A DNA stretch of 64,000 bases from Acidimicrobiales bacterium. Lineage in GTDB: Bacteria; Actinomycetota; Acidimicrobiia; Acidimicrobiales; SZUA-35. Location of the stretch: the NCBI GenBank assembly GCA_013003535.1, contig JABDIY010000028.1, positions 25,631-89,630 on the forward strand, given 5' to 3'. This document shows positions 1 to 64,000 of this stretch, one piece after another (positions within the stretch are counted from its first letter, which is position 1; each line of letters begins with the position of its first letter). The position numbers and the translations under genes are program-made. The notes beneath the pieces are model-generated. The model was not told the origin of the DNA. It saw only the letters and a list, made by a program, of their open reading frames with translations, and made no database searches.

Positions 1-2
1 TG

Positions 3-110
3 CCGTCTCAGGTTGGTGCCGGTACGTTCTGGACCGAGGGCACCTCTTTGGTGGCCGGATCCATAGACGCCCAAACGGCCGCTGACAGGATCGAAGCCTC
101 CTGGCCGTAA
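3..110 (+). CDS. C-terminal fragment of a probable ABC transporter substrate-binding protein (gene begins upstream of the window)
   Basis: Frame 3 is open from the window edge to TAA at 108-110 (tail ...FWTEGTSLVAGSIDAQTAADRIEASWP*). It lies directly upstream of two sugar-type ABC permease genes. The family call rests on context only. Confidence 0.4.
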   Translation, partial: PSQVGAGTFWTEGTSLVAGSIDAQTAADRIEASWP

Positions 111-262
111 TGAAGCCGTAATGAAATCGTGACGCTCGCCGTTTGTGTGATCAGCGTCACATCCAATTAGACTCTTGCTGAGTCTTGCCGAAATGGGTGC
201 TGGCTCCGGCTGGCACCCATTTCTGATTCTGTTCGTTTCGCAAAAATGGAAAGGGGACCGAG

Positions 263-2248
263 TTGGATGCACTAGTGAAGGTCTTGGTCACGATTGTTGG
301 CGTGGCCATATCAGTGGGAGTCTTCAGCGCCCTCTGGGTGGGCGTGAACCTCATGTTCAACAAGGCGACCAAGGACTGGCCGTTGTTTTCCACGCTGGTC
401 GGTGCCCTACTGGGATTCATTCTGTTCGTGGTTCTCCACGGCAACGAACTCCTGATCAACCCTCTGGATGAGCAGATGGACCAGAGTTGGATCGGGCGCT
501 TCATCGCTTTCATCTGGCTTCCTGCAATCGCCGCCGCTGTAGGAGGCACCGTCGGGTGGTTCCTCGGCCGAATTGACGACCCGTCCACCCGCCTCGCCAT
601 CGGGATCGGGACCGGCGTTGTCGCCGCGCTAGTCATCGCCTTCATGCTCCGCGATGGAAGTGGTGTCATCACCATCGGCGATGGTCGCGAAACGGAACCG
701 GAGCGGAGTTACCTCCCTGCATTCAGACCCTTTGCACTCGCCAACTGGACGATCATCGGTGGGGCGGTAGGGGCTGGGTGGGCCACGTTGAGGAAATCCA
801 ACCTCATTCGCACCGTGGCAATCTTCGGCTCAATCGGATGGCTCATTGGAGCTTTTGCCGCCAGCCAGTTGGGAACGGGCCCCCGGATAGCTGCGATCAT
901 CGCCTGCTTGGTCCCGGGCCTCGCTCTTGGCTACGTGGTAGGGACCAGTAAAATTCCCAACATTGTTGGTGCAGCACGGATCGACGAAGGGGCTCGGCCA
1001 TGGATCTTCGTCGGACCAGCCGTTTTCTTCATTTTCGTTGCCCTCATCGCACCAACGATCCTCACTCTCGTTCTTTCCTTCCAGAACGCTGACTCCACTG
1101 AATTCGTGGGACTGGAGAACTACGGCACCGCTCTGTCCGATCCCGCAAACTTCGACACCGCCAACTGGACCAACATCTTCACATCGAGAATCTTCATTCT
1201 CGGGCTCATCCTCTTCGCCATCGGACTGTTACTCGCCATGGCCCTGGGTCGCCAGACCGGGCATACCGCGCAGGTAGACCCACCGTCGGGAGCCATCGGC
1301 ATCAGTGGGATCGCGCTGGTCTTTTTTGCGATCGTTACCACCCTTCGGGGCACGATAGTAAACAACCTGTGGTGGGTTTTTGCCGTCACACTGATCGCTA
1401 CTTCGCTCGGCCTGGCAATCGCCGTCCTGGCAGACGGCGTGCGTTTCGAACGGGTTGCAAAGTCGATCGTCTTCATGCCGCTGGCCATCAGCTTCGTAGG
1501 GGCTTCGGTGGTCTGGCGGTTGGTCTACCAATCCCGAGATCCCAGCCAAAGCCAAACCGGTGCAATGAACGCTGCGTGGGTAGCGATCGGTAGGACAACC
1601 TCGGACAGCTCCATCGGTCAGATCATTTGGGGGATTCTCCTCGTAGGAGCCGTGCTGGGTTTTGCATATGCAGCCATCCGTACGTTGAGTAACGACGTAA
1701 ACATGGCGGTTCTCTACAGCGTCTTGGGTCTGATACCCATCTATCTGCTCTATCGGCTCGCCACTGGCGGATTCGGTGCACTTGGGGAGCGGAACGGCGA
1801 ATTCCGTGGCGAACCAATCCAAACGCTGTCGGAAGGACCCTGGAACAACTTCTTTCTCATGATCGTGCTCATCTGGGTTCAGACCGGCTTTGCCATGGTC
1901 ATCCTCTCCGCAGCCATAAAGGCGGTTCCAGGGGAATTCATCGAGGCCGCCAAGATCGACGGGGCCAACGATTCAGATATCTTCTGGCGGATCACGATTC
2001 CCCAGATCACCCCCACGATCATCGTGGTCGTCACCACCGTGATCGTTCTTGTCATGAAGGTGTTTGACATCGTCCGAGTGATGACCAACGGCAACTTCGG
2101 TACCAACGTTCTGGCCAATGCAATGTACGCCGAGTCGTTCCAGTTCCGGAACGTCGGGGTCGGGTCGACCTTGGCGATCCTTCTTTTCCTGTCGGTGATC
2201 CCGGTGATGGTCTACAACATCCGCAAGCAACAAAAGGAGATTGCGTAA
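263..2248 (+). CDS. Carbohydrate ABC transporter permease (MalF-like) with a long extra N-terminal multi-helix extension
   Basis: 661-aa ORF. It carries the binding-protein-dependent permease EAA loop EAAKIDGANDSDIFWRITIPQITP and many hydrophobic helices. The TTG start at 263 is preceded by GGGGA; an in-frame GTG at 275 is an alternative. Confidence 0.85.
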   Translation: MDALVKVLVTIVGVAISVGVFSALWVGVNLMFNKATKDWPLFSTLVGALLGFILFVVLHGNELLINPLDEQMDQSWIGRFIAFIWLPAIAAAVGGTVGWFLGRIDDPSTRLAIGIGTGVVAALVIAFMLRDGSGVITIGDGRETEPERSYLPAFRPFALANWTIIGGAVGAGWATLRKSNLIRTVAIFGSIGWLIGAFAASQLGTGPRIAAIIACLVPGLALGYVVGTSKIPNIVGAARIDEGARPWIFVGPAVFFIFVALIAPTILTLVLSFQNADSTEFVGLENYGTALSDPANFDTANWTNIFTSRIFILGLILFAIGLLLAMALGRQTGHTAQVDPPSGAIGISGIALVFFAIVTTLRGTIVNNLWWVFAVTLIATSLGLAIAVLADGVRFERVAKSIVFMPLAISFVGASVVWRLVYQSRDPSQSQTGAMNAAWVAIGRTTSDSSIGQIIWGILLVGAVLGFAYAAIRTLSNDVNMAVLYSVLGLIPIYLLYRLATGGFGALGERNGEFRGEPIQTLSEGPWNNFFLMIVLIWVQTGFAMVILSAAIKAVPGEFIEAAKIDGANDSDIFWRITIPQITPTIIVVVTTVIVLVMKVFDIVRVMTNGNFGTNVLANAMYAESFQFRNVGVGSTLAILLFLSVIPVMVYNIRKQQKEIA

Positions 2249-2249
2249 G

Positions 2250-3248
2250 ATGGCTACCCCAGTGATCAACGAGGTCCCCGGCGATGCAGATGCGGCTCTA
2301 GGCAACGACGGGCCTCCAAACGACATGAGAAAGGGAGGAACCGGGTCCACTACGGGGGCACGGCTTCACGGACTCCTGACCCGCGTACCCCTGTGGTTCA
2401 TCGTACTGATCTGGGCCATTCCGAGTCTTGGACTGTTCATCAACTCATTTCGGGACCGACAGGCTCAAAACCAGAGTGGTTGGTGGCGAGTTGTCCCCAG
2501 CGACCTAACCATCAGTAACTACGACACCGTGCTGAGCGCCTCGTCGACAGCGTCGATGACAGATTCCGTGCTCAACAGCCTGGGTATCGCCATTCCTGCC
2601 ACGATTATTCCCATCGCCGTAGCGGCATTCGCCGCCTACGGCTTCGCCTGGATCGATTTCAAGGGACGGAACTGGCTGTTCATCGCCACGATCTCGCTTC
2701 TCGCCATCCCGTTGCAGGTGGCCCTTCTTCCTCTGCTGAAGCTCTATGTTGGCGGGGCTCACGTCACCGTGCCGTTTACCGAGCGTACGCTCACCCTCAT
2801 CCCAGACTGGGATCTGCAGGGTTCTCTGACCGCCGTGTGGTTGACCCACACTGGCTTTGCCATGCCCTTTGCCATTTTCCTGTTACACAACTACATCAGC
2901 GGTCTGCCCAGAGACATCTTTGAATCTGCGAGGATCGATGGAGCTGATCACTTCACAATCTTCACCAAATTGGTACTGCCCCTCAGCGTGCCGGTCCTCG
3001 CCGCCTTCGCCATCTTCCAGTTCCTTTGGGCGTGGAACGACTACCTCATCGCATTGACCATGATCGGATCGAACGCCGACAACTTCCCCACCACAATCCG
3101 GGTTGCCAACCTTTCGGGTGACTTCGGCCGTAATGCCTTCCTTTTACCGTCGGCGGCGTTCATTCAAGCGTTCATACCATTGATTGTGTTCTTTAGCCTT
3201 CAACGTTTTTTCGTGAAGGGACTCCTCGCCGGCTCCGTCAAGGGATAA
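2250..3248 (+). CDS. Carbohydrate ABC transporter permease (MalG/UgpE-like)
   Basis: EAA loop ESARIDGADHFTIFTKLVLPLSVP. ATG 2250 lies about 9 nt after AAGGAGA and just after the upstream TAA. The ORF-track start at 2241 is TTG. Confidence 0.85.
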   Translation: MATPVINEVPGDADAALGNDGPPNDMRKGGTGSTTGARLHGLLTRVPLWFIVLIWAIPSLGLFINSFRDRQAQNQSGWWRVVPSDLTISNYDTVLSASSTASMTDSVLNSLGIAIPATIIPIAVAAFAAYGFAWIDFKGRNWLFIATISLLAIPLQVALLPLLKLYVGGAHVTVPFTERTLTLIPDWDLQGSLTAVWLTHTGFAMPFAIFLLHNYISGLPRDIFESARIDGADHFTIFTKLVLPLSVPVLAAFAIFQFLWAWNDYLIALTMIGSNADNFPTTIRVANLSGDFGRNAFLLPSAAFIQAFIPLIVFFSLQRFFVKGLLAGSVKG

Positions 3249-3363
3249 CGATCCGGGCTGCCTCTTCGGGGGCCTGTTCAAACACAGGGGTTCGGTCTCC
3301 CCAAGGGACCTGCAGTGACCTTGTCCTCTGGAAAAGGGACCGAACCTCACCGAAAATCCTGAG

Positions 3364-4284
3364 ATGGACCACCCGTTGGATCGCATCGTTGTTGGTGCAG
3401 ACGGATCCGAGTTCTCCGAGGCAGCGATTCGCTGGGCTGCGGAACGAATCCCCGACGGTGGCTCGCTGCACGTGATCCACGCATTTTCGCCGGTGAAAGA
3501 GTTAGCGCTCGCGGCCCTCCAAACGGACTGGGTGCCGTTGCGCAATGCGGCCGAGGACGCACTCAACCATTCTTGGACCCTGCCGGCCCGCAAGCTCGGC
3601 CGCGAAACGCACAATCGCGTGCTCGACGACGATCCGGCCGATGCGCTGATGTATGTGACTCACGAACAACGGTGCAGAGCCATCGTGGTCGGTGCCCACG
3701 GAGCCGGCGATCGGCGCCACCACCTGTTGGGCAGCGTCACCCGCAAACTCATCAACCGGTCACCGGTCCCGGTGATCGTCGTGAACAGGGATCTGGCGAA
3801 GTTCGAACAGCGGCAAAGTCAGCCCGTTGTTGCCGGGGTCGGTTACGGCAAAGCCAGCGAAGCGGCCGCCTTCTGGGCCGGCGACTTCGCCGCCGCCGTC
3901 GGTCGGCCGCTCAGCCTGATCCACGCCGTGAGCCATCGACCGATATATCCGATGGACTCCCCCCTGGACATGGTCGGGTCGTATTTGGGCGGGAATCTCC
4001 CTGCCAAATTCGCTCAGTCGGAAATCGATTCTCTGGCCAATCGAATCCGTGCGCGGAAACCGGATCTGATCGTGTCTACCAAAATCGCGTTCGGGTCTTC
4101 TATCAGTGCACTCCTCGAAGCCGGTAGTGGTGCCGAACTCGTCGTGGTTGGCGATCGCCGCGAGAATGCAGTCAACCGAAAGACCATCAGCCCCCGAGTT
4201 CAACAACTGGTCAGCCGTTCACAGTTTGCGGTGGCCGTCGTACCGTCACCGCAACCGGGAGAATCATCGGAGGCCATTACCTAG
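3364..4284 (+). CDS. Universal stress protein, tandem UspA domains
   Basis: Two repeats of the USP pattern: IVVGADGSEFSEAAIRWAAE ... VVGAHGAGDRRHHLLGSVTRKLINRSPVPVIVV, then a second half ending ...ELVVVGDRR...VSRSQFAVAVVP. Confidence 0.8.
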   Translation: MDHPLDRIVVGADGSEFSEAAIRWAAERIPDGGSLHVIHAFSPVKELALAALQTDWVPLRNAAEDALNHSWTLPARKLGRETHNRVLDDDPADALMYVTHEQRCRAIVVGAHGAGDRRHHLLGSVTRKLINRSPVPVIVVNRDLAKFEQRQSQPVVAGVGYGKASEAAAFWAGDFAAAVGRPLSLIHAVSHRPIYPMDSPLDMVGSYLGGNLPAKFAQSEIDSLANRIRARKPDLIVSTKIAFGSSISALLEAGSGAELVVVGDRRENAVNRKTISPRVQQLVSRSQFAVAVVPSPQPGESSEAIT

Positions 4285-4329
4285 CGAGGGGACGCGCCGC
4301 CTCGCCTCCGCCGAGCTGATTCACTCACC

Positions 4330-6720
4330 ATGTCGCCTAGACCATCTCCCGAACTGTTGATTGAAGACCGAAACGTCGGAGTCGGTCTCACCTCAGAAGA
4401 AGCGGCCCGACGGCACGCGGCGGCGTTGGGCAATCAGACCGACCACCAATCAACCCGCTCGCTGGGCAGCATCGTTCGAGGCAACGTCCTCACGCGATTC
4501 AACGCAATCATCACGTCGCTCGCTGTCGTGGTGCTGGTCTTCGGGAGCCCGGTCGATGCCCTCTTCGGGTTTGTGATGATCCTGAACAGTGTTATCGGGG
4601 TGGTTCAAGAAATTCGCGCAAAGCGGAGCCTCGATGCGGTGCAGGTTCTGATAACGCCCAACTCCGAAGTGTTCCGAGACGGCACCAAACGTTCGATCGC
4701 GGCCGAGGACCTCGTGCTCGGCGATGTCGTCGCGCTCAAAGCGGGCGACCAAATCCCAATCGATGGCACGGTCCTGACTTCCCAAGGATTGGAGGCAGAC
4801 GAATCTGCGCTCACCGGTGAGTCCGAGCCTGTACCGAAACCAGAAGAGGCCAAGATCCTCAGCGGGAGCTTCGTCACTGCGGGGACGGGGACGGTGGTTG
4901 CAACGGCCGTCGGCACTTCGAGCTGGGTGTACCAGCTCACGAAAGAGGCAAAGACGTTCGTGCTCACCCAATCCGAACTTCGGGTCGGCATCGATCGCCT
5001 CCTCAGGGTGGTGTCGTGGATCGTGCCGCCCATTGCCGGGCTGCTGCTCTGGAGTCAACTCCGGAGCCAACAGGGCTTCGATGAGGCGACGGTTTCCGCA
5101 GTCGCAGGAGTAGTAGGGCTTGTTCCTCAGGGGCTGGTTCTCCTGGTCAGCATGGCCCTCGCTGTTGCCGTGGTCCGCCTGGCGAAACAACAGGTTGTGG
5201 TACAAGAACTTCCCGCCGTCGAAGGACTGGCGCGGGTCGACATGTTGTGTGTGGACAAAACCGGAACCCTGACCACCGGACATCTCGCACTGGACAAGCT
5301 TCACCCGATCGGAGTCAGCGATGGCAAACTCCGAGCCGGTATCGCCGCAATCACCGAACTCGACGGAGCGAGAACCACTACCACCGAGGTCATACAAGAC
5401 GCCCTTGGTTGGCACCCGTCAGATTGGACGGTGCAACATTCCGTGCCGTTTTCCTCGGTCCGAAAATGGAGCGGAGGAACATTTCGCGACCACGGGTCAT
5501 GGGTCCTGGGCGCCCCCGAAGTCCTTCTCGATTCGATGGCTGGCCTGGAACTTGACCACGTGATCCAACAACTCCACGATCTCACCGGTCAGGGGCGTCG
5601 AGTGTTATTGGTCGCTCAAACCGATGCAGTGATGCCCGACGCGCCTGAGCTTCCGGAACGTTTGAGACCAATTGGTCTGGTCTCGCTCAAGGAAGAAGTA
5701 CGGCCCGATGGTGCAGCCGCAATGGAGTACTTCCGGGCTCAGAACGTGACGGTGAAGGTCATTTCGGGAGACAACCCGAGAACCGTTTCCGCAGTGGCTG
5801 CCGAATTGGGAATTCCCGGCGCAGCAGACGCCGTGGACCTCCGCCGTTTCTCGGACCTGTCCACTATTCCTGCGGATACAGCAGTTTTCGGACGAGTGCT
5901 CCCCGAACAGAAGCGAGACCTCGTCAAGCTCCTCCAACAGCGAGGTCACACGGTGGCCATGACGGGCGACGGCGTCAACGATATTCCGTCGCTCAAGGCG
6001 GCCGATATCGGGATCGCCATGAACACTGCGACCCCCGCTACGAAGGCCGTGGCCCAACTCATCCTTCTCGACGGGCGTTTCGAACGCCTGCCATCAGTGG
6101 TGGCGGAAGGAAGACGAGTGATTGCCAACATGGAACGGGTCTCGTCGTTGTTCATCACCAAAACCGTCTATGCCGCAATGTTGGCATTGGCCGTAGGCGC
6201 GGCGGGCGTTGCGTTCCCGTTCCTCCCACGCCATCTCAGCCTCGTCGCCGAGATCACGATCGGGGTACCGGCCTTCGCTCTGAGTTTTCGGGCTGCCGAC
6301 GAACCGTGCCGGCCGGGCTACCTCCAGCGGGTTCTGAGGTTCTCTGTTCCCGCGGGGCTGGTGGCGGCCGGTGCCACATTTGGGGCTTATTGGGCCGCAC
6401 GGTCCCCGCTGGCAGACGCGAACCTCGAACAGGCTCGGACTGCGGCCACGATGACGCTGACGCTCACGGGGCTCTGGGTTCTCTACCGCCTTACTCGGCC
6501 GATGGACCGGTTTGAAGGGGCTCTGCTCGCCACGCTTTCTGTAGTGTTTGCACTGACGCTCATTCCATCACCGGTCTCGCGATTCTATGCGCTCACACTG
6601 CCGCCACTTCGAACCACGCTCGTCATCCTCGCGGTTCTCGTCGCCACGATCTCGGCGCTTCAAGGCCTGCTCCGCGTTTCAGAGCACTACAAACGAAGAT
6701 CAAACCCGAAGCGACCTTGA
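4330..6720 (+). CDS. Cation-transporting P-type (HAD-type) ATPase
   Basis: TGES loop (LTGESEPV), phosphorylation motif CVDKTGTLTTG, hinge MTGDGVNDIPSLKAADIGIAM, and N- and C-terminal membrane helices. Ion specificity cannot be read from the sequence. Confidence 0.9.
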   Translation: MSPRPSPELLIEDRNVGVGLTSEEAARRHAAALGNQTDHQSTRSLGSIVRGNVLTRFNAIITSLAVVVLVFGSPVDALFGFVMILNSVIGVVQEIRAKRSLDAVQVLITPNSEVFRDGTKRSIAAEDLVLGDVVALKAGDQIPIDGTVLTSQGLEADESALTGESEPVPKPEEAKILSGSFVTAGTGTVVATAVGTSSWVYQLTKEAKTFVLTQSELRVGIDRLLRVVSWIVPPIAGLLLWSQLRSQQGFDEATVSAVAGVVGLVPQGLVLLVSMALAVAVVRLAKQQVVVQELPAVEGLARVDMLCVDKTGTLTTGHLALDKLHPIGVSDGKLRAGIAAITELDGARTTTTEVIQDALGWHPSDWTVQHSVPFSSVRKWSGGTFRDHGSWVLGAPEVLLDSMAGLELDHVIQQLHDLTGQGRRVLLVAQTDAVMPDAPELPERLRPIGLVSLKEEVRPDGAAAMEYFRAQNVTVKVISGDNPRTVSAVAAELGIPGAADAVDLRRFSDLSTIPADTAVFGRVLPEQKRDLVKLLQQRGHTVAMTGDGVNDIPSLKAADIGIAMNTATPATKAVAQLILLDGRFERLPSVVAEGRRVIANMERVSSLFITKTVYAAMLALAVGAAGVAFPFLPRHLSLVAEITIGVPAFALSFRAADEPCRPGYLQRVLRFSVPAGLVAAGATFGAYWAARSPLADANLEQARTAATMTLTLTGLWVLYRLTRPMDRFEGALLATLSVVFALTLIPSPVSRFYALTLPPLRTTLVILAVLVATISALQGLLRVSEHYKRRSNPKRP

Positions 6721-6835
6721 CTACGGCCCATCTCATCGTGCTCAGCCGCTGACTTCACCTGAAAATCCAGGCCAGGTATCATTCGCGTTCAGACCGCGGT
6801 TCCTCGCCGTGGGCTGCGTCCGGAGGACGCACGCC

Positions 6836-7600
6836 ATGAAACTGCAAATTGGCCAAGCCGTAAAAACCACCGATGGCGACTTCGGCGAAGTTCACGACAT
6901 CGTCGTCGACGCCGCGAATCGGACGGTGACCCATCTGGTGGTGGAACCATACGAGCAACACTTTCAAGCCCGCCTCGTCCCGCTCTGGCTTATCCGGGCT
7001 GAGAATGGGTCGTTGGTGATCGACCTCGACTCGGCCCATGCTCGACAGCTGCAACGCGTAGCCCAAACCGATTTCATCCGCCTCGGCGAATGGCCCGAGC
7101 TCGACGGGGAGTGGGAAATCGGAGTGAGCGATGTTGTCTCGCTTCCCTATTTCAATTTCAACGGGGACGTCATTACTGAATGGTTCGACGGGCACGCCAC
7201 CGTTCATTTCGACCGAATCCCCAAGGGAGAATGCGAGATTCGGCGGGAGAGCACAGTGCGGGCCGATGACGGCGAACCACTAGGCTGTGTAGAGGGATTC
7301 CTCGTGGACGGAGACGACCTCGCCGGTGTCATCGTGCGGTCGGGTTTGCCCGGGTTTCGACGGTTCCGTCTCGTTCCGATGGGCAAGGTCGCTGATGTCG
7401 CAAACGATTGGGTTCGTCTCACCTTGATCAGCGAAGAGTTCGCCAGGCTGCCCGAGCCCGAAGGGCTCACCGGTCCCGGTGGCGCCGCCCTGACCGATGA
7501 CATCGCCCAATGGTCCCTAGAGGCGGTCCGTAACGTCCGGCACAACACTGCAACCTCGTTGCGCCGAGCAGTGCGGTTCGCCAAGAAAGGCTTGCCTTAG
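6836..7600 (+). CDS. PRC-barrel-like domain protein (two repeats), function unknown
   Basis: ATG at 6836 gives MKLQIGQAVKTTDGDFGEVHDIVVDAANRTVTHLVVEP, a PRC-barrel-like signature. A second similar unit is ESTVRADDGEPLGCVEGFLVDGDD. The ORF-track start at 6587 overlaps the ATPase gene and is rejected. Confidence 0.55.
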   Translation: MKLQIGQAVKTTDGDFGEVHDIVVDAANRTVTHLVVEPYEQHFQARLVPLWLIRAENGSLVIDLDSAHARQLQRVAQTDFIRLGEWPELDGEWEIGVSDVVSLPYFNFNGDVITEWFDGHATVHFDRIPKGECEIRRESTVRADDGEPLGCVEGFLVDGDDLAGVIVRSGLPGFRRFRLVPMGKVADVANDWVRLTLISEEFARLPEPEGLTGPGGAALTDDIAQWSLEAVRNVRHNTATSLRRAVRFAKKGLP

Positions 7601-7675
7601 GTAAACGAGAACAGCGGGACTCGCTGGTCCGGAGCGAGCGCGAGGGTTTTGGCTGGTCGCACTAGAATCTCCCGC

Positions 7676-8851
7676 ATGAAGACATTCTCCCGGGCGATGG
7701 TTGCGGTGGTCCTCACCGTCTTATGCATATTGGGGTTCGCTGGGGCGGCCCACGCCCAAGACCCCGATCTCGCCGTGGTGGTGGATGCGATCGAGCAGAA
7801 CGGTCGGTACCTGGAACGCGATGTAGACGCAGCGGCGCTGGAGGCGATCGATCGAGCCAATGCCGACGGCATCGCCTTCGTGCGGCTGGACACCAACGCT
7901 CAGGTCCCTACCTTCGCCTCGGCGGTGTCGGCCGAACTCGATGCCCGAAACAGCCAGTACGGCGCCGTCCTCGTCCTGACCAACAGCGGAATCTGGAGCC
8001 GTGGAGTGCCCGAGGCGTCGGCCGCCGGTGATGCGGTGACGCCTCTCTTCGGGGCTGGTCAAATCGGCGACGGGATCGACCAGTTCACGGCCCTTCTGGG
8101 CGGAGCGGCGCGCGGCGGGAGCAGCACCACAGGGTCCGAATCGACCAGTTCCGGCGGTGGTTTCCCATGGATCATCCCGATCATTCTGATCATCGGCGGT
8201 TTTTTCCTCTTCAACATGTTGCGGGGGCGGAAGAAGACCCGCGCCGCAAGCGCCAAGGCCATCGAGGACGATCGGGCAGAAATCATAGAGCAGCTCAAAG
8301 CCAACGCTGACCGGGTGATCGATCTGGGCGACGAGGTCATCAAAGCCAAGGATCCCGAACTCATCAGCATTTACGAAGAAGCGAGTGCGACCTACCAGAA
8401 CGTCTCCAACGAGATTCGTAACGCCACGACCGCCGCCGAGGTAGACGCTCTCGACGATCAGATCGACAAAGCGGAATGGCAGTTCGAGGTACTCGAGGCC
8501 AAACTCACCGGTCAGACCCCGCCGCCATTCCTCGACACCGATGCTCCTCCGCCTCCAACGCCTTCAGCCGGGCCTCCGTCTACACCCCCACCACCGGGTC
8601 CGGTCAGCGCGGCCGAGCGAGATGAACAGTTTCGGCGCCAAGGCCAGAACCCCCGTCCGTTGCCCCGCCGAAATCCTCGGGTGCCAACACGATCACAGCG
8701 TGGCCGCGGCATGGGGGGCATGCTCGGCAAAATGGCGCTCAGCGTCCTGATGAGCATGCTCATGGGCGGCCGGCTGGGTTCACCGAACACCTCCCGCCGC
8801 TCTAGCCGCCGCAGTGGCGGTGGCTACGGCGGAATTCGCAGCCCGTTCTGA
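7676..8851 (+). CDS. Secreted/membrane protein: signal peptide, extracytoplasmic domain, one TM, coiled-coil, Pro-rich and Arg/Gly-rich tail
   Basis: Signal peptide MKTFSRAMVAVVLTVLCILGFAGAAHA, central helix FPWIIPIILIIGGFFLFNML followed by RGRKK, then PPPPTPSAGPPSTPPPPGP and an RRSSRRSGGGYGG tail. It may be TPM-domain-like, but I cannot verify that. Confidence 0.5.
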   Translation: MKTFSRAMVAVVLTVLCILGFAGAAHAQDPDLAVVVDAIEQNGRYLERDVDAAALEAIDRANADGIAFVRLDTNAQVPTFASAVSAELDARNSQYGAVLVLTNSGIWSRGVPEASAAGDAVTPLFGAGQIGDGIDQFTALLGGAARGGSSTTGSESTSSGGGFPWIIPIILIIGGFFLFNMLRGRKKTRAASAKAIEDDRAEIIEQLKANADRVIDLGDEVIKAKDPELISIYEEASATYQNVSNEIRNATTAAEVDALDDQIDKAEWQFEVLEAKLTGQTPPPFLDTDAPPPPTPSAGPPSTPPPPGPVSAAERDEQFRRQGQNPRPLPRRNPRVPTRSQRGRGMGGMLGKMALSVLMSMLMGGRLGSPNTSRRSSRRSGGGYGGIRSPF

Positions 8852-8862
8852 GCTCGAAAACC

Positions 8863-9732
8863 GTGGATTGCCCCCCTACTGTCATACCCACCTCTCATAC
8901 TGTTGATGTGGCAGAACTCCCGGAATACCTCTCCCCTTCGTCGGCGTCATCATTCGATGGTTGTCCCCGCCGCTGGAAGTTCAAATACGTGGACCGTCTG
9001 GCGGAGCCGTCCGGAGAAGCAGCCCTCATCGGATCATTCGCTCACCTCGTCCTGGAGCACCTCTGCCAATTGCAGCCCGATGAGCGCACGCTCGATGCGG
9101 CCAAGGTCCTCGCCCGCGGCCTCTGGGAAGGATTCGCCACCGAGGATGATTATCGGTCATTGGAGCTTGCCGAAGACGACGCCCGGGCATTCCGCTGGAA
9201 CGCCTGGCAGTGCATTGCCGGACTCTGGACATTGGAAGACCCGGCCACCGTCGAGGTAGTTTCCACCGAGGAGAAGGTGCGAACCATATTGGGAGAAGTC
9301 CCCTTCGTTGGCATCATCGACCGCGTCGATCAACTGAACGACGAATTGGTCGTTACCGACTACAAGTCTGGCACCCTCCCGGGAATCCAGTGGCGGGACG
9401 ACAAGATCCAGCAAGTGTTGCTCTATGCCGCCGCCCTCCATGAGGAAACGGGTGAGATGCCGCGGTCGGCTCGTCTGATCTATCTGAAGCAGTCGATCGT
9501 CGACATACCCGTCACCCAAGTCAAGATCGACGAAGCCATTTTGAAACTCACAGACACCTGGAGCCAACTCAGCACCGCTTGTGCCAGTGACACCTTCGAT
9601 GCCCGCCCGGGCGTCCTGTGCGGATGGTGCCCATTCGCCGACCAATGCCCCGAGGGCCGTGCCGAACTGGTCCGCCGAGAGGCCGCAGGCAAACTACCTG
9701 CCCATGCTCCCGCTCGAGCTCTGGTGGCCTGA
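8863..9732 (+). CDS. PD-(D/E)XK nuclease, Cas4/AddB-type with 4-Cys Fe-S cluster (RecB-family exonuclease)
   Basis: One N-terminal Cys (SFDGCPRRWKF) plus C-terminal CGWCPFADQC (C-x2-C-x5-C). Nuclease core IIDRVD...VVTDYKSG. GTG start. Confidence 0.7.
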   Translation: MDCPPTVIPTSHTVDVAELPEYLSPSSASSFDGCPRRWKFKYVDRLAEPSGEAALIGSFAHLVLEHLCQLQPDERTLDAAKVLARGLWEGFATEDDYRSLELAEDDARAFRWNAWQCIAGLWTLEDPATVEVVSTEEKVRTILGEVPFVGIIDRVDQLNDELVVTDYKSGTLPGIQWRDDKIQQVLLYAAALHEETGEMPRSARLIYLKQSIVDIPVTQVKIDEAILKLTDTWSQLSTACASDTFDARPGVLCGWCPFADQCPEGRAELVRREAAGKLPAHAPARALVA

Positions 9733-9808
9733 TCCTGATCCGGCCGAATCAGGTGGGCCAGGCGAACTGACCCAGCCGCTCAAGAGGCCATCGCCAAGCT
9801 CCGATGCA

Positions 9809-10009
9809 ATGAAGGTGACAACACTCGAACAACGACCCGGTGGAGACTCCCCCGGCCGAGGTGCACAGCTGCCGGTTGGGCGACCAGCCGGGTGGTTCGA
9901 TGATCCCGAGGGCACGCACGACCAACGCTTCTTCGATGGCGTCCTTTGGACGAACCACGTGACGCATTTCGGTCCGAAACCCTGCCCGGGTTGCGGCCCA
10001 GCAGTCTAG
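9809..10009 (+). CDS. DUF2510-type small protein
   Basis: GWFDDPEGTHDQRFFDGVLWTNHV matches the remembered GWYPDP...RYWDG..WT signature. ATG at 9809; the ORF-track start at 9581 overlaps the nuclease gene. Confidence 0.5.
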   Translation: MKVTTLEQRPGGDSPGRGAQLPVGRPAGWFDDPEGTHDQRFFDGVLWTNHVTHFGPKPCPGCGPAV

Positions 10010-10034
10010 CCAGCCTCGAACCCCCGCTTCGGCG

Positions 10035-11261
10035 TCAGGAACCCGACCCGCACAACCCTTCGTGCGATGGATCCTGGACGGCGCGACCATCGCTCAGCAC
10101 CCGCCAGCCAGAAGAATACTGATCGATCTGGTTGAGGATCGAGGCTCGGCGCCACGAGGAGCCGTTGCTCAGCACGCCTCCCTCGCTGATGAAAGGTTCT
10201 ACGGACACGAGCAGCCCCTGCTCAGAGAGAGTGGCGAAAAAGACCGCTGAATTGGCGGTTAACCCCGACGAGGGTGGGAAAGCGAAGTTCCCGGTGGACT
10301 GCACGACGATGGTTTCGTCAATACTGGTCACACCCTGCACCACGTGAGGATGGCTATTCACCACCAGCCCAACGCCAGCTGAAGCCCAGCGGCGATTGAG
10401 CCCCGTCATCACCGCATCGGGACACAACTGACCTTCGGTTCCGCCGTGCACCATGACCACTGCCAAATCCACTGTGTCCACAAGTTCAGCCACCACCGCA
10501 TCGGCCCGATCCAGAAACGCCGGGCACGCCCAGGCCACTTGAGGACGAATGTTCTCACCCGCCCAGGACCAGTCACATGGCACCCGAGAAAAGGCCGCTA
10601 TGCCAATGGTCCAGTCGCCGACCGGAACCACCAGTGGTTCATAGGCCTGGTCCGGACCGGCACCGGCTCCTATCGTGTGAACTCCAGCCTCTCGTAGTGC
10701 AGCCAGGCCGTACTCCAATGCCTCGACCCCGTAATCGAGCGCGTGATTGTTCGCCATTGTGACCGCATCGATTCCGGCCTCGGTGAGGACGTCGATGGAC
10801 TCCGGGTTGGATCGGAAAAGGAACGGTTTTGAAACGGGCGGGACCCCAACGGTGGGAGGGGCAATTGCGGTCTCCAAATTCACGACGGTGAAATCGGGAA
10901 GAGAAAGGGTGCGCTGGGCAGCCGCCAGCGGATCAAACAGATGCAGCGAGTGGTGAAATGAAGTGTCACCAGCGAAAGCGAGCGTAATGGGCGATCGGCC
11001 ATCTGCTCCGGCCCCCTCTGCTTTTGTACGCCTCGATTTGTCCACCTCGAGCGCCGGCGAGACCGAGTTTGGCATCAACAAGGACACGGCGACATGTTCG
11101 GTTTCGGCGCCAAGAACGGTCTCTGCGTCCACACGATCAGCCTCGATTGCCTTTCTCTGCTGGCGACTACCAAGGGGCGGGTCGCTACTGAAGGTGACGA
11201 CCACCGCACACAAAGCCACTACGAGACCTAAAGATCTCACCACGGGAGCGCCGGTCACCAC
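10035..11261 (-). CDS. CapA-family (poly-gamma-glutamate capsule/metallophosphatase-like) membrane-anchored protein
   Basis: MANNHALDYG, VVMVHGGTEG and VVNSHPHVVQG motifs, with N-terminal anchor SLGLVVALCAVVVTF. The start is uncertain (GTG at 11261 or 11258). GTG 11258 overlaps a TGA at 11255-11257 in GTGA fashion. Confidence 0.7.
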   Translation of the reverse strand: MVTGAPVVRSLGLVVALCAVVVTFSSDPPLGSRQQRKAIEADRVDAETVLGAETEHVAVSLLMPNSVSPALEVDKSRRTKAEGAGADGRSPITLAFAGDTSFHHSLHLFDPLAAAQRTLSLPDFTVVNLETAIAPPTVGVPPVSKPFLFRSNPESIDVLTEAGIDAVTMANNHALDYGVEALEYGLAALREAGVHTIGAGAGPDQAYEPLVVPVGDWTIGIAAFSRVPCDWSWAGENIRPQVAWACPAFLDRADAVVAELVDTVDLAVVMVHGGTEGQLCPDAVMTGLNRRWASAGVGLVVNSHPHVVQGVTSIDETIVVQSTGNFAFPPSSGLTANSAVFFATLSEQGLLVSVEPFISEGGVLSNGSSWRRASILNQIDQYSSGWRVLSDGRAVQDPSHEGLCGSGS

Positions 11262-12607
11262 GGCACCGTACCCAAGAATGCTGTGCCCGCCCCAAAGGAA
11301 TGTAGCCAGCTCCCCGAAATGGGGAGAAAGCCCTGAGCAGTTGTTCCCGAGACCACATGGAGCGTTTGCCGACCACAGCATCCAGGCACGAGGCTAAGCG
11401 TGTGCCTATTGGAGTCATACCATCCCGCTTCACCAGCGCATCGCCCGTACTGGTGGCGGTCTCGGTGTGGACCCAGGACCCCCCGCTCAGCGATCCCGAC
11501 AGTCACATAGTCCAATCGGACATCTCCGTTGTCCATGAAGCGATTGCTCCAACCGACATCTGTTCGGTCGGGCCGGGCGAAGCGGGCGATGTACGCCTCG
11601 CTCTCCCACTCTCCATTCCGGCTCGCGTACGACGCCAACTACTTCGCCGCCTCGGCGCCACCGAGGGCGTGACTGTTACCACCGTCGTTGATGCGCCGAT
11701 CGCAGTCCTAGCCAACCACATCCATGGCCTCGCTACCGGTGCACTGGATCACGATGCGATCGGGGCGCCCCGGCCCGGCACGTCGAGTAGATTGCATGTG
11801 GTACTGGTCGGCCAAAGCAACGGCACCATCAGCATGGTGGTGGCCGATCTGACCAACCGTCGTCTGGTGGCAATCGGATCGGTGACCACAGCCGAGGAGA
11901 TTCGAGGTCTCGTTTGTCGAGGTCGTCGCCCAGGGCCCAGGGAGGATTCCGAAGACGTGGATCTCTTCCCGCATGCCAGCTGGGCAGAAGTGGCGCCCTC
12001 GGTTCACCTTGTTGTCGGGCACTCGCTCACCGATGGCCAAAGCCATCTGGTGAGAGACATCTTTGGGCCTCAAACGTTCGTGACGGCCCGTCTGGGTGGA
12101 GACCTCGCAGCGCTCAGCGGTTTGGCCCACCTCCATCAACTCGCTCAGTGGGATGCCCCGTGGCCCACCGCAAGAGTTCACCTGGGAACCGGCTGGACGA
12201 GACAGCCCGGACCGCTACGCAGTGATGCTGAAGAACATCTCACCCGAATCCGAGCCGGTGGGGATCTGCGCTTTTCCGACTTTTCCGGGCAGCCTCTCAG
12301 GCTGCGGGCCGGCTCGGTCCGAGCCGCGGGCTGTGTTCTCCCGGACCGTCTGGGGAGCCAGCCCCGCCTCCGGCTCGTAGATGACGGGCGCCTCCTGTTG
12401 TTCGGTCCCGCCGGATCGCGACCGTTGGCCGCCCGTTTGCGGTGGCCAATTCCAGGTTCTGGCAACCAAACGATCGGCATAGAAGCGGTGGGTGATGCCG
12501 GAGTGGAACTCTTGGATGCGGAGTCCCTTCCCCACCACAAAGCATCGGTCGAATCCCCGCTCACCACGGCTGCGGATGCCGCCCTGACCTCCAGGCGTTC
12601 CCGTTAA
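11255..12607. other. Coding region with unresolved strand: uninterrupted 416-aa + ORF (11357..12607) versus the exact-antisense minus frame, which looks more gene-like but carries three in-frame TAG codons
   Basis: Neither translation gave me a recognisable family. Codon-position GC and synonymous-codon preference favour the minus frame (see finding). The flanking genes (M20 peptidase, capA) are both on the minus strand with no spacer for a + gene. Confidence 0.3.
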
Positions 12608-13944
12608 TCCCAGAGCAACTCGACAACGTCCAACCAGAGTTGAGTGGTGAGCCGAAGGGATTCGACATCGATGCGCTCGTTGTGTCCATGAAATCTCATG
12701 AGGAAATCCTCGGCACTGACCTGGGGGCTGAGCAAACCTGCTCCGAAAGCGATTGCCCCCTTCTGCCGGAAGAACCGTGAGTCGGTCCCTCCTGTCACGA
12801 GGCTCGGAACCAACGTCAACTCCGGGTAGGGCCGCGCCATGGCCTTTTCGAGTGCGCTCCATAAGGGATTGTCCGTTGGCGATGCCGTTGCTGGTTCGTC
12901 TTGCAAGATCTCGGTCCGCACCCGCTCGTACAGGTCGCCAAGGGCAGTTTTGAGATGAGCGTCGACATCGGCAGACGTCTCGCCGGGGAGCGTGCGGACG
13001 TCTACATCAATGGACACTCGATCGGGGATCACGTTCGTTTTCACTCCGCCATGAATCACGTTAGGGCTGAAGGTGGTGTGTGAACAGCTGTGGGTGTTCC
13101 TGGCCAAGGCCGGCGGCATGAGCGCCAATACCTCGTGGATCGAGCCGGGATCCAGCAGCTTCTCACTCAGTTCCGGCCCGAGGTTCATGGCGCGGACCCG
13201 TTGTTCCCAGAGTGAGTCAAGACGGGCCCCGGGATCATAGGCCGCAATGCGGCGCACGATTTCTGCTGCCGTCACGAGTGCATTGTCTGTCATGTAAGGC
13301 ATCGACCCGTGGCCCGGCGTGCCCTCCACGTGAAGCCGACGCCACCCAACCCCCTTCTCCGCGGTCGTGAGCAACAGTGAGGTGCTCACCGGTATTCCGC
13401 CGAATTCGGTGAGCACGTAATCGCATTTGAGGTGATCCCACTGCTCATCGAGCAACTGTTTCGCACCGTGGATTCCACCGGCTTCCTCATCTGCAACTGC
13501 GAAATAGATGATGTCCCCCGGGTATCGTTTGCCGGACTTGACGATGTGCCGAAACACCACAGCCATGGACGAGGTGAGATTGAGCATGTCCACCGCACCG
13601 CGACCCCAAACTTCGCCGTGGATCAGCTCTCCGCCAAACGGATCCCGATCCCATCCTTCAGGGGTAACGGGAACCACGTCGGTATGGCCCATCAAACACA
13701 GCGCCGGAGCCGTTGGATCCGTGCCGTGATAGCGAGTTACTAGAGATGACCTCCCTGGCCCCGTCTCGTAGCGCTCAATGTCCAGCCCGAGACCCTCTAG
13801 TTCATTTTCCAGCAGTCGAGCCGATCGATCTTCATGGCCCGATTCGTAGCTGCCGTCGTTGACGCACTCGTTGCGGATCAAGGCCTGCAGGAGTTCCAAG
13901 GTTTCATTCGTGAGACGATCCAGATCAGCTTCGGTCACAACCAT
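12604..13944 (-). CDS. M20/M25/M40 family metallopeptidase (dipeptidase/deacylase-like)
   Basis: LMGHTDVVPVTPEGW and FAVADEEAGGIHG metal-ligand motifs. ATG at 13944 (MVVTEADLDRL) is preferred over the longer ORF-track start. Confidence 0.8.
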   Translation of the reverse strand: MVVTEADLDRLTNETLELLQALIRNECVNDGSYESGHEDRSARLLENELEGLGLDIERYETGPGRSSLVTRYHGTDPTAPALCLMGHTDVVPVTPEGWDRDPFGGELIHGEVWGRGAVDMLNLTSSMAVVFRHIVKSGKRYPGDIIYFAVADEEAGGIHGAKQLLDEQWDHLKCDYVLTEFGGIPVSTSLLLTTAEKGVGWRRLHVEGTPGHGSMPYMTDNALVTAAEIVRRIAAYDPGARLDSLWEQRVRAMNLGPELSEKLLDPGSIHEVLALMPPALARNTHSCSHTTFSPNVIHGGVKTNVIPDRVSIDVDVRTLPGETSADVDAHLKTALGDLYERVRTEILQDEPATASPTDNPLWSALEKAMARPYPELTLVPSLVTGGTDSRFFRQKGAIAFGAGLLSPQVSAEDFLMRFHGHNERIDVESLRLTTQLWLDVVELLWD

Positions 13945-14000
13945 GCCCGAATCGTAACTGCCCCTGGCTCGTGCGGACGATGCGATAGCGTCTTGTGCTG

Positions 14001-15155
14001 ATGTCCCACCCGGTCTCACTCGCTGCCTTGGTTCTCGCCTTTGCTCTGACGGCCTGCAGTGGCACCAGCGCCACTCAGCCTACGGACGATCAGACCACTC
14101 AGTTTGCACCGGTCACCAGCCCCGAACTCTCCACAACGACCACTAGCGCTCAACCCAGCTCCACGCGACGTGTCACCACGATTGCGGAAACGGTTCCGCC
14201 CGATAGCACTCAGGAAGATGGCGACGGCGGGAGCGATGGAGATCCCAACGTGGACACTGAGCTACCGGATCATCCGCTCGACGCAGCTCTTCTCAATATG
14301 ACCTCCGCTCTGGGTCCTACCGCCAACATCACCGAGACCCTTGCGGCAGTTTTGGCGTTTCCGATACCGATCAGCACTCCTCGCAATGCCTCCGTCGTCG
14401 AGGTGAACGTTGGCATCGGATCGCTCCTCCCTCTCTCGGACGCCGCATCGGCGCGGCCCCCTACGGAGGTTGTGGTGCAGGTGAGCGCAACGATGGAGAC
14501 AACCGCCTCGGCCGAGAACACCATGCAGCTTCTGGGATCGTCTCTTCGCCAGGCGGGACTGCTGCCAACCGATTCCAGCTCCAACGAGGGCGCCGCAGCC
14601 TCGCGATCGTTCCGTATCCTCGATGCCGGTCGATTCGACGAGATCGTTATCACAGCCGTCGACCAAGCCAACGGGGCCGACAGTTCCAGCGGATCGATCG
14701 TGAGGGTGTCTTACAACGGGACCACCTCGAAAGCGGCGGCAGATCCCTACCAGCGGTGGAGCGTCGACAGTCAACTGCTCCCGGCGAGCGATCAGACACG
14801 CACCATACTAAGTCTTGTCCGCTCCGGTGAGGGCCAGTTGCGTACCACGACGTTCCGCGTAGAGAGCGCCTCAATAGTGGCGGGGGATCGTGCTCAACGC
14901 GAAGCGGATCGCCTCGTAAGGCGAATTGCGCAGACCGCCGCAGCAGACGACACCTCGGCGCCTCGATTCGAACTGCTCAACACTTACGATGATGGGATCA
15001 GCGCACCTCTGGAAGATGGGCTTCGGTATCCCGGGCTCGACGAGGCTGGTTACGAGGTTGTTCCGATCCAGCAGATCGACATTGATGAAGAGGGCGAACT
15101 GGAACTTGTTGATGCGATCGAGGTCCGCCTCACAGGAAGCCGCCTCATCGATTGA
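14001..15155 (+). CDS. Lipoprotein of unknown function with Ser/Thr-rich linker
   Basis: Signal peptide plus lipobox [10 protein letters not shown]|SG, followed by a low-complexity T/S-rich region. No recognisable catalytic motif. Confidence 0.55.
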
Positions 15156-16121
15156 TCATCGGCCGTCCAGGGCCTCCATCAATTTCGGGATGACCTTGTG
15201 GACATCGCCGACGATGCCCAGATCGGCGATTCCAAAGATCGGCGCCTCCGGATCCTTGTTGATGGCGATGATGTTCTTGGAACCCTTCATCCCGACCAGG
15301 TGCTGGGTGGCACCCGAGATTCCTGCGGCGATGTAAACCGCGGGCTTCACGACCTTGCCGGTCTGGCCGACCTGAAATGAATAGGGAACCCATCCGGCGT
15401 CGACGATGGCGCGGGAGGCGCCGGCAGCGCCTTTCAACTTGGCGGCCAGACCTTCCACCATCGCATAACTTTCGGCCGAACCAAGGCCACGGCCACCGGC
15501 AACGACGAGATTGGCCTCGTCGAGCTTGGGGCCTTCGGACTCTTCCACATGCCGTTGCACAACCCGCGCACCGCCCGCAGCACCCACATCAGGAACGTCC
15601 AAGTCCTCAACATCGGCACTGGCCCCACCCGAGGGTTCCGGAGCGAAACTCTTGGGCCGAACCAAGACAATTTTTACCGCATCGCCAGTGAATTTGGTGC
15701 GGATATCGGTGGCACCGCCAAAAATGGGTTCCTTCCCGATCAACGTGTCACCATCTACCTCAACGTCAACGACGTTGGTGATCACTGTGGCGTTGGCCAT
15801 CACGGATAGTCGAGCGGCGATGTCTCGGCCGTCATAGCTCGTCCCCAGCAGCACCGCATCGGGACCATCGCCGGATTCGATCGCTGCATTGATTGCAGCA
15901 GCGACGGGAACACCGACCAAAGCACCGTCGAGATCCCCCGTGGCGTACACGGTTTCGGCTCCGAAGCTCCCGGCCGCATCGGCAATATCGTCGCCGTCCC
16001 CGGCATAGACCGCAGCCACGGTGGGGGCCAGACTACGCGCTTTGGTGAGCAGTTCCTGAGTGGTGGACGAAAGGGTGCCGTCGGTAGCTTCGGCATAAAC
16101 CCAGATGGTGTCGAGTGTCAT
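15156..16121 (-). CDS. etfA: Electron transfer flavoprotein subunit alpha
   Basis: C-terminal FAD-binding signature [35 protein letters not shown]. It sits directly downstream of etfB. Confidence 0.9.
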
Positions 16122-16161
16122 TGTGTGTGTCTCCTGGATCGCGTTCTTTGATGAGGTTTCT

Positions 16162-16941
16162 TCAGATGGCTTTGACGGATTCGAGAAATTCGATGATCTT
16201 CAGGTGCGCTTCACCATCGTCTTCGATTTTTTCCCCTGCTTCTCGGACAGGGGCGACGGTCACATCTACGACTTCCTGACCTGATCCGGCCCAGCCAACC
16301 TCGGCGGCGGTCATCCCAAGGTCGGCCACGGTCATCTGAACCACGGGCTTGGACTTGGCCGCCATGATTCCTTTGAACGAGGGGTAACGCGGCTCCACCA
16401 CCCCGGCGGTCACGCTGATTACCGCCGGAAGGGAGCACTCGACCTCGTCATAGCCGGCATCGGTCTGACGCTCGACTTTCATGGCCGACCCGTCGATAGC
16501 GACTGCCTTGGCCGCTGTGACCGACGGCCATCCCAGAACTCCGGCAATCTGCTCGGGCACGGTGCCGGTGTATCCGTCGGAGCTCTCTGAACCGGCGATG
16601 ACCAGGTCAGGTTCCTGATCGGAGATGATCTTGCCGAGAATCTTGGCGGTGGTCAGTGCATCCGTGCCCACCAACGCCGGGTCCGACACGAGGGTGGCTG
16701 ACGCGGCACCCATGGCAAGTGCCGTGGATAGCCCCGAGCGCTCATTGTTGGGCGCCATCGACACCAGGACAACTTCTCCGCCGCCGGCGGCATCCACGAG
16801 TTGGAGGGCCATCTCGACGCCGTAGCTGTCCGACTCGTCAAGGATGAGTTTGACATCACGTTTGAGTGTGCGGGTCTCGGGATCCAGAGCGCCGGGGTCG
16901 GCGGGATCGGGGATTTGCTTGACGCATACGGCTACCTTCAT
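16162..16941 (-). CDS. etfB: Electron transfer flavoprotein subunit beta
   Basis: MKVAVCVKQIPDPADPG... is the typical EtfB N-terminus. ATG at 16941; the ORF-track start at 17064 adds a non-homologous extension. Confidence 0.9.
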   Translation of the reverse strand: MKVAVCVKQIPDPADPGALDPETRTLKRDVKLILDESDSYGVEMALQLVDAAGGGEVVLVSMAPNNERSGLSTALAMGAASATLVSDPALVGTDALTTAKILGKIISDQEPDLVIAGSESSDGYTGTVPEQIAGVLGWPSVTAAKAVAIDGSAMKVERQTDAGYDEVECSLPAVISVTAGVVEPRYPSFKGIMAAKSKPVVQMTVADLGMTAAEVGWAGSGQEVVDVTVAPVREAGEKIEDDGEAHLKIIEFLESVKAI

Positions 16942-17067
16942 AGGGCCTGAGCCTAGAGGTTTTCTTGATTCGGCCGTCAATCCGCCAAGGATTGCCACCA
17001 CGTCCACAGGCGCTCTATCCCGGTCCTTTGTCCTGCCCTCGTCCCGACAGTCCACTACCCTCACCGA

Positions 17068-17991
17068 GTGTCGTTGAAGCTTGCGCTGATCGTTAATCCT
17101 GTTGCTTCATCGGTGACAGCGCGCACTCGGGTTGTCATCCAAAAAGCGCTGGCGGCCGACCACGAACTCCAGATATTCGAAACGACCCGACGGAACCACG
17201 CCACCAGGCTGGCTCACCAGTTGGAACGTGAGGGGGTCGACGTGGTGATCCCGTTCGGAGGTGATGGCACGGTCAACGAAGTCGCCAATGGCCTCATGCA
17301 CACCACCACAGCGGTGGCCCCGCTTCCGGGAGGGTCCACCAACGTGTTTGCCCGGGCGGTTGGGTATCCCAACGACGCGGTGGAGGCAACCGGGATGATT
17401 CTCCAGGCGTTGGACCGGAACTCGATCATGTCGGCATCGTTGGGATCGGCCAACGGGCGAGCCTTTGTCTTCCACGTCGGCGTCGGCTTTGACGCTGCAG
17501 TTGTTGAGCGGGTGGAACGACGGGGACCGCTCAAGCGATACGCCGGACACGCCTGGTTTGTTTACTCGGCCCTTCGTACCTGGGGTTCGGCAGAGCGTCG
17601 GGCGCTGAGATTCAGCGTGACGGCCGCAGACGGGCGTATCCTCGAACGGGCCCAGATGGCCGTTGCACTCAACGTCAACCCCTACACCTTCCTGGGTAGC
17701 CGACCCCTCGACTTGGCGCCCGAGGTGAACCTCACTACCCCTCTGTCGGTGGTCGCGCTCTCCACCGTGGGCCTGAAACACCTGATTCCGGCGGCGGTCA
17801 CGGCGCTGCGAACTGACCAGGGCATTCCTAACCGTCCCGGCATGGTGCACTGGCCTGATGTAGAGCGCGTCACGCTGCTCTCGAGCGTGCCATTCCCCTA
17901 TCAGCTCGATGGAGAGCCCCAGAAGCCGGTGAACCGGTTGGAACTCGTGCACCTGCCGGATGCGCTCAGACTGGTCGTCCCACATGACTAA
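17068..17991 (+). CDS. Diacylglycerol kinase-family lipid kinase
   Basis: DAGK catalytic signature VVIPFGGDGTVNEVANGL. GTG start. Confidence 0.75.
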   Translation: MSLKLALIVNPVASSVTARTRVVIQKALAADHELQIFETTRRNHATRLAHQLEREGVDVVIPFGGDGTVNEVANGLMHTTTAVAPLPGGSTNVFARAVGYPNDAVEATGMILQALDRNSIMSASLGSANGRAFVFHVGVGFDAAVVERVERRGPLKRYAGHAWFVYSALRTWGSAERRALRFSVTAADGRILERAQMAVALNVNPYTFLGSRPLDLAPEVNLTTPLSVVALSTVGLKHLIPAAVTALRTDQGIPNRPGMVHWPDVERVTLLSSVPFPYQLDGEPQKPVNRLELVHLPDALRLVVPHD

Positions 17992-18020
17992 TCCGAGTGG
18001 CGCAACTACTCTTTGCGACC

Positions 18021-18731
18021 ATGGCCGCAAAGGTAATCGCCCACCGTGGAGTAACGCACCGTAGGGACGGCAGCGCAATCCGTGAAAATACACTCGAAGC
18101 CTTCGTCCGGGCGATGGAGCTAGGGGCGGAGGGGATCGAACTCGATGTTCGCCGCAGCGCCGACGACGTCCTGATGATTCACCACGACGCCCATATCAGC
18201 GACGGCACAGTCATTGGGCGGACCCAGTCCGCTGATCTTCCCGAGTGGATGCCAACGTTGGCCGACGCTCTCGAGGTCTGCAAGGACACCTGGCTCAACA
18301 TCGAGATCAAGAACATGCCGAGCGACCCTGACTATGACGCCAACTACGGGATCTCCGTGGCGGTGGCGGGACTCATTCGAGCTTTCGACGCCGCCGAACG
18401 GGTTTTGGTGAGCAGCTTCGACTTCGCCAGCATCAAAAGAATACGCGAGACCGACCCCGCCATTCCGATCGGCTGGTTGATCTGGGGCCAGGCCGATCCC
18501 GCCCAGATCATCGGTCGATCAGAGGGCATGGTGGACGCCATCCACCCCCACGAGATGTTGGTGGACTCCCACCTGATGTCCCTTGCCAGGAAGGCGGGAC
18601 TGATCGTGAACACGTGGACCGTGAATGATCCTGATCGGGTCCTGGAGCTCCACAAGATGCGGGTGAACGCAATCGTCACCGACAACGTACCGATGGCGAT
18701 CGATGTCCTGTACGGGCTCAACGGCGAATAA
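18021..18731 (+). CDS. Glycerophosphodiester phosphodiesterase
   Basis: VIAHRG...ENTLEAFVRAMELGAEGIELDVR is the GDPD signature. ATG at 18021, with GTG 17997 as an alternative. Confidence 0.8.
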   Translation: MAAKVIAHRGVTHRRDGSAIRENTLEAFVRAMELGAEGIELDVRRSADDVLMIHHDAHISDGTVIGRTQSADLPEWMPTLADALEVCKDTWLNIEIKNMPSDPDYDANYGISVAVAGLIRAFDAAERVLVSSFDFASIKRIRETDPAIPIGWLIWGQADPAQIIGRSEGMVDAIHPHEMLVDSHLMSLARKAGLIVNTWTVNDPDRVLELHKMRVNAIVTDNVPMAIDVLYGLNGE

Positions 18732-18752
18732 GTTATGACAATTCGCCCTCTG

Positions 18753-20195
18753 TCATAGATCGACCCGCACAATTGCCGCCGTGCCGGGGCCATCAGGATT
18801 GGGAACCACCTCGAAGGTTCCGCCAAGATCGGCCGTTGTCAGGGTCCGGACAATAGTGAGACCCAATCCCGGATCGGTGTCGATGTTGAAACCCTCGGGT
18901 AGGCCCACTCCATTGTCCTCCACCCTCACCTCCAGTTTCGGTCCTCGTCGATCGAGCCGAACCACCACGGATCGATCAGCATCGCTCGGCGTGCCAACGA
19001 AGCCATGCTCCACCGCATTCTGTATCAACTCCGACAGCACCACCGCCAGGCTCGAAGCGGTCGTTGCGGTGACGATCGGTCCCGTGCCCTCAACGGTGAT
19101 CGTGACCGGGCGTTCAGGATCCACCAGCGCTCCCTGCACCATTTGAACGACTGGGCGCAAAACGTCGTTCAACTGAACATCATCGCCACCTTCGCGGCTC
19201 AACACCTCGTGAACGAGGGCTATCGACCTGATTCGGCGTGACGCTTCGTCCAGAGCCGCTTTGGCCGCTGGTTCATCGACTCGGCGACCCTGCATTCTGA
19301 GAAGGGACGAAACGGTTTGGAGATTGTTCTTCACGCGGTGATGAATCTCCCGGATGGTGGCGTCCATGGAGACCAACAGTCGTTCTTGGCGGCGGATATC
19401 GGAGACGTCGCGCATAAGGACGAGCGCACCGGCGGCTCGACCGTCGTCCATCAGCGGTAACAGCCGAAGCTGGATTGCAACGCTCTCGCCCCGCTCCAGC
19501 TCGTGCGTCAGTGGCGCTCCCAGCCCGAACGCCGTACGAAGCACATCGCGCGGCAAACCGATTTCGGTGATGTTCCGGCCCACGGCATTGACGTGGAACC
19601 CCACACGATGGAGGGCGCTCACCGCGTTGGGGGACGTATAGCCCACAACCCCGTCGGATTTGAGCACGATGACGCCATCGCCCACTCGAGGCGATCCCTC
19701 GGCGGTTGGATCGTCGAACGCGTAAGGGAAGGAGCCGTTGGCGACCATGGCAAAGAGCTGATCCACAACGCCCAGATAGGCCCGTTCGAGCTCACCGGTG
19801 CTGCGACTAGGACTTCGGACCGCCTCGCTGGCCAGCGCGGCAACGACGGTCCCGTTGTGGCGCACCGGCACGACCTCCATCCGGACAGGCTCCGAAATGC
19901 CGGCTCGGCTTACAGAGACCACCGTTCGACCCGCTCCATCCAGCACGTCCCGGATGAAGGGACGATCCTGAGAGAAAAGTCCGACCAGGTCAGTGCGATA
20001 GAGCGTCTGGTTGGTGGTGGGTCGAACCTGCCCGACGGTGAGTACCCGTTTGTCCTTCGCCGATGTAAACAGCAGCAGATCACCGAAGGAGAGGTCAGAC
20101 AACGGCCCCCAGATAGCCACCAGTCGGCGGAGATGCTGCCGAGCGGGATCGTTGAGATCGGTGTGGTGCCGTAGCAGATCGGTCAGCGTTGCCAA
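18753..20195 (-). CDS. Soluble sensor histidine kinase, GAF/PAS + HisKA_2 + HATPase (PdtaS-like)
   Basis: H-box IHHRVKNNLQTVSSLLRMQ and ATPase region VRVEDNGVGLP. The N-terminus LTDLL...WGPLSDLSFGDLLLF resembles mycobacterial PdtaS as I recall it. TTG 20195 follows GAGGGAG; ATG 20249 is an alternative. Confidence 0.75.
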   Translation of the reverse strand: MATLTDLLRHHTDLNDPARQHLRRLVAIWGPLSDLSFGDLLLFTSAKDKRVLTVGQVRPTTNQTLYRTDLVGLFSQDRPFIRDVLDGAGRTVVSVSRAGISEPVRMEVVPVRHNGTVVAALASEAVRSPSRSTGELERAYLGVVDQLFAMVANGSFPYAFDDPTAEGSPRVGDGVIVLKSDGVVGYTSPNAVSALHRVGFHVNAVGRNITEIGLPRDVLRTAFGLGAPLTHELERGESVAIQLRLLPLMDDGRAAGALVLMRDVSDIRRQERLLVSMDATIREIHHRVKNNLQTVSSLLRMQGRRVDEPAAKAALDEASRRIRSIALVHEVLSREGGDDVQLNDVLRPVVQMVQGALVDPERPVTITVEGTGPIVTATTASSLAVVLSELIQNAVEHGFVGTPSDADRSVVVRLDRRGPKLEVRVEDNGVGLPEGFNIDTDPGLGLTIVRTLTTADLGGTFEVVPNPDGPGTAAIVRVDL

Positions 20196-20293
20196 GAAAA
20201 CTCCCTCTATGAGCAGAAACTCCCCTTGAAGATAGTGTGAACAGCCCATTACTCTCTGAGCATCACCGCAACCGCATCGCCCCGGGGAGAATT

Positions 20294-20680
20294 ATGAAGG
20301 TCGAGAGTTCCACAGAGTCGATCCTGCCATCGGCGCCGGACAACTCGCCGATGCGGCTCCCGCTGATGTTCGAGCGAATAGCCAAGAAAGTGGGGCATCG
20401 GCCCCGTAGCGACCGCTCCGGACAGGACCTCGACACCAGCTGGCGGCGCACTGCTGCCTGTCTCGATACCGATCCCAGCCTGTTTTTCCCAATCGGGGTT
20501 ACCGGAGCAGCGTTACAGCAGATCACCGATGCCCGGTCGGTCTGCATGAGCTGTTCGTGTCAAGAAGCCTGTCTAGAGTTCGCACTCCGAAGTAACCAAG
20601 ACACCGGCATCTGGGGCGGCGCGTCTGAAGAGGAGCGACGCCACCTGCGCCGCACCTACATCAACCGTCGGCATCACTAA
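20294..20680 (+). CDS. whiB: WhiB-family Fe-S transcriptional regulator with N-terminal extension
   Basis: C-x(n)-C-x2-C-x5-C (CLDTDPSLFFP...CMSCSCQEAC) followed by GIWGG. ATG 20294 is preceded by GGGGAGA. Confidence 0.85.
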   Translation: MKVESSTESILPSAPDNSPMRLPLMFERIAKKVGHRPRSDRSGQDLDTSWRRTAACLDTDPSLFFPIGVTGAALQQITDARSVCMSCSCQEACLEFALRSNQDTGIWGGASEEERRHLRRTYINRRHH

Positions 20681-20700
20681 ACCGAGGCAGCAGCTCCGCC

Positions 20701-20889
20701 CTAGCCTCTAGCTGCCAAGTGATCCATCGTTGCGAGAGTTTGTTCCGCCCACGTTGTGGGACAGGCCCGGCAGTGCAGTTCGGCCCGGCCGCGCACGAGA
20801 TCGAGGAAATCGATGATCCCTCGGCTCCCACACGCGGGGCATGGATGCCGTACCGGATCTTTCGGTCGCGCACTTTTCGTCATCCCCAT
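20701..20889 (-). CDS. Small zinc-ribbon protein (62 aa)
   Basis: MGMTKSARPKDPVRHPCPACGSRG...LHCRACPTTW has two CxxC pairs. It lies downstream of the ArsA-like pair on the same strand. The ORF-track start at 21084 overlaps the upstream gene. Confidence 0.45.
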   Translation of the reverse strand: MGMTKSARPKDPVRHPCPACGSRGIIDFLDLVRGRAELHCRACPTTWAEQTLATMDHLAARG

Positions 20890-21058
20890 GATGAACTTCC
20901 TTTTTCTAACAACAGTCGACTCATAACCAGTACCGCGAGCCGAAAACCAATGAGACCCAATTTCACCGCACGATCGGGACCGTGTCCACGGTCGATTCAC
21001 ATGGTTTGACTGATGCATTTGGCCCAGCACCCCATTCGGGTCCCACGGCCGTGAGTTA

Positions 21059-22096
21059 TCAGTGAACCAGCCGGGCGAGCTCAATCACAGAGTTGAGCGC
21101 TGTAGGCGAGTCTGGCACTTCAACTACCGGGATCCCAGCTGGGCCATGAGCCGCGGTCTGGGCCCTCCTGCGCAAATCCTCCACTCTTCTACGTAGCTCG
21201 GGATCTTCTACCAGGCCGAGGTCCTTTGGTGTCAGCTTCGCAACTGCGGGAGGAAGGGCACGGTTGATGACAGACAAAGAGGGTTGATGGGCCCGGCGCT
21301 GCAATTCAGCAAGGAGGATGCTGGCCTGCTCGGCTGGTCCGGTCTCTGGAGTCTGTACCACGACATACTTCGTGGTGGGAGCGAAGAGTCGCTCTTGGAC
21401 CAAACGTGTCCGATCGGCGAAACTTTTCTGGAGCTGGCTGAAGAGCCAGAAGAAGTCGGCGATGTCAGCGAGGAAGGGACCGCCCAGCAGTCGCTCGGCG
21501 ATGGAGAGAAACGGGGCTGCGGCGATCTGCGATAGCCGGGACCGGTAGGGCGCAGTCAACCACGTGAGCAGCCGAGACCCAAAGAAGTCCTCCATCTTGG
21601 CTGGCGCATCGAGAACGTCGAGTGCGTGCACCGAAGGCGGCGTGTCGATGATCACCAGGTCGAACCGGTCATCGTCGGACTGATCCACCAAGTGGTCGAG
21701 GGCAATGTAGTCATGACTCTGCACGAAACGAGTGGTGAGCGACCGATACAGCGGATTGGCCAACAGATCGTCTCTGACCTCGGCGGTAGGAGCATGCCGC
21801 TCCACCAACCGGTCCCAGCTGCGGCTCATGTTCACCATCGAGGCCCAGAACCGACCGGACGGGGTTGGAACAAGAATCTCCTCTTCCATGAGTTCATCGA
21901 CCCCGAGCGCCTGGGCCAACCGCCGGGCCGGGTCGATCGTGATCACCTGAACTCGCCGGTCGTGATGAATCGCCGCTCGGGCTCCGAGCGCCGCCGCGGT
22001 TGTGGTCTTGCCCACCCCGCCGGGACCGACGATCACGATCACCTCGGCGGTTGCCAGAAGTTCGTCGACGGGTCCCTGATCAGACGTCTCGCTCAT
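21059..22096 (-). CDS. ArsA/Get3-like P-loop ATPase (second of a pair)
   Basis: P-loop VIVGPGGVGKTTTAAALG. ATG 22096 overlaps the upstream TGA (ATGA). Confidence 0.8.
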   Translation of the reverse strand: MSETSDQGPVDELLATAEVIVIVGPGGVGKTTTAAALGARAAIHHDRRVQVITIDPARRLAQALGVDELMEEEILVPTPSGRFWASMVNMSRSWDRLVERHAPTAEVRDDLLANPLYRSLTTRFVQSHDYIALDHLVDQSDDDRFDLVIIDTPPSVHALDVLDAPAKMEDFFGSRLLTWLTAPYRSRLSQIAAAPFLSIAERLLGGPFLADIADFFWLFSQLQKSFADRTRLVQERLFAPTTKYVVVQTPETGPAEQASILLAELQRRAHQPSLSVINRALPPAVAKLTPKDLGLVEDPELRRRVEDLRRRAQTAAHGPAGIPVVEVPDSPTALNSVIELARLVH

Positions 22097-22998
22097 CGAA
22101 GCCCGCTCCACATTCGGCGAGCGTGATCGGTGGGGTCTTGAGCGGCATACACAAACCGGAGCGGGAGTTCAGTACTGTTCCAGACGTCGGCAAAACGGGT
22201 GGCTTCGGTCATCGCCGTCCGGTTCGCTCGGGCGACGATCGCACACGCGGCCGCGAGGCCAGGATTATCGCCGGCGGCCAGCTGATCGGCCTCGACCATT
22301 GCCTCCGCGGAGAGAATTGATGGCATGCGATTTATTACCGCCCCCGCGAGACTGACACGAGTTTCTTCCTCGATCCGATCGGCGAGTTGTAACGCCTCGG
22401 TGACCGGCAACTCTTCGGGCGTGGCCACTATCCAAACGCCGGTCTTGGCGGGATCCTCCAGAATATTGGACAACCAATCCGTCTGGGCAGCTAGCGGGCC
22501 GATGTTCAGGAGCCCGCCAATATTGTCCGGCGCGGCGATGAGTTCCACGACATGACCAGTGGCCGGGCCGTCCACGATCACGCGGTCCCAGCTTCCCTCC
22601 CGGACATCGTGACCCACCTTCCCGATCGTAAGGATCTCAGTGACCCCGGGCGCAGCGGTTGCGACGTAGTCGAAAATGCGAGAGATCGGGCCCAGACGGG
22701 ACGCCGGGATAGGGAACTTCAGGTAGATCTTGAGGTACTCATCAAGGGCAAGAGCGGTGGTGAGCTCGAGCAACTCGCCCCCGTTCTTCAACGACCTGGA
22801 ACCTAACGCGAGCCGGGTACCGGCATGGTTGTTGACGTCGACGAGAAGTACTCGCTCGCCGGCGTTGGCGCAGGCCAAAGCAAGCCCGGCGGCAACTGTG
22901 GACCTACCGACTCCCCCTTTGCCGGCGACGATGACCAGTTGCTGGTCAGGCAGGGGGGACTGAAACAGATCAGGCCCCGAATCCGATGCGGCGGCCAT
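22093..22998 (-). CDS. ArsA/Get3-like P-loop ATPase (first of a pair)
   Basis: P-loop VIVAGKGGVGRSTVAAGLA. Its 5' end overlaps the 3' end of the DUF3107 gene by 29 nt. Confidence 0.8.
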   Translation of the reverse strand: MAAASDSGPDLFQSPLPDQQLVIVAGKGGVGRSTVAAGLALACANAGERVLLVDVNNHAGTRLALGSRSLKNGGELLELTTALALDEYLKIYLKFPIPASRLGPISRIFDYVATAAPGVTEILTIGKVGHDVREGSWDRVIVDGPATGHVVELIAAPDNIGGLLNIGPLAAQTDWLSNILEDPAKTGVWIVATPEELPVTEALQLADRIEEETRVSLAGAVINRMPSILSAEAMVEADQLAAGDNPGLAAACAIVARANRTAMTEATRFADVWNSTELPLRFVYAAQDPTDHARRMWSGLR

Positions 22999-23200
22999 CG
23001 GCGGCCGACCCGATGTCGGCGAAAGCGACTTTGGCGCCCGGGATCCCGGTCTCTTTGCCCCGCTTGTCGATGAGCCAGAGCACAGTCCCCTCGCTGATGC
23101 TGTCCGAGATCGACGACTTCAGCGCCGCTCGGTCCGTCTCGTCGGCCATTTCGACCTCGATGACCTGGTTGCTCTCACTGATGCCAATTCGTACGTCCAT
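22970..23200 (-). CDS. DUF3107 family small protein
   Basis: MDVRIGISESNQVIEVEM...LWLIDKRGKETGIPGAKVAFADIG...RIGFGA matches the remembered DUF3107 pattern (MEVKIG...LTDDKGRRVLVPADKLAYVEIG...VGFG). Confidence 0.6.
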   Translation of the reverse strand: MDVRIGISESNQVIEVEMADETDRAALKSSISDSISEGTVLWLIDKRGKETGIPGAKVAFADIGSAADGRRIGFGA

Positions 23201-23230
23201 CGCCCGTAACGATAGAGCGCGATCTGGCCG

Positions 23231-24376
23231 TTAGCTCACCCGGAGTTCGCTGCGGTAGCGCCGCTTGGGCGCAAGTGTGACGTCGATCATCTCGGCCATT
23301 TGGGCAAAGAGCGCACCAGCCTCAGACTTCGCATCGACCGCGATGGGTTTACCATTGTCGGCACCTTCACGGAGCTTTGTTACCAGGGGAATCTTGCCGA
23401 GGAGCGGCACATCGAGTTCCCTGGCCAACGAATCGCCACCACCTTGGCCGAAGATTTCATACCGCTTCCCGTCATCGCCGGTGAACCAGCTCATGTTCTC
23501 GATCACCCCTGCAACCGAGAGGTTGACCTTGCGAGCCATGTACGCAGCGCGCTGGGCGACCTTTTCCGCGGTTGCCTGAGGTGTGGTCACCACGTACATC
23601 TCGCCCCGGGGCATGAACTGGGCTATGGACAGTGCAATGTCACCTGTGCCGGGGGGAAGGTCCACGATGAGGTAGTCGGGTTCGTCCCAGAACACATCGG
23701 TGAGGAACTGTTCCAGGGCCTTGTGGAGCATCGGACCACGCCAAATCACCGGTTGGTCTTCTTCCACGAAGAACCCCATGGAGATACAACGAACGCCGTG
23801 CCGTTCTGGGGGGACGATCATTTCGTCGATGATCGTGGGGTCGTGATCAATCCCCAGCATGCGAGGAATTGAAAAACCCCAGACATCGGCGTCTACTACG
23901 GCGACCGACTTGCCCCGCGCTGCAATAGCGACAGCAAGGTTTGTGGTGACCGAACTTTTCCCAACGCCACCTTTGCCGGAAGCGATCAGCAAGACGCGCG
24001 TGGCGCTTCCCGGATCGGCGAAGGGAATCGCCCGACCCTCCGCATGACCGTGGGCCTGGGTACTGCCGGCGGTGGCGGCGGGGTTGCCGTGAAGGCTGCG
24101 CCGAAGCTCCTCTCGCTGCTGGTCGGTCATCACGCCGAATTCGATGGTGACGTGATCCGCCCCGTCCAGGGCGGTGACCGCCTCGGTGACACGACGGTCG
24201 ATCTCGTTGCGGAGCGGGCAGCCCGCGATGGTGAGGTCTATTGCCACGGTCACCACTGGGAGCGCAATATCGATCCTTCGGACCATTCCGAGGTCGACGA
24301 TGCTGCGATGCAGCTCCGGGTCCTCCACAGGCCGGAGGGCCTCGGTCACGGTTTCAGTGGTCACTGCGCTGCTCAC
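23231..24376 (-). CDS. Mrp/NBP35/ApbC-type Fe-S cluster carrier ATPase with N-terminal DUF59 domain
   Basis: DUF59 motif VEDPELHRSIVDLGMV, deviant Walker A IASGKGGVGKSSVTTNLA. GTG start at 24376 is chosen to avoid overlap with the divergent gene. Confidence 0.85.
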   Translation of the reverse strand: MSSAVTTETVTEALRPVEDPELHRSIVDLGMVRRIDIALPVVTVAIDLTIAGCPLRNEIDRRVTEAVTALDGADHVTIEFGVMTDQQREELRRSLHGNPAATAGSTQAHGHAEGRAIPFADPGSATRVLLIASGKGGVGKSSVTTNLAVAIAARGKSVAVVDADVWGFSIPRMLGIDHDPTIIDEMIVPPERHGVRCISMGFFVEEDQPVIWRGPMLHKALEQFLTDVFWDEPDYLIVDLPPGTGDIALSIAQFMPRGEMYVVTTPQATAEKVAQRAAYMARKVNLSVAGVIENMSWFTGDDGKRYEIFGQGGGDSLARELDVPLLGKIPLVTKLREGADNGKPIAVDAKSEAGALFAQMAEMIDVTLAPKRRYRSELRVS

Positions 24377-24417
24377 CCTGCAAGCGTATCCATCTCCACC
24401 TCTTCTAGACTGGCGGG

Positions 24418-25185
24418 GTGGCACAGCGAGCCCTAAAACCGGCAGAATTCGCCAATCTTGTCAATGCGGTGACCTCGGCCTTCGGCGATCCAACCCGCCG
24501 CGACATCTATCTCCTACTTCACGAATACCCCAACGGCCTCACCGCTTCAGAGGTCGCTTCGCATGCCGGTGTCCACGCCAACGTCGCCCGCCACCATCTG
24601 GAAAAACTCACCAGCGGGGGCTACCTCGACATCACCAAACGGGCGTCGGTGGGAGCCGGCCGGCCAGCCAAGGTCTTCACCGCATCGGAGACCAGTCTCC
24701 GCCTCGAATTTGAAGTAGGGCACGACGACATCCTGATCACACTTCTTGGCAAAGCGTTGTCCCGATTGGACCCGGATGAGGCCGCCGAAATGGCCGAGGA
24801 GGTGGGTCTTGAGTTCGGCCGCAAGATGGCCAGCGGGATACATAGGGCAGATGCCGACGAATCGCATCGGTCGTTCCGATCCGCGTTGCACATCGTGGCC
24901 GACGCCCTCTCGGCCCACGGTTTCGCCGCTCGAGCCGAACGCCACCACACAGACAGCCCGTCAGGCTCTACCGACGAGCCGCAGCTGCAGATCGTGGCAG
25001 GACATTGCCCGTTCGGAGATGTGGCGATCGAGCACCCGGTGGTGTGCGCCGTTGATCGAGGGATGGTGAAGGGATTGCTGGGATCGCTCTACGGTGAAAC
25101 CCAAGTTGCACTCGGGTCCTCGGTGGCCAGAGGTGATGCGGCCTGCATCACCGACGTGGTCGACAGCGCTGCCACTTCCCTGTGA
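24418..25185 (+). CDS. ArsR-type winged-helix regulator with C-terminal Cys-containing domain (SufR-like)
   Basis: wHTH region FGDPTRRDIYLLLHEYPNGLTASEVASHAGVHANVARHHLEKLTSGGYLD. The C-terminal part carries three Cys (GHCPFG, VVCAVD, AACITD). Confidence 0.6.
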   Translation: MAQRALKPAEFANLVNAVTSAFGDPTRRDIYLLLHEYPNGLTASEVASHAGVHANVARHHLEKLTSGGYLDITKRASVGAGRPAKVFTASETSLRLEFEVGHDDILITLLGKALSRLDPDEAAEMAEEVGLEFGRKMASGIHRADADESHRSFRSALHIVADALSAHGFAARAERHHTDSPSGSTDEPQLQIVAGHCPFGDVAIEHPVVCAVDRGMVKGLLGSLYGETQVALGSSVARGDAACITDVVDSAATSL

Positions 25186-26312
25186 GCCGCATCTATCTCG
25201 ATTCCGCCTCAGTTGCGCCGCTACGGTCAGCGGCGAAGGAGGCCGTGCTGGCCGGGCTCAACCTGCCCACCGCGGACCCCGGGCGACTCCACACCGAAGC
25301 GATGGAAGTCCGGGCCCACCTCGAACACGCCCGAGAGCAGGTCGCGGTCCTGCTCGGGGCCCGACCCTCAGAAATCATTTTCAACTCGTCGGCGTCGGAA
25401 GGAATCGCCACCGTTGTAAAAGGCATGCTCTCCACGTCGCCCGATGGCGTGGTGGTGGGAACCGCGGTGGAGCATTCTGCAGTACGGCTCTCCGCCGGCG
25501 ATTCGTTCGTACCGGTGCCGGTCACGGGCGAGGGACTGGTCACGGTTGATGCGCTGCGGCAGACGCTGGCCGATCAAACGAGGGTGGGTCGGCCGATCGT
25601 CCTCTTGGCACTCCAGCTGGGAAACCACGAAATGGGGGCGGTACAGCCCATCGCCAACCTGTTGAACGTTGCTCGGGACGTGAGGATTGCCACGCTGGTC
25701 GATGCAGCGCAGGCCGCACCGTGGCGAACTATCGACGTGCGTTCCCTCGAGCCCAACTATCTCACGATCTCTGGCCCGAAGCTGGGGGCGCCACTGGGTA
25801 CCGGCGCCCTCATGGTCCAGCGGGGACAACGCACCGCTCCGTTCATAATGGGAGGTGCGCAGGAGCGGGGTCGGCGCGCCGGACTAGAAAACGTTCCCGC
25901 GGCCATGGGCCTAGGTGCGGCGTGTGACGAACTCGCCGAGTCGATCCAGCGCGAGATCGACCATGTCAGCGCCCTCACATTGATGCTTCGGGATGGTCTG
26001 GCGGACCTCGACGGCGTTACGCTCTTCGGCCCCGAGGCCCCTGAACACCGCCTTCCCCATCTGGTCTGCTGCGGGCTCGACCGGATCGAGCCGCAGGCGG
26101 TCCTCATCGACTTGGACCGAGCGGGCATTGCCGCCCACTCCGGGTCGGCCTGCGCGTCGGAAGAACTCGAACCATCGCCGGTTCTTGCAGCGATGGGCGT
26201 CGATGCTGATCGATCACTTCGGTTCAGCCTTCACCGTCACTCCACCATGGCCGACGTTCAGCGTGTTTTGGATGTTCTGCCGGGCAGCCTTGCCAGACTG
26301 CGCGCTCTCTGA
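25182..26312 (+). CDS. Cysteine desulfurase (class V aminotransferase, IscS/NifS-like)
   Basis: PLP-lysine region ISGPKLGAPLGTGALMV and catalytic Cys loop HSGSACAS. The GTG start overlaps the regulator stop (GTGA). Confidence 0.85.
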   Translation: MSRIYLDSASVAPLRSAAKEAVLAGLNLPTADPGRLHTEAMEVRAHLEHAREQVAVLLGARPSEIIFNSSASEGIATVVKGMLSTSPDGVVVGTAVEHSAVRLSAGDSFVPVPVTGEGLVTVDALRQTLADQTRVGRPIVLLALQLGNHEMGAVQPIANLLNVARDVRIATLVDAAQAAPWRTIDVRSLEPNYLTISGPKLGAPLGTGALMVQRGQRTAPFIMGGAQERGRRAGLENVPAAMGLGAACDELAESIQREIDHVSALTLMLRDGLADLDGVTLFGPEAPEHRLPHLVCCGLDRIEPQAVLIDLDRAGIAAHSGSACASEELEPSPVLAAMGVDADRSLRFSLHRHSTMADVQRVLDVLPGSLARLRAL

Positions 26313-26407
26313 CCGTAAGCTGATCGATCCCCGCGTCTCAAGAAATCTCCCGCAGAAATCCACGCCAAATTGCCGGGACGGTGCAATGAGGTGGTTCCAT
26401 AGAGCGA

Positions 26408-27505
26408 ATGAGCAAGAATGATGTGATTCGGTACGGTGTGATCGGCACCGGGATGATGGGCCTCGAGCACATCTATAACATCAATGCGGTTGCCGGCGGC
26501 GTCGTCACCGCGGTGTCGGACCCCCACGAGGGATCACGAGCCGGCGGTCTCGATGCCGCCAGGCAAGCCGCTGATGCCCCGTCCATAATTGGCTCATTTT
26601 CGCACCACGGAGAACTCCTCGAATCTGGATTGGTGGACGCAGTGGTGATCGCCAGCCCCAATTTTACGCATCGATCCGTGCTCGGCGACGTCCTGACCGC
26701 AGATGTGCACACGCTCATCGAAAAGCCGTTGTGCACAACGGTGGAAGACTGTGCCGCGGTTGTGGAACTGGCCAGCAAGAGTTCCAAGGTCACCCAGGTG
26801 GGCATGGAGTACCGGTACATGCCGCCGGTGGCGCGGCTGATCCGTGAGGTCAAGGCCGGCGCCATCGGGGATCCTCGCATGGTCGCAATCCGCGAGCACC
26901 GCTTCCCGTTTCTCGAAAAGGTCGGCGCTTGGAACCGGTTCAGCGCCAACACTGGCGGAACGCTGGTGGAGAAGTGTTGCCACTTCTTCGATCTCATGAA
27001 CGAGATCTTGGGAACCAAGCCCCTGCGGGTGATGGCTTCGGGGGGGCAGGATGTCAACCACCTGGACGAGTCCTATGACGGGCGCGTGCCCGACGTTCTG
27101 GACAATGCGTTCGTGATCATCGAATACCCCGATGGCAAACGGGCGCACCTGGATCTGTGCATGTTCGCCGAAGCAACCCATAATCAGGAGGAGATGAGCG
27201 CAGTTGGCGCCAAAGGCAAGGTGGAGGCGTTCCTGCCCACCAGCATCTTCAAGTCGGGCCGCCGCGGGGAACATTTTGTCGGAAACGTTGACATCGAGGA
27301 GATCCACGACGCCACCGTGGCCTATGAAGGTTTGCATCATGGTTCCAGTTATTTGGAGCACGTGGATTTCCTGGCCGCATGCCGAGGGGAACGCGAAATA
27401 GAAGTCACCGTGGAAGATGGTCTGCTGAGCGTCGCCATGGGCGTGGCCGCCCACCGCAGTATCGAAGAAGGTCGCATCGTGGCGATGACAGAAGTTCTGG
27501 GATAG
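26408..27505 (+). CDS. Gfo/Idh/MocA family NAD(P)-dependent oxidoreductase
   Basis: N-terminal Rossmann motif IRYGVIGTGMMGLEHI, and EKPL motif (LIEKPLCTT). Confidence 0.8.
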   Translation: MSKNDVIRYGVIGTGMMGLEHIYNINAVAGGVVTAVSDPHEGSRAGGLDAARQAADAPSIIGSFSHHGELLESGLVDAVVIASPNFTHRSVLGDVLTADVHTLIEKPLCTTVEDCAAVVELASKSSKVTQVGMEYRYMPPVARLIREVKAGAIGDPRMVAIREHRFPFLEKVGAWNRFSANTGGTLVEKCCHFFDLMNEILGTKPLRVMASGGQDVNHLDESYDGRVPDVLDNAFVIIEYPDGKRAHLDLCMFAEATHNQEEMSAVGAKGKVEAFLPTSIFKSGRRGEHFVGNVDIEEIHDATVAYEGLHHGSSYLEHVDFLAACRGEREIEVTVEDGLLSVAMGVAAHRSIEEGRIVAMTEVLG

Positions 27506-27575
27506 AGACGCTCCCTCGTATCTCTGTTTGTCATGGCCACCCGCAAACGTGAGTTGCACCACTAAATTGAAACCC

Positions 27576-28667
27576 ATGTGGACAGCACCGACAGTGGAAA
27601 TGGCATGGTTCTCAGCCCTCTGCGACGATGACTATGAGTTCTTGGGAGCTCCAGATCCGCACCTGCTGTCAAGCTGGGAACACTGCCGCAACATCGTCCT
27701 GACCGCGGAACGGTATGGGTTCGACAACGTCCTACTTCCTTCGGGGTATCAGCTCGGAATTGACAACACCGCCTTTGCCGCCGGCATGGCGCCGCTCACC
27801 GAGACAATCCGCATGTTGCTCGCGATTCGCTGCGGCGAACTGGTAGTGCCTCAGGTCGCACGCCAGATGGCCACGTTGGACCAAATGCTCGGCGGACGAC
27901 TGACCATCAACATCATCTCCAGCGACATTCCAGGGGAAACCCTCGACTCCGAGCCCCGTTACCGGCGAAGCACCGAGATCATGTATGCCCTGCGACAACT
28001 CCTGAACGGGCAGGGCGTCGACATGCAGGGCGACTTCGTGAAGTTGAAGATCGACCCGCCACGGATTCGTACGGTGACCGGCAAAAGTCCCCTCTTTTAT
28101 TTCGGTGGTCTGTCTCCCGCCGCCCGCGAATGCGCAGCGGCTGGTGCCGACGTGTTCCTGATGTGGCCCGACATCACCGCCAGCATGCTCGAGGTGAAAG
28201 CCGATATGGATGCTCGGGCGGCGGCCAAGGGTCGCTCACTCCGATATGGCTGGCGCTCCCACGTGATCGTTCGGGAAACCGAGGACGAGGCCAGACTGGC
28301 TGCCCGCCGGCTCCTCTCCAAACTCGACGTTCAAACCGGTGAGGATATCCGCAAGAAATCGCTGGATTCGGCCAGTGCGGGCGTGGCCCGACAAGCGGCG
28401 CTGCGAGACTCCTCCGACGATGAGGGCTACGCCGAGCGTCACCTGTGGACCGGGGTTGGCCGGGCCCGTTCGGGCGCTGGTGCAGCGATCGTTGGTGATC
28501 CCGACCAAGTCTTGGCCAAACTCCACGAACTTGCGGCGGCGGGAATCGAGGCTTTCATCCTGAGCGGCTATCCCCACGCCGCTGAATGCGATCTCTTCTC
28601 CCGTTACGTTCTGCCCAATGTCGACCATGGGCAACTCCAATTCGAACCTCACGACGTGACTCTCTGA
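27576..28667 (+). CDS. LLM-class (luciferase-like) flavin-dependent monooxygenase, SsuD-like
   Basis: Overall SsuD-like layout: FSALCDDDYEFLG..., GGRLTINIISSD, a C-terminal LAAAGIEAFILSGYP segment. ATG 27576 or 27600. Confidence 0.65.
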   Translation: MWTAPTVEMAWFSALCDDDYEFLGAPDPHLLSSWEHCRNIVLTAERYGFDNVLLPSGYQLGIDNTAFAAGMAPLTETIRMLLAIRCGELVVPQVARQMATLDQMLGGRLTINIISSDIPGETLDSEPRYRRSTEIMYALRQLLNGQGVDMQGDFVKLKIDPPRIRTVTGKSPLFYFGGLSPAARECAAAGADVFLMWPDITASMLEVKADMDARAAAKGRSLRYGWRSHVIVRETEDEARLAARRLLSKLDVQTGEDIRKKSLDSASAGVARQAALRDSSDDEGYAERHLWTGVGRARSGAGAAIVGDPDQVLAKLHELAAAGIEAFILSGYPHAAECDLFSRYVLPNVDHGQLQFEPHDVTL

Positions 28668-28677
28668 AACCCCGCCG

Positions 28678-29667
28678 GTGACTTCTACGGTGCCTCAAAG
28701 CAACCCTGTTCTCGCTCGGTTCGAGAGAAACGGGGTTGTGGAGAGCACGCATAGAGGCGCATGGGCCGTGGTCCAATTGGATGAGTCAGGCAGCTCGACG
28801 GTTATCGACTCCCAAGGCGATCCAGACCAACCGATCTTCGCCCGCAGCGCCATGAAGGGCTTGCAGGCCTTGCCATTGCTCGAGACCGGCGCAGCCGAGG
28901 CCTTTGGTCTGAGCGACGCGGAAATCGCCCTGGCTTGTGCATCTCATTCGGCCGAGCCCCAGCACGTGCGTCTTGTCCAACAAATGCTGGCGAGAGGCAA
29001 TCTTGCCGAGGAACACCTCGGCTGTGGTCCCACCACGGCCTGGGATTCAGGCCCGGCTGGCCCAAGACGGAGAGTCTTCCACTGCTGTTCGGGCAAGCAT
29101 GCATCGATGTTGTTGGCCGCGCAGCATCTCGGCGATGCGCCCGCCAACTATCTCCACACCGAATCATGCGAGCAGCAAGCAGTGTTCGGTGCCGTCGCCG
29201 ACATGACCGGTGCCGAGTTGTTCGGCGCAATCGATGGATGCAGTGCTCCAACTTTCTTGATGCCGCTATCCGGTCTTGCTACAGGGATTGCCCGATTGTG
29301 CACACCGGCGAGCTTGTCACCGGAACGGGCCGCCGCCTGTGAGCGAATCACCAACGCCGCGGTCACAAACCCGGAAATGATCGGTGGTTCCCGCGGCCGA
29401 TCAGACACGGATCTTATGAAAGCCACCAGCGGCCGAATCTTCGCCAAACTGGGCGCTGAGGGCGTTTTTGTTGTGGGCGAGCACAGGACTGGCAAGGCGC
29501 TGGCGATCAACATTGATGACGGCAGTCCTCGGGGCTTCCATGCCCTCTGCCTGGAGATACTCCACCGTCACCAGATGCTGAGCGCAGCAGAGCTGGTACC
29601 GCTGGCCTCCTGGGCTGACCGCACCATTCGCAACGCTGAGGGGACGGTCACTGGACGGATCGTTTAG
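28678..29667 (+). CDS. Asparaginase, type II-like (PF06089 family)
   Basis: FARSAMKGLQALPLLETGAAEAFGLSDAEIALACASHSAEPQH matches the remembered family signature. GTG start. Confidence 0.65.
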   Translation: MTSTVPQSNPVLARFERNGVVESTHRGAWAVVQLDESGSSTVIDSQGDPDQPIFARSAMKGLQALPLLETGAAEAFGLSDAEIALACASHSAEPQHVRLVQQMLARGNLAEEHLGCGPTTAWDSGPAGPRRRVFHCCSGKHASMLLAAQHLGDAPANYLHTESCEQQAVFGAVADMTGAELFGAIDGCSAPTFLMPLSGLATGIARLCTPASLSPERAAACERITNAAVTNPEMIGGSRGRSDTDLMKATSGRIFAKLGAEGVFVVGEHRTGKALAINIDDGSPRGFHALCLEILHRHQMLSAAELVPLASWADRTIRNAEGTVTGRIV

Positions 29668-29673
29668 ATCCGC

Positions 29674-32214
29674 TCACGATGGGCAAGGTTCGATCGCACT
29701 GTTCATGGTTTGAGGATTGGAATAGAAGACATGTTCGAAATCATTTCTGTCGATTCCGGTGAACTGACACCCGTACTTTCGAACGTAACTTTGCAGCAAC
29801 CGTCGAGTGATCACGGGGAGATCGTTTGGGCCGGTTGCGAACGTCAACGAATCCACCACAGTTCCTGAAGCATTCCGAAGGTTCACGGTGCCATCGTTCT
29901 TTGGAGAGTTGCCGGTGGTGGCATCTACGGGTCCGGAATAGTCGGTCCCGCCCACGAGGAAATGCTGTCCCGGCACCAACGTGACATTCGGGAAGTCGTA
30001 TGTCCCTCCAGCCCCATCCATCTTCCAGCCTGCCAACGAGACCGGTACCCCCGTGGGATTGTAGAACTCGATGAAGTCGTTGCGTCCTGACCCAGGACCA
30101 TCGGTTCGCAGTTCACTGATAATGAGGGTCCCCGACGTCCCGGCAAATGGCGACGCCGATCCGCAAGGTGCCGGGCCGCTTGCGGTCCCTCGAGGCGTCA
30201 CAGATCCTGCAGCGAAGTTGTGAACAAAATCGACTGCATTGTTGTCGGTGTCAACACAGGAACCGGGGTTGGCGTGGCGCCGAGCCACACTTTGGTCTGA
30301 TGATGTGGCGGCAGGATCGAGCATCACGACCCCCTCACCCTCTCGACCGAGACTCGGCGAGTTGATTGAGCCGCCGCTTACTTCTGGGGCCGCCCTCGTG
30401 CCAACCGCATCGATTTTCACGCCAGTGGCCTTGAGTAGTTCGAAGCCCACGACCTTGGGTAGAGCGCCATCGAACGTTTGGTCGGCCCCCGCCACCGAGG
30501 ACCCGCTCTGCTTGATGAGGTAAAATCCGCCGGAGGGTAGTGTGACGTCGGCGAGCACGATGTCGCTGTGGACGGCGTCGTGGGATGTGATCTTCATCCG
30601 TAGGCCGGTCAGTGCCCTTGGTTGGGATGATGCGTTGTAGATCTCGACGAAATCGCCAGAGCCGTTTGCACCGTTGGCGGAGAACTCACTGATCAGGAGA
30701 CCGGCGGTGGGACCCGGCGGCGCGACCGTCGTTGTCGTAGTACTCGCAGTGGTGGTCGTCGTGGTCGTCGTCGGCTTGGTCGTCGTAGTGCTTCGGAGTG
30801 TGGTAGTAGTCGTTCCAGAACTCGTGGTGGTTGATCTCTGAGTCGTCGAACTCCTTCGGACCGCCCCCGTCGTTACCGCAGAGACAGCCGACTGGGTCGT
30901 CACCGAGACCGTGGGGCTTGTGGTGGAATCGATGAGCGAGGTCCGCTCCAGTTCTGTAGTGAGTGTGGTGTCTTCAAGGACAGTGGTAGTGATGGCCACC
31001 GTCCCCGGACGAGTGGATGAAACGACCACCAGAGAAGACGACGTCGGTAGTGTTTCATCTACCACGATGACCGGCTCATCTTGCCCGGAGAACGCTATGT
31101 CCAACGGTTCGACCGGAGGGACGAAAATCGAGGTGGAGACGAGCGCAACCGTTCCCGCCAGCGTTGACGCAGCGATCGGCGCCACCCCGGCGCCCGGTAT
31201 CGATGCAACGGAGCCCGAGAGCCACGCCATTGGGCCGGCGATGAACCGGAGCCGACCTATCCCCACCGAAAGGAATGCTCGCACAACGGCGGGGTCAAAC
31301 TGCGTCCCTGCACACCGAGCGATCTCCGCTCGGGCATTTTCGGCGGTAATCGGCTTTTTGTAGGATCGGGCTGACGTGATGACGTCGTAGGTGTCAGCCA
31401 CGGCCACAATTCGGGCGCCGATGTGGATGTTCTCACCGGCCAAACCAGCCGGGTAGCCATCACCATCCCAACGTTCATGATGCTCGCCGATCACCGAGAT
31501 CCATTCGCCCAACCAGTCGGCTATCGGCGCGGCGAGCTTGAGGCCCTCGGCCGGGTGAGTCTTGAGAACCTCCCACTCCTCCGCGGTCGGTCGACCGACC
31601 TTGTTGAGGATCTCAGCCGGCACCATGAGCTTGCCGAGATCATGCAACAGGGCACCCCAACGCAGCCGATCAGCTGCCTTGGCCGGCAGACTCATCTCCT
31701 CGATGATCATCTCCGTGTAGGCCCGCACCCGCTCGCAGTGGCCGCGCGTCAGTCGGTCGTGTTCACCGAGGAGGGCCACCATCTCCAACATCTGGCTGGC
31801 ATACGACTGATCTTCGGTGAGGGCGATGCCGGACTCCCGAATTGCGTCGATTCTCTGCTTCACCTTCTTGGAGTTGCCAGCTCGCAGCGCCACCGCAAAC
31901 CGACTGGGGGCCTCATCGGGGAACACCAGGGAGATTCGCAACAGCGTCGAGAGCGGCGCAATGCGACGGAAGAGACGATCGAGCCCGGTCATCAGCGCAA
32001 CTGCGATCACCGTGAGAACGAGCCACCACCCGAGTCGGTCCCAGCCCTGCGCCGCGGGTATGAAGACTCGTGAGATCGACGCGGTGACCACCAAGGTCAA
32101 GACCACCGGAGCCAGGGCAACAACTACCCGGATGAAACGGGCCAGCACCGGCCTGGCTTGCCAGTGCTCCATCATCTGTGACGCAGGAGTCTGCGTTGGC
32201 CCTGAAACTGTCAC
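29674..32214 (-). CDS. Membrane HD-GYP phosphodiesterase fused to a Thr-rich linker and two lamin-tail domains (LTD)
   Basis: Two N-terminal TM helices. HD-GYP core (LLHDLGK...GEHHERWDGDGYP) at about aa 150-315. Hydrophobic stretch at aa 325-365. Poly-Thr/Ser region at aa 390-500. Two LTD-like units (LLISEFSANGANGSGDFVEIYNAS; LIISELRTDGPGSGRNDFIEFYNPTG). GTG 32214, or ATG 32175/32172. Confidence 0.75.
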   Translation of the reverse strand: MTVSGPTQTPASQMMEHWQARPVLARFIRVVVALAPVVLTLVVTASISRVFIPAAQGWDRLGWWLVLTVIAVALMTGLDRLFRRIAPLSTLLRISLVFPDEAPSRFAVALRAGNSKKVKQRIDAIRESGIALTEDQSYASQMLEMVALLGEHDRLTRGHCERVRAYTEMIIEEMSLPAKAADRLRWGALLHDLGKLMVPAEILNKVGRPTAEEWEVLKTHPAEGLKLAAPIADWLGEWISVIGEHHERWDGDGYPAGLAGENIHIGARIVAVADTYDVITSARSYKKPITAENARAEIARCAGTQFDPAVVRAFLSVGIGRLRFIAGPMAWLSGSVASIPGAGVAPIAASTLAGTVALVSTSIFVPPVEPLDIAFSGQDEPVIVVDETLPTSSSLVVVSSTRPGTVAITTTVLEDTTLTTELERTSLIDSTTSPTVSVTTQSAVSAVTTGAVRRSSTTQRSTTTSSGTTTTTLRSTTTTKPTTTTTTTTASTTTTTVAPPGPTAGLLISEFSANGANGSGDFVEIYNASSQPRALTGLRMKITSHDAVHSDIVLADVTLPSGGFYLIKQSGSSVAGADQTFDGALPKVVGFELLKATGVKIDAVGTRAAPEVSGGSINSPSLGREGEGVVMLDPAATSSDQSVARRHANPGSCVDTDNNAVDFVHNFAAGSVTPRGTASGPAPCGSASPFAGTSGTLIISELRTDGPGSGRNDFIEFYNPTGVPVSLAGWKMDGAGGTYDFPNVTLVPGQHFLVGGTDYSGPVDATTGNSPKNDGTVNLRNASGTVVDSLTFATGPNDLPVITRRLLQSYVRKYGCQFTGIDRNDFEHVFYSNPQTMNSAIEPCPS

Positions 32215-32351
32215 AGGTGGGAATCGGTTCTTCTGGGTTCCACCTTTACGAGAAAGACCGTGGATCCTGGGGCAGAAACTCCACTTTTCCGGCTGCAGTC
32301 GTGACGCTTGTCAGCTCACGTGCGCCTGCTCCCAGTACCGTCTCACGGGTC

Positions 32352-33062
32352 ATGTCGTTCTCGCACTTGCTCTTCGACTTCGACCACATGCTCTTCGACA
32401 CCGACTCCTCCGAAGCCCTCGCCTTCGCTCGCGCCCTGGTTCAAAGCGGGATTGATAAACCCGAGCGGTATCTCCCCCAGTATCAAAGCATCAATCAGAG
32501 GCTTTGGCGGCAAGTCGAAGCCGGCACGATCTCTCCAAACGATGTGAAGACACTTCGGTTCGAGTTACTGAAAACTGAACTCGGCTTGAACTACAACAGC
32601 GCGGCAGTTGCTGAAAACTACATCACGGGCCTCGTCGAATGCGGTGAGCTTTTCCCCGGCGCAAGACGGCTGCTGGAGGACCTGGAGGCCAACTTCTCGC
32701 TCGGGATGATCACCAATGGGATCGGTCCCGTCCAGCGGGGCCGGATGGAGCGTCTCGGACTGAGACGGTTTTTCGATTCGGTAGTTATTTCCGGTGAAGT
32801 TGGGGTCGCCAAGCCCCGGCCCGAGATCTTCGCACTCGCTCTTGCTGAACTGGGCGATCCGCCCCGTAGCAATTGTCTGATGATCGGCGACAGCCTGCCG
32901 TCTGACATTCAGGGCGGACAGAATGCGGGCATCCCAACCGCTTGGTTCAACCCAAAGGGGACGGCAAACTTCACCTCGCTTGAACCCACCTTCGAATTCG
33001 CCAACTTTGACAGACTGGTAGATGTACTCGGTGATTCGGCATGGGGCAATCACCGTAAGTAA
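32352..33062 (+). CDS. HAD-superfamily hydrolase (YjjG-like nucleotidase subfamily)
   Basis: Motif I LLFDFDHMLFDTD and motif IV MIGDSLPSDIQGG. ATG 32352; the ORF-track start at 32178 overlaps the divergent gene. Confidence 0.7.
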   Translation: MSFSHLLFDFDHMLFDTDSSEALAFARALVQSGIDKPERYLPQYQSINQRLWRQVEAGTISPNDVKTLRFELLKTELGLNYNSAAVAENYITGLVECGELFPGARRLLEDLEANFSLGMITNGIGPVQRGRMERLGLRRFFDSVVISGEVGVAKPRPEIFALALAELGDPPRSNCLMIGDSLPSDIQGGQNAGIPTAWFNPKGTANFTSLEPTFEFANFDRLVDVLGDSAWGNHRK

Positions 33063-33068
33063 CCTCTG

Positions 33069-33539
33069 ATGGCTATGAAGCTGTATTTGGTCCGCCACGG
33101 CCACGCCGGCAGTCGCGATTGGAGTAGGCACGACCAATACCGCCAACTCAGCGATCGAGGCCGCGACGAGGCAGCCGAAATCGAGCTGGCGTTGGCGGAA
33201 ATAAACGTCGGGGCAGTCATCAGCAGCCCCGCCACGCGTTGTGTGCAGACCGTCGAGCCGCTGAGCAAGCGTCTTGGTCTGGAGGTGATCGAAGACAAGC
33301 GGCTGTGGGAAGACGCGGACATAGCCGACGCCATGGACGTTCTAAATGAGAACACCGAGGATGGGGCCGTTATCTGCAGCCACGGCAACATCATTCCGGA
33401 GATGCTTCATTGGCTGCTTCAGACAGGGATGACCGCCAAAGGCCGCGGTTGCGCGAAAGGGTCGGTGTGGACGGTGACCTACCGCAATGGTCAATTTACC
33501 AAGGCTCGCTACCACCAGCTGGGCCACCTCCCCCGCTGA
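33069..33539 (+). CDS. Histidine phosphatase family protein (SixA-like)
   Basis: RHG motif MKLYLVRHGHAG, and a later catalytic His in ICSHGNIIPE. Confidence 0.7.
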   Translation: MAMKLYLVRHGHAGSRDWSRHDQYRQLSDRGRDEAAEIELALAEINVGAVISSPATRCVQTVEPLSKRLGLEVIEDKRLWEDADIADAMDVLNENTEDGAVICSHGNIIPEMLHWLLQTGMTAKGRGCAKGSVWTVTYRNGQFTKARYHQLGHLPR

Positions 33540-33563
33540 CCGAACGTCACTTCAGCTCAGTAG

Positions 33564-34289
33564 TCAACGACATCCGAGGCGCTCGGCCACTGGGGCGGTG
33601 AGTTGCCCGATCATGCCGGGTGGGTTGATCTCACCGAGCACCGCGTAGTCCGCGCAGGCTTCCTCAACACGGCCGAGCCGCTCCAGCACGATCATCCGGA
33701 ATGCTCGCGCATCGGGATAGGTGCGGTCAGCCTCGATGGCACGATCGAGAAACGTGCCGGCGGTGGCCAGCAGTTCTACCGCCGCCTCATTCTCGCCCGC
33801 GGTCTGGGCCGAACCGGACAGGAGCACGCCATACCAACCTCGATAGGCCAGCGCCTCGGCGTTGGTAGGGTCCCGCTCGAGCAGATCATCGAAGCAGTCG
33901 AAGCTGTCGACCAACGTGGCCGGGTTCTGACCCAGCTCTTGGCATCGGAATACCTGTTGTCGAGAGCTTTCCTCAATCGAACCGGTGATGTTGTCACCCA
34001 CACCGCGCTCCCCAACCGAGAGCGCTAGCAGCCACCCGGCTACCACGCCAAAGACCGCCAGGAACGCTACCCATAACCACTTCGACCGTGACGGTTCTGG
34101 CACGACGGCACCAACCGCATCCAAGCCTTTCAGCTTCCTCGCCACCTGTGCCGTGCGAACCGTGTAATCCTTCTTCAGCTCCTCGTAATCGGCGGAGTCG
34201 AGATCACCAGCGGCATACTCGTCCTCCAGATCATCAAGGGAGTCGAGGAGGAATGACTGCTCGGCAAGGAGCGATTTCCGATCGCTCAC
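33564..34289 (-). CDS. TPR-type cytochrome c maturation accessory protein (CcmI/CcmH C-terminal-like)
   Basis: GTG 34289 overlaps the ccmH stop (GTGA). One TM (WLWVAFLAVFGVVAGWLLAL) followed by TPR-like repeats. Last gene of the ccm operon. Confidence 0.55.
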   Translation of the reverse strand: MSDRKSLLAEQSFLLDSLDDLEDEYAAGDLDSADYEELKKDYTVRTAQVARKLKGLDAVGAVVPEPSRSKWLWVAFLAVFGVVAGWLLALSVGERGVGDNITGSIEESSRQQVFRCQELGQNPATLVDSFDCFDDLLERDPTNAEALAYRGWYGVLLSGSAQTAGENEAAVELLATAGTFLDRAIEADRTYPDARAFRMIVLERLGRVEEACADYAVLGEINPPGMIGQLTAPVAERLGCR

Positions 34290-34759
34290 CGGCGCTCGGC
34301 CTGCAGCTGCTCTACCAGTGCGGCGTCTTCGGCTGAGGGCTCGGTGGAACCCGACCTGATCCGGGTCGCGAGAATAGAGGAGCCGACGAGGCCGAACCCC
34401 CCCACCAAAACCAGAACGGGAAGTATCCAGACCAACGCATTCCATCCGGTAGCCGGGGGGTTGAGCAGAACGCCTTCGCCGTAGCCCCGCACCAGAGCGT
34501 CACGTATCTGGGTGTCCGTGGCCCCGGCATTCACCTCGGTTCTGATGAACTCCCGAATTGTGGAAGCCACCGCAGCATTTGATTCAGCGACGCTCTGACC
34601 TTTGCAGGTTGGGCAGGCGTATTGGTTGGCCAGGCTTTGAATGCGTTCCTCAGTCGTGGCTGGTTCACCGGCGGAGAACGTGGCCACGCCAAGAAGCACC
34701 ACGAGCGACACGAGCACGAACATCCACGCCTCGCGACTGGCGGCCTGAAAGCGGGTCAC
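34286..34759 (-). CDS. ccmH: Cytochrome c-type biogenesis protein CcmH
   Basis: CPTCKGQSVAESNA is the CcmH CxxC signature. GTGA overlap with the ccmG stop. Confidence 0.85.
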   Translation of the reverse strand: MTRFQAASREAWMFVLVSLVVLLGVATFSAGEPATTEERIQSLANQYACPTCKGQSVAESNAAVASTIREFIRTEVNAGATDTQIRDALVRGYGEGVLLNPPATGWNALVWILPVLVLVGGFGLVGSSILATRIRSGSTEPSAEDAALVEQLQAERR

Positions 34760-35397
34760 GGAGTGAGCTCGTCAATCGTGGTCGTGACAGCCTCGGCCTT
34801 GAGGCCGCCGATGAAATGCTCGATTACCTGACCGTTGGGGGCGACCAGGAACGATTCCGGGATTTGCGCGATCTGAAAGTCGACGGCGGTGGCGGCACTC
34901 CGGATCACTGGCCAATTTCCTCCTTCTTCGGCAAAGAAGTCTTGGATCGCCGAAGTGTTTGGATCATCGAAGACAACTGCGGCGAGCGTGAGATTGTTGC
35001 TCAGCCCCCACTGCTCGAGCGCCACGAGTTCAGGGTGCTCCACGATGCACCCGGGGCACCACGTTGCAAAGAAATTGACGAGAACCCACTCGCCTCGGTG
35101 TTCGTCGATGTCATAGGCCCGGGCGGCTCCATCGGCATCAACCGAATACCCCGCCAAGCCGTCGATCGGCATGCCGGCGACCCGGGGCACCCTTTTTCCG
35201 AGCACCCCGGAGGATTCCGAAACGGCGTCGCCATCGCCGACGGCAAGCAAGATCACGAGACAAAACACCACGAGGCCAACTGCCAAGGAGATGATGCGAA
35301 CGCTCCGGCTGGCGGTCACCGGGCCGTCTTGGTCCTCACTCGGCGACGGGCCGTCGAGTGAATCAGCCTCGGGGAGGTTGGTGCTGGTGGAGGTCAT
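34756..35397 (-). CDS. ccmG: Thiol:disulfide interchange protein CcmG/DsbE (TlpA-like thioredoxin)
   Basis: FFATWCPGC active site and an N-terminal membrane anchor. ATGA overlap with the ccmF stop. Confidence 0.85.
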   Translation of the reverse strand: MTSTSTNLPEADSLDGPSPSEDQDGPVTASRSVRIISLAVGLVVFCLVILLAVGDGDAVSESSGVLGKRVPRVAGMPIDGLAGYSVDADGAARAYDIDEHRGEWVLVNFFATWCPGCIVEHPELVALEQWGLSNNLTLAAVVFDDPNTSAIQDFFAEEGGNWPVIRSAATAVDFQIAQIPESFLVAPNGQVIEHFIGGLKAEAVTTTIDELTP

Positions 35398-36071
35398 GCC
35401 CGCTCCCAGCCCAATGTTGGTCCAGCCTGCGGCGGAGTTTCGATGTCGGACTCGCCCGTGGTCACAAGTTCCCCTTCGGGATGCGTCTCGCCCGTGGTAA
35501 TGCCGATCGCCGGAACACCCACCGGCTCAGTTCCTCGACGACGTTTGCCTCCAGGAAAGACCGCCAACAGTGTTCCCAATGCCATGAGCACGCCGCCTCC
35601 CCATATCCAACCGATGAGGGGCCGAATGATCACCCGCAACCGTATGGGCCCCGCGGGATCGGTTGGCACGTCGTCGAGAACCAAGTAGAGATCCTCGGTG
35701 ATCCCCGGTTTGACCGAGGGCGTTCCCACCACGATTCCTTGTTGGCGATACCGAGTGCGGGCCGGCTGGTATTCGGGGCCATTGTCGATGACGATGCGGG
35801 CAAACGTTCGATCGCGACGAGTGGTCCGGTCTGCGGCCAGCCCGCTGTAGGTGAAGGTGTGGTCCTGAACCTGCACCGTTTCGCCGGGATTCATGGTGAA
35901 AATCCGGTCTGTTTTGTAGCTCTCGCTGGCCGCAACGCCCACGGCCAGAAGAACAACGCCGAGGTGGACGATCATGCCGCCGTTGGTTCGACCGACCAGC
36001 CCCTTCCAACCGAGGCGTCTGGTGGCCAGAATGATCTGGCGAACAGCAGCTCCGCCGGCGAAACCCGCCAA
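35394..36071 (-). CDS. ccmF: Heme lyase CcmF, C-terminal part (separate frame from the N-terminal part)
   Basis: GGMIVHLGVVLLAVGVAASESYK and downstream periplasmic region plus a final TM, typical of the CcmF C-terminus. This frame stays open upstream to about 36157 and overlaps the end of the N-terminal ORF. Confidence 0.7.
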   Translation of the reverse strand: MAGFAGGAAVRQIILATRRLGWKGLVGRTNGGMIVHLGVVLLAVGVAASESYKTDRIFTMNPGETVQVQDHTFTYSGLAADRTTRRDRTFARIVIDNGPEYQPARTRYRQQGIVVGTPSVKPGITEDLYLVLDDVPTDPAGPIRLRVIIRPLIGWIWGGGVLMALGTLLAVFPGGKRRRGTEPVGVPAIGITTGETHPEGELVTTGESDIETPPQAGPTLGWERA

Positions 36072-36082
36072 GGCGAACGTGA

Positions 36083-37435
36083 TTACGGCCAGAAGCCTCG
36101 ACCGCCGAGAAGCAGGCTGGCTGCGGTGACTACCACCGCCGTCACCGCTGGCCAGAACAACCGCTCACTTAACAACTCGGTGCTGGCTTTCCGCCACGGC
36201 AAGACTGGCGCGATGGCCATCAGGAACAACGTCACCACCGCGATGGGCCGCCCCAGGGAATCGAAATATGGGCGCCCGATCGTGAGCCGGGTGCCGTCGA
36301 AAAGCTCGGCCAGAAGCGGGAATATCGTTCCCAGCAGAACGACGAACGCCATCGCTCCGAACAGCACATTGTTGGCGAGAAAACCTGCTTCGCGGCTGAG
36401 CGGCGAATCGATCGCCCCGGGCGAGCGAAGTTGGTCGCCGCGCCAGCCAATCAAAACCACAGACCCCAGGGTGATGACCGTGAAGAAGGTGAGTAGCCAC
36501 GGACCTACGGCACCATCGGCAAATGCGTGAACACTGTCGATCACGCCGGACCTGGTGAGGAACGTACCCAGGATCGTGAGCGAGAACGTTGCGCACACCA
36601 GCGACAGATTCCAGACCCTGAGCATTCCCCGTCGTTCCTGGACCATTACCGAATGCAAATAGGCGGTTCCGGTCAGCCACGGAAGCAGTGATGCGTTTTC
36701 CACAGGATCCCAGGCCCAGTAGCCGCCCCAACCCAGCACCTCATAACTCCACCATGCGCCCAGGACGATCCCGAAGGTGAGGAATCCCCAGGCGATGACG
36801 GTCCACCTTCGGGTCTCGACCAACCATCCCTCACCCAGTCGGCCGGTGATCAGTGCGGCGATGGCGAAGGCGAACGGCACGGCGAAGCCGACGTACCCCA
36901 GATACAACATTGGTGGATGGAAAGCCACGAGCACGTGATCCTGGAGCAGTGGGTTGGGCCCCGGCCCGTCAAATCCCAGCGGTACGGCCACCCGAGCGAA
37001 CGGGTTGGCCGGGAACGCCAGGAGACCAAAGAAGAACGTGGAGATTCCGAGCAGAACCACGATTGCCCAAGAGAGCAGCGGATCGTTGCGCCTGAGCCGG
37101 AACTTCCACAGGACGGCAGCGATGTAACCACCGAGGATCAGGGCCCAGAGGATCAGTGACCCCTCCAGAGCCGACCACAGGGCGGCAAAGTTGAAGATGG
37201 TGGGAATCGAGTCGGTGCCCACCTGCGACACGAACGAGATTGAATAGTCCCTCCGAAACAGCGCAACCTCCATGGTGATGAAGGCCCCGAGCCCGGCCAA
37301 CGGGATGAGCCACGCAAACTGGCGCATCGTGGCGGGCTTTTGCCCTGTGAACAATGCCCGGGTACCGGTAAGCACCCCTCCGATCGAGGCGGTGAAGCCC
37401 AGGAGGACGAATGCGGAACCTACGGCAGCGAGCAT
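36083..37435 (-). CDS. ccmF: Heme lyase CcmF, N-terminal part (ends at TAA 36083-36085)
   Basis: 450-aa polytopic ORF with the WWD-type motif region GWGGYWAWDPVENASLLPWL. It stops where intact CcmF proteins continue. Confidence 0.8.
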   Translation of the reverse strand: MLAAVGSAFVLLGFTASIGGVLTGTRALFTGQKPATMRQFAWLIPLAGLGAFITMEVALFRRDYSISFVSQVGTDSIPTIFNFAALWSALEGSLILWALILGGYIAAVLWKFRLRRNDPLLSWAIVVLLGISTFFFGLLAFPANPFARVAVPLGFDGPGPNPLLQDHVLVAFHPPMLYLGYVGFAVPFAFAIAALITGRLGEGWLVETRRWTVIAWGFLTFGIVLGAWWSYEVLGWGGYWAWDPVENASLLPWLTGTAYLHSVMVQERRGMLRVWNLSLVCATFSLTILGTFLTRSGVIDSVHAFADGAVGPWLLTFFTVITLGSVVLIGWRGDQLRSPGAIDSPLSREAGFLANNVLFGAMAFVVLLGTIFPLLAELFDGTRLTIGRPYFDSLGRPIAVVTLFLMAIAPVLPWRKASTELLSERLFWPAVTAVVVTAASLLLGGRGFWP

Positions 37436-37444
37436 TGAGGCCAG

Positions 37445-37948
37445 TTACCCCACACCGGTGTCGAGGTTGTAATCAACCCGGTTGGGGTTGTCCTCGACAT
37501 AGCTCTCATCATGTTTCACCAGGATCTGGCTGGACTCGAACACATCGCCATTCCAATGCCCCTCAACTACTACCGGTTCGCCGAGATCGAAGAGGTCCGA
37601 CGGTTCCGGTCCCACGTGTCGGACTTGGGCCGTGGCGTCGTTGTAGGCCACGGTGAAAACCAATGCCCCACCTTCGGACGTTCCGCTCTCTGCCACCACT
37701 GTTCCCTGCATACGGAAGGTCCGATCCCCCAGTTCGGCCTGCTGGGCGATGGCCTCATCTACGTTGTAGAAGAACACGCGGGCGTTGACGATTCCTTGGT
37801 AGAGCACGAAGGTCAAGGCCAGAGCAACCACCCCACCGATGACCTTGTTGCGGGTGGAGCCACGTTTCACCCGCTCCGCTGCTTCTGGCCCGCCATCCTG
37901 CCGGGGGCGAAGATTGAGGCCGGGGTCTGGCAGATCTTGGCTATTCAA
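37445..37948 (-). CDS. ccmE: Heme chaperone CcmE
   Basis: N-terminal anchor, OB-fold region and heme-binding HxxxY (LVKHDESYVE). TTG start. Confidence 0.85.
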   Translation of the reverse strand: MNSQDLPDPGLNLRPRQDGGPEAAERVKRGSTRNKVIGGVVALALTFVLYQGIVNARVFFYNVDEAIAQQAELGDRTFRMQGTVVAESGTSEGGALVFTVAYNDATAQVRHVGPEPSDLFDLGEPVVVEGHWNGDVFESSQILVKHDESYVEDNPNRVDYNLDTGVG

Positions 37949-38075
37949 GGAACGCCCGCTTCTCTTCTGGAATCTTTCGGGCGGCGGACCGCAGGCGACT
38001 CATCAGCGATGCGGTATAGACGCCCAATCCCGCGAAGACGATGACGTACCCAGGAATGACATACTGCCAGTGCAT
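37941..38075 (-). CDS. ccmD: Heme exporter protein CcmD (44 aa, not in the ORF track)
   Basis: My translation: MHWQYVIPGYVIVFAGLGVYTASLMSRLRSAARKIPEEKRAFLE*. One TM plus a basic tail. The ATG immediately follows the ccmC TGA (TGAATG), and the 3' end overlaps the ccmE start by 8 nt. Confidence 0.65.
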   Translation of the reverse strand: MHWQYVIPGYVIVFAGLGVYTASLMSRLRSAARKIPEEKRAFLE

Positions 38076-38834
38076 TCAGATCGCCTCCCCGGCGAGTGAG
38101 GAGCGGTGCTCACCGCGACGAGCGGCAATGGCATCGTCGAGGGACACGGCCGCAGCCTGATGTTCGTACCAGGCCAGCCGGAACCGGTGCATGAGAAGCC
38201 ACGCAAAAATCAGTGTGAACGTGAGAACACCCCACGCGAGGGTGAAGAACATCAGTCCGTCCATCTGGGTATCGATGCCGACGGTCGACCCCTGATGGAG
38301 ACCCCGCCACCATTCCACCGATTGCTTCACGATCAGGAGATTGGCGAAACTGATGATGCCCAGTATCGCCGCTCGGCGGGAACGTACCACCGGGTCGAGG
38401 TCCATTCGTCTGACCGCCAGATACCCGAGGTACAGCACCAGCGTGACGGTGGTGGACGTGATCCGGGGATCCCACTCCCAATACACGCCCCAGGTTGGGC
38501 GGCCCCAAAGGGCCCCGGTCACCAGCACGAAGGCGCAGAACAGCACCCCGATCTCCGCACCGGCATGGGCCATGAGGTCCCAGAAATCGGATTGTTTCCG
38601 CAGGTAGACGATGCTGCCGACAAGTGTGACCCCAAAGGCAAAGTACAGACCGACGACAGCTGACGGCACGTGGACATACATAAGCCGCACCGCATCGGCC
38701 TGGTCCACCTCCCGGGGCGACCAGATCAGACCCAACAGCAGGAGAAGCACCGTAGAAACCAGGGCGAGCGCCCCGAGGATCCGGGTGCCGCGGGAGCTGG
38801 AGGGCCCGGCCAGTTTGCGTGCGATTGAGCTCAC
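38076..38834 (-). CDS. ccmC: Heme exporter protein CcmC
   Basis: WWD motif GALWGRPTWGVYWEWDPRITS. GTG 38834 overlaps the ccmB stop (GTGA). The longer ORF-track start at 39134 lies inside ccmB. Confidence 0.85.
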   Translation of the reverse strand: MSSIARKLAGPSSSRGTRILGALALVSTVLLLLLGLIWSPREVDQADAVRLMYVHVPSAVVGLYFAFGVTLVGSIVYLRKQSDFWDLMAHAGAEIGVLFCAFVLVTGALWGRPTWGVYWEWDPRITSTTVTLVLYLGYLAVRRMDLDPVVRSRRAAILGIISFANLLIVKQSVEWWRGLHQGSTVGIDTQMDGLMFFTLAWGVLTFTLIFAWLLMHRFRLAWYEHQAAAVSLDDAIAARRGEHRSSLAGEAI

Positions 38835-39553
38835 ATGTCCTCCAGGAGGGTTTCGAACGAAAGTATGCCTGCGCCCACATAAAGTGCAGCGAAGGCGGCC
38901 AGAGCAGCTACCCACGGCCAGCCATCGGCCACCGCACCGAACAACGCAGCCTCGGTGGCCTGACTGGCCCCGAGAAGCACCGGGGCCAGCACCGGAATTA
39001 CCAGCAACGGAACCAGAGACTCCCGCTCCCGCTGACCAGCTGCCAGTGCCGAATACAGAGTACCCGCCGCAGCGATCGCCGTAATAGCCGCGCCGGCAGT
39101 CGTGACACCAAGCACAGCTCGGGCCACGGACCATTCGATCCGGACGCTGAAGAACAGGAAGGCTCCGGAGGTGACAACCGCACTGACGCCCAGTAACTGT
39201 ACGACCACCGCTCCTGCCTTACCGAGGAAGATCCCAGCCGGGTCAAGGCCCGCCATTCGCAGTCCATCGAGCGTGCCGTCGTTGGCCTCGACCCCAAAGC
39301 TCCGTCCGATGGCGAGGAGTGAGGCGAAGAGGACCGCGAGAAACAGCAAACCCGGCGTCACGCGGGAAAGGACTGACGGAGCCACAGTGGCTGTGGAGTC
39401 GAGTATTCGGAGGTCCGGTGATATCCCGAACCCAAAGAGGATCAGAATCATCACGGCGAATGGCACGACCTGCGCGGTGACCACACGCGACGACCGTTCG
39501 ATCAGGAGATCCTTGCCCAAAACCATTCGAGCATCGCGGAGGAGCTCAAACAT
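38831..39553 (-). CDS. ccmB: Heme exporter protein CcmB
   Basis: 240-aa six-helix membrane protein between ccmA and ccmC. 8-nt overlap with ccmA. Confidence 0.8.
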   Translation of the reverse strand: MFELLRDARMVLGKDLLIERSSRVVTAQVVPFAVMILILFGFGISPDLRILDSTATVAPSVLSRVTPGLLFLAVLFASLLAIGRSFGVEANDGTLDGLRMAGLDPAGIFLGKAGAVVVQLLGVSAVVTSGAFLFFSVRIEWSVARAVLGVTTAGAAITAIAAAGTLYSALAAGQRERESLVPLLVIPVLAPVLLGASQATEAALFGAVADGWPWVAALAAFAALYVGAGILSFETLLEDM

Positions 39554-40283
39554 CGGTGCCGCCCGGCCGACCGATGGGGCGGATCGGATGTTCGTGGACC
39601 GTTCCCCCGTGAACGATCACAGTGCGGGTCAGGATGTCGTCGATACGACCAACATCGTGGGTGGCCACCATGATGGTGGCTCCTGCGGCGGCGGCATCCA
39701 TGAGAAGTTGATCCAGAAGATTCCGACCGTCGTGATCCAGCCCGGCGTGGGGTTCATCGAGCAGCCACAGCCTGGGCCGGCGCGCCACGAGGATCGCCAA
39801 CGCCGTTCGCCGTCGCTGACCAGCAGACAGCCCTGCCACCTTCACCGTCGCCACCCTCCCCGCCACACCCAGATGGTCCATCGCTGCCAGGACATCGGGT
39901 TCGGCCGCTCTGTTCGCCCGGGCCCAGAACCGAACGTTCTGCTCCACCGTGAGGTCGTCGTAGAGCGAGGTGTCATGACCTAAGAGGCCAACTGCTTTTC
40001 GGGTGCTCCGGCGACCTGCTCGGGTCCCGAGATCGTGACCGAGCACCGAGCCGCTCCCGCGGCTGAGTGTGACCAGTCCGGCGCAAAGGCGTAGCACCGT
40101 GGTCTTGCCGGCGCCATTTGCCCCGCGCAGACCAACGATCTCGCCCGATCCCACGGTGAGGTCCAAACCTGCGAGGGCCGGGAAACCACCCATCAGACAC
40201 ACCACGCCCTGCAATTGGACAAGCTCTTTGTCCTGGAGGTCCCCCGCTGCGCTGGGCGCCGGATCTCGGGAGTCCAATGTCAC
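39546..40283 (-). CDS. ccmA: Heme ABC exporter ATP-binding protein CcmA
   Basis: Walker A GANGAGKTT, signature LSAGQRRR, Walker B LWLLDEP. GTG start. Confidence 0.85.
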   Translation of the reverse strand: MTLDSRDPAPSAAGDLQDKELVQLQGVVCLMGGFPALAGLDLTVGSGEIVGLRGANGAGKTTVLRLCAGLVTLSRGSGSVLGHDLGTRAGRRSTRKAVGLLGHDTSLYDDLTVEQNVRFWARANRAAEPDVLAAMDHLGVAGRVATVKVAGLSAGQRRRTALAILVARRPRLWLLDEPHAGLDHDGRNLLDQLLMDAAAAGATIMVATHDVGRIDDILTRTVIVHGGTVHEHPIRPIGRPGGTDV

Positions 40284-40484
40284 CCCATCATGCTAGGACC
40301 GGCGTGCGGTAGGGCGTTGACCGCAGCAGCATTGCGATCCCCCAAACCTTGGGCGGGTTGGCTCCGCAGAAGCCGCTAGGGCAAAGGGCGCAAGGGTGAC
40401 AACGACGACTACTTGCCGCTCAATCGCACGATGAACTTGCCGATGGACCTAGTGGTTCTCGCCCCTGGACCGACGAACATCTTC

Positions 40485-41648
40485 ATGACGAAACGCACCT
40501 CCACGATCATCGCCGGCTTGGGCCGCACTCTCATCACACTGGGCTGTCTCACGCTGACCTTTGCCGCATTCCAACTGTGGGGAACAGGTCTCGCTGAAAG
40601 TCGAGCCCAGGACGGCTTGGAGAACGACTTCGAGACCGCTCGCCTGGCCTTCGCCGACTTCGCCGAGCAGAACGGGCTTTCGGCCAGTGAGGTCGGTCAG
40701 ACAGACGATCCTGAGACCGTCGTCCTCACCTCGCCCGAAGACGACCCAGTGATGGAAACCCCCATCAGCCAAGACCAGGCTGTCACCCCAGTCGCATCTG
40801 TGCCGGACGAGCTGAAACCCCAGGCCGGTGACGCGCTGGGCGTGATCCGTATTCCCCGGATCGGTGTAGACAAGGTCGTCATAGCAGGCACGCGCCGTGA
40901 TGACCTTCGCCAGGGTCCAGGGCATTATCCCAGCACTCCCCTGCCCGGGCAGGCCGGCAACGCGGCCATCGCCGGCCATCGCACCACCTACGGTGCACCC
41001 TTTGGCGATATCGACCTGCTTGTTCCTGGCGACCAGATCGTGACCGAAACGTTCCAGGGCACGTTCTACTACGAGGTGCTCCCCCAGACCACTGCGGACG
41101 GCGCCGTGAGCGGGCACGCAATCGTCAGTCCTTATGATGTACAGGTTCTGGATGACTACGGCGACAACCGCCTCACGCTGACCGCCTGTCACCCCAAATA
41201 CTCGGCACGGCAGCGAATCGTTGTTCAGGCCAAGCTTGTCAACCAGCCCGCAGCCACTGTGGATATTCTGGGGCTCGACAACACCTTGGCCAGCCAACTC
41301 GAGGACCTCCAGTTAACTGACGAGGAGTTGGCGTATGAAGCCACCGGCGTCAATCCCGACACCGCCGAAGTCGATGGCGAACTCGACTGCGCCACCTGTG
41401 GCGAATTGGACGAAGGCAATGCCATCGGTACTTCGGCCGACGCCCTCGACGATTCCTTGGGGTGGCACATGGACGAACTGACGCCATTTCTCATATGGAG
41501 CTTCTTGACTGCGGCGGCCGCATTCCTGGCTTCTCTTGCCGCCAGCAGGTTCCGCCGGTTGCCGAGCTACATCGCTGCCTCGCCGGTCGTGCTCACGCTC
41601 TTGTTCATCAGCTTCACCCATTTGGATCGAATGCTGCCAGCCTTCTAA
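40485..41648 (+). CDS. Class E sortase with long acidic C-terminal extension and C-terminal TM
   Basis: N-terminal anchor, AIAGHRTTYG, and catalytic TLTACHPKYSARQRIVV. The C-terminal helix is LTPFLIWSFLTAAAAFLASLAAS. Confidence 0.8.
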   Translation: MTKRTSTIIAGLGRTLITLGCLTLTFAAFQLWGTGLAESRAQDGLENDFETARLAFADFAEQNGLSASEVGQTDDPETVVLTSPEDDPVMETPISQDQAVTPVASVPDELKPQAGDALGVIRIPRIGVDKVVIAGTRRDDLRQGPGHYPSTPLPGQAGNAAIAGHRTTYGAPFGDIDLLVPGDQIVTETFQGTFYYEVLPQTTADGAVSGHAIVSPYDVQVLDDYGDNRLTLTACHPKYSARQRIVVQAKLVNQPAATVDILGLDNTLASQLEDLQLTDEELAYEATGVNPDTAEVDGELDCATCGELDEGNAIGTSADALDDSLGWHMDELTPFLIWSFLTAAAAFLASLAASRFRRLPSYIAASPVVLTLLFISFTHLDRMLPAF

Positions 41649-41677
41649 TCAGTAGGCATGCGGTCATACCCCATGCT

Positions 41678-41944
41678 TCAGCCGAATCGGGCCGCGCTCC
41701 GCGCTTTCGCTTTGGCAGCCTCGACGGCTCGATCCCGAGGCGGAGCAGTAGTGACAAGACTCGCCACGAGCGTCTGGGTTGCCTCGGCAACTGAGCGCAC
41801 AGCCTCATCAAAAGCATCCCGGTTCGCTTTTGACGGTTCACGCGATCCGCTGATCTTGCGGACGTACTGAAGCGAAGCGTCTCGAATTTCGGCTTCGGTT
41901 GCAGGCGGTTCGAAGTTGTGGAGTTGCCTTATGTTTCGGCACAT
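41678..41944 (-). CDS. DUF2277 family protein
   Basis: MCRNIRQLHNFEPPATEAEIRDASLQYVRKISG... matches the remembered DUF2277 N-terminus. ATG 41944. Confidence 0.6.
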   Translation of the reverse strand: MCRNIRQLHNFEPPATEAEIRDASLQYVRKISGSREPSKANRDAFDEAVRSVAEATQTLVASLVTTAPPRDRAVEAAKAKARSAARFG

Positions 41945-41961
41945 GCCCCTAGCGTAGAACC

Positions 41962-42516
41962 GTGGTGCGTCGTTGTCTTCCCCTCCTGGCGTCGATCCTC
42001 TTCCTCGCTGCTTGCACCGGTTCCGAACAGGTTGCCCCGCCGGAAACCACCCAAACCACAGACACATCCTCGTCAACAACAACCGAGTCACTTCCCGTCT
42101 CGATCCTCGACGTCAAACAAGAATTGGCCCTTCAGCCCGGCCAATGTTGGGGCCCGCTGCCAACCCCTCAACCAGAGACCACCGTGCCGGCATCCTTGAC
42201 CGTCGCTGTTGTGGACTGCGCCGGTCAGCACAGCGGCCTGGCCTATGGGAGCGGCTGCGTGGCAACGAACGTTGCCGAGTCCCGGGAACCGGTAGTCGAA
42301 TTCCCCTGCCCCGGGAGGCCCGAAGATTCGTGGCCCGGCGATCGTGACCTTCGGCGAGCCGTCGTCTCGGCCTGTCTACCTCAGTTCGAAGGAGGTGTTG
42401 GCGAACGGTACGCAACCTCGGAACTCGAAGCCGTCGAACTGGTTCCCACGATGGAACAATGGCTGGTAGGCGAGCGAAGATTCGTCTGTACCGCGATTAC
42501 CCCCGAGGCATCCTGA
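41962..42516 (+). CDS. Lipoprotein, septum-formation-domain-like (paired Cys pattern)
   Basis: Lipobox SILFLAAC|TGS. GQCW...VVDCAGQH... and ...ACLPQFEG...RFVCTA patterns resemble the septum-formation family as I recall it. Confidence 0.45.
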   Translation: MVRRCLPLLASILFLAACTGSEQVAPPETTQTTDTSSSTTTESLPVSILDVKQELALQPGQCWGPLPTPQPETTVPASLTVAVVDCAGQHSGLAYGSGCVATNVAESREPVVEFPCPGRPEDSWPGDRDLRRAVVSACLPQFEGGVGERYATSELEAVELVPTMEQWLVGERRFVCTAITPEAS

Positions 42517-42521
42517 AGGTC

Positions 42522-43571
42522 ATGAATACGGTCAATCGTCAAAATCCTGCCAAGCCCTCGCGGCGAGGGCTGTTCGCTCTGGTAGCCGGGCTGGTTCTGG
42601 TCGCCGGGGCGATCGGAGCACTCGCGCTGACTCGAAACTCCGATCAAGAGGATGTGGCCGTCGATGTCGGCCTCACCACAACAACGAGCTCTCCCGGCGT
42701 CGACCCACTCACGTCCACCAGCGCCGCGACCACCACGACCAGCAGCACCACCATCGCGGAAACCACCACAACCGCAACGCCACCCGAGAGTTTCGAGTAC
42801 CCCAACATCGGCAACGTAGCGTTCTACGACGGGTTGGCGCTGGGTTGGTACAGCGATGGCAGATGGATCGAGATGCCAACGGGGCCAGACAGCGACAGCC
42901 TGGGACCCCCCAATTTCGACGGAGCCACCATTCGTTACGTAGGCCAGGATGGAGCAACGGTTACGCGGCAGGCCGGATCGCTAGGCGAAGAATGCACAGA
43001 GTTCGGCAACATGTGGAGCGTGGGTAATGCCGATTCCAGCGATGGGCTGATCGGCACCTCGGGCGATTGGGAGCTTCGGCCCCGTCCAGTACAAGAAATT
43101 GGTATCGACGATGCCCACCGCCAATCTGTTCGAGAGATTGTTGCAGCTGCCGGTGTCGCCGACCCCGAAATCGTGATTCAACGAGTTGTGCGGATGGACA
43201 TCGATGGGGATGGCACCAACGAAGTCCTGATCTCGGCCGAGAACATCAGGTCCTCCAATCCAGATGGGTTCTCCGACCTGCTAGGGCAACCCGAGGGGGC
43301 CTATTCGATGGTCCTTCTCCGGCGGGTTACCCCTACAGGTGTGGAAACCAAAGTTCTCTCCTCGTATGTGGTCACCGCCGAACTGGCCGACCCCGAGAGT
43401 GACTTCTCCGGATTCATCTCCTACAGCCGACTGGTCGATGTGGCTGATCTCGACGGCGACGGAGCCTTCGAGGCGGTCATCTCCAGCGGGTACTACGAAG
43501 GCTCGAGCGTCCATCTCTACGAACTAGGCGAACCTCCTTCGAACCCCGTCGCGGCCGGCTGCGGCGTCTAA
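42522..43571 (+). CDS. Membrane-anchored extracytoplasmic protein with Thr-rich linker and FG-GAP/VCBS-like DxDxDG repeats
   Basis: Anchor LFALVAGLVLVAGAIGALAL, a poly-T/S linker, and MDIDGDGTNEVLI and ADLDGDGAFEAVI repeats. Confidence 0.5.
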   Translation: MNTVNRQNPAKPSRRGLFALVAGLVLVAGAIGALALTRNSDQEDVAVDVGLTTTTSSPGVDPLTSTSAATTTTSSTTIAETTTTATPPESFEYPNIGNVAFYDGLALGWYSDGRWIEMPTGPDSDSLGPPNFDGATIRYVGQDGATVTRQAGSLGEECTEFGNMWSVGNADSSDGLIGTSGDWELRPRPVQEIGIDDAHRQSVREIVAAAGVADPEIVIQRVVRMDIDGDGTNEVLISAENIRSSNPDGFSDLLGQPEGAYSMVLLRRVTPTGVETKVLSSYVVTAELADPESDFSGFISYSRLVDVADLDGDGAFEAVISSGYYEGSSVHLYELGEPPSNPVAAGCGV

Positions 43572-43635
43572 AACACGAACTCTGGGCATTCCTGCCGATC
43601 GAAAGCGGCAGGCAATGCGTTAGCCTGCTTTTCTA

Positions 43636-44316
43636 GTGTTCTTGGTCATTCTGGCTGCCGCAATCGGGACCGCCCTGGGCTTAGTGCTTCGGGGAGGAAG
43701 GATCCAGCTTCGCACCGACCTGCGCGCCCTTCCGGCGATTGCCCTCGGTGCACTTTTCCTCGTGGCGGCGGAGTGGTTGCCGATCCCCGGCAAGGCGGGG
43801 GTGTTCATTGTGGGAACCGCGCTGGTGGTGGTCGGTCTCATGCAGAACCTGCATGTAACCGGGGCTGTGGTCACCTCGATCGGGCTCTTCCTCACAGGAT
43901 TCGCAGTCCTGGTGAATGGCTACCTACCGCTGCGAGCTGAGGCTGCAGAGGCCACCAACACCACTGCCAGCGGCCTCCGCCAAGATGAAACCGAAGATTC
44001 CACGTTGGGAATTCTGGGTGATGTGGTCCCGCTGGGCCCCTGGGTTTTCTCCTTCGGCGATCTGATAGCTACCGCCGGTGCGTTCATCGTTGGCCGCGAT
44101 CTGGTGAGGAAGGACGAACGGATCAGCGCCGACGAATTCCTTGCGCAGTTCACAATCCTCGATGAACCCCATGTAGACCTGAACAAACTCCGAGCTACGT
44201 CCAACCCGGAGCGCCCGCCACCAACCATCGATATTCGGGACCATCCGTTGCCGCCGCCTCCCAACCGCAACGATCGTTTCATCCGAATGGAGTCTCAGGA
44301 TGAACGCCAGTCCTAA
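43636..44316 (+). CDS. Polytopic membrane protein, DUF5317-like, with Pro-rich tail
   Basis: 4-5 predicted helices. The conserved-looking FSFGDLIATAGAFIVG segment is the reason for the DUF5317 guess. GTG start. Confidence 0.4.
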   Translation: MFLVILAAAIGTALGLVLRGGRIQLRTDLRALPAIALGALFLVAAEWLPIPGKAGVFIVGTALVVVGLMQNLHVTGAVVTSIGLFLTGFAVLVNGYLPLRAEAAEATNTTASGLRQDETEDSTLGILGDVVPLGPWVFSFGDLIATAGAFIVGRDLVRKDERISADEFLAQFTILDEPHVDLNKLRATSNPERPPPTIDIRDHPLPPPPNRNDRFIRMESQDERQS

Positions 44317-44326
44317 TCGGGCGTCT

Positions 44327-44381
44327 AACTGCAGTCATCCACGCCCACCCACCGGGCACGACTGACTGCAGAACTACTGCC
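44327..44381. repeat. 55-nt repeat unit, copy 1
   Basis: AACTGCAGTCATCCACGCCCACCCACCGGGCACGACTGACTGCAGAACTACTGCC. It contains the 9-bp inverted arms CTGCAGTCA/TGACTGCAG. Confidence 0.9.
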
Positions 44382-44385
44382 AGCC

Positions 44386-45369
44386 TTAACTGCAGTCATC
44401 CACGCCCACCCACCGGGCACCACTGACTGCAGAACGCTCGGAGCGGGTCGGGAGATGACGGGCCAGAACTGAGCTGGCGTGAGCCGGATGGCGAACGATG
44501 TCCCAATAGGTAAAACGCAGAATTGTCCACCCCGCAGCCATGAGATCGTTCTGGCGCCGGAGGTCACACTGAAATTGCTCCGCTGTGGAATGAGCCAACA
44601 TCGAGTCACACTCCACCACGATGCCGAAGTTCGGCCAGGCAAAATCTACGAAGTACAACCTTCCCTGGTACGAAATCGGGTGCTGAGCGATCGGCGGCGG
44701 AAACCCGGCCTCGGTGAATAATCGCTTAGCGACCTTTTCGTAGGAGTTCAGCGGGCGGCCAAAACGCTCCGGATCCCTGTCAGCCAGCACGCTCAGGACC
44801 CGCCGCACACCCCGCTTGCCGCGCCGTGCCAGCTGGGCGAGACGCAAGGCAAGATCATCGGCGGTGAACATTCGCTCCTTTTCAGCCCAGCTCACTTGCT
44901 GACCGATGACCTTGTCGTCCAGATAGGGACTGGCGTCGATCACCGAACGGAGTGGCGTCGTGACGCGAATTCGCCCGTTCCTCACGACGTCTCCTGGTCG
45001 GAGATCTCTGAGTTGATGACTTTCAACATGAGCAGATCGGCATCTCAGGCCGTTCGGACCATAGAGCTGAACTCGCCCCTTCGACCCACCCGGCATGTTC
45101 CACAACCGCAGCGCGGAGACGCCGCCGATCGCGTGATTCTCGGTCCCGATGAGGTTGGCAAGATGAACTGCATCGGAAAAGTCAAAGAGGCCGTTCGTTG
45201 TTCGGTAGATCCCGTGGTGATGTCGGTGAAGAAGGCCTTCGCTGTTCCAGCGGGACGCGGTTGACGCCGGCACGCCGAGCAGTTTGAGGTCGGCGCTGGT
45301 GACAAAGCCGTTCTGTCGATCAGCAAAGTGAAGTACGCGGGCATAGCGATTGAGATGAGGACGAGACAT
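44386..45369 (-). CDS. DUF559 (Vsr-like endonuclease fold) protein with AbiEi-like N-terminal wHTH domain
   Basis: C-terminal VDFAWPNFGIVVECDSMLAHSTAEQFQCDLRRQNDLMAAGWTILRFTYWDI is the DUF559 signature. N-terminal LHFADRQNGFVTSADLKLLGVPASTASRW. ATG 45369. Confidence 0.75.
   Translation of the reverse strand: MSRPHLNRYARVLHFADRQNGFVTSADLKLLGVPASTASRWNSEGLLHRHHHGIYRTTNGLFDFSDAVHLANLIGTENHAIGGVSALRLWNMPGGSKGRVQLYGPNGLRCRSAHVESHQLRDLRPGDVVRNGRIRVTTPLRSVIDASPYLDDKVIGQQVSWAEKERMFTADDLALRLAQLARRGKRGVRRVLSVLADRDPERFGRPLNSYEKVAKRLFTEAGFPPPIAQHPISYQGRLYFVDFAWPNFGIVVECDSMLAHSTAEQFQCDLRRQNDLMAAGWTILRFTYWDIVRHPAHASSVLARHLPTRSERSAVSGARWVGVDDCS
44388..44435. repeat. 55-nt repeat unit, copy 2 (first 48 nt)
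   Basis: Identical to copy 3 over 48 nt and differs from copy 1 at one position (C vs G). It encodes the last 15 codons and the stop of the DUF559 ORF on the minus strand. Confidence 0.9.
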
Positions 45370-45482
45370 TGATCCGCTCCGTTTCCAAGGTTGGTTCGGT
45401 GGAGCGACAACGGCTCGAGTGGTCACACGCCGGGTAGGAGCGGACCGGACGGCCAGGCTACCCATCGACCAACGCTCTCGCT

Positions 45483-45537
45483 AACTGCAGTCATCCACGC
45501 CCACCCACCGGGCACCACTGACTGCAGAACTACTGCC
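45483..45537. repeat. 55-nt repeat unit, copy 3
   Basis: Full-length copy in the same orientation as copies 1 and 2, immediately upstream (minus-strand sense) of the DUF559 gene and abutting the stop of the GH63-like gene. Confidence 0.9.
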
Positions 45538-45540
45538 CGC

Positions 45541-46707
45541 CTAAACTGGGACAGCGGCGAGGGTGGTCCAGGTTTGGGGGTTGGCGCCACCAGGAGCGCC
45601 GGTATCGGGATGCCAGTATTCAGCAAAACCGTTGTTTCGGGCCGCCGAGCGAAGCGATGCCATCAACGTGTCAGCCACGTCGTGCCTACCGGCCCGGCGG
45701 CCAGCAACCGCCAAGAGATAGGTGAGCTGGGGCCAGCTTGGTCCGCGCCAGTACTGTTCCGGATCATATGACGGTTCGTCGCGATGAACCCCGCAAGGAC
45801 CGAAGGCTGCTCCGTAGGTTGCGGGGTCCAACAGGTCATCGAAGGCTTCGTCACGAGGATCAACAAGCAGAGGCAGCAGGCCATCAAGTGTTCGAACCAC
45901 GCCGGAACCTGAATCGGCGTCAGTCCATGTGCGGAGCGACTGGTCCCATCGATCGGCAATGGCCGCAACGAGCTCATCCGCCCTCGCTCGATGAGGTTCT
46001 CCTGCCCCGACCGACAGCAGCTCGAAGGAATTCCAGGCGAGGAGTGCGTTGAAACCCACCGACGGAACCTGGAACGCGGAAGAGCCGATCGGGTATCCCA
46101 CCGAAGGTTCAAAATGGAGTGCGGCCACCAGGTCCGCCTTAGTGCGGCGCCACTGCTCCGGCTCGAAACCGCCTGGACACCAGTCATCCCACCGAGCCGA
46201 ATCATCGCATCCGGTTTCCCACGGATGGAGCACGCAGACCAGGCCCGCAATCTTGGGACGGTCTATGAGAAGGTGAGCGATGCCCGATATCGCTCGCTGG
46301 GTCAGATCGTCTTCAACAGCGAACCCAGCCCGGATGGCCATGGCTACCGCGTGACCGAACATCGGCGGCTGCGTGATGGTCGACAGGTCGGGTCGACCCC
46401 AGAAATCGGCGTGTACGGCGGGATCGTCCCAATAGCTCATGTGCGGAATGAATCCCGAGGACTGGTCTTGATTGGCCAAGGCTGAGCGTAGCTCTACCAC
46501 TCCTCGCCGGTCGCCCAGGGCAGTCCATGCCAACGAGTGAAAACAGGAGTCCCATAACCATTGGTGCGGATATACCATCCCATTCGGCACGCAGAATCCC
46601 GGATCCTCCCGCCAAGCCTCCTCCAGTACTGCACGACAGCGGTGCACAAGATCTTCGGCCGGGCCGCGTTGGGGTTCGACGTCCACGCCCGCAAGAATGC
46701 CACCCAT
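45541..46707 (-). CDS. Six-hairpin glycoside hydrolase, GH63-like (glucosylglycerate/mannosylglycerate hydrolase-type)
   Basis: YPHQWLWDSCFHSLAW, WRGPSWPQLTYLL and FAEYWHPDTGAPGG motifs. The start is uncertain (ATG 46785, ATG 46707 or GTG 46686). Confidence 0.65.
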   Translation of the reverse strand: MGGILAGVDVEPQRGPAEDLVHRCRAVLEEAWREDPGFCVPNGMVYPHQWLWDSCFHSLAWTALGDRRGVVELRSALANQDQSSGFIPHMSYWDDPAVHADFWGRPDLSTITQPPMFGHAVAMAIRAGFAVEDDLTQRAISGIAHLLIDRPKIAGLVCVLHPWETGCDDSARWDDWCPGGFEPEQWRRTKADLVAALHFEPSVGYPIGSSAFQVPSVGFNALLAWNSFELLSVGAGEPHRARADELVAAIADRWDQSLRTWTDADSGSGVVRTLDGLLPLLVDPRDEAFDDLLDPATYGAAFGPCGVHRDEPSYDPEQYWRGPSWPQLTYLLAVAGRRAGRHDVADTLMASLRSAARNNGFAEYWHPDTGAPGGANPQTWTTLAAVPV

Positions 46708-46720
46708 GGGAACGATTGCG

Positions 46721-47773
46721 ATGCTCTCGTTTCGACTAGGAGGCACCGACGGCGTCTCTGTGGTTGCCAACCGCTGGGCCACCATCCTCAGATCTCACGG
46801 CTGGGATATGGTTTCGGTGGCCGGTGACGGTCCGGTTGATCGGGTCGTCCCGGGGCTAGGCCTCGACCACCTCACACCGCCTTCGACCGACAATTTGAAG
46901 CGGGCTTTAGAGGACGCCGATGTTGTGATTGTGGAGAACCTCCTCACGATTCCAATGAACCTGCCCGCCAGTCTGGTAGCTGCAGAAGTCCTTCGGGGTC
47001 GCCCCGCTCTCATCCACCACCATGATCCACCGTGGCAACGCCGTCGATTCCAAGAGATTACGGCGCTCCCGGTGGATGACCCCGAGTGGCGCCACGTCAC
47101 GATCAATCAGCTGACCGAGAAGCAGTTTGCCGACCGCGGCTTGAGAGCAACCACGATTTACAACCCGTTCGATTCGGACGAGACACCGAGCGATGGCAGG
47201 GCGGAACGGGCCCGAATCTTCAGCTCTCTCGGTTCGGACTCCAGGAACACCATTCTGGTCTCCCATCCCGTCCGAGCTATCGAACGAAAAAACGTTCCCG
47301 AGGCGCTCGCCATCTGCGCTTCGATTCAGCTGGACCTGGGCCGCCCAGTGGTCTACTGGCTGCCGGGCCCGGCCGAAGACGGCTACGCCCCTCAACTCGT
47401 AAAACTGGAACGCACCACTCCCGTCCCGATCAGCCGACTAGCGCCAACCTCGATGGTGGAGCTGTACGGTGCGAGCGATCTGGTCGTCTTCCCCAGCACG
47501 TGGGAGGGGTTCGGCAACGTACCCGTAGAGGCATCGATCCACCGGAAGCCGGTCGTCGTGGGCCGCTACCCAGTGGCCGATGAGCTACTCCGCCTGGGAT
47601 TTCGGTGGCTCCACAACGAGGATCGGGCTCGAATTTCGACGATTCTCCGCAACCCAGCAGCCTATGATGAAGACGCCGCCCACAACCATGCGGTAGTCCG
47701 TGAGTTTCTGAGTATGAAAGTGGTGGGCGATCAAGTGAAAACATTGTTCGAGGAAGCGGGATGGCGCCCATGA
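46721..47773 (+). CDS. GT4-family glycosyltransferase
   Basis: MLSFRLGGTDGVSVVANRW N-terminus, and the E-x7-E region STWEGFGNVPVEASIHRKPVVV. Alternative ATGs at 46697 and 46706. Confidence 0.75.
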   Translation: MLSFRLGGTDGVSVVANRWATILRSHGWDMVSVAGDGPVDRVVPGLGLDHLTPPSTDNLKRALEDADVVIVENLLTIPMNLPASLVAAEVLRGRPALIHHHDPPWQRRRFQEITALPVDDPEWRHVTINQLTEKQFADRGLRATTIYNPFDSDETPSDGRAERARIFSSLGSDSRNTILVSHPVRAIERKNVPEALAICASIQLDLGRPVVYWLPGPAEDGYAPQLVKLERTTPVPISRLAPTSMVELYGASDLVVFPSTWEGFGNVPVEASIHRKPVVVGRYPVADELLRLGFRWLHNEDRARISTILRNPAAYDEDAAHNHAVVREFLSMKVVGDQVKTLFEEAGWRP

Positions 47774-48048
47774 GCGTCTCCGGCCACAAGAAAACTTCGG
47801 CTGATCCCGTTCGCGCTCAACGCGAAAAAGTGCGCACGTGGGTTAGCTACGGCATTCGGTCGGGAACAGCGTTGTTCGGGCTCGCTACCACCATTCTCAT
47901 AATGGGCTTGCTGCTGGGCCTCAACGATGTCATCACCGGGCTGGTCCTCGGGTGCATCATTTTGGGCTCTATCGCACTGGCGCCGGCGATGGTATTTCAT
48001 TACGGGGTAAAGGCCGCCGACCGCGAGGACCGGGCCACCGGCCGCTGA
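47770..48048 (+). CDS. Small two-helix membrane protein
   Basis: The ATG overlaps the GT4 stop (ATGA). Helices ALFGLATTILIMGLLLGL and GLVLGCIILGSIALAPAMVF. Confidence 0.5.
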   Translation: MSVSGHKKTSADPVRAQREKVRTWVSYGIRSGTALFGLATTILIMGLLLGLNDVITGLVLGCIILGSIALAPAMVFHYGVKAADREDRATGR

Positions 48049-48061
48049 GGTACTTCGGGTC

Positions 48062-48727
48062 ATGACCAATTCCTCGCCAGATGCTCGCCACACCGTGAAA
48101 TTCCACCCCAGCGGTTCGCCCTCCGATGGCGGTCAGCCCACGGCGGGCAATCGCTTGCCGGCCGCGGAACGCCGAGAACAGTTGTTGGCAGTAGGACGAC
48201 AAGTGTTCGCCGAGACAGGTTTCCACGGTTCGTCCATGAGCGCCGTCGCAGAACGAGCCGGTGTTACCAAACCCGTGCTCTACCAGCACTTCGACAACAA
48301 GCGAGCTCTGTATGGAGCCATTCTGTCCCAGGTCGGCGAAAGCCTCGAGCAGGCCGTGTTCAGTGCCGCTATGGCGGCCTCCACCGGACGGGAACAGGTC
48401 TTCGCCGGTGTTGATGCTGCGGTGCAATTCGTTGCGCAGAATCCCTACGGCTTCCAGATCCTGTTGGCCGCCAAGAACTCTACCGACGACGAATGGCGCG
48501 GCTTGGCCCACCGTTGGCGGCAGTCCATGGCCACACAGATTGCCGCTCTGATCGTGGTCGAGGGGATGCTGCCCGCCCACCAGGAGGCACTGGCCTATGG
48601 CGTGGTGGGAATGGTGGAGTCGATGATGGGGAGCTGGCTGGACGCGGAGAATCCCGCCTTGGACGCTGCCTCCCTCAGCGCGGATCTCGCCGCTCTCGCC
48701 TGGTTCGGTCTCCGCGGCCTCAGCTAG
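48062..48727 (+). CDS. TetR/AcrR family transcriptional regulator
   Basis: HTH region RREQLLAVGRQVFAETGFHGSSMSAVAERAGVTKPVLYQHFDNKRALY. Confidence 0.85.
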   Translation: MTNSSPDARHTVKFHPSGSPSDGGQPTAGNRLPAAERREQLLAVGRQVFAETGFHGSSMSAVAERAGVTKPVLYQHFDNKRALYGAILSQVGESLEQAVFSAAMAASTGREQVFAGVDAAVQFVAQNPYGFQILLAAKNSTDDEWRGLAHRWRQSMATQIAALIVVEGMLPAHQEALAYGVVGMVESMMGSWLDAENPALDAASLSADLAALAWFGLRGLS

Positions 48728-48761
48728 CCCCTCGTTGGAAGGGTCGGGATAGTCTCGGAGG

Positions 48762-49676
48762 GTGCGCATCATTTTGACCGGGGCAAGCGGTTTCGTTGGC
48801 TGCAACATCGCGAAGGTCATGACCGATCACCATGGCGATGATGTCTTCGCCGAGCGCGTCGACATGACCAACCGCACCGAGATTGAATCCCATATCGACG
48901 AGCACGAGCCTGATGCCATCGTGCACTGCGCCATCCTCAACGATTGGGATCTCATGTATTCAGATCGCCACCTGGCATGGGATTCCTATGTCGGCGCCAC
49001 CCGGAACTACATGGTCGCCGCCGAGGAACGCGAGATCCCGTGCGTCCTGGTCAGCACCGACTTCGTCTTCGACGGTACCCGGGGCAACTACCTCGAAACC
49101 GATGTCCCAAACCCAGTGAACTTCTACGGTTTTCTCAAAGCCGCATCAGAAGTGGTGGCATTGGAACACAACGGCATTGTTGCGCGGGTGAGCGGTGTGA
49201 ACGGACAGCATTGGGCTCGACCGACCACCCCGCGTGCCCAAGATCCCGGCTTCGGCTATTTCGTCGCCTCGCTGGTCGATGCCCTGGAGGCTGGAAACAC
49301 CTTCACCGTATGGGAAGGACCCGAACTCAACAGCAGGGCGTCGCCGTCACTGGCGTCGATGTGCGGGGAAGTGATCCGAACTGCCGCTGCCACCGAGGGG
49401 ACCGCAGGATCCATCTTCCACTGTTGCGGGTCCGAAGCAGTCACCCGTCGCCAGCTGGCCGAGGCAGCATGCAAAGTGTTCAGTCTTGACCCCGGTCTAC
49501 TTCGGTTCGGCCCGGCCCCGGCATCGGAACTGGAGGGCAAACGTTTTCCGCATGACAGCTCATTGTCGGCGGTGGCGACCAGCGAACGACTCGGCACACC
49601 GTTGCCAACTGTGGAGGAACTGTTGAAGGGGTTCTTGCACGAGCGGCTCACTGGACAACTGGCGGACCTTCGCTGA
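48762..49676 (+). CDS. NAD(P)-dependent sugar-nucleotide reductase/epimerase, RmlD-like
   Basis: MRIILTGASGFVGCNI Rossmann motif, and VSTDFVFDG (RmlD-like STDYVFDG). Confidence 0.6.
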   Translation: MRIILTGASGFVGCNIAKVMTDHHGDDVFAERVDMTNRTEIESHIDEHEPDAIVHCAILNDWDLMYSDRHLAWDSYVGATRNYMVAAEEREIPCVLVSTDFVFDGTRGNYLETDVPNPVNFYGFLKAASEVVALEHNGIVARVSGVNGQHWARPTTPRAQDPGFGYFVASLVDALEAGNTFTVWEGPELNSRASPSLASMCGEVIRTAAATEGTAGSIFHCCGSEAVTRRQLAEAACKVFSLDPGLLRFGPAPASELEGKRFPHDSSLSAVATSERLGTPLPTVEELLKGFLHERLTGQLADLR

Positions 49677-50455
49677 TGCTCGACATCGATCCGTTGGCGA
49701 TCAACGACATCGTAAGGGATGCGTCAGTCAAGGCATTGGCGTTGTTCCGCACCAACGGTGTAGACGTGCAGAACAAACTGGCCGGGGGCTTCGACCCTGT
49801 CACCCATGCCGATCGCATGATCGAATCAAACCTCCGGTTCAAGTTGAGAGAACTCGTGGGCGAGTTGCCTGTGATCGGCGAAGAGGAAGGAACCACCGGC
49901 GATCCCTCTGCGGGTTATGCGTGGATCATCGATCCCATCGACGGGACAAGGGCGTTCATCAGCGGCCAACCTCAGTGGGGCACGCTCCTGGGTCTCCTTC
50001 ACGACGGCCAGCCCTTGGGCGGGTGGCTGCATCTACCCGTGCTGCACGAAACGTTTTGGGCTCTAGGCGATAGCTTCGGGGTCCGCTCACCTACCACCAC
50101 CCGCTTTGGCACCAGCGAGTGCACCAGGATTGCGGATGCAACCATGCTCTCCACCGATCCCGCCATGTTCGCCGGCGAACTGGAGAAGGCCTTCGCTCGG
50201 ATGGTGGCAGCGGTTCGTCTCACTCGTTACAGCGGCGACTGCCACAACTACGGACTATTGGCAAGTGGCGATGTGGACCTGGTGGTCGAGAACCAAATGC
50301 AGCCCTATGACATCCTGCCTCTGATTCCGATTATCGAGGCCGCAGGCGGCATCGTCACCGACGGCCATGGCGCACCGATCCTCAGCGGCGGCAGCGTGGT
50401 CGCCGCGGCAACACCGCAGCTACACGAGCAGGCGCTGAACGTTTTGAATTCCTAG
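49676..50455 (+). CDS. Inositol monophosphatase-family phosphatase (HisN/SuhB-like)
   Basis: WIIDPIDGTRAF metal-binding motif. The ATG overlaps the upstream TGA by 1 nt. Confidence 0.75.
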   Translation: MLDIDPLAINDIVRDASVKALALFRTNGVDVQNKLAGGFDPVTHADRMIESNLRFKLRELVGELPVIGEEEGTTGDPSAGYAWIIDPIDGTRAFISGQPQWGTLLGLLHDGQPLGGWLHLPVLHETFWALGDSFGVRSPTTTRFGTSECTRIADATMLSTDPAMFAGELEKAFARMVAAVRLTRYSGDCHNYGLLASGDVDLVVENQMQPYDILPLIPIIEAAGGIVTDGHGAPILSGGSVVAAATPQLHEQALNVLNS

Positions 50456-50481
50456 CCGTCGGCGAGCGGAGGCCCTGCACT

Positions 50482-51222
50482 TCATGCCAGGATTTGGTTG
50501 ATTCGCTCGGCCGAGGATCGGACCATCTTCTCGAAATCTTTGGCGCGAGAGCCGGGAAACCGAAATGTGGGACCATGAATGTTGATTCCGCCAACAACCT
50601 CGCCGGTGCGAGCGATGAGGGGCGACGATAACGAAGAGATTCCGATCTCCAGTTCATCGCAGGTCCACGCCAGCCCGGTCTCGCGAATCTTTTCGATGCG
50701 AGCCCGAAGGGCGGTTGGATCGGTCATGGAATTTGGCGTGCGCGATTCCAGTTCGCGGCCGAGATAGTTGTCGAGAGCGTCATCGGACCACGAGGCCAGC
50801 GCCACCAGGCCCGGCGCCACCAGATGCATCGGAAGCCGGGTGTCCACCCAGTCCCGCAGCTGAACTGCCACATCGGCGCGCTCCTCGGCGATGAAGTGCA
50901 CGGTGTACCCCGAAGTGACCGAGAGCCCTACGGCCTCACCGCTCTGGACCGCCAATGCCCGTAGCTCTTCTCGGGCGAGTGCGGTAAGACTTCGAGACGC
51001 GTCCACACCGGTTGCCATGGTGACGATTCCCGTGCCGATCCGGTACAGATTGGCATTGTCGAGTCGTTCTGCTGCGCCAACGTGTTCAAGCGTGGCCAGC
51101 AACCGTGATGCGGTGGAGATCGGTAGTTGCACCTGTCTGGCGATTTCACTGAGGCTGGCGGGCCCACCTCGGAGCGCCTCCAAAATCGTGAAGGCCCGAG
51201 TAACACTCTGCACTACGGCCAT
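50482..51222 (-). CDS. IclR family transcriptional regulator
   Basis: VQSVTRAFTILEALRGGPASLSEIARQVQLPISTASRLL is the IclR wHTH, followed by a C-terminal effector domain. It is divergent from the corrinoid operon. Confidence 0.85.
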   Translation of the reverse strand: MAVVQSVTRAFTILEALRGGPASLSEIARQVQLPISTASRLLATLEHVGAAERLDNANLYRIGTGIVTMATGVDASRSLTALAREELRALAVQSGEAVGLSVTSGYTVHFIAEERADVAVQLRDWVDTRLPMHLVAPGLVALASWSDDALDNYLGRELESRTPNSMTDPTALRARIEKIRETGLAWTCDELEIGISSLSSPLIARTGEVVGGINIHGPTFRFPGSRAKDFEKMVRSSAERINQILA

Positions 51223-51295
51223 TGTTCTTCCTCCGGGCGTCTTCGCGGACCGGGGCGACCGGCCGACTTCGTCTGCGACTTCCCATCATACGGGA

Positions 51296-51317
51296 AGTTT
51301 CCGTCTGTTGGGAAACT
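51296..51317. promoter_or_regulatory. Candidate operator: inverted repeat AGTTTCC-N8-GGAAACT in the IclR/corrinoid-operon divergent intergenic region
   Basis: Perfect 7-bp arms at 51296-51302 and 51311-51317. The repeat lies about 75 nt from the IclR start and about 90 nt from the corrinoid gene ATG. There is no experimental support. Confidence 0.3.
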
Positions 51318-51405
51318 CAGCTCCTGCTATGGCACACTGATGTAACGATGGTCACGCCACCGCTGGACCGTTCAATCGCGAAAAAGACTCCGAGGAGGTG
51401 TCAGC

Positions 51406-52110
51406 ATGGCCGCTGAAGAATTTGAAGAAATCGACCTGTCTGCGTTAAGTGACGAAGACTTGACGGCACAGATGCATGACGACCTGTACGACGGACTCAA
51501 AGATGAGATCACCGAGGGAACCAACATTCTGCTGTCACGGGGTTGGGGTCCCGACAAGGTCCTCAACGATGCTCTCGTCGAGGGAATGCGGATCGTGGGA
51601 ATCGACTTTCGCGACGGGATCCTGTTCGTTCCGGAAGTCTTGCTGGCCGCCAATGCGATGAAAGCCGGGATGCATATCCTTCGTCCACTGCTCGCCGAAA
51701 CGGGCGCTGAGTCGATCGGCACCGTGGTCATCGGGACCGTCAAGGGCGACATCCACGACATAGGCAAGAACCTCGTGGCGATGATGCTCGAGGGCGCTGG
51801 CTTCGAAGTGATCGACCTCGGAATCAATACCGACGTTGATGGCTACCTCGCCGCACTAGAGGAACACCAGCCGGACATACTTGGAATGTCTGCTCTGCTC
51901 ACAACCACAATGCCGTACATGAAGGTCGTCATCGACACGATGGTCGAAAAGGGCCTTCGGGATGACTACATCGTTCTTGTCGGTGGTGCCCCGCTCAATC
52001 AAGAGTTCGGCGATGCAATCGGAGCCGACGGCTACTGCCGGGATGCGGCGATCGCTGCCGAAATGGCCAAGAGTATGGTGCTCGAACGTCGTGCTGCCGC
52101 CAAAGCCTGA
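51406..52110 (+). CDS. Corrinoid (cobalamin-binding) methyl-carrier protein, MtgC/MtbC-like
   Basis: B12-binding DxHxxG motif (GTVKGDIHDIGKNLV) and an N-terminal helical cap domain. GGAGG lies about 8 nt before the ATG. Confidence 0.85.
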   Translation: MAAEEFEEIDLSALSDEDLTAQMHDDLYDGLKDEITEGTNILLSRGWGPDKVLNDALVEGMRIVGIDFRDGILFVPEVLLAANAMKAGMHILRPLLAETGAESIGTVVIGTVKGDIHDIGKNLVAMMLEGAGFEVIDLGINTDVDGYLAALEEHQPDILGMSALLTTTMPYMKVVIDTMVEKGLRDDYIVLVGGAPLNQEFGDAIGADGYCRDAAIAAEMAKSMVLERRAAAKA

Positions 52111-52732
52111 CAACGCGGAATCTGCGCTGGTGATCGCCTGTGGCGCTCTCGTTCGCGAGATCAGAGCCGTGTGGGACCAATTCCCCGACTCGCCCCTCGC
52201 CAACGTCAGCTACCTCCCGGCTCCGCTGCATAACCGTCCGGAACAGATCGTGCCCGCCATCCAAGAACAACTGCGAGCCAAAGAGGGCACGTACAGCTCG
52301 GTCTTGCTCGGCTATGGCGATTGCGGAACCGGCGGCCACCTGGACGCGTTCATCGACCGGTGGAACAGCAAAGACCCCTCCATCCCAATGCGACGCATGA
52401 GCGGGGATCATTGTTATGAGTTCCTCACCGGATCCAACGCTTTTGCCGAGATCCATGAGGCCGAACTTGGGACGTTCTTCCTCACCGATTTCATCGTTGT
52501 CAACTTCGACTCGCTGATATGGAGGGGTCTCGGCATGGACAAGCACCCCGAGCTTCGCGACATGTACTTCGGCAACTACACAAGGGCGCTCTACCTCGCC
52601 CAAGAACCAACGTCGGTTCGTATCGCAGCAGCGGAGGCTGCCGCCGCCAAACTGGGGCTGCGTTTCGAAACGCACACCACAGGATTCGAACCGTTCCGTG
52701 AACAGCTCGTCTCACTCGCCAGGGAGACATAA
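52091..52732 (+). CDS. DUF1638 domain protein
   Basis: ALVIACGALVREI..., LLGYGDCGTGG and DFIVVNFD motifs match my recollection of DUF1638, a family seen in corrinoid methyltransferase clusters. GTG 52091 or 52130; the ORF-track start at 51962 lies inside the corrinoid gene. Confidence 0.6.
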   Translation: MLPPKPDNAESALVIACGALVREIRAVWDQFPDSPLANVSYLPAPLHNRPEQIVPAIQEQLRAKEGTYSSVLLGYGDCGTGGHLDAFIDRWNSKDPSIPMRRMSGDHCYEFLTGSNAFAEIHEAELGTFFLTDFIVVNFDSLIWRGLGMDKHPELRDMYFGNYTRALYLAQEPTSVRIAAAEAAAAKLGLRFETHTTGFEPFREQLVSLARET

Positions 52733-52735
52733 CCC

Positions 52736-53092
52736 ATGCCCCGAAATCGTAACCCTCAGCTGATCGTCATCTACTGGCGAGACATTCCGTCTCAGGTCAA
52801 TGGAGCCAGCGGTTCTGAAAAACACCAGGTTCTTCTCAAACCACGATTCGAAAAAGCTATTGACCGCGCCGCGATGACCGCCGGCCTCACCCAAGCGTCG
52901 GACTATGTCAACGAATGGCGCCGAGAAACGCAACCGGCACACGGCGATATCGCCGCCGCCGCTCAGGCCCTCGCCGCCGAACTCGAAGCGGCCTTTCCGC
53001 TCACCGTGCTCGATGAATACGTCGCAACGGGCGGATTCGCTCCCCCAACCTCACATCAACCATCATCACGCTCAAACGGGGTCCAACCATGA
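52736..53092 (+). CDS. Small protein of the so-called virulence-factor family (PF13769-like)
   Basis: LIVIYWRDIPSQVNG...FEKAIDRAAMTAGL...YVNEWRR matches the remembered family pattern (IVYWRDIPAQV...AIDRAAM...EWRR). Confidence 0.5.
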   Translation: MPRNRNPQLIVIYWRDIPSQVNGASGSEKHQVLLKPRFEKAIDRAAMTAGLTQASDYVNEWRRETQPAHGDIAAAAQALAAELEAAFPLTVLDEYVATGGFAPPTSHQPSSRSNGVQP

Positions 53093-53985
53093 CCGAGACC
53101 ATTATTAGTTCCGCCACCAAGGAGGTCGTGCTGGGATTCAATCGACCCTTCGTGATGATCGGTGAACGGATCAACCCAACCGGACGCAAGCTTCTGGCAG
53201 CAGAGATGAAAGCCGGCGATTTCAGCCGAGTCGAGGCCGATACCATCGCGCAGATCGAGGCGGGAGCGCACATGCTCGATGTGAATGCCGGCATCCCCCT
53301 GGCCGATGAGCCCGCACTGCTGGCAAAAGCTGTGAAACTCGTGCAGAGCATTACTGATGTGCCACTCAGCATTGACTCCAGCATCATCGAAGCCCTCGAA
53401 GCCGGTTGTGCGGTCTATCAAGGAAAACCGCTGATCAACTCGGTAACAGGCGAGGACGAAAACCTCGAACGAGTGCTGCCATTGGTCGCAAAATACGGGG
53501 CCGCCGTCGTTGCAATTTCCAACGACGAAACAGGCATCTCCGAGGATCCCGATGTCCGCTTCGCAGTAGCCCAAAAGATTGTCAATCGGGCCGCCGATCA
53601 CGGGATCCCCGCCTGCGATGTTGTGGTGGATCCGTTGGTGATGCCGATCGGCGCCATGGGAACCGCGGGCCGACAGGTTTTCGCGCTGTTACGCCGCCTC
53701 AAAGATGAACTCGGTGTCAACACAACTTGCGGGGCTTCGAATGTGAGCTTTGGCCTCCCGCAGCGCCATGCCATCACGGGGACGTTCCTGGCGATGGCCA
53801 TTTCCAACGGGATGACCAGCGCCATCATGAGCCCGCTGCACGCCGAGGTGAAAAACGCCATCCTGGCCGCCGACGTTCTGGCCGGGAACGACGCCAACTG
53901 TGCTGCCTGGATCAAGGAGCACCGCGAACCGGTTCCAGAGGGCGAAGGCCGTGTCCGCCGCGGCAGTCGCCGTCGCCCCGCCTAG
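53089..53985 (+). CDS. Methyltetrahydrofolate:corrinoid methyltransferase (pterin-binding, MtgA/MeTr-like)
   Basis: IGERINPTGRKLLAAEMKAGDF, LDVNAG, INSVTGE and GASNVSFGLP are pterin-binding TIM-barrel motifs. ATGA overlap with the upstream stop. Confidence 0.85.
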   Translation: MTETIISSATKEVVLGFNRPFVMIGERINPTGRKLLAAEMKAGDFSRVEADTIAQIEAGAHMLDVNAGIPLADEPALLAKAVKLVQSITDVPLSIDSSIIEALEAGCAVYQGKPLINSVTGEDENLERVLPLVAKYGAAVVAISNDETGISEDPDVRFAVAQKIVNRAADHGIPACDVVVDPLVMPIGAMGTAGRQVFALLRRLKDELGVNTTCGASNVSFGLPQRHAITGTFLAMAISNGMTSAIMSPLHAEVKNAILAADVLAGNDANCAAWIKEHREPVPEGEGRVRRGSRRRPA

Positions 53986-54010
53986 GCAACCCTCGCGCTG
54001 ATCCCTGCCG

Positions 54011-56074
54011 ATGACCACCACCGCCAACAGCTCCGCCGGTGATGAAGCACCCCGGGTTCGCGCAGTGTTCACTCCGTCGGGACTCGAGACCTCCGTTGCT
54101 ATCAATACCTCGGTGTTGGATGCTGCCCGCGCATTGGGTGTGGATGTGGACTCGGTTTGCGGCGGGCGGGGAATTTGCGGCCGCTGCCAGGTGTCAGCGC
54201 CCCTTGGCACCTTCGACAAGTGGGCGCTCACGGCACGATCCGATGGCCTCACGCCACCAAACGAGACCGAGGCGAACTATCGAGGCAAACGAACCCTCAA
54301 AACAGGTCATCGCCTCGGCTGCCAGGCCCTCATCGTAAGCGACGTCATCATTGACGTTCCTCCCGAATCCCAGATCCACAAGCAGGTGGTTCGCAAGGCA
54401 TTGCGGATGGACGGTGTTGTCCTGGACCCCACGGTTCGGCTTCATTATCTTGAAATCCCGAAAACGCTGTTGGGCGACGACGCCACTGCCAGCCAGCTCA
54501 TCATCAACGCCCTAGCCGAGCAATGGGAGCGCCACCAGGTACGCGTGAGCCCGTCGATCTTGAGCGAACTTCACCCGGCGATGGCGACCGACGACCAGGC
54601 AGTCACCGTGGCGGTCTCTACCGCTTTAGCGGCAACAGGCGAGGTGGTAGCTATCTGGCGAGGCTTCGTCGATGCGGCTTGCGGCGTCGCAATCGATGTC
54701 GGCTCTACCACGGTGGCCGGGCACCTTCTGGACCTTGCCACCGGCGAGGTGCTGGCTTCGGCTGGTCGGATGAATCCACAGATCCGGTTCGGTGAAGACT
54801 TGATGAGCCGGGTGAGTTTCGTGATGATGAACCCCGGCGGCCGGGTGGAACTGACCAACGCCATTCGATCGGCTCTGGCCGAGCTCATAGCGGAGCTCTT
54901 GGAAGCGGCCAGCCGCCCTGCCAACACCATGCTCTCGGTGACCCTCGTTGGTAACCCCGTCATGCACCACCTTCTCTTGGGGATTGATCCCACCCCGTTA
55001 GGAGCGGCGCCCTTCGTCCTCGCCACCGCCGACCCACTTACGATCTCCGCCCGGTCGCTTGATCTCCCCTACCCCAATGCCACCGCCTACATCGGTCCGT
55101 GTATCGCTGGCCATGTTGGGGCCGACACCGCCGCCGCCATCTTGGCCGAGGGACCCCATCGCGGAGAAACTAATCAACTGCTGGTCGATGTGGGAACGAA
55201 TGCCGAGATCGTGCTGGGTTCCCGGGCCGGTTTATTCGCGGCGTCGTCCCCCACCGGCCCGGCGTTCGAAGGTGCTCAGTTGAGCTGTGGCGTGCGAGCT
55301 ACTACCGGAGCTATCGAACGGGTCCGGATCGATCCCATAACGCTCGAACCCAGATTTCGTGTGATCGGCCAGGAAGCGTGGAGCGACGAGGACGAGTTCG
55401 ATCATTCTCGACCGGTGGTAGGGGTCTGCGGATCCGGCATCATCGAAGTCATGGGTGAAATGTTCACGAGTGGCGTGATGGACTCTGAGGGCGTCATTCG
55501 ACCTCCGAAGCCCGAACATGCCGATCGGGTGGTGGCCGATGATCGAACCTTCAGCTTTGTCCTTCATCGCTCGTCCGCTGGTGCAGAGATGCGGATCACG
55601 CAGAACGACGTGCGGGCCATCCAGCTGGCCAAGGCGGCGCTTCGCGCCGGGATCGATCTGTTGATGGAGCACGCCGGTGTCACCGAGGTCAACGACATTC
55701 GTCTGGCCGGCGCATTCGGTGCCCACATCGATCCGGTGTATGCGGTAGGAATCGGTCTCGTCCCCAACGGGTCACGGGGGGCCGATGCGGTGCAATCCAC
55801 CGGCAACTCGGCGGGCAATGGTGCGGTTCGAATGTTGCTGTCAGGTGCGGACAGGACCGAGATCGCCACCGTGGTCGCTACACAGGTCACCAAGATTGAA
55901 ACGGCCACCGAACCCCGCTTTCAGGACTTGTTCGTAGATGCGATGGCTTTCCCGCATCGGCGTGAGTCTCCGCTCGCCACCGCCACCGGAGCACGACGTC
56001 GGCGGCGCCGTACCGGCGAAGGCTCCGTTCCGTCCGATCCATCACCACCAAACACAGAAACAGAAAACGTATGA
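54011..56074 (+). CDS. Reductive activator of corrinoid proteins (RACo-type): N-terminal 2Fe-2S ferredoxin + ASKHA ATPase domain
   Basis: Plant-type ferredoxin Cys pattern (CGGRGICGRCQV ... C), then an ASKHA-like region (AIDVGSTTVAGHL, LVDVGTNAEIVLG). Confidence 0.8.
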   Translation: MTTTANSSAGDEAPRVRAVFTPSGLETSVAINTSVLDAARALGVDVDSVCGGRGICGRCQVSAPLGTFDKWALTARSDGLTPPNETEANYRGKRTLKTGHRLGCQALIVSDVIIDVPPESQIHKQVVRKALRMDGVVLDPTVRLHYLEIPKTLLGDDATASQLIINALAEQWERHQVRVSPSILSELHPAMATDDQAVTVAVSTALAATGEVVAIWRGFVDAACGVAIDVGSTTVAGHLLDLATGEVLASAGRMNPQIRFGEDLMSRVSFVMMNPGGRVELTNAIRSALAELIAELLEAASRPANTMLSVTLVGNPVMHHLLLGIDPTPLGAAPFVLATADPLTISARSLDLPYPNATAYIGPCIAGHVGADTAAAILAEGPHRGETNQLLVDVGTNAEIVLGSRAGLFAASSPTGPAFEGAQLSCGVRATTGAIERVRIDPITLEPRFRVIGQEAWSDEDEFDHSRPVVGVCGSGIIEVMGEMFTSGVMDSEGVIRPPKPEHADRVVADDRTFSFVLHRSSAGAEMRITQNDVRAIQLAKAALRAGIDLLMEHAGVTEVNDIRLAGAFGAHIDPVYAVGIGLVPNGSRGADAVQSTGNSAGNGAVRMLLSGADRTEIATVVATQVTKIETATEPRFQDLFVDAMAFPHRRESPLATATGARRRRRRTGEGSVPSDPSPPNTETENV

Positions 56075-57645
56075 CCGACTCAACCGCTACCAACGCTTCG
56101 GATTCCACTGCCGCTCCGGCCCGAGGGGGGCGCAGCGGCGGCGGCCGCGCCGCCCGCCAGGCGAAACGTTCCGCCGCCTCGGTGGTGGCTCCCTACCTCA
56201 CCCGCTCGCTGCCGCCGGTGGAGGTCCTGGACGAGGCGGGCTTGGCCCAAATCGAGGAGAACGCCGAGACCATCCTCAGCGAGATCGGTATCGCATTCCA
56301 GGAATTCCCAGAGGCCCTCGAGCTTTGGCGTCAGGCCGGGGCGCAGGTAGATGGTGAACTGGTGAAATTCCCTCGCGGTCTGTGCCGTGAGATCGTCCAG
56401 CAGAATGCTCCCGCCAGCTTCATCCAGGAAGCCCGCAACCCGGCCCGCAACGTGCAGATCGGCGGGAACTCCACTGTCTTCGCCCCCAACTATGGCTCCC
56501 CGTTCGTAACCGACCTCGACCGGGGTCGCCGCTACGCCACCATTGCCGACTTCCAGAATGCCGTGAAGCTGGTCTACTCCATTCCTCATCTTCATCACAG
56601 TGGCGGCACCGTTTGCGAGCCCACCGACGTCCCAGTGAACAAGCGACATCTGGACATGGTGTACTCGCATCTCAAGTATTCAGATAAGCCGTTGATGGGC
56701 TCGGTCACCGCTGCCGAACGAGCTGCAGACTCGGTGGAGCTCTGCCGAATCGCATTCGGAGGAGACCTTGGAGACCGAACGGTGCTGACCTCACTGATCA
56801 ACGCGTCATCACCACTCCGCTGGGATGCCACCATGCTCGGTGCGGCCACGGTGTATGCAAAGGCCAACCAGGCCACGGTCATCTCGCCCTTTATCCTCGC
56901 CGGTGCCATGAGCCCGGTCACGGTGGCCGGCATGGCCGCTCAGGCCTTGGCCGAAGCGCTCAGCGGAATGGCCTACTGCCAGCTCGTCCGCCCCGGCGCC
57001 CCGGTGATCTTCGGAACGTTCGCATCATCGATGTCCATGGCCACAGGAGCGCCAACCTTTGGCACTCCCGAAGCCGGCTTGGCGATCTTCGTGATGGCAG
57101 CATTGGCTCGACGAGTCGGCGTACCGTTCCGATCGGGTGGACAGTTCACGGCCTCCAAACATCCAGACGCTCAGGCCGCCTATGAATCAGCCCACACCCT
57201 CCTGCCCACGGTTCAGGCCGGAGTGAACTTCGTACTTCATGCCGCAGGCTGGCTGGAAGGTGGTTTGGCTCTGAGCTTCGAGAAGCTGATCATGGACGGC
57301 GATCAATTGGGAGCGATGACCGTGTACGGCAAAGGGGTGGACTTGACCGAGAATGGCCAGGCGATGTCCGCCTTCCGGTCCAACGAACATGGCCAACACT
57401 TCCTCGGGAACGAGCACACCCTGGGCAACTTCGAGACGGCGTTCTGGCGAAGCGATCTCAACGACAACAACAGCTTCGAACAATGGAGCGATGAGGGCGC
57501 AAAAACTCACGATCAGCGGGCCAACGAGCGTTGGAAACAAATGCTGTCCGATTACACCGCCCCTGACCTGGATGACGCAATCGACGCCCGGATGCTCAGC
57601 TTCATCGAGACGCGCAAGTCAGCGATGCGTGACGAAATCGGATAG
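56071..57645 (+). CDS. MttB-superfamily methyltransferase, non-pyrrolysine type (quaternary-amine:corrinoid methyltransferase candidate)
   Basis: 524-aa uninterrupted ORF with no in-frame TAG. Overall MttB-like sequence (e.g. NASSPLRWD, GAMSPVTVAG, TFGTPE). ATGA overlap with the RACo gene stop. Confidence 0.8.
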   Translation: MTDSTATNASDSTAAPARGGRSGGGRAARQAKRSAASVVAPYLTRSLPPVEVLDEAGLAQIEENAETILSEIGIAFQEFPEALELWRQAGAQVDGELVKFPRGLCREIVQQNAPASFIQEARNPARNVQIGGNSTVFAPNYGSPFVTDLDRGRRYATIADFQNAVKLVYSIPHLHHSGGTVCEPTDVPVNKRHLDMVYSHLKYSDKPLMGSVTAAERAADSVELCRIAFGGDLGDRTVLTSLINASSPLRWDATMLGAATVYAKANQATVISPFILAGAMSPVTVAGMAAQALAEALSGMAYCQLVRPGAPVIFGTFASSMSMATGAPTFGTPEAGLAIFVMAALARRVGVPFRSGGQFTASKHPDAQAAYESAHTLLPTVQAGVNFVLHAAGWLEGGLALSFEKLIMDGDQLGAMTVYGKGVDLTENGQAMSAFRSNEHGQHFLGNEHTLGNFETAFWRSDLNDNNSFEQWSDEGAKTHDQRANERWKQMLSDYTAPDLDDAIDARMLSFIETRKSAMRDEIG

Positions 57646-57746
57646 GAACGTGTTCCCCCAGGCCGCTGTCCGCCTCCACCGACACGCCCCGGCAATGCGG
57701 TCTGGAGCCACCGGATGATCGGGCTCCCCGCCTCGCTGCCACTGCC

Positions 57747-59573
57747 TTGGATGTCAGCTCCCAACGGTCGGGCCATGGCGAGTATGGCACCGTGATCTCA
57801 GCGGTGGCGAGAGCCCAGATTGGTGAACGGCGAGGATGGCTGCGGTTTTCAAACCCACGCTCGTCGATCGTTGCAGACCGACTGGATGAGGTCCGTCCTG
57901 CGCTGGAAAGAATCGAGGCAGAGGTGAACGCCGGCCGCTGGGCGGTGGGCTTGGTCTCCTATGATGCCGGCCCCGCCTTCGACATGGCTATTCGTAGCCA
58001 CCGCGACGCCACCGTTCCGCTCGTCCATTTCGGAATCTTTGATCCGAGCAACGTTGCAGAGTCAGATCCGGTCGGCGGCAGCTTCTGGCTGGGGCCTCGA
58101 CGGCCGCTCATCAGCCGAAACAACTTCGAAGAGGGCGTCCGTTCCGTCCATCGCTTCATCGAGGCCGGCGACACCTACCAAGTCAATCTCACCCTTCGAC
58201 TGGGCGCACGCTTCGCTGGCGATCCAGAGGGTCTGTTCGCGGCTCTCGCCACCGCTCAGCAAGGCGAGCACGAAGCTTTGCTGGATCTGGGCGACACCGC
58301 GGTTTGTTCCGCATCACCAGAACTGTTCTTCACCCACCACGCGAACGGCAGCCTCGTGTCGAAACCGATGAAAGGAACCCGCCCTGCAGGAACCCCCCAC
58401 GAAGAACTTACCGGCAGCCTCAAAGACCAAGCCGAAAACACCATGATCGTGGACATGATGCGCAACGACTTCGGCCGAATCGCCGAGATCGGTTCGGTGG
58501 AGGTACCGAAATTACACGAAGTGGAGGAGTACCCCACCGTTATCCAGATGACGTCCACAGTCACGGCCCGTTCAAAAGTTGGGCTCGCCGATCTGTTCGC
58601 GGCCACGTTCCCTCCGGCGTCGATCACAGGTGCCCCAAAGATTCGCACCACGGAGATCATCACTGAGTTGGAGACCCAACCTCGCGGGGTTTACACCGGC
58701 TCGATCGGAGTGCTTGCACCGTCCCTGCCCGGCGCGGGGATCGAACGGCGCAGCGAGTGGAACGTGGCGATTCGCACGGTGTGGATTGACAAAGCTGCCG
58801 GTCGAGCCACCTATGGAGTTGGTGGCGGCATCGTCTGGGATTCCGATCCGGCCGAGGAGTGGAACGAAACCCGAGTGAAGAGCAGGGTTCTCCTTCATGC
58901 CGATCAGAAGTTCGAGCTGATCGAATCGCTTCGCTTCAGCCCCGACGAGCCATCCCTTGCCGACGATCATGGATACTGGTTACTCGATCTCCATCTCGAC
59001 AGATTGCTGCGATCCGCCGAGTTCTTTCAATTTCGGTTTGACCCTGAATACATCCGAGCCGAGCTCGTGGACATGCATCCACCAAGCGCGGCCAAGGTTC
59101 GCCTTCTACTGAATCCAAGCGGCGGTGTCAGTATCACACATGCGCCGCTTGGCGCCACGGGTCATTTCGGCCTCGAGCCCCCGACTGCCGGTATCCGTAA
59201 ACCGGTAGTAATCGACAGCGTGCCGGTCATGGCCAATGATCCGTTCCTCGCGCACAAGACCACCCACCGAACCATCTATGACCGGGCGGGAGCCCGTAAC
59301 GCCGGGGCCGCAGACGTCATCCTGGTGAACAGCACAGGCTGCGTAACCGAGTCGCTGAGCGCGAACCTGGTGATTCGGGATGACTCGGGGCGGTTGCTGA
59401 CCCCGCCGTCCAGTTCCGGACTACTTCCGGGGGTCTTCCGACGACATCTACTCGTGAATACAGCGCTTCTGGAGGAGCCGATCACAACCGACGAACTGCG
59501 TCGAGCCGCCGACCAGGCCAATGCATGGCTGATCAACAGTGTTCGCGGCTGGGTGCCCCTGACTCTGACGTGA
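57747..59573 (+). CDS. pabB: Aminodeoxychorismate synthase component I fused to an aminodeoxychorismate lyase-like class IV aminotransferase domain (PabB-PabC)
   Basis: Chorismate-binding region (SPELFF, PMKGT, ENTMIVDMMRND, ITGAPK, VYTGSIG, GGGIVWDSDP), followed by a C-terminal ~220 aa class IV fold-like segment. TTG 57747, or GTG 57792. Confidence 0.75.
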   Translation: MDVSSQRSGHGEYGTVISAVARAQIGERRGWLRFSNPRSSIVADRLDEVRPALERIEAEVNAGRWAVGLVSYDAGPAFDMAIRSHRDATVPLVHFGIFDPSNVAESDPVGGSFWLGPRRPLISRNNFEEGVRSVHRFIEAGDTYQVNLTLRLGARFAGDPEGLFAALATAQQGEHEALLDLGDTAVCSASPELFFTHHANGSLVSKPMKGTRPAGTPHEELTGSLKDQAENTMIVDMMRNDFGRIAEIGSVEVPKLHEVEEYPTVIQMTSTVTARSKVGLADLFAATFPPASITGAPKIRTTEIITELETQPRGVYTGSIGVLAPSLPGAGIERRSEWNVAIRTVWIDKAAGRATYGVGGGIVWDSDPAEEWNETRVKSRVLLHADQKFELIESLRFSPDEPSLADDHGYWLLDLHLDRLLRSAEFFQFRFDPEYIRAELVDMHPPSAAKVRLLLNPSGGVSITHAPLGATGHFGLEPPTAGIRKPVVIDSVPVMANDPFLAHKTTHRTIYDRAGARNAGAADVILVNSTGCVTESLSANLVIRDDSGRLLTPPSSSGLLPGVFRRHLLVNTALLEEPITTDELRRAADQANAWLINSVRGWVPLTLT

Positions 59574-59672
59574 ACCCAGCGGATCCGGCCGGGGCGTGAG
59601 CGACGCTCCTGGTTCTACTACCAGCTCGGCAAGAGAACCCAGTTTCACCGAGAGGAGAACTACTCTAGGGCG

Positions 59673-61229
59673 ATGCAGCAGATCGCTCTGAGTCGGCGCG
59701 CCCTCCTCGCCGGGATAGCCGGCCTGGCCGCCTATGGCATCCCGTCACCGGCCGCCGCCGACTACCTCCGCACCGCCGCTCGCCGTCAGGACTTCCAAAT
59801 CCGGCCTCGCACCGACTGGGCCCAAGACAGCCGCCTCCCCACTGCCGCTATGCCGAGCGAAGATGTGCACCTCCTGGTAGTGCACCACACCCTTATCCCC
59901 GGGAACAGCTACACCCAAGACCAGGTCCCCAAACTCATGCGGGATATCTTCGACTATCACGCCGGCCCCGAAAAGGGCTGGCCCGACATCGCCTATAACT
60001 TCATGGTCGACCAGTTCGGTGATGTCTGGGAGGCTCGCTTTGGCAGCCTCGACGGTCCCGTGCAAGGTTCGGCCACCGGCGGTAACCAGGGTTTCTCCCA
60101 GTTGTGTTGCTTCCTTGGCGATCTCACCGGTCAGCCACCGACCGAGGCCGCCGCAGCCTCCATGGCATCACTGCTGGCACTTCTGGCAGATCGCTACAAG
60201 ATCGATACATCCCCCGGTACGACTGTGAATCTGGTAAGTCAGGGTTCCTCGCGTTACCCCGAAGGCGCCAAAATGGTCTTGCCGACGCTGGCTGGTCATC
60301 GAGATGTGTCTCTCACGGCCTGTCCCGGGGAGGCGGGCTACACCTTTCTGCAGCAAACGCTCCCCGTCTTGGTGAATGAACGACGCGTTCAGACCACCAT
60401 CACAACCACCACCACGATCGCCCCCACCACCATTGCAGAGCCCAGTGCGGCCGCACCGACAACCGACGACCCAGCCATCGCCACGACCACCGAAATCGAG
60501 GGGACCTCCAGCGACGCCTTGGCCTTTGAAGATGTCGACGATTCGAGCTCGGCCCCCGCCGTCGATGGTCAGTCAGTTTTACCCTACGTGATCGGTGGTG
60601 GCGCTCTTGCCGTCACCGGCATTGGGGCAATGGCGCTCGCCAAACGGAACCAGCCCGCGGACCAAACTGCCCCAGATCCATCCGTCGGATCTGACGCGGC
60701 GGGAGCAAGCGTCCCGGTAGGTGCGGGCGTCGCGGCCCGTGGTTCCGATGGCTATGTTGACATCGAGTCTCGTATAGCCACGTCTCCGGTCCAACCGAGC
60801 GCGGCTGCGCCAGTGATCAGCGCTGGTCCGGTGCCTGCGTCCGGTCCGCAGCGGGTGTGGTGGGCGATCGAGGCCCGTACCGAGGCCAGCGTGGAGCGGG
60901 CGGTCCAGGAACTCGTCGGGGAAGTGCAGTCTTTGGCAGCACAGCGGCCCACCGACTTGGATGCCGACCGCAAGGCGTGGGCCGCTGCCGATACCCGCTT
61001 AGCCGCCATCGCTCCCACATCCAAAGCTGCGCTTGTGGCTGCCCGTTCCAATGCCGTCTACATCCTGCGGAGCGCACCGTGTTTGGTGATCGTGGAGCGA
61101 CCAGATGGTATACGCAAACGAGACGAATCGCGGGATGCGCTGAGCATCGACCGAGCCGACGTTCGTTCAATCGCAGTTCACTTCGAGGACGAATCGCTCT
61201 ACCCGGATATCGAGGTCACCGCTGGTTAA
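59673..61229 (+). CDS. N-acetylmuramoyl-L-alanine amidase (amidase_2/PGRP-type) with Tat-like signal, Thr-rich linker, TM helix and ~190-aa C-terminal domain of unknown function
   Basis: SRRALLAGIAGLAAYG signal, LLVVHHT, GWPDIAYNFMVD and GHRDVSLTACPG amidase_2 motifs. TM helix VLPYVIGGGALAVTGIGAMALA. Confidence 0.7.
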   Translation: MQQIALSRRALLAGIAGLAAYGIPSPAAADYLRTAARRQDFQIRPRTDWAQDSRLPTAAMPSEDVHLLVVHHTLIPGNSYTQDQVPKLMRDIFDYHAGPEKGWPDIAYNFMVDQFGDVWEARFGSLDGPVQGSATGGNQGFSQLCCFLGDLTGQPPTEAAAASMASLLALLADRYKIDTSPGTTVNLVSQGSSRYPEGAKMVLPTLAGHRDVSLTACPGEAGYTFLQQTLPVLVNERRVQTTITTTTTIAPTTIAEPSAAAPTTDDPAIATTTEIEGTSSDALAFEDVDDSSSAPAVDGQSVLPYVIGGGALAVTGIGAMALAKRNQPADQTAPDPSVGSDAAGASVPVGAGVAARGSDGYVDIESRIATSPVQPSAAAPVISAGPVPASGPQRVWWAIEARTEASVERAVQELVGEVQSLAAQRPTDLDADRKAWAAADTRLAAIAPTSKAALVAARSNAVYILRSAPCLVIVERPDGIRKRDESRDALSIDRADVRSIAVHFEDESLYPDIEVTAG

Positions 61230-61283
61230 GCGTCAGCGCTTGCAGAGTGAGCAGCGTGGGCGCCGTTGCGAGATCGAAAGCGG

Positions 61284-62153
61284 CTATTTCCGGTTGATGG
61301 TGGGCTGGACGTAGGTCCAGCCGAACCGGCCTTTTATGCACAGGTGACCATGAGTGACAGAATGATCAGAAGGTGAGGTCACCTTCACGATCGTGTTGTC
61401 TTGCACATGCATTTCCAGGTTGCAGCCAACGCCGCAATAGGAACAAATGGTCTGGGTAATGGTCTGCTCCTCGGGCTTCCATTGCTCCGCCTGCCGAAGG
61501 TCGAATTCGGTCTTGAACTGAATAGCACCGGTGGGACAAACACCGACACAATTGCCGCAGTAGACGCAAGCCGAATCGGGCAGTGTGACGTCATACTCGG
61601 TGCTGATCCGGGCCCCGAAACCTCTTCCGCTCACCGCGATCGCAAAGGTGAGCTGAGCGTCATCGCCACATGCCTCCACACACTTATAGCAGAGCACGCA
61701 TTTGTCGTAGTCGCGAATGTAGAGATCATCCTGGATCTTTACGGGCTCGTTGATTCGCTCAGCATCGGGGCCGTAGCGGGAAGGATCGGCACCGTACTCC
61801 TCCATCCAGCTATGGAGCTGGGTGGCCTGGCTCATGTCTACACCCGAACCGAGGAATTCCAGCACCATTTTGCGGCTGTGCCTGACCCGCTCTGAGTTGG
61901 TCTTGATCTCCATACCCTCTTCGGCCTTGCGGGAACAGGACGGGATCAGCGTGCGGGAACCTTCGTGTTCCACCACGCATACCCGGCAAGCGTTCACCGG
62001 GGTGAGGTTTTCGGCGTAACAAAGGGTTGGGGTGTCTACGCCGGCGGCGCTGCACGCATCCAGAACGGTCTGGCCTGCGGCAACCGTTACTGGCCTGCCA
62101 TCGATCGTGAGGGAGACCAGCGTCTCGGTGGAACGGGGTTCGAGGACGGTCAT
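61284..62153 (-). CDS. Fe-S protein equal to the N-terminal cluster-binding part of NAD-dependent formate dehydrogenase alpha / NuoG (2Fe-2S, 4Fe-4S domains, Mo-pterin-type Fe4S4 domain), lacking the catalytic domain
   Basis: TIDGRPVTVAAGQTVLDACSAAGVDTPTLCY...CRVCVVE; CVLCYKCVEAC; CVYCGNCVGVCPTGA; ICSYCGVGCNLEMH...GHLCIKGRFGW. It ends at TAG about 15 aa later. ATG 62153 lies 1 nt after the upstream TGA. Confidence 0.75.
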   Translation of the reverse strand: MTVLEPRSTETLVSLTIDGRPVTVAAGQTVLDACSAAGVDTPTLCYAENLTPVNACRVCVVEHEGSRTLIPSCSRKAEEGMEIKTNSERVRHSRKMVLEFLGSGVDMSQATQLHSWMEEYGADPSRYGPDAERINEPVKIQDDLYIRDYDKCVLCYKCVEACGDDAQLTFAIAVSGRGFGARISTEYDVTLPDSACVYCGNCVGVCPTGAIQFKTEFDLRQAEQWKPEEQTITQTICSYCGVGCNLEMHVQDNTIVKVTSPSDHSVTHGHLCIKGRFGWTYVQPTINRK

Positions 62154-62154
62154 G

Positions 62155-63906
62155 TCAGGCTCCGATGAGTCCGAGATCGATTGCGGAAAGGACAGCGGTT
62201 GCGGCGGTGTGGCCAAGTCCGCAGATCGAGGCATCTTTCATGGCGAGGTCGATGTCGTGAAGGATTTCGCGCTCGCCGTTCATAGACCGACCCGCCGATT
62301 TGATGACGAGCTCGTGCTGGCGGACCACGCCGATCCGGCAGGGCACGCACTGACCACAGCTCTCGTTGCGGAAGAACTCGGCAATCCGGGCGACCACAGC
62401 CGGGAAGTTCGTGGTGTCGTTGAAGAGTTTGACCACACCCGAACCTAGCGACGCACCCCGGGCACGAGAGTCTTCGAACGTGAGTGGCAGGTCTAACATG
62501 TCGACACCAACGAAGCTCCCGGCGGCCCCTCCCAACAAGACCGTGCGCAGATTGCCTACGGCACCTCCCGCCAACTCGATGATCTCGCCGAGCGTCACGC
62601 CGTGAGGCGCCTCGTAGAGTCCGGGTACCTGCACATGGCCGGATAGACAGAACAGTCGGGTGCCGGTTGAGCCAGAGGTCCCAATCTGGGAGTACGCCGC
62701 ACCGCCGTGTTCGAGAATCTGGAGGGCGTTGATCAGTGTCTCGGGGTTGTTGATAACGGTTGGTTGCTTGAACAGGCCGTGAGTGGTGGGAAACGGCGGC
62801 TTCTGTCGTGGTTCACCTCGAAATCCCTCCAGCGATTCGAACAGTGCGGTCTCCTCGCCACAGATGTATGCACCTGCGCCGCGCCGAATCTCCAGCTCGA
62901 ACCCGAGGGACGAACCGGCGATGCGTTCGCCGAGGAAACCGGCGGCGCGCGCCGAATCGATGGCGTTCTGAAGCCTGCGGGTGGCCAGTGGATACTCGCC
63001 CCGGATATAGATGAAACCTTTTCGGGCCCCGGTGACAAAACCAGCGATTGTGGCCGCCTCAACAATGGCGAACGGGTCCAGCTCCATGATGTGGCGGTCT
63101 TTGAATGTGCCCGGTTCGGACTCGTCGGCGTTGACCACGACCCACTTTTGGTCGCCACCGGCGCCTAGCACTCCGCGCCACTTGACCGCCGTTGGGAATG
63201 CTGCCCCACCTCTGCCCTTGAGGGCAGCGGTCTCGAGCTCCGCCAGCACTCCTTCGGCACCCAGCCGAAACGCCTCGGCGAGAGCTTTGAAGCCTCCATA
63301 GGCCACGTAGTCATCGAGGCTCTCCGGATTCGTTTCGCCCATCCGTCTCAAAAGTCGTAGTTGCGGCTGGCCTTGTTGGGGGATGATCCTCCCCTCGACG
63401 GCCACGGCGTCGGCCTCCACGAAGTCCGGGCGACCCTGATTCCCCTGTGTGAAGGTGGCGGGAGCTCGCTCACACTGACCCAAACACGGGCTGCGATGAA
63501 CGGTTGAGCCCTGCGCCTGGAGGTTCACGATAACGCCATCGGCACCGGCAATCTGACAGGCTGCGTCTACGCACACGTGAACGACGTCATTGATGTGACC
63601 CGGATCCTCCATTCGAAACATCTCGTAGAAACTGGCGACGCCGAAACCCTCGGCCGGGGGAACCCCCAGGCGCTCAGCGATGTAGTTCACCCCACCGTGA
63701 CTTATCCAGCCCGACACGTTGTGCAACGCATGCAGAGCAGGCAAAAGCCCGTGGCGCCGTTCGTTGGCTCGATGGATTCCACCCCGCACGAGGCGCTCCC
63801 CCTCATTCACAACCACAGCATCGAGACCACACGCGTCGATGGCGGCATCGATGGCGGCCATCTCCACCTGGGTAGCGCGGTCGGTCGTGAGGTGCAGGTC
63901 TGTCAT
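62155..63906 (-). CDS. Fused NuoE-like (2Fe-2S) / NuoF-like (FMN, NADH, 4Fe-4S) diaphorase subunit
   Basis: NuoE-like Cys pattern (HVCVDAACQ...CLGQCERAP), NuoF motifs GRGGAAFPTAVKW, NADESEPGTFKDR and ESCGQCVPCR. Confidence 0.85.
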   Translation of the reverse strand: MTDLHLTTDRATQVEMAAIDAAIDACGLDAVVVNEGERLVRGGIHRANERRHGLLPALHALHNVSGWISHGGVNYIAERLGVPPAEGFGVASFYEMFRMEDPGHINDVVHVCVDAACQIAGADGVIVNLQAQGSTVHRSPCLGQCERAPATFTQGNQGRPDFVEADAVAVEGRIIPQQGQPQLRLLRRMGETNPESLDDYVAYGGFKALAEAFRLGAEGVLAELETAALKGRGGAAFPTAVKWRGVLGAGGDQKWVVVNADESEPGTFKDRHIMELDPFAIVEAATIAGFVTGARKGFIYIRGEYPLATRRLQNAIDSARAAGFLGERIAGSSLGFELEIRRGAGAYICGEETALFESLEGFRGEPRQKPPFPTTHGLFKQPTVINNPETLINALQILEHGGAAYSQIGTSGSTGTRLFCLSGHVQVPGLYEAPHGVTLGEIIELAGGAVGNLRTVLLGGAAGSFVGVDMLDLPLTFEDSRARGASLGSGVVKLFNDTTNFPAVVARIAEFFRNESCGQCVPCRIGVVRQHELVIKSAGRSMNGEREILHDIDLAMKDASICGLGHTAATAVLSAIDLGLIGA

Positions 63907-64000
63907 GGGGCAAAACTCGAGGATCTATCTAGGCGGTGTATGGCAGTGGCGGAGGAGGATTCAAGCGGAGACGAGTTTCTCAACCCGGATGCTGGCTGCT

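Follow-up and report, generated by a model that had tools for sequence, protein, structure and literature searches.

The cobalamin-dependent demethylation of glycine betaine by an MtgBCD system, assisted by RamA-like and DUF1638 proteins, has been described in the aerobic bacterium Ruegeria pomeroyi (Mausz et al. 2025 PNAS, PMC12478193), and the same system was reported in Phaeobacter inhibens (Hammer et al. 2025, bioRxiv 10.64898/2025.12.19.695462); taken together, the two studies cover aerobic Ruegeria, Phaeobacter and Sinorhizobium. Growth on glycine betaine was abolished by knockout of mtgC or mtgD in R. pomeroyi (PMC12478193) and by an mtgB1/gbcAB double knockout in P. inhibens, and the support for MtgB of this aerobic clade is genetic and proteomic in kind. 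In S. meliloti, mtgBCDE and the reactivation genes are co-located, and Actinomycetota account for 5% of ocean mtgC reads (PMC12478193). The biochemically defined system is MtgABC of the anaerobe D. hafniense (MtgB = DSY3156, PDB 2QNE/9YCE; hereafter DhMtgB), in which the residues Y97, R312 and H348 of MtgB were validated by mutagenesis and by a structure with bound glycine betaine (PMC13080624).

We analyzed a 64-kb stretch of Acidimicrobiales DNA (the window), in which six plus-strand genes probably encode the cobalamin-dependent methyl-transfer system of MtgBCD type in an actinobacterial (Acidimicrobiia) form. The features of the locus are as follows.

50482–51222, minus strand: IclR-family transcriptional regulator, 246 aa (Pfam HTH_IclR and IclR_C)
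51280–51314, no strand: candidate operator, imperfect palindrome TTCCCATCATACGGGAA / TTTCCGTCTGTTGGGAA (from a repeat search; the operator role is putative)
51406–52110, plus strand: MtgC-type corrinoid (cobalamin) carrier, 234 aa (Pfam B12-binding_2 and B12-binding)
52091–52732, plus strand: DUF1638 accessory protein, 213 aa, GTG start (PF07796, E = 1.6e-25)
52736–53092, plus strand: PF13769 ("Virulence_fact") small accessory protein, 118 aa (PF13769, E = 1e-16)
53089–53985, plus strand: MtgD/MtgA-like methylcobalamin:tetrahydrofolate methyltransferase (MeTr), 298 aa (Pterin_bind, E = 4e-27; NF005719)
54011–56074, plus strand: ATP-dependent reductive activase for corrinoid proteins, of RACo/RamA type, 687 aa (Pfam RACo_linker, Raco_middle and RACo_C_ter)
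56071–57645, plus strand: non-pyrrolysine MttB-superfamily methyltransferase, 524 aa (PF06253, 722 bits)
57145–57244, plus strand: Rfam PYLIS_3 match within the mttB coding sequence (39.3 bits; gathering score, 38)

The six chained genes (51406–57645) were all located where an initial annotation of this DNA had placed them, as was the divergent IclR gene, and the domain content that it gave for the seven genes agreed with Pfam and NCBIfam profile searches. When the junctions were read directly, the GTG start of the DUF1638 gene (52091) was found 20 nt inside the corrinoid-protein gene, the stop codon of which lies at 52108–52110, and the two claimed ATGA junctions were seen at 53089–53092 and 56071–56074. 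Each of the six proteins has an ortholog in the S. meliloti mtg cluster, which was taken from a chromosome-sized record labelled pSymB; the identities were 79% for MtgC, 38% for DUF1638, 44% for the PF13769 protein, 62% for MeTr, 47% for the RACo-type activase and 60% for MttB. In that cluster, the MeTr ortholog is labelled "methyltetrahydrofolate cobalamin methyltransferase", the activase ortholog is an ASKHA protein, the MttB gene encodes the protein of PDB 4YYC (100% identity), and bmt is 6 kb away.

The aerobic MtgBCD(E) systems share with the window an MtgB of family PF06253, MtgC (PF02607 and PF02310), a PF00809 methyltransferase and two reactivation modules, namely a RamA/RACo-like activase (ferredoxin plus DUF4445) and DUF1638, as well as an aerobic organismal background, and the S. 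meliloti cluster additionally shares the PF13769 protein and the MtgB signature Y-R-x-H-W-G-G. The described hosts, however, are Proteobacteria, whereas the host of the window belongs to Actinomycetota (Acidimicrobiia). Ruegeria and Phaeobacter have these genes at scattered sites, but in the window they make up one tight, overlapping six-gene operon with MttB last; the window also differs in its IclR regulator and in having Phe in place of Leu at the pyrrolysine-equivalent position of MttB. Since all six proteins are orthologous to those of the S. meliloti cluster, the operon largely coincides with one already described, and, judged from sequence, it is an Acidimicrobiia instance of that system. 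Two claims of the initial annotation are outdated: that non-pyrrolysine MttB systems come only from strict anaerobes, given MtgBCD in aerobic R. pomeroyi and P. inhibens, and that the operon is exceptional, given that the same system was described in 2025 in aerobic marine and soil bacteria.

The cassette was found again in 43 fetched loci, which belong to Acidimicrobiia, Chloroflexia, Gaiellales and Proteobacteria, and the arrangement is beyond chance, because an identical gene order was found in dozens of independent genomes. Comparison with a 94%-identical relative (locus L081) gave dN/dS values of 0.02–0.16 at dS of 0.6–0.9, indicating that the operon is under purifying selection. Gene neighbourhoods were surveyed in 87 fetched loci, comprising 80 ortholog loci and seven that were fetched separately. 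The neighbours of the orthologs included genes for MTHFR (30 loci), DMG/sarcosine dehydrogenase (19), an MFS transporter (14), SoxA (9), a BetA-like GMC oxidoreductase (9), FolD (6) and MtgE (5), and also ETF.

The corrinoid protein contains the B12-binding motifs DIHDIG (residues 115–120), SAL (at 162) and GG (at 193), matched PDB 1Y80 with E = 4e-59, and was 72–89% identical across the fetched loci, although it scored under the NCBIfam MtgC cut-off (207 bits vs 370). The pterin-binding methyltransferase exceeded the cut-off of NF005719 (352 bits vs 259). It is a standard Pterin_bind protein, whereas D. hafniense MtgA is reported to have no sequence identity to known structures (PMC7154762). 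The activase aligned over its full length with PDB 3ZYY (E = 8e-74; residues 17–650 covered), and Cys50, Cys56, Cys59 and Cys104 form its N-terminal [2Fe-2S] motif; its scores were below the equivalog cut-offs of both AcsV (326 vs 800) and RamA (92 vs 500). With RACo of Carboxydothermus hydrogenoformans (3ZYY) and methanogen RamA it shares the whole domain layout: a ferredoxin domain with a [2Fe-2S] cluster at the N terminus, then the linker and middle domains, and an ASKHA ATPase at the C terminus. However, RACo of C. hydrogenoformans serves CoFeSP of the Wood–Ljungdahl pathway, whereas the window activase would act on a methylotrophic carrier of the MtgC type. A Wood–Ljungdahl (AcsE/CoFeSP/RACo) assignment of the locus was rejected, as CODH/ACS genes were absent, an MttB gene was present, and the AcsV and CODH_ACS_meth models scored far under their cut-offs.

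Of the two accessory proteins, DUF1638 was encoded in 41 of the 43 cassettes, in each case together with a RACo-type activase, and its residues C78, H107 and C108 were invariant. PF13769 is a near-constant member (37 of 43), and three distant homologs are all encoded between DUF1638 and either MTHFR or MeTr genes. The initial annotation regarded the roles of both proteins as unknown, which holds for their mechanism; DUF1638, however, is genetically linked to B12-enzyme function in other organisms, the P. inhibens mutant being a methionine-rescuable auxotroph with a fitness phenotype (Price et al. 2018, PMC5764234). A text search of the main texts of two papers on the aerobic system found no PF13769. 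Sequence searches against the PDB gave chance-level matches alone (DUF1638, E ≥ 0.015; PF13769, E = 0.98). AlphaFold2 models were then built from homolog alignments, with pLDDT values of 92.3 for DUF1638 and 83.5 for PF13769, and Foldseek comparison of these models with the PDB gave no significant hit (for DUF1638, the best had E = 0.011 and TM 0.35; for PF13769, E = 0.33). What likeness was seen, to the two-lobed alpha/beta folds of periplasmic binding proteins or ATCase, was weak.

Turning to the methyltransferase, the MttB gene is, as initially stated, free of amber codons: its single open frame runs through 524 codons uninterrupted by a stop. In PDB searches, its product matched 4YYC with E = 3e-190, DhMtgB (2QNE/9YCE) with E = 1e-118, and the pyrrolysine-containing MttB (Pyl-MttB) of Methanosarcina barkeri (7XCL) with E = 3e-29. 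A neighbor-joining tree of DhMtgB, Pyl-MttB, 4YYC and the orthologs and paralogs of the fetched loci placed the window protein inside the 4YYC clade, with DhMtgB as sister. Orthology was measured against S. meliloti MtgB (4YYC) as a proxy for the validated MtgB1 proteins (SPO2108 and PGA1_RS07270), and on this basis the window protein is an ortholog of S. meliloti MtgB and a probable glycine betaine:corrinoid methyltransferase. Relatives of the gene are labelled "trimethylamine methyltransferase family protein" in databases, and it carries the PYLIS_3 match, both of which would fit a true trimethylamine (TMA):corrinoid methyltransferase. [quoted passage not shown] However, the UAG of the PYLIS_3 model aligns to a TTC codon for Phe359, at the position homologous to Pyl334 of M. 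barkeri MttB, so the window enzyme has neither UAG nor pyrrolysine there, and the match reflects coding-sequence homology rather than a functional pyrrolysine insertion element. The protein is 26% identical to M. barkeri MttB but 43% identical to DhMtgB, a much closer relative that does not use TMA, and its TIGR02369 score was far under the cut-off (252 bits vs 525). With conserved Arg and His residues that indicate a carboxylate-bearing substrate, use of TMA is extremely improbable, and "trimethylamine methyltransferase" labels and PYLIS_3 matches on such genes are misleading.

The active-site comparison that the initial annotation had proposed was made with DhMtgB and Pyl-MttB. Y141, R354 and H390 aligned to Y97, R312 and H348 of DhMtgB, so that three of the four glycine-betaine-binding residues are kept, unlike in Pyl-MttB, where the substrate-site residues are F-Y-X-Y-M-L-G against Y-R-F-H-W-G-G in the window protein. 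R354 and H390 were invariant in 61 orthologs. The cation-pi pair of DhMtgB (Tyr97 and Phe356) is incomplete: Y141 is retained, but Phe356 is replaced by Gly398, and 4YYC and every ortholog likewise have Gly at this position. Four residues earlier is a conserved Trp, Trp394, which, judging from the alignment, might substitute for F356. DhMtgB also differs in having no counterpart of the N-terminal Arg/Gly-rich extension of the window protein. Among five paralogs at 37–55% identity, the Tyr was lost in four and kept by one (L055_2347, 48%). From the orthology to S. meliloti MtgB, the neighbourhoods of related cassettes and the three retained residues, the substrate is probably glycine betaine. 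The initial annotation called the substrate unknown, which was too pessimistic, as glycine betaine is a well-supported default, although itself an assignment by relatedness. The assignment draws on relatives because no homologs of DMGDH, sarcosine oxidase, MTHFR, FolD, BetA, MtgE or an MFS transporter were found within the 64-kb window.

There is nevertheless a minor but real possibility that the same machinery acts on another methylated osmolyte, such as proline betaine, carnitine, gamma-butyrobetaine, choline, phosphocholine or a sulfonium compound. MtyB and MtcB are 53% identical and prefer different substrates (PMC8604678), so the 60% identity to S. meliloti MtgB leaves the specificity unfixed. 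Up to seven MttB paralogs occur per genome, presumably for other methylated compounds (Mausz et al., PMC12478193). The unconserved F356, the missing DMG/sarcosine catabolic genes and Phe359 point the same way, the last being specific to the Acidimicrobiia subclade where most other orthologs have Leu or Met. Against this, the retained Tyr, Arg and His agree with a glycine betaine site, the cassette contains a single MttB gene, and S. meliloti MtgB of the same clade adjoins bmt and a glycine betaine/proline ABC transporter. Furthermore, DMG/sarcosine dehydrogenase genes lie within 10 kb of the cassette in four Acidimicrobiia loci (L002, L011, L015 and L024), and a DAO/GCV_T dehydrogenase gene is present in L083. 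We consider it unlikely that the Acidimicrobiia subclade has moved off glycine betaine (a sponge or algal methylated osmolyte being plausible) and that, at the same time, DUF1638 and PF13769 form an unrecognised module keeping corrinoid methyltransferases active under oxygen.

Returning to glycine betaine demethylation by an MtgBCD-type system, we propose the following scheme, in which the choice of substrate, the way the flux runs, the mode of regulation and the identity of the reductant are inferred. The MtgB-like TIM-barrel enzyme would bind a quaternary amine that carries a carboxylate, most likely glycine betaine, and transfer one N-methyl group to Co(I) cobalamin, held base-off/His-on in the MtgC-like carrier, yielding methyl-Co(III) and dimethylglycine. 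The pterin-binding methyltransferase would pass the methyl group to tetrahydrofolate, regenerating Co(I) and supplying methyl-THF for C1 oxidation or assimilation. Adventitious oxidation of Co(I) to Co(II), which should happen often in a cell exposed to oxygen, would be reversed by the RACo/RamA-type protein through its [2Fe-2S] cluster and ASKHA ATPase, with DUF1638 and the PF13769 protein as obligate-looking accessory factors of the cassette. The D. hafniense system follows the same three-component logic, with an MttB-family enzyme, a corrinoid protein and a methyltransferase that forms methyl-THF, and it too has a RamA-type activase, but in an anaerobe, whereas the window host is aerobic. 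The same genes might instead serve a primarily anabolic role, in which a split cobalamin-dependent methionine synthase has MtgC, the pterin methyltransferase, the RACo-like protein and DUF1638 as its core and works with a homocysteine-binding MtgE encoded elsewhere, MttB being a secondary add-on. RamA-like and DUF1638 mutants are methionine auxotrophs (PMC12478193, PMC5764234), MetH is absent from ~70% of MtgBCD genomes (PMC12478193), the MtgE gene adjoins the cassette in the five loci noted above, and a MetY-like gene lies near it in seven Acidimicrobiia loci. However, no PF02574 (MtgE/Bmt) homolog was found in the 64-kb window or in most actinobacterial loci, and the MttB gene, translationally coupled to the activase gene through ATGA, was a conserved part of the operon in all actinobacterial and Chloroflexia loci fetched. 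An anabolic primary role is thus quite improbable, and the two roles are in any case mutually compatible.

Our results support the mechanism that the initial annotation had read from the sequence: demethylation that depends on B12 and THF but not on oxygen, centred on an MttB homolog lacking pyrrolysine, in a host that also has aerobic-type genes. The aerobic-type genes were recovered in the window as cytochrome c maturation (Ccm system I) genes at 34756–40283, ETF alpha and beta at 15156–17064, and a luciferase-like monooxygenase at 27528–28667. WhiB, PdtaS and sortase genes were also present, and these support an actinobacterial origin of the DNA. The locus would extend aerobic cobalamin-dependent demethylation of glycine betaine (an N-osmolyte) to Acidimicrobiia as well as to nearby lineages of Gram-positive bacteria and Chloroflexota, where the pathway takes the form of a compact, self-contained six-gene operon, and it supports the view that the pathway and its demand for vitamin B12 are widespread in aerobic heterotrophs that live in the sea, in association with sponges or in soil. 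Such a compact operon lends itself to heterologous reconstitution, and PF13769 offers a concrete target for asking how Co(I) chemistry persists in the presence of oxygen.

No cobalamin riboswitch or other regulatory RNA was found in the 64-kb window with Rfam, the sole match being PYLIS_3 inside the mttB coding sequence. Promoters and terminators were sought by consensus, with counts no higher than those of shuffled sequence. The divergent IclR protein is a probable regulator of the operon and may act through the palindrome in the IclR–mtgC intergenic region. A divergent IclR gene was also found beside the cassette in L014, L026–L038, L050, L051 and L081, and that of the window had a dN/dS of 0.03 in comparison with L081. 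The palindrome has 17-nt arms that are 82% complementary, and the block containing it is kept in L081 and partly in L014.

Seven genes of the operon region, a divergent regulator gene and six genes on the + strand, were assigned using Pfam and NCBIfam profiles as follows.

50482–51222, − strand, IclR regulator (HTH_IclR and IclR_C)
51406–52110, + strand, corrinoid protein (B12-binding_2 and B12-binding)
52091–52732, + strand, DUF1638 protein (PF07796)
52736–53092, + strand, PF13769 "Virulence_fact" protein (PF13769)
53089–53985, + strand, Pterin_bind methyltransferase, MeTr (NF005719, 352 bits, exceeding the cut-off)
54011–56074, + strand, RACo-type activase (RACo linker, middle and ASKHA C-terminal domains)
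56071–57645, + strand, MttB family protein (PF06253, 722 bits; 524 codons, frame unbroken)

The coordinates of all seven genes in the initial annotation were exact, and the gene content that it proposed agreed with these domains. Direct reading of the junctions also bore out the overlaps that it had described: the GTG start of the DUF1638 gene at 52091 precedes the corrinoid-gene stop at 52108–52110, and ATGA junctions are present at 53089–53092 and 56071–56074. The corrinoid protein contains the full B12-binding signature (DIHDIG at 115, SAL at 162 and GG at 193), and the activase carries the four cysteines of a [2Fe-2S] motif (C50, C56, C59 and C104) and matches the RACo structure of Carboxydothermus hydrogenoformans (PDB 3ZYY) across residues 17–650 (E = 8e-74). 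The MttB protein begins with an Arg/Gly/Ala-rich extension of approximately 40 residues (residues 1–42; 56071–56200, + strand), which is probably disordered; a similar extension is found in the Sinorhizobium meliloti MttB-family structure (PDB 4YYC), and none in Desulfitobacterium hafniense MtgB (DhMtgB) or in many Acidimicrobiia orthologs.

The aerobic-type setting that had been proposed for the operon was also recovered, as the 64-kb window encodes Ccm system I, ETF alpha and beta and a luciferase-like monooxygenase, together with the actinobacterial markers WhiB, PdtaS and sortase. Two consecutive ORFs in differing reading frames (35394–36071 and 36083–37435, both − strand) make up CcmF, one with Cytochrom_C_asm and CcmF_C positions 1–125 and the other with CcmF_C positions 170–320; the gene could be genuinely split, or the break could be a frameshift that stems from an assembly error or marks a pseudogene. 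An ORF at 44386–45465 (− strand), with housekeeping genes on both sides, combines an AbiEi antitoxin-like HTH with a REase_MTES_1575-like C-terminal domain and may be a defence or toxin–antitoxin remnant.

The operon is real and intact, and the mechanistic interpretation in the initial annotation is correct. By analogy with its homologs, the MtgB-like enzyme, which has the family domain and motifs, would transfer an N-methyl group of the substrate to Co(I)-MtgC. The pterin-binding methyltransferase, judging from its family, would pass the methyl group from methyl-Co(III) to THF, a step that may run both ways, as has been suggested for MtgD. The activase, which has a RACo/RamA-type architecture, would carry out the ATP-coupled conversion of Co(II) to Co(I), and DUF1638 and PF13769 would act as conserved accessory proteins. 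A conserved palindrome with 17-nt arms lies at 51280–51314, and together with the divergent IclR gene it suggests a candidate operator; a search of the window for a cobalamin riboswitch found none.

The initial annotation had assumed that characterized non-pyrrolysine MttB systems occur only in strict anaerobes, a premise overturned by recent work on two aerobic bacteria (PMC12478193; Hammer et al. 2025). Ruegeria pomeroyi requires the cobalamin-binding MtgC and the pterin-binding MtgD for growth on glycine betaine and induces MtgB1 and MtgB2, both of the PF06253 family, along with RamA-like and DUF1638 proteins; its MtgC and MtgD also work with MtgE as a split methionine synthase (Mausz et al. 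2025, PMC12478193). The same study reported that mtgBCDE and both reactivation modules are co-located in S. meliloti, and that Actinomycetota account for 5% of ocean mtgC reads. In Phaeobacter inhibens, deletion of mtgB1 confirmed that the gene takes part in demethylating glycine betaine (Hammer et al. 2025, bioRxiv), and B12-dependent methionine synthesis requires RamA-like and DUF1638 genes, the latter being left without a mechanistic proposal (Price et al. 2018, PMC5764234). The headline novelty, an aerobic non-pyrrolysine MttB system, was already published in 2025.

A tblastn search of a plasmid collection located the S. meliloti cluster on a chromosome-sized record. There, the MttB-family gene is divergent from a cluster encoding a cobalamin-binding protein, DUF1638, a "virulence factor" (PF13769), MTHFR_C, MTHFR, a methyl-THF:cobalamin methyltransferase and an ASKHA protein; a few unrelated genes lie among these. 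The bmt gene (MtgE; SMc04325 in Mausz et al., PMC12478193) is 6 kb from the cluster, and a glycine betaine/proline ABC transporter is encoded nearby. The MttB protein of this cluster is 100% identical to 4YYC, which was the top structural-database match of the window MttB (E = 3e-190); the 4YYC deposition includes density labelled "unknown ligand". Since all components have S. meliloti orthologs (identity: MtgC, 79%; MeTr, 62%; MttB, 60%; RACo, 47%; PF13769, 44%; DUF1638, 38%), the operon is an actinobacterial counterpart of a previously described cluster, and what is new relative to the described aerobic systems lies in its actinobacterial host and in its compactness as a single operon. The S. 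meliloti record, CP090106.1, is a 3.72-Mb replicon labelled "plasmid pSymB", yet carries the chromosomal mtg/bmt region, and is probably a mislabelled chromosome.

Two other functions were considered and rejected. A trimethylamine methyltransferase was rejected on the grounds that the MttB gene contains no UAG and has Phe359 (TTC) at the position of Pyl334. The Rfam model PYLIS_3 ("pyrrolysine insertion sequence mttB") does match within the gene at 57145–57244 (+ strand; 39.3 bits against a gathering threshold of 38), but this match reflects coding homology, because it begins exactly at the TTC of Phe359, aligned to the UAG of the model and homologous to the Pyl334 UAG. The model apparently recognizes conserved coding sequence, and can therefore mislead automated annotation of non-pyrrolysine MttB genes. 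A Wood–Ljungdahl methyl branch was rejected because CODH/ACS genes are absent and the equivalog models score far under their cut-offs.

Mutagenesis and a ligand-bound structure have defined the glycine betaine site of DhMtgB, where two residues make cation–pi contacts (Y97 and F356) and two others bind the carboxylate (R312 and H348; Picking et al. 2026, PMC13080624). According to a HMMER alignment (chain index = native + 16) and a MAFFT alignment of 72 sequences, Y97, R312 and H348 are conserved as Y141, R354 and H390 of the window protein, whereas F356 is replaced by G398; a Trp (W394), which may stand in for F356, lies four residues ahead of the latter position. At the seven compared sites, Y-R-[F/L/M]-H-W-G-G is common to 4YYC and all 61 orthologs of at least 61% identity. 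The Tyr is lost in four of the five paralogs of 37–55% identity and retained in a 48% paralog, L055_2347. In a neighbor-joining tree, the window protein (59.5% identical to 4YYC, 43% to DhMtgB and 26% to the pyrrolysine-containing MttB) fell within the 4YYC clade, in a subclade of Acidimicrobiia sequences; DhMtgB was sister, and the other paralogs and pyrrolysine-containing MttB were outside. This subclade has Phe instead of Leu at the pyrrolysine-equivalent position, a subclade-specific feature that is new here.

Neighboring genes were counted at 87 fetched loci, comprising 80 ortholog loci and seven fetched separately. MTHFR was found at 30 loci, dimethylglycine/sarcosine dehydrogenase (DAO-FAO_M-GCV_T) at 19, an MFS transporter at 14, SoxA and a BetA-like GMC oxidoreductase at nine each, FolD at six, MtgE at five and ETF at several; apart from ETF, none of these ortholog-neighbor genes was found in the window itself. 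Taken together, the site, the tree and the neighborhoods of the orthologs point to glycine betaine, followed by dimethylglycine/sarcosine oxidation and THF-linked C1 oxidation. Points that weaken this assignment are the replacement of F356, the Phe of the Acidimicrobiia subclade, the lack of the ortholog-neighbor genes in the window, and the differing substrate preferences of MtyB and MtcB at 53% identity to each other; on balance, we regard glycine betaine as the fairly likely substrate.

Immediately downstream of the operon, at 57747–59573 (+ strand), is a fusion of aminodeoxychorismate synthase (PabB) and a class IV aminotransferase (PabC-like) for pABA/folate synthesis. The fusion also adjoins the operon in L081, a 94%-identical relative, and in L014, and approximately so in L006; this adjacency may represent a functional tie between the THF-dependent operon and folate supply. 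A few kb past the operon, at 61284–63906 (− strand) and running past the window end, is an NAD-linked formate-dehydrogenase-like cluster encoding a 583-aa NuoE–NuoF fusion and a separate 316-aa FeS/Molybdop_Fe4S4 protein. Relatives have separate molybdopterin subunits (L081, 15230–19818; L083, 13804–18614), and the catalytic subunit appears to be split over several ORFs. The adjacency of this cluster to the operon was seen in the lineage of the window and in Candidatus Poriferisodalis, and is consistent with the transferred C1 unit being oxidized to CO2.

The nearest MttB homologs (77–95% identity) belong to Acidimicrobiales/Acidimicrobiia MAGs, including sponge-associated Candidatus Poriferisodalis. 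The six window proteins were compared by tblastn with 80 loci surrounding MttB orthologs from species-representative genomes. Acidimicrobiia, Chloroflexia, Gaiellales and other groups keep the order MtgC, DUF1638, PF13769, MeTr, RACo, MttB, whereas the cassette adjoins or diverges from the MttB gene in Gamma- and Alphaproteobacteria. Gene order is shared with L081 (a 2.47-Mb contig) from a HisN-like gene through the operon and on into the PabB–PabC fusion, an amidase and the formate-dehydrogenase-like cluster. Every gene showed a dN/dS of 0.02–0.16 against L081 (dS 0.6–0.9), indicating purifying selection on the operon, not decay. The corrinoid carrier (51406–52110, + strand) is 72–89% identical among Acidimicrobiia, Chloroflexia and Proteobacteria, unusually high across phyla; the remaining cassette proteins share just 38–62% identity with S. 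meliloti, MeTr reaching approximately 85% among the fetched loci. This pattern suggests that the carrier is strongly constrained by its many protein partners, or that the cassette has moved laterally.

Profile HMMs detected DUF1638 in 41 of 43 cassettes and PF13769 in 37. Sequence searches of the PDB with both proteins found nothing, and confident AlphaFold2 models (pLDDT 92 for DUF1638 and 83.5 for PF13769) gave no significant Foldseek match. In DUF1638, C78, H107 and C108 are invariant and C17 nearly so, which hints, speculatively, at a metal site. Three distant PF13769 homologs all lie in a cassette, between DUF1638 and MTHFR or MeTr genes, and PF13769 is at 10108–10410 in L084 (the CP090106.1 locus) and at 7001–7423 in L085–L087. 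A text search of two papers on the aerobic system, Mausz et al. (2025) and Price et al. (2018), met no mention of PF13769 in either main text, and its recognition as a near-universal cassette member is new here.
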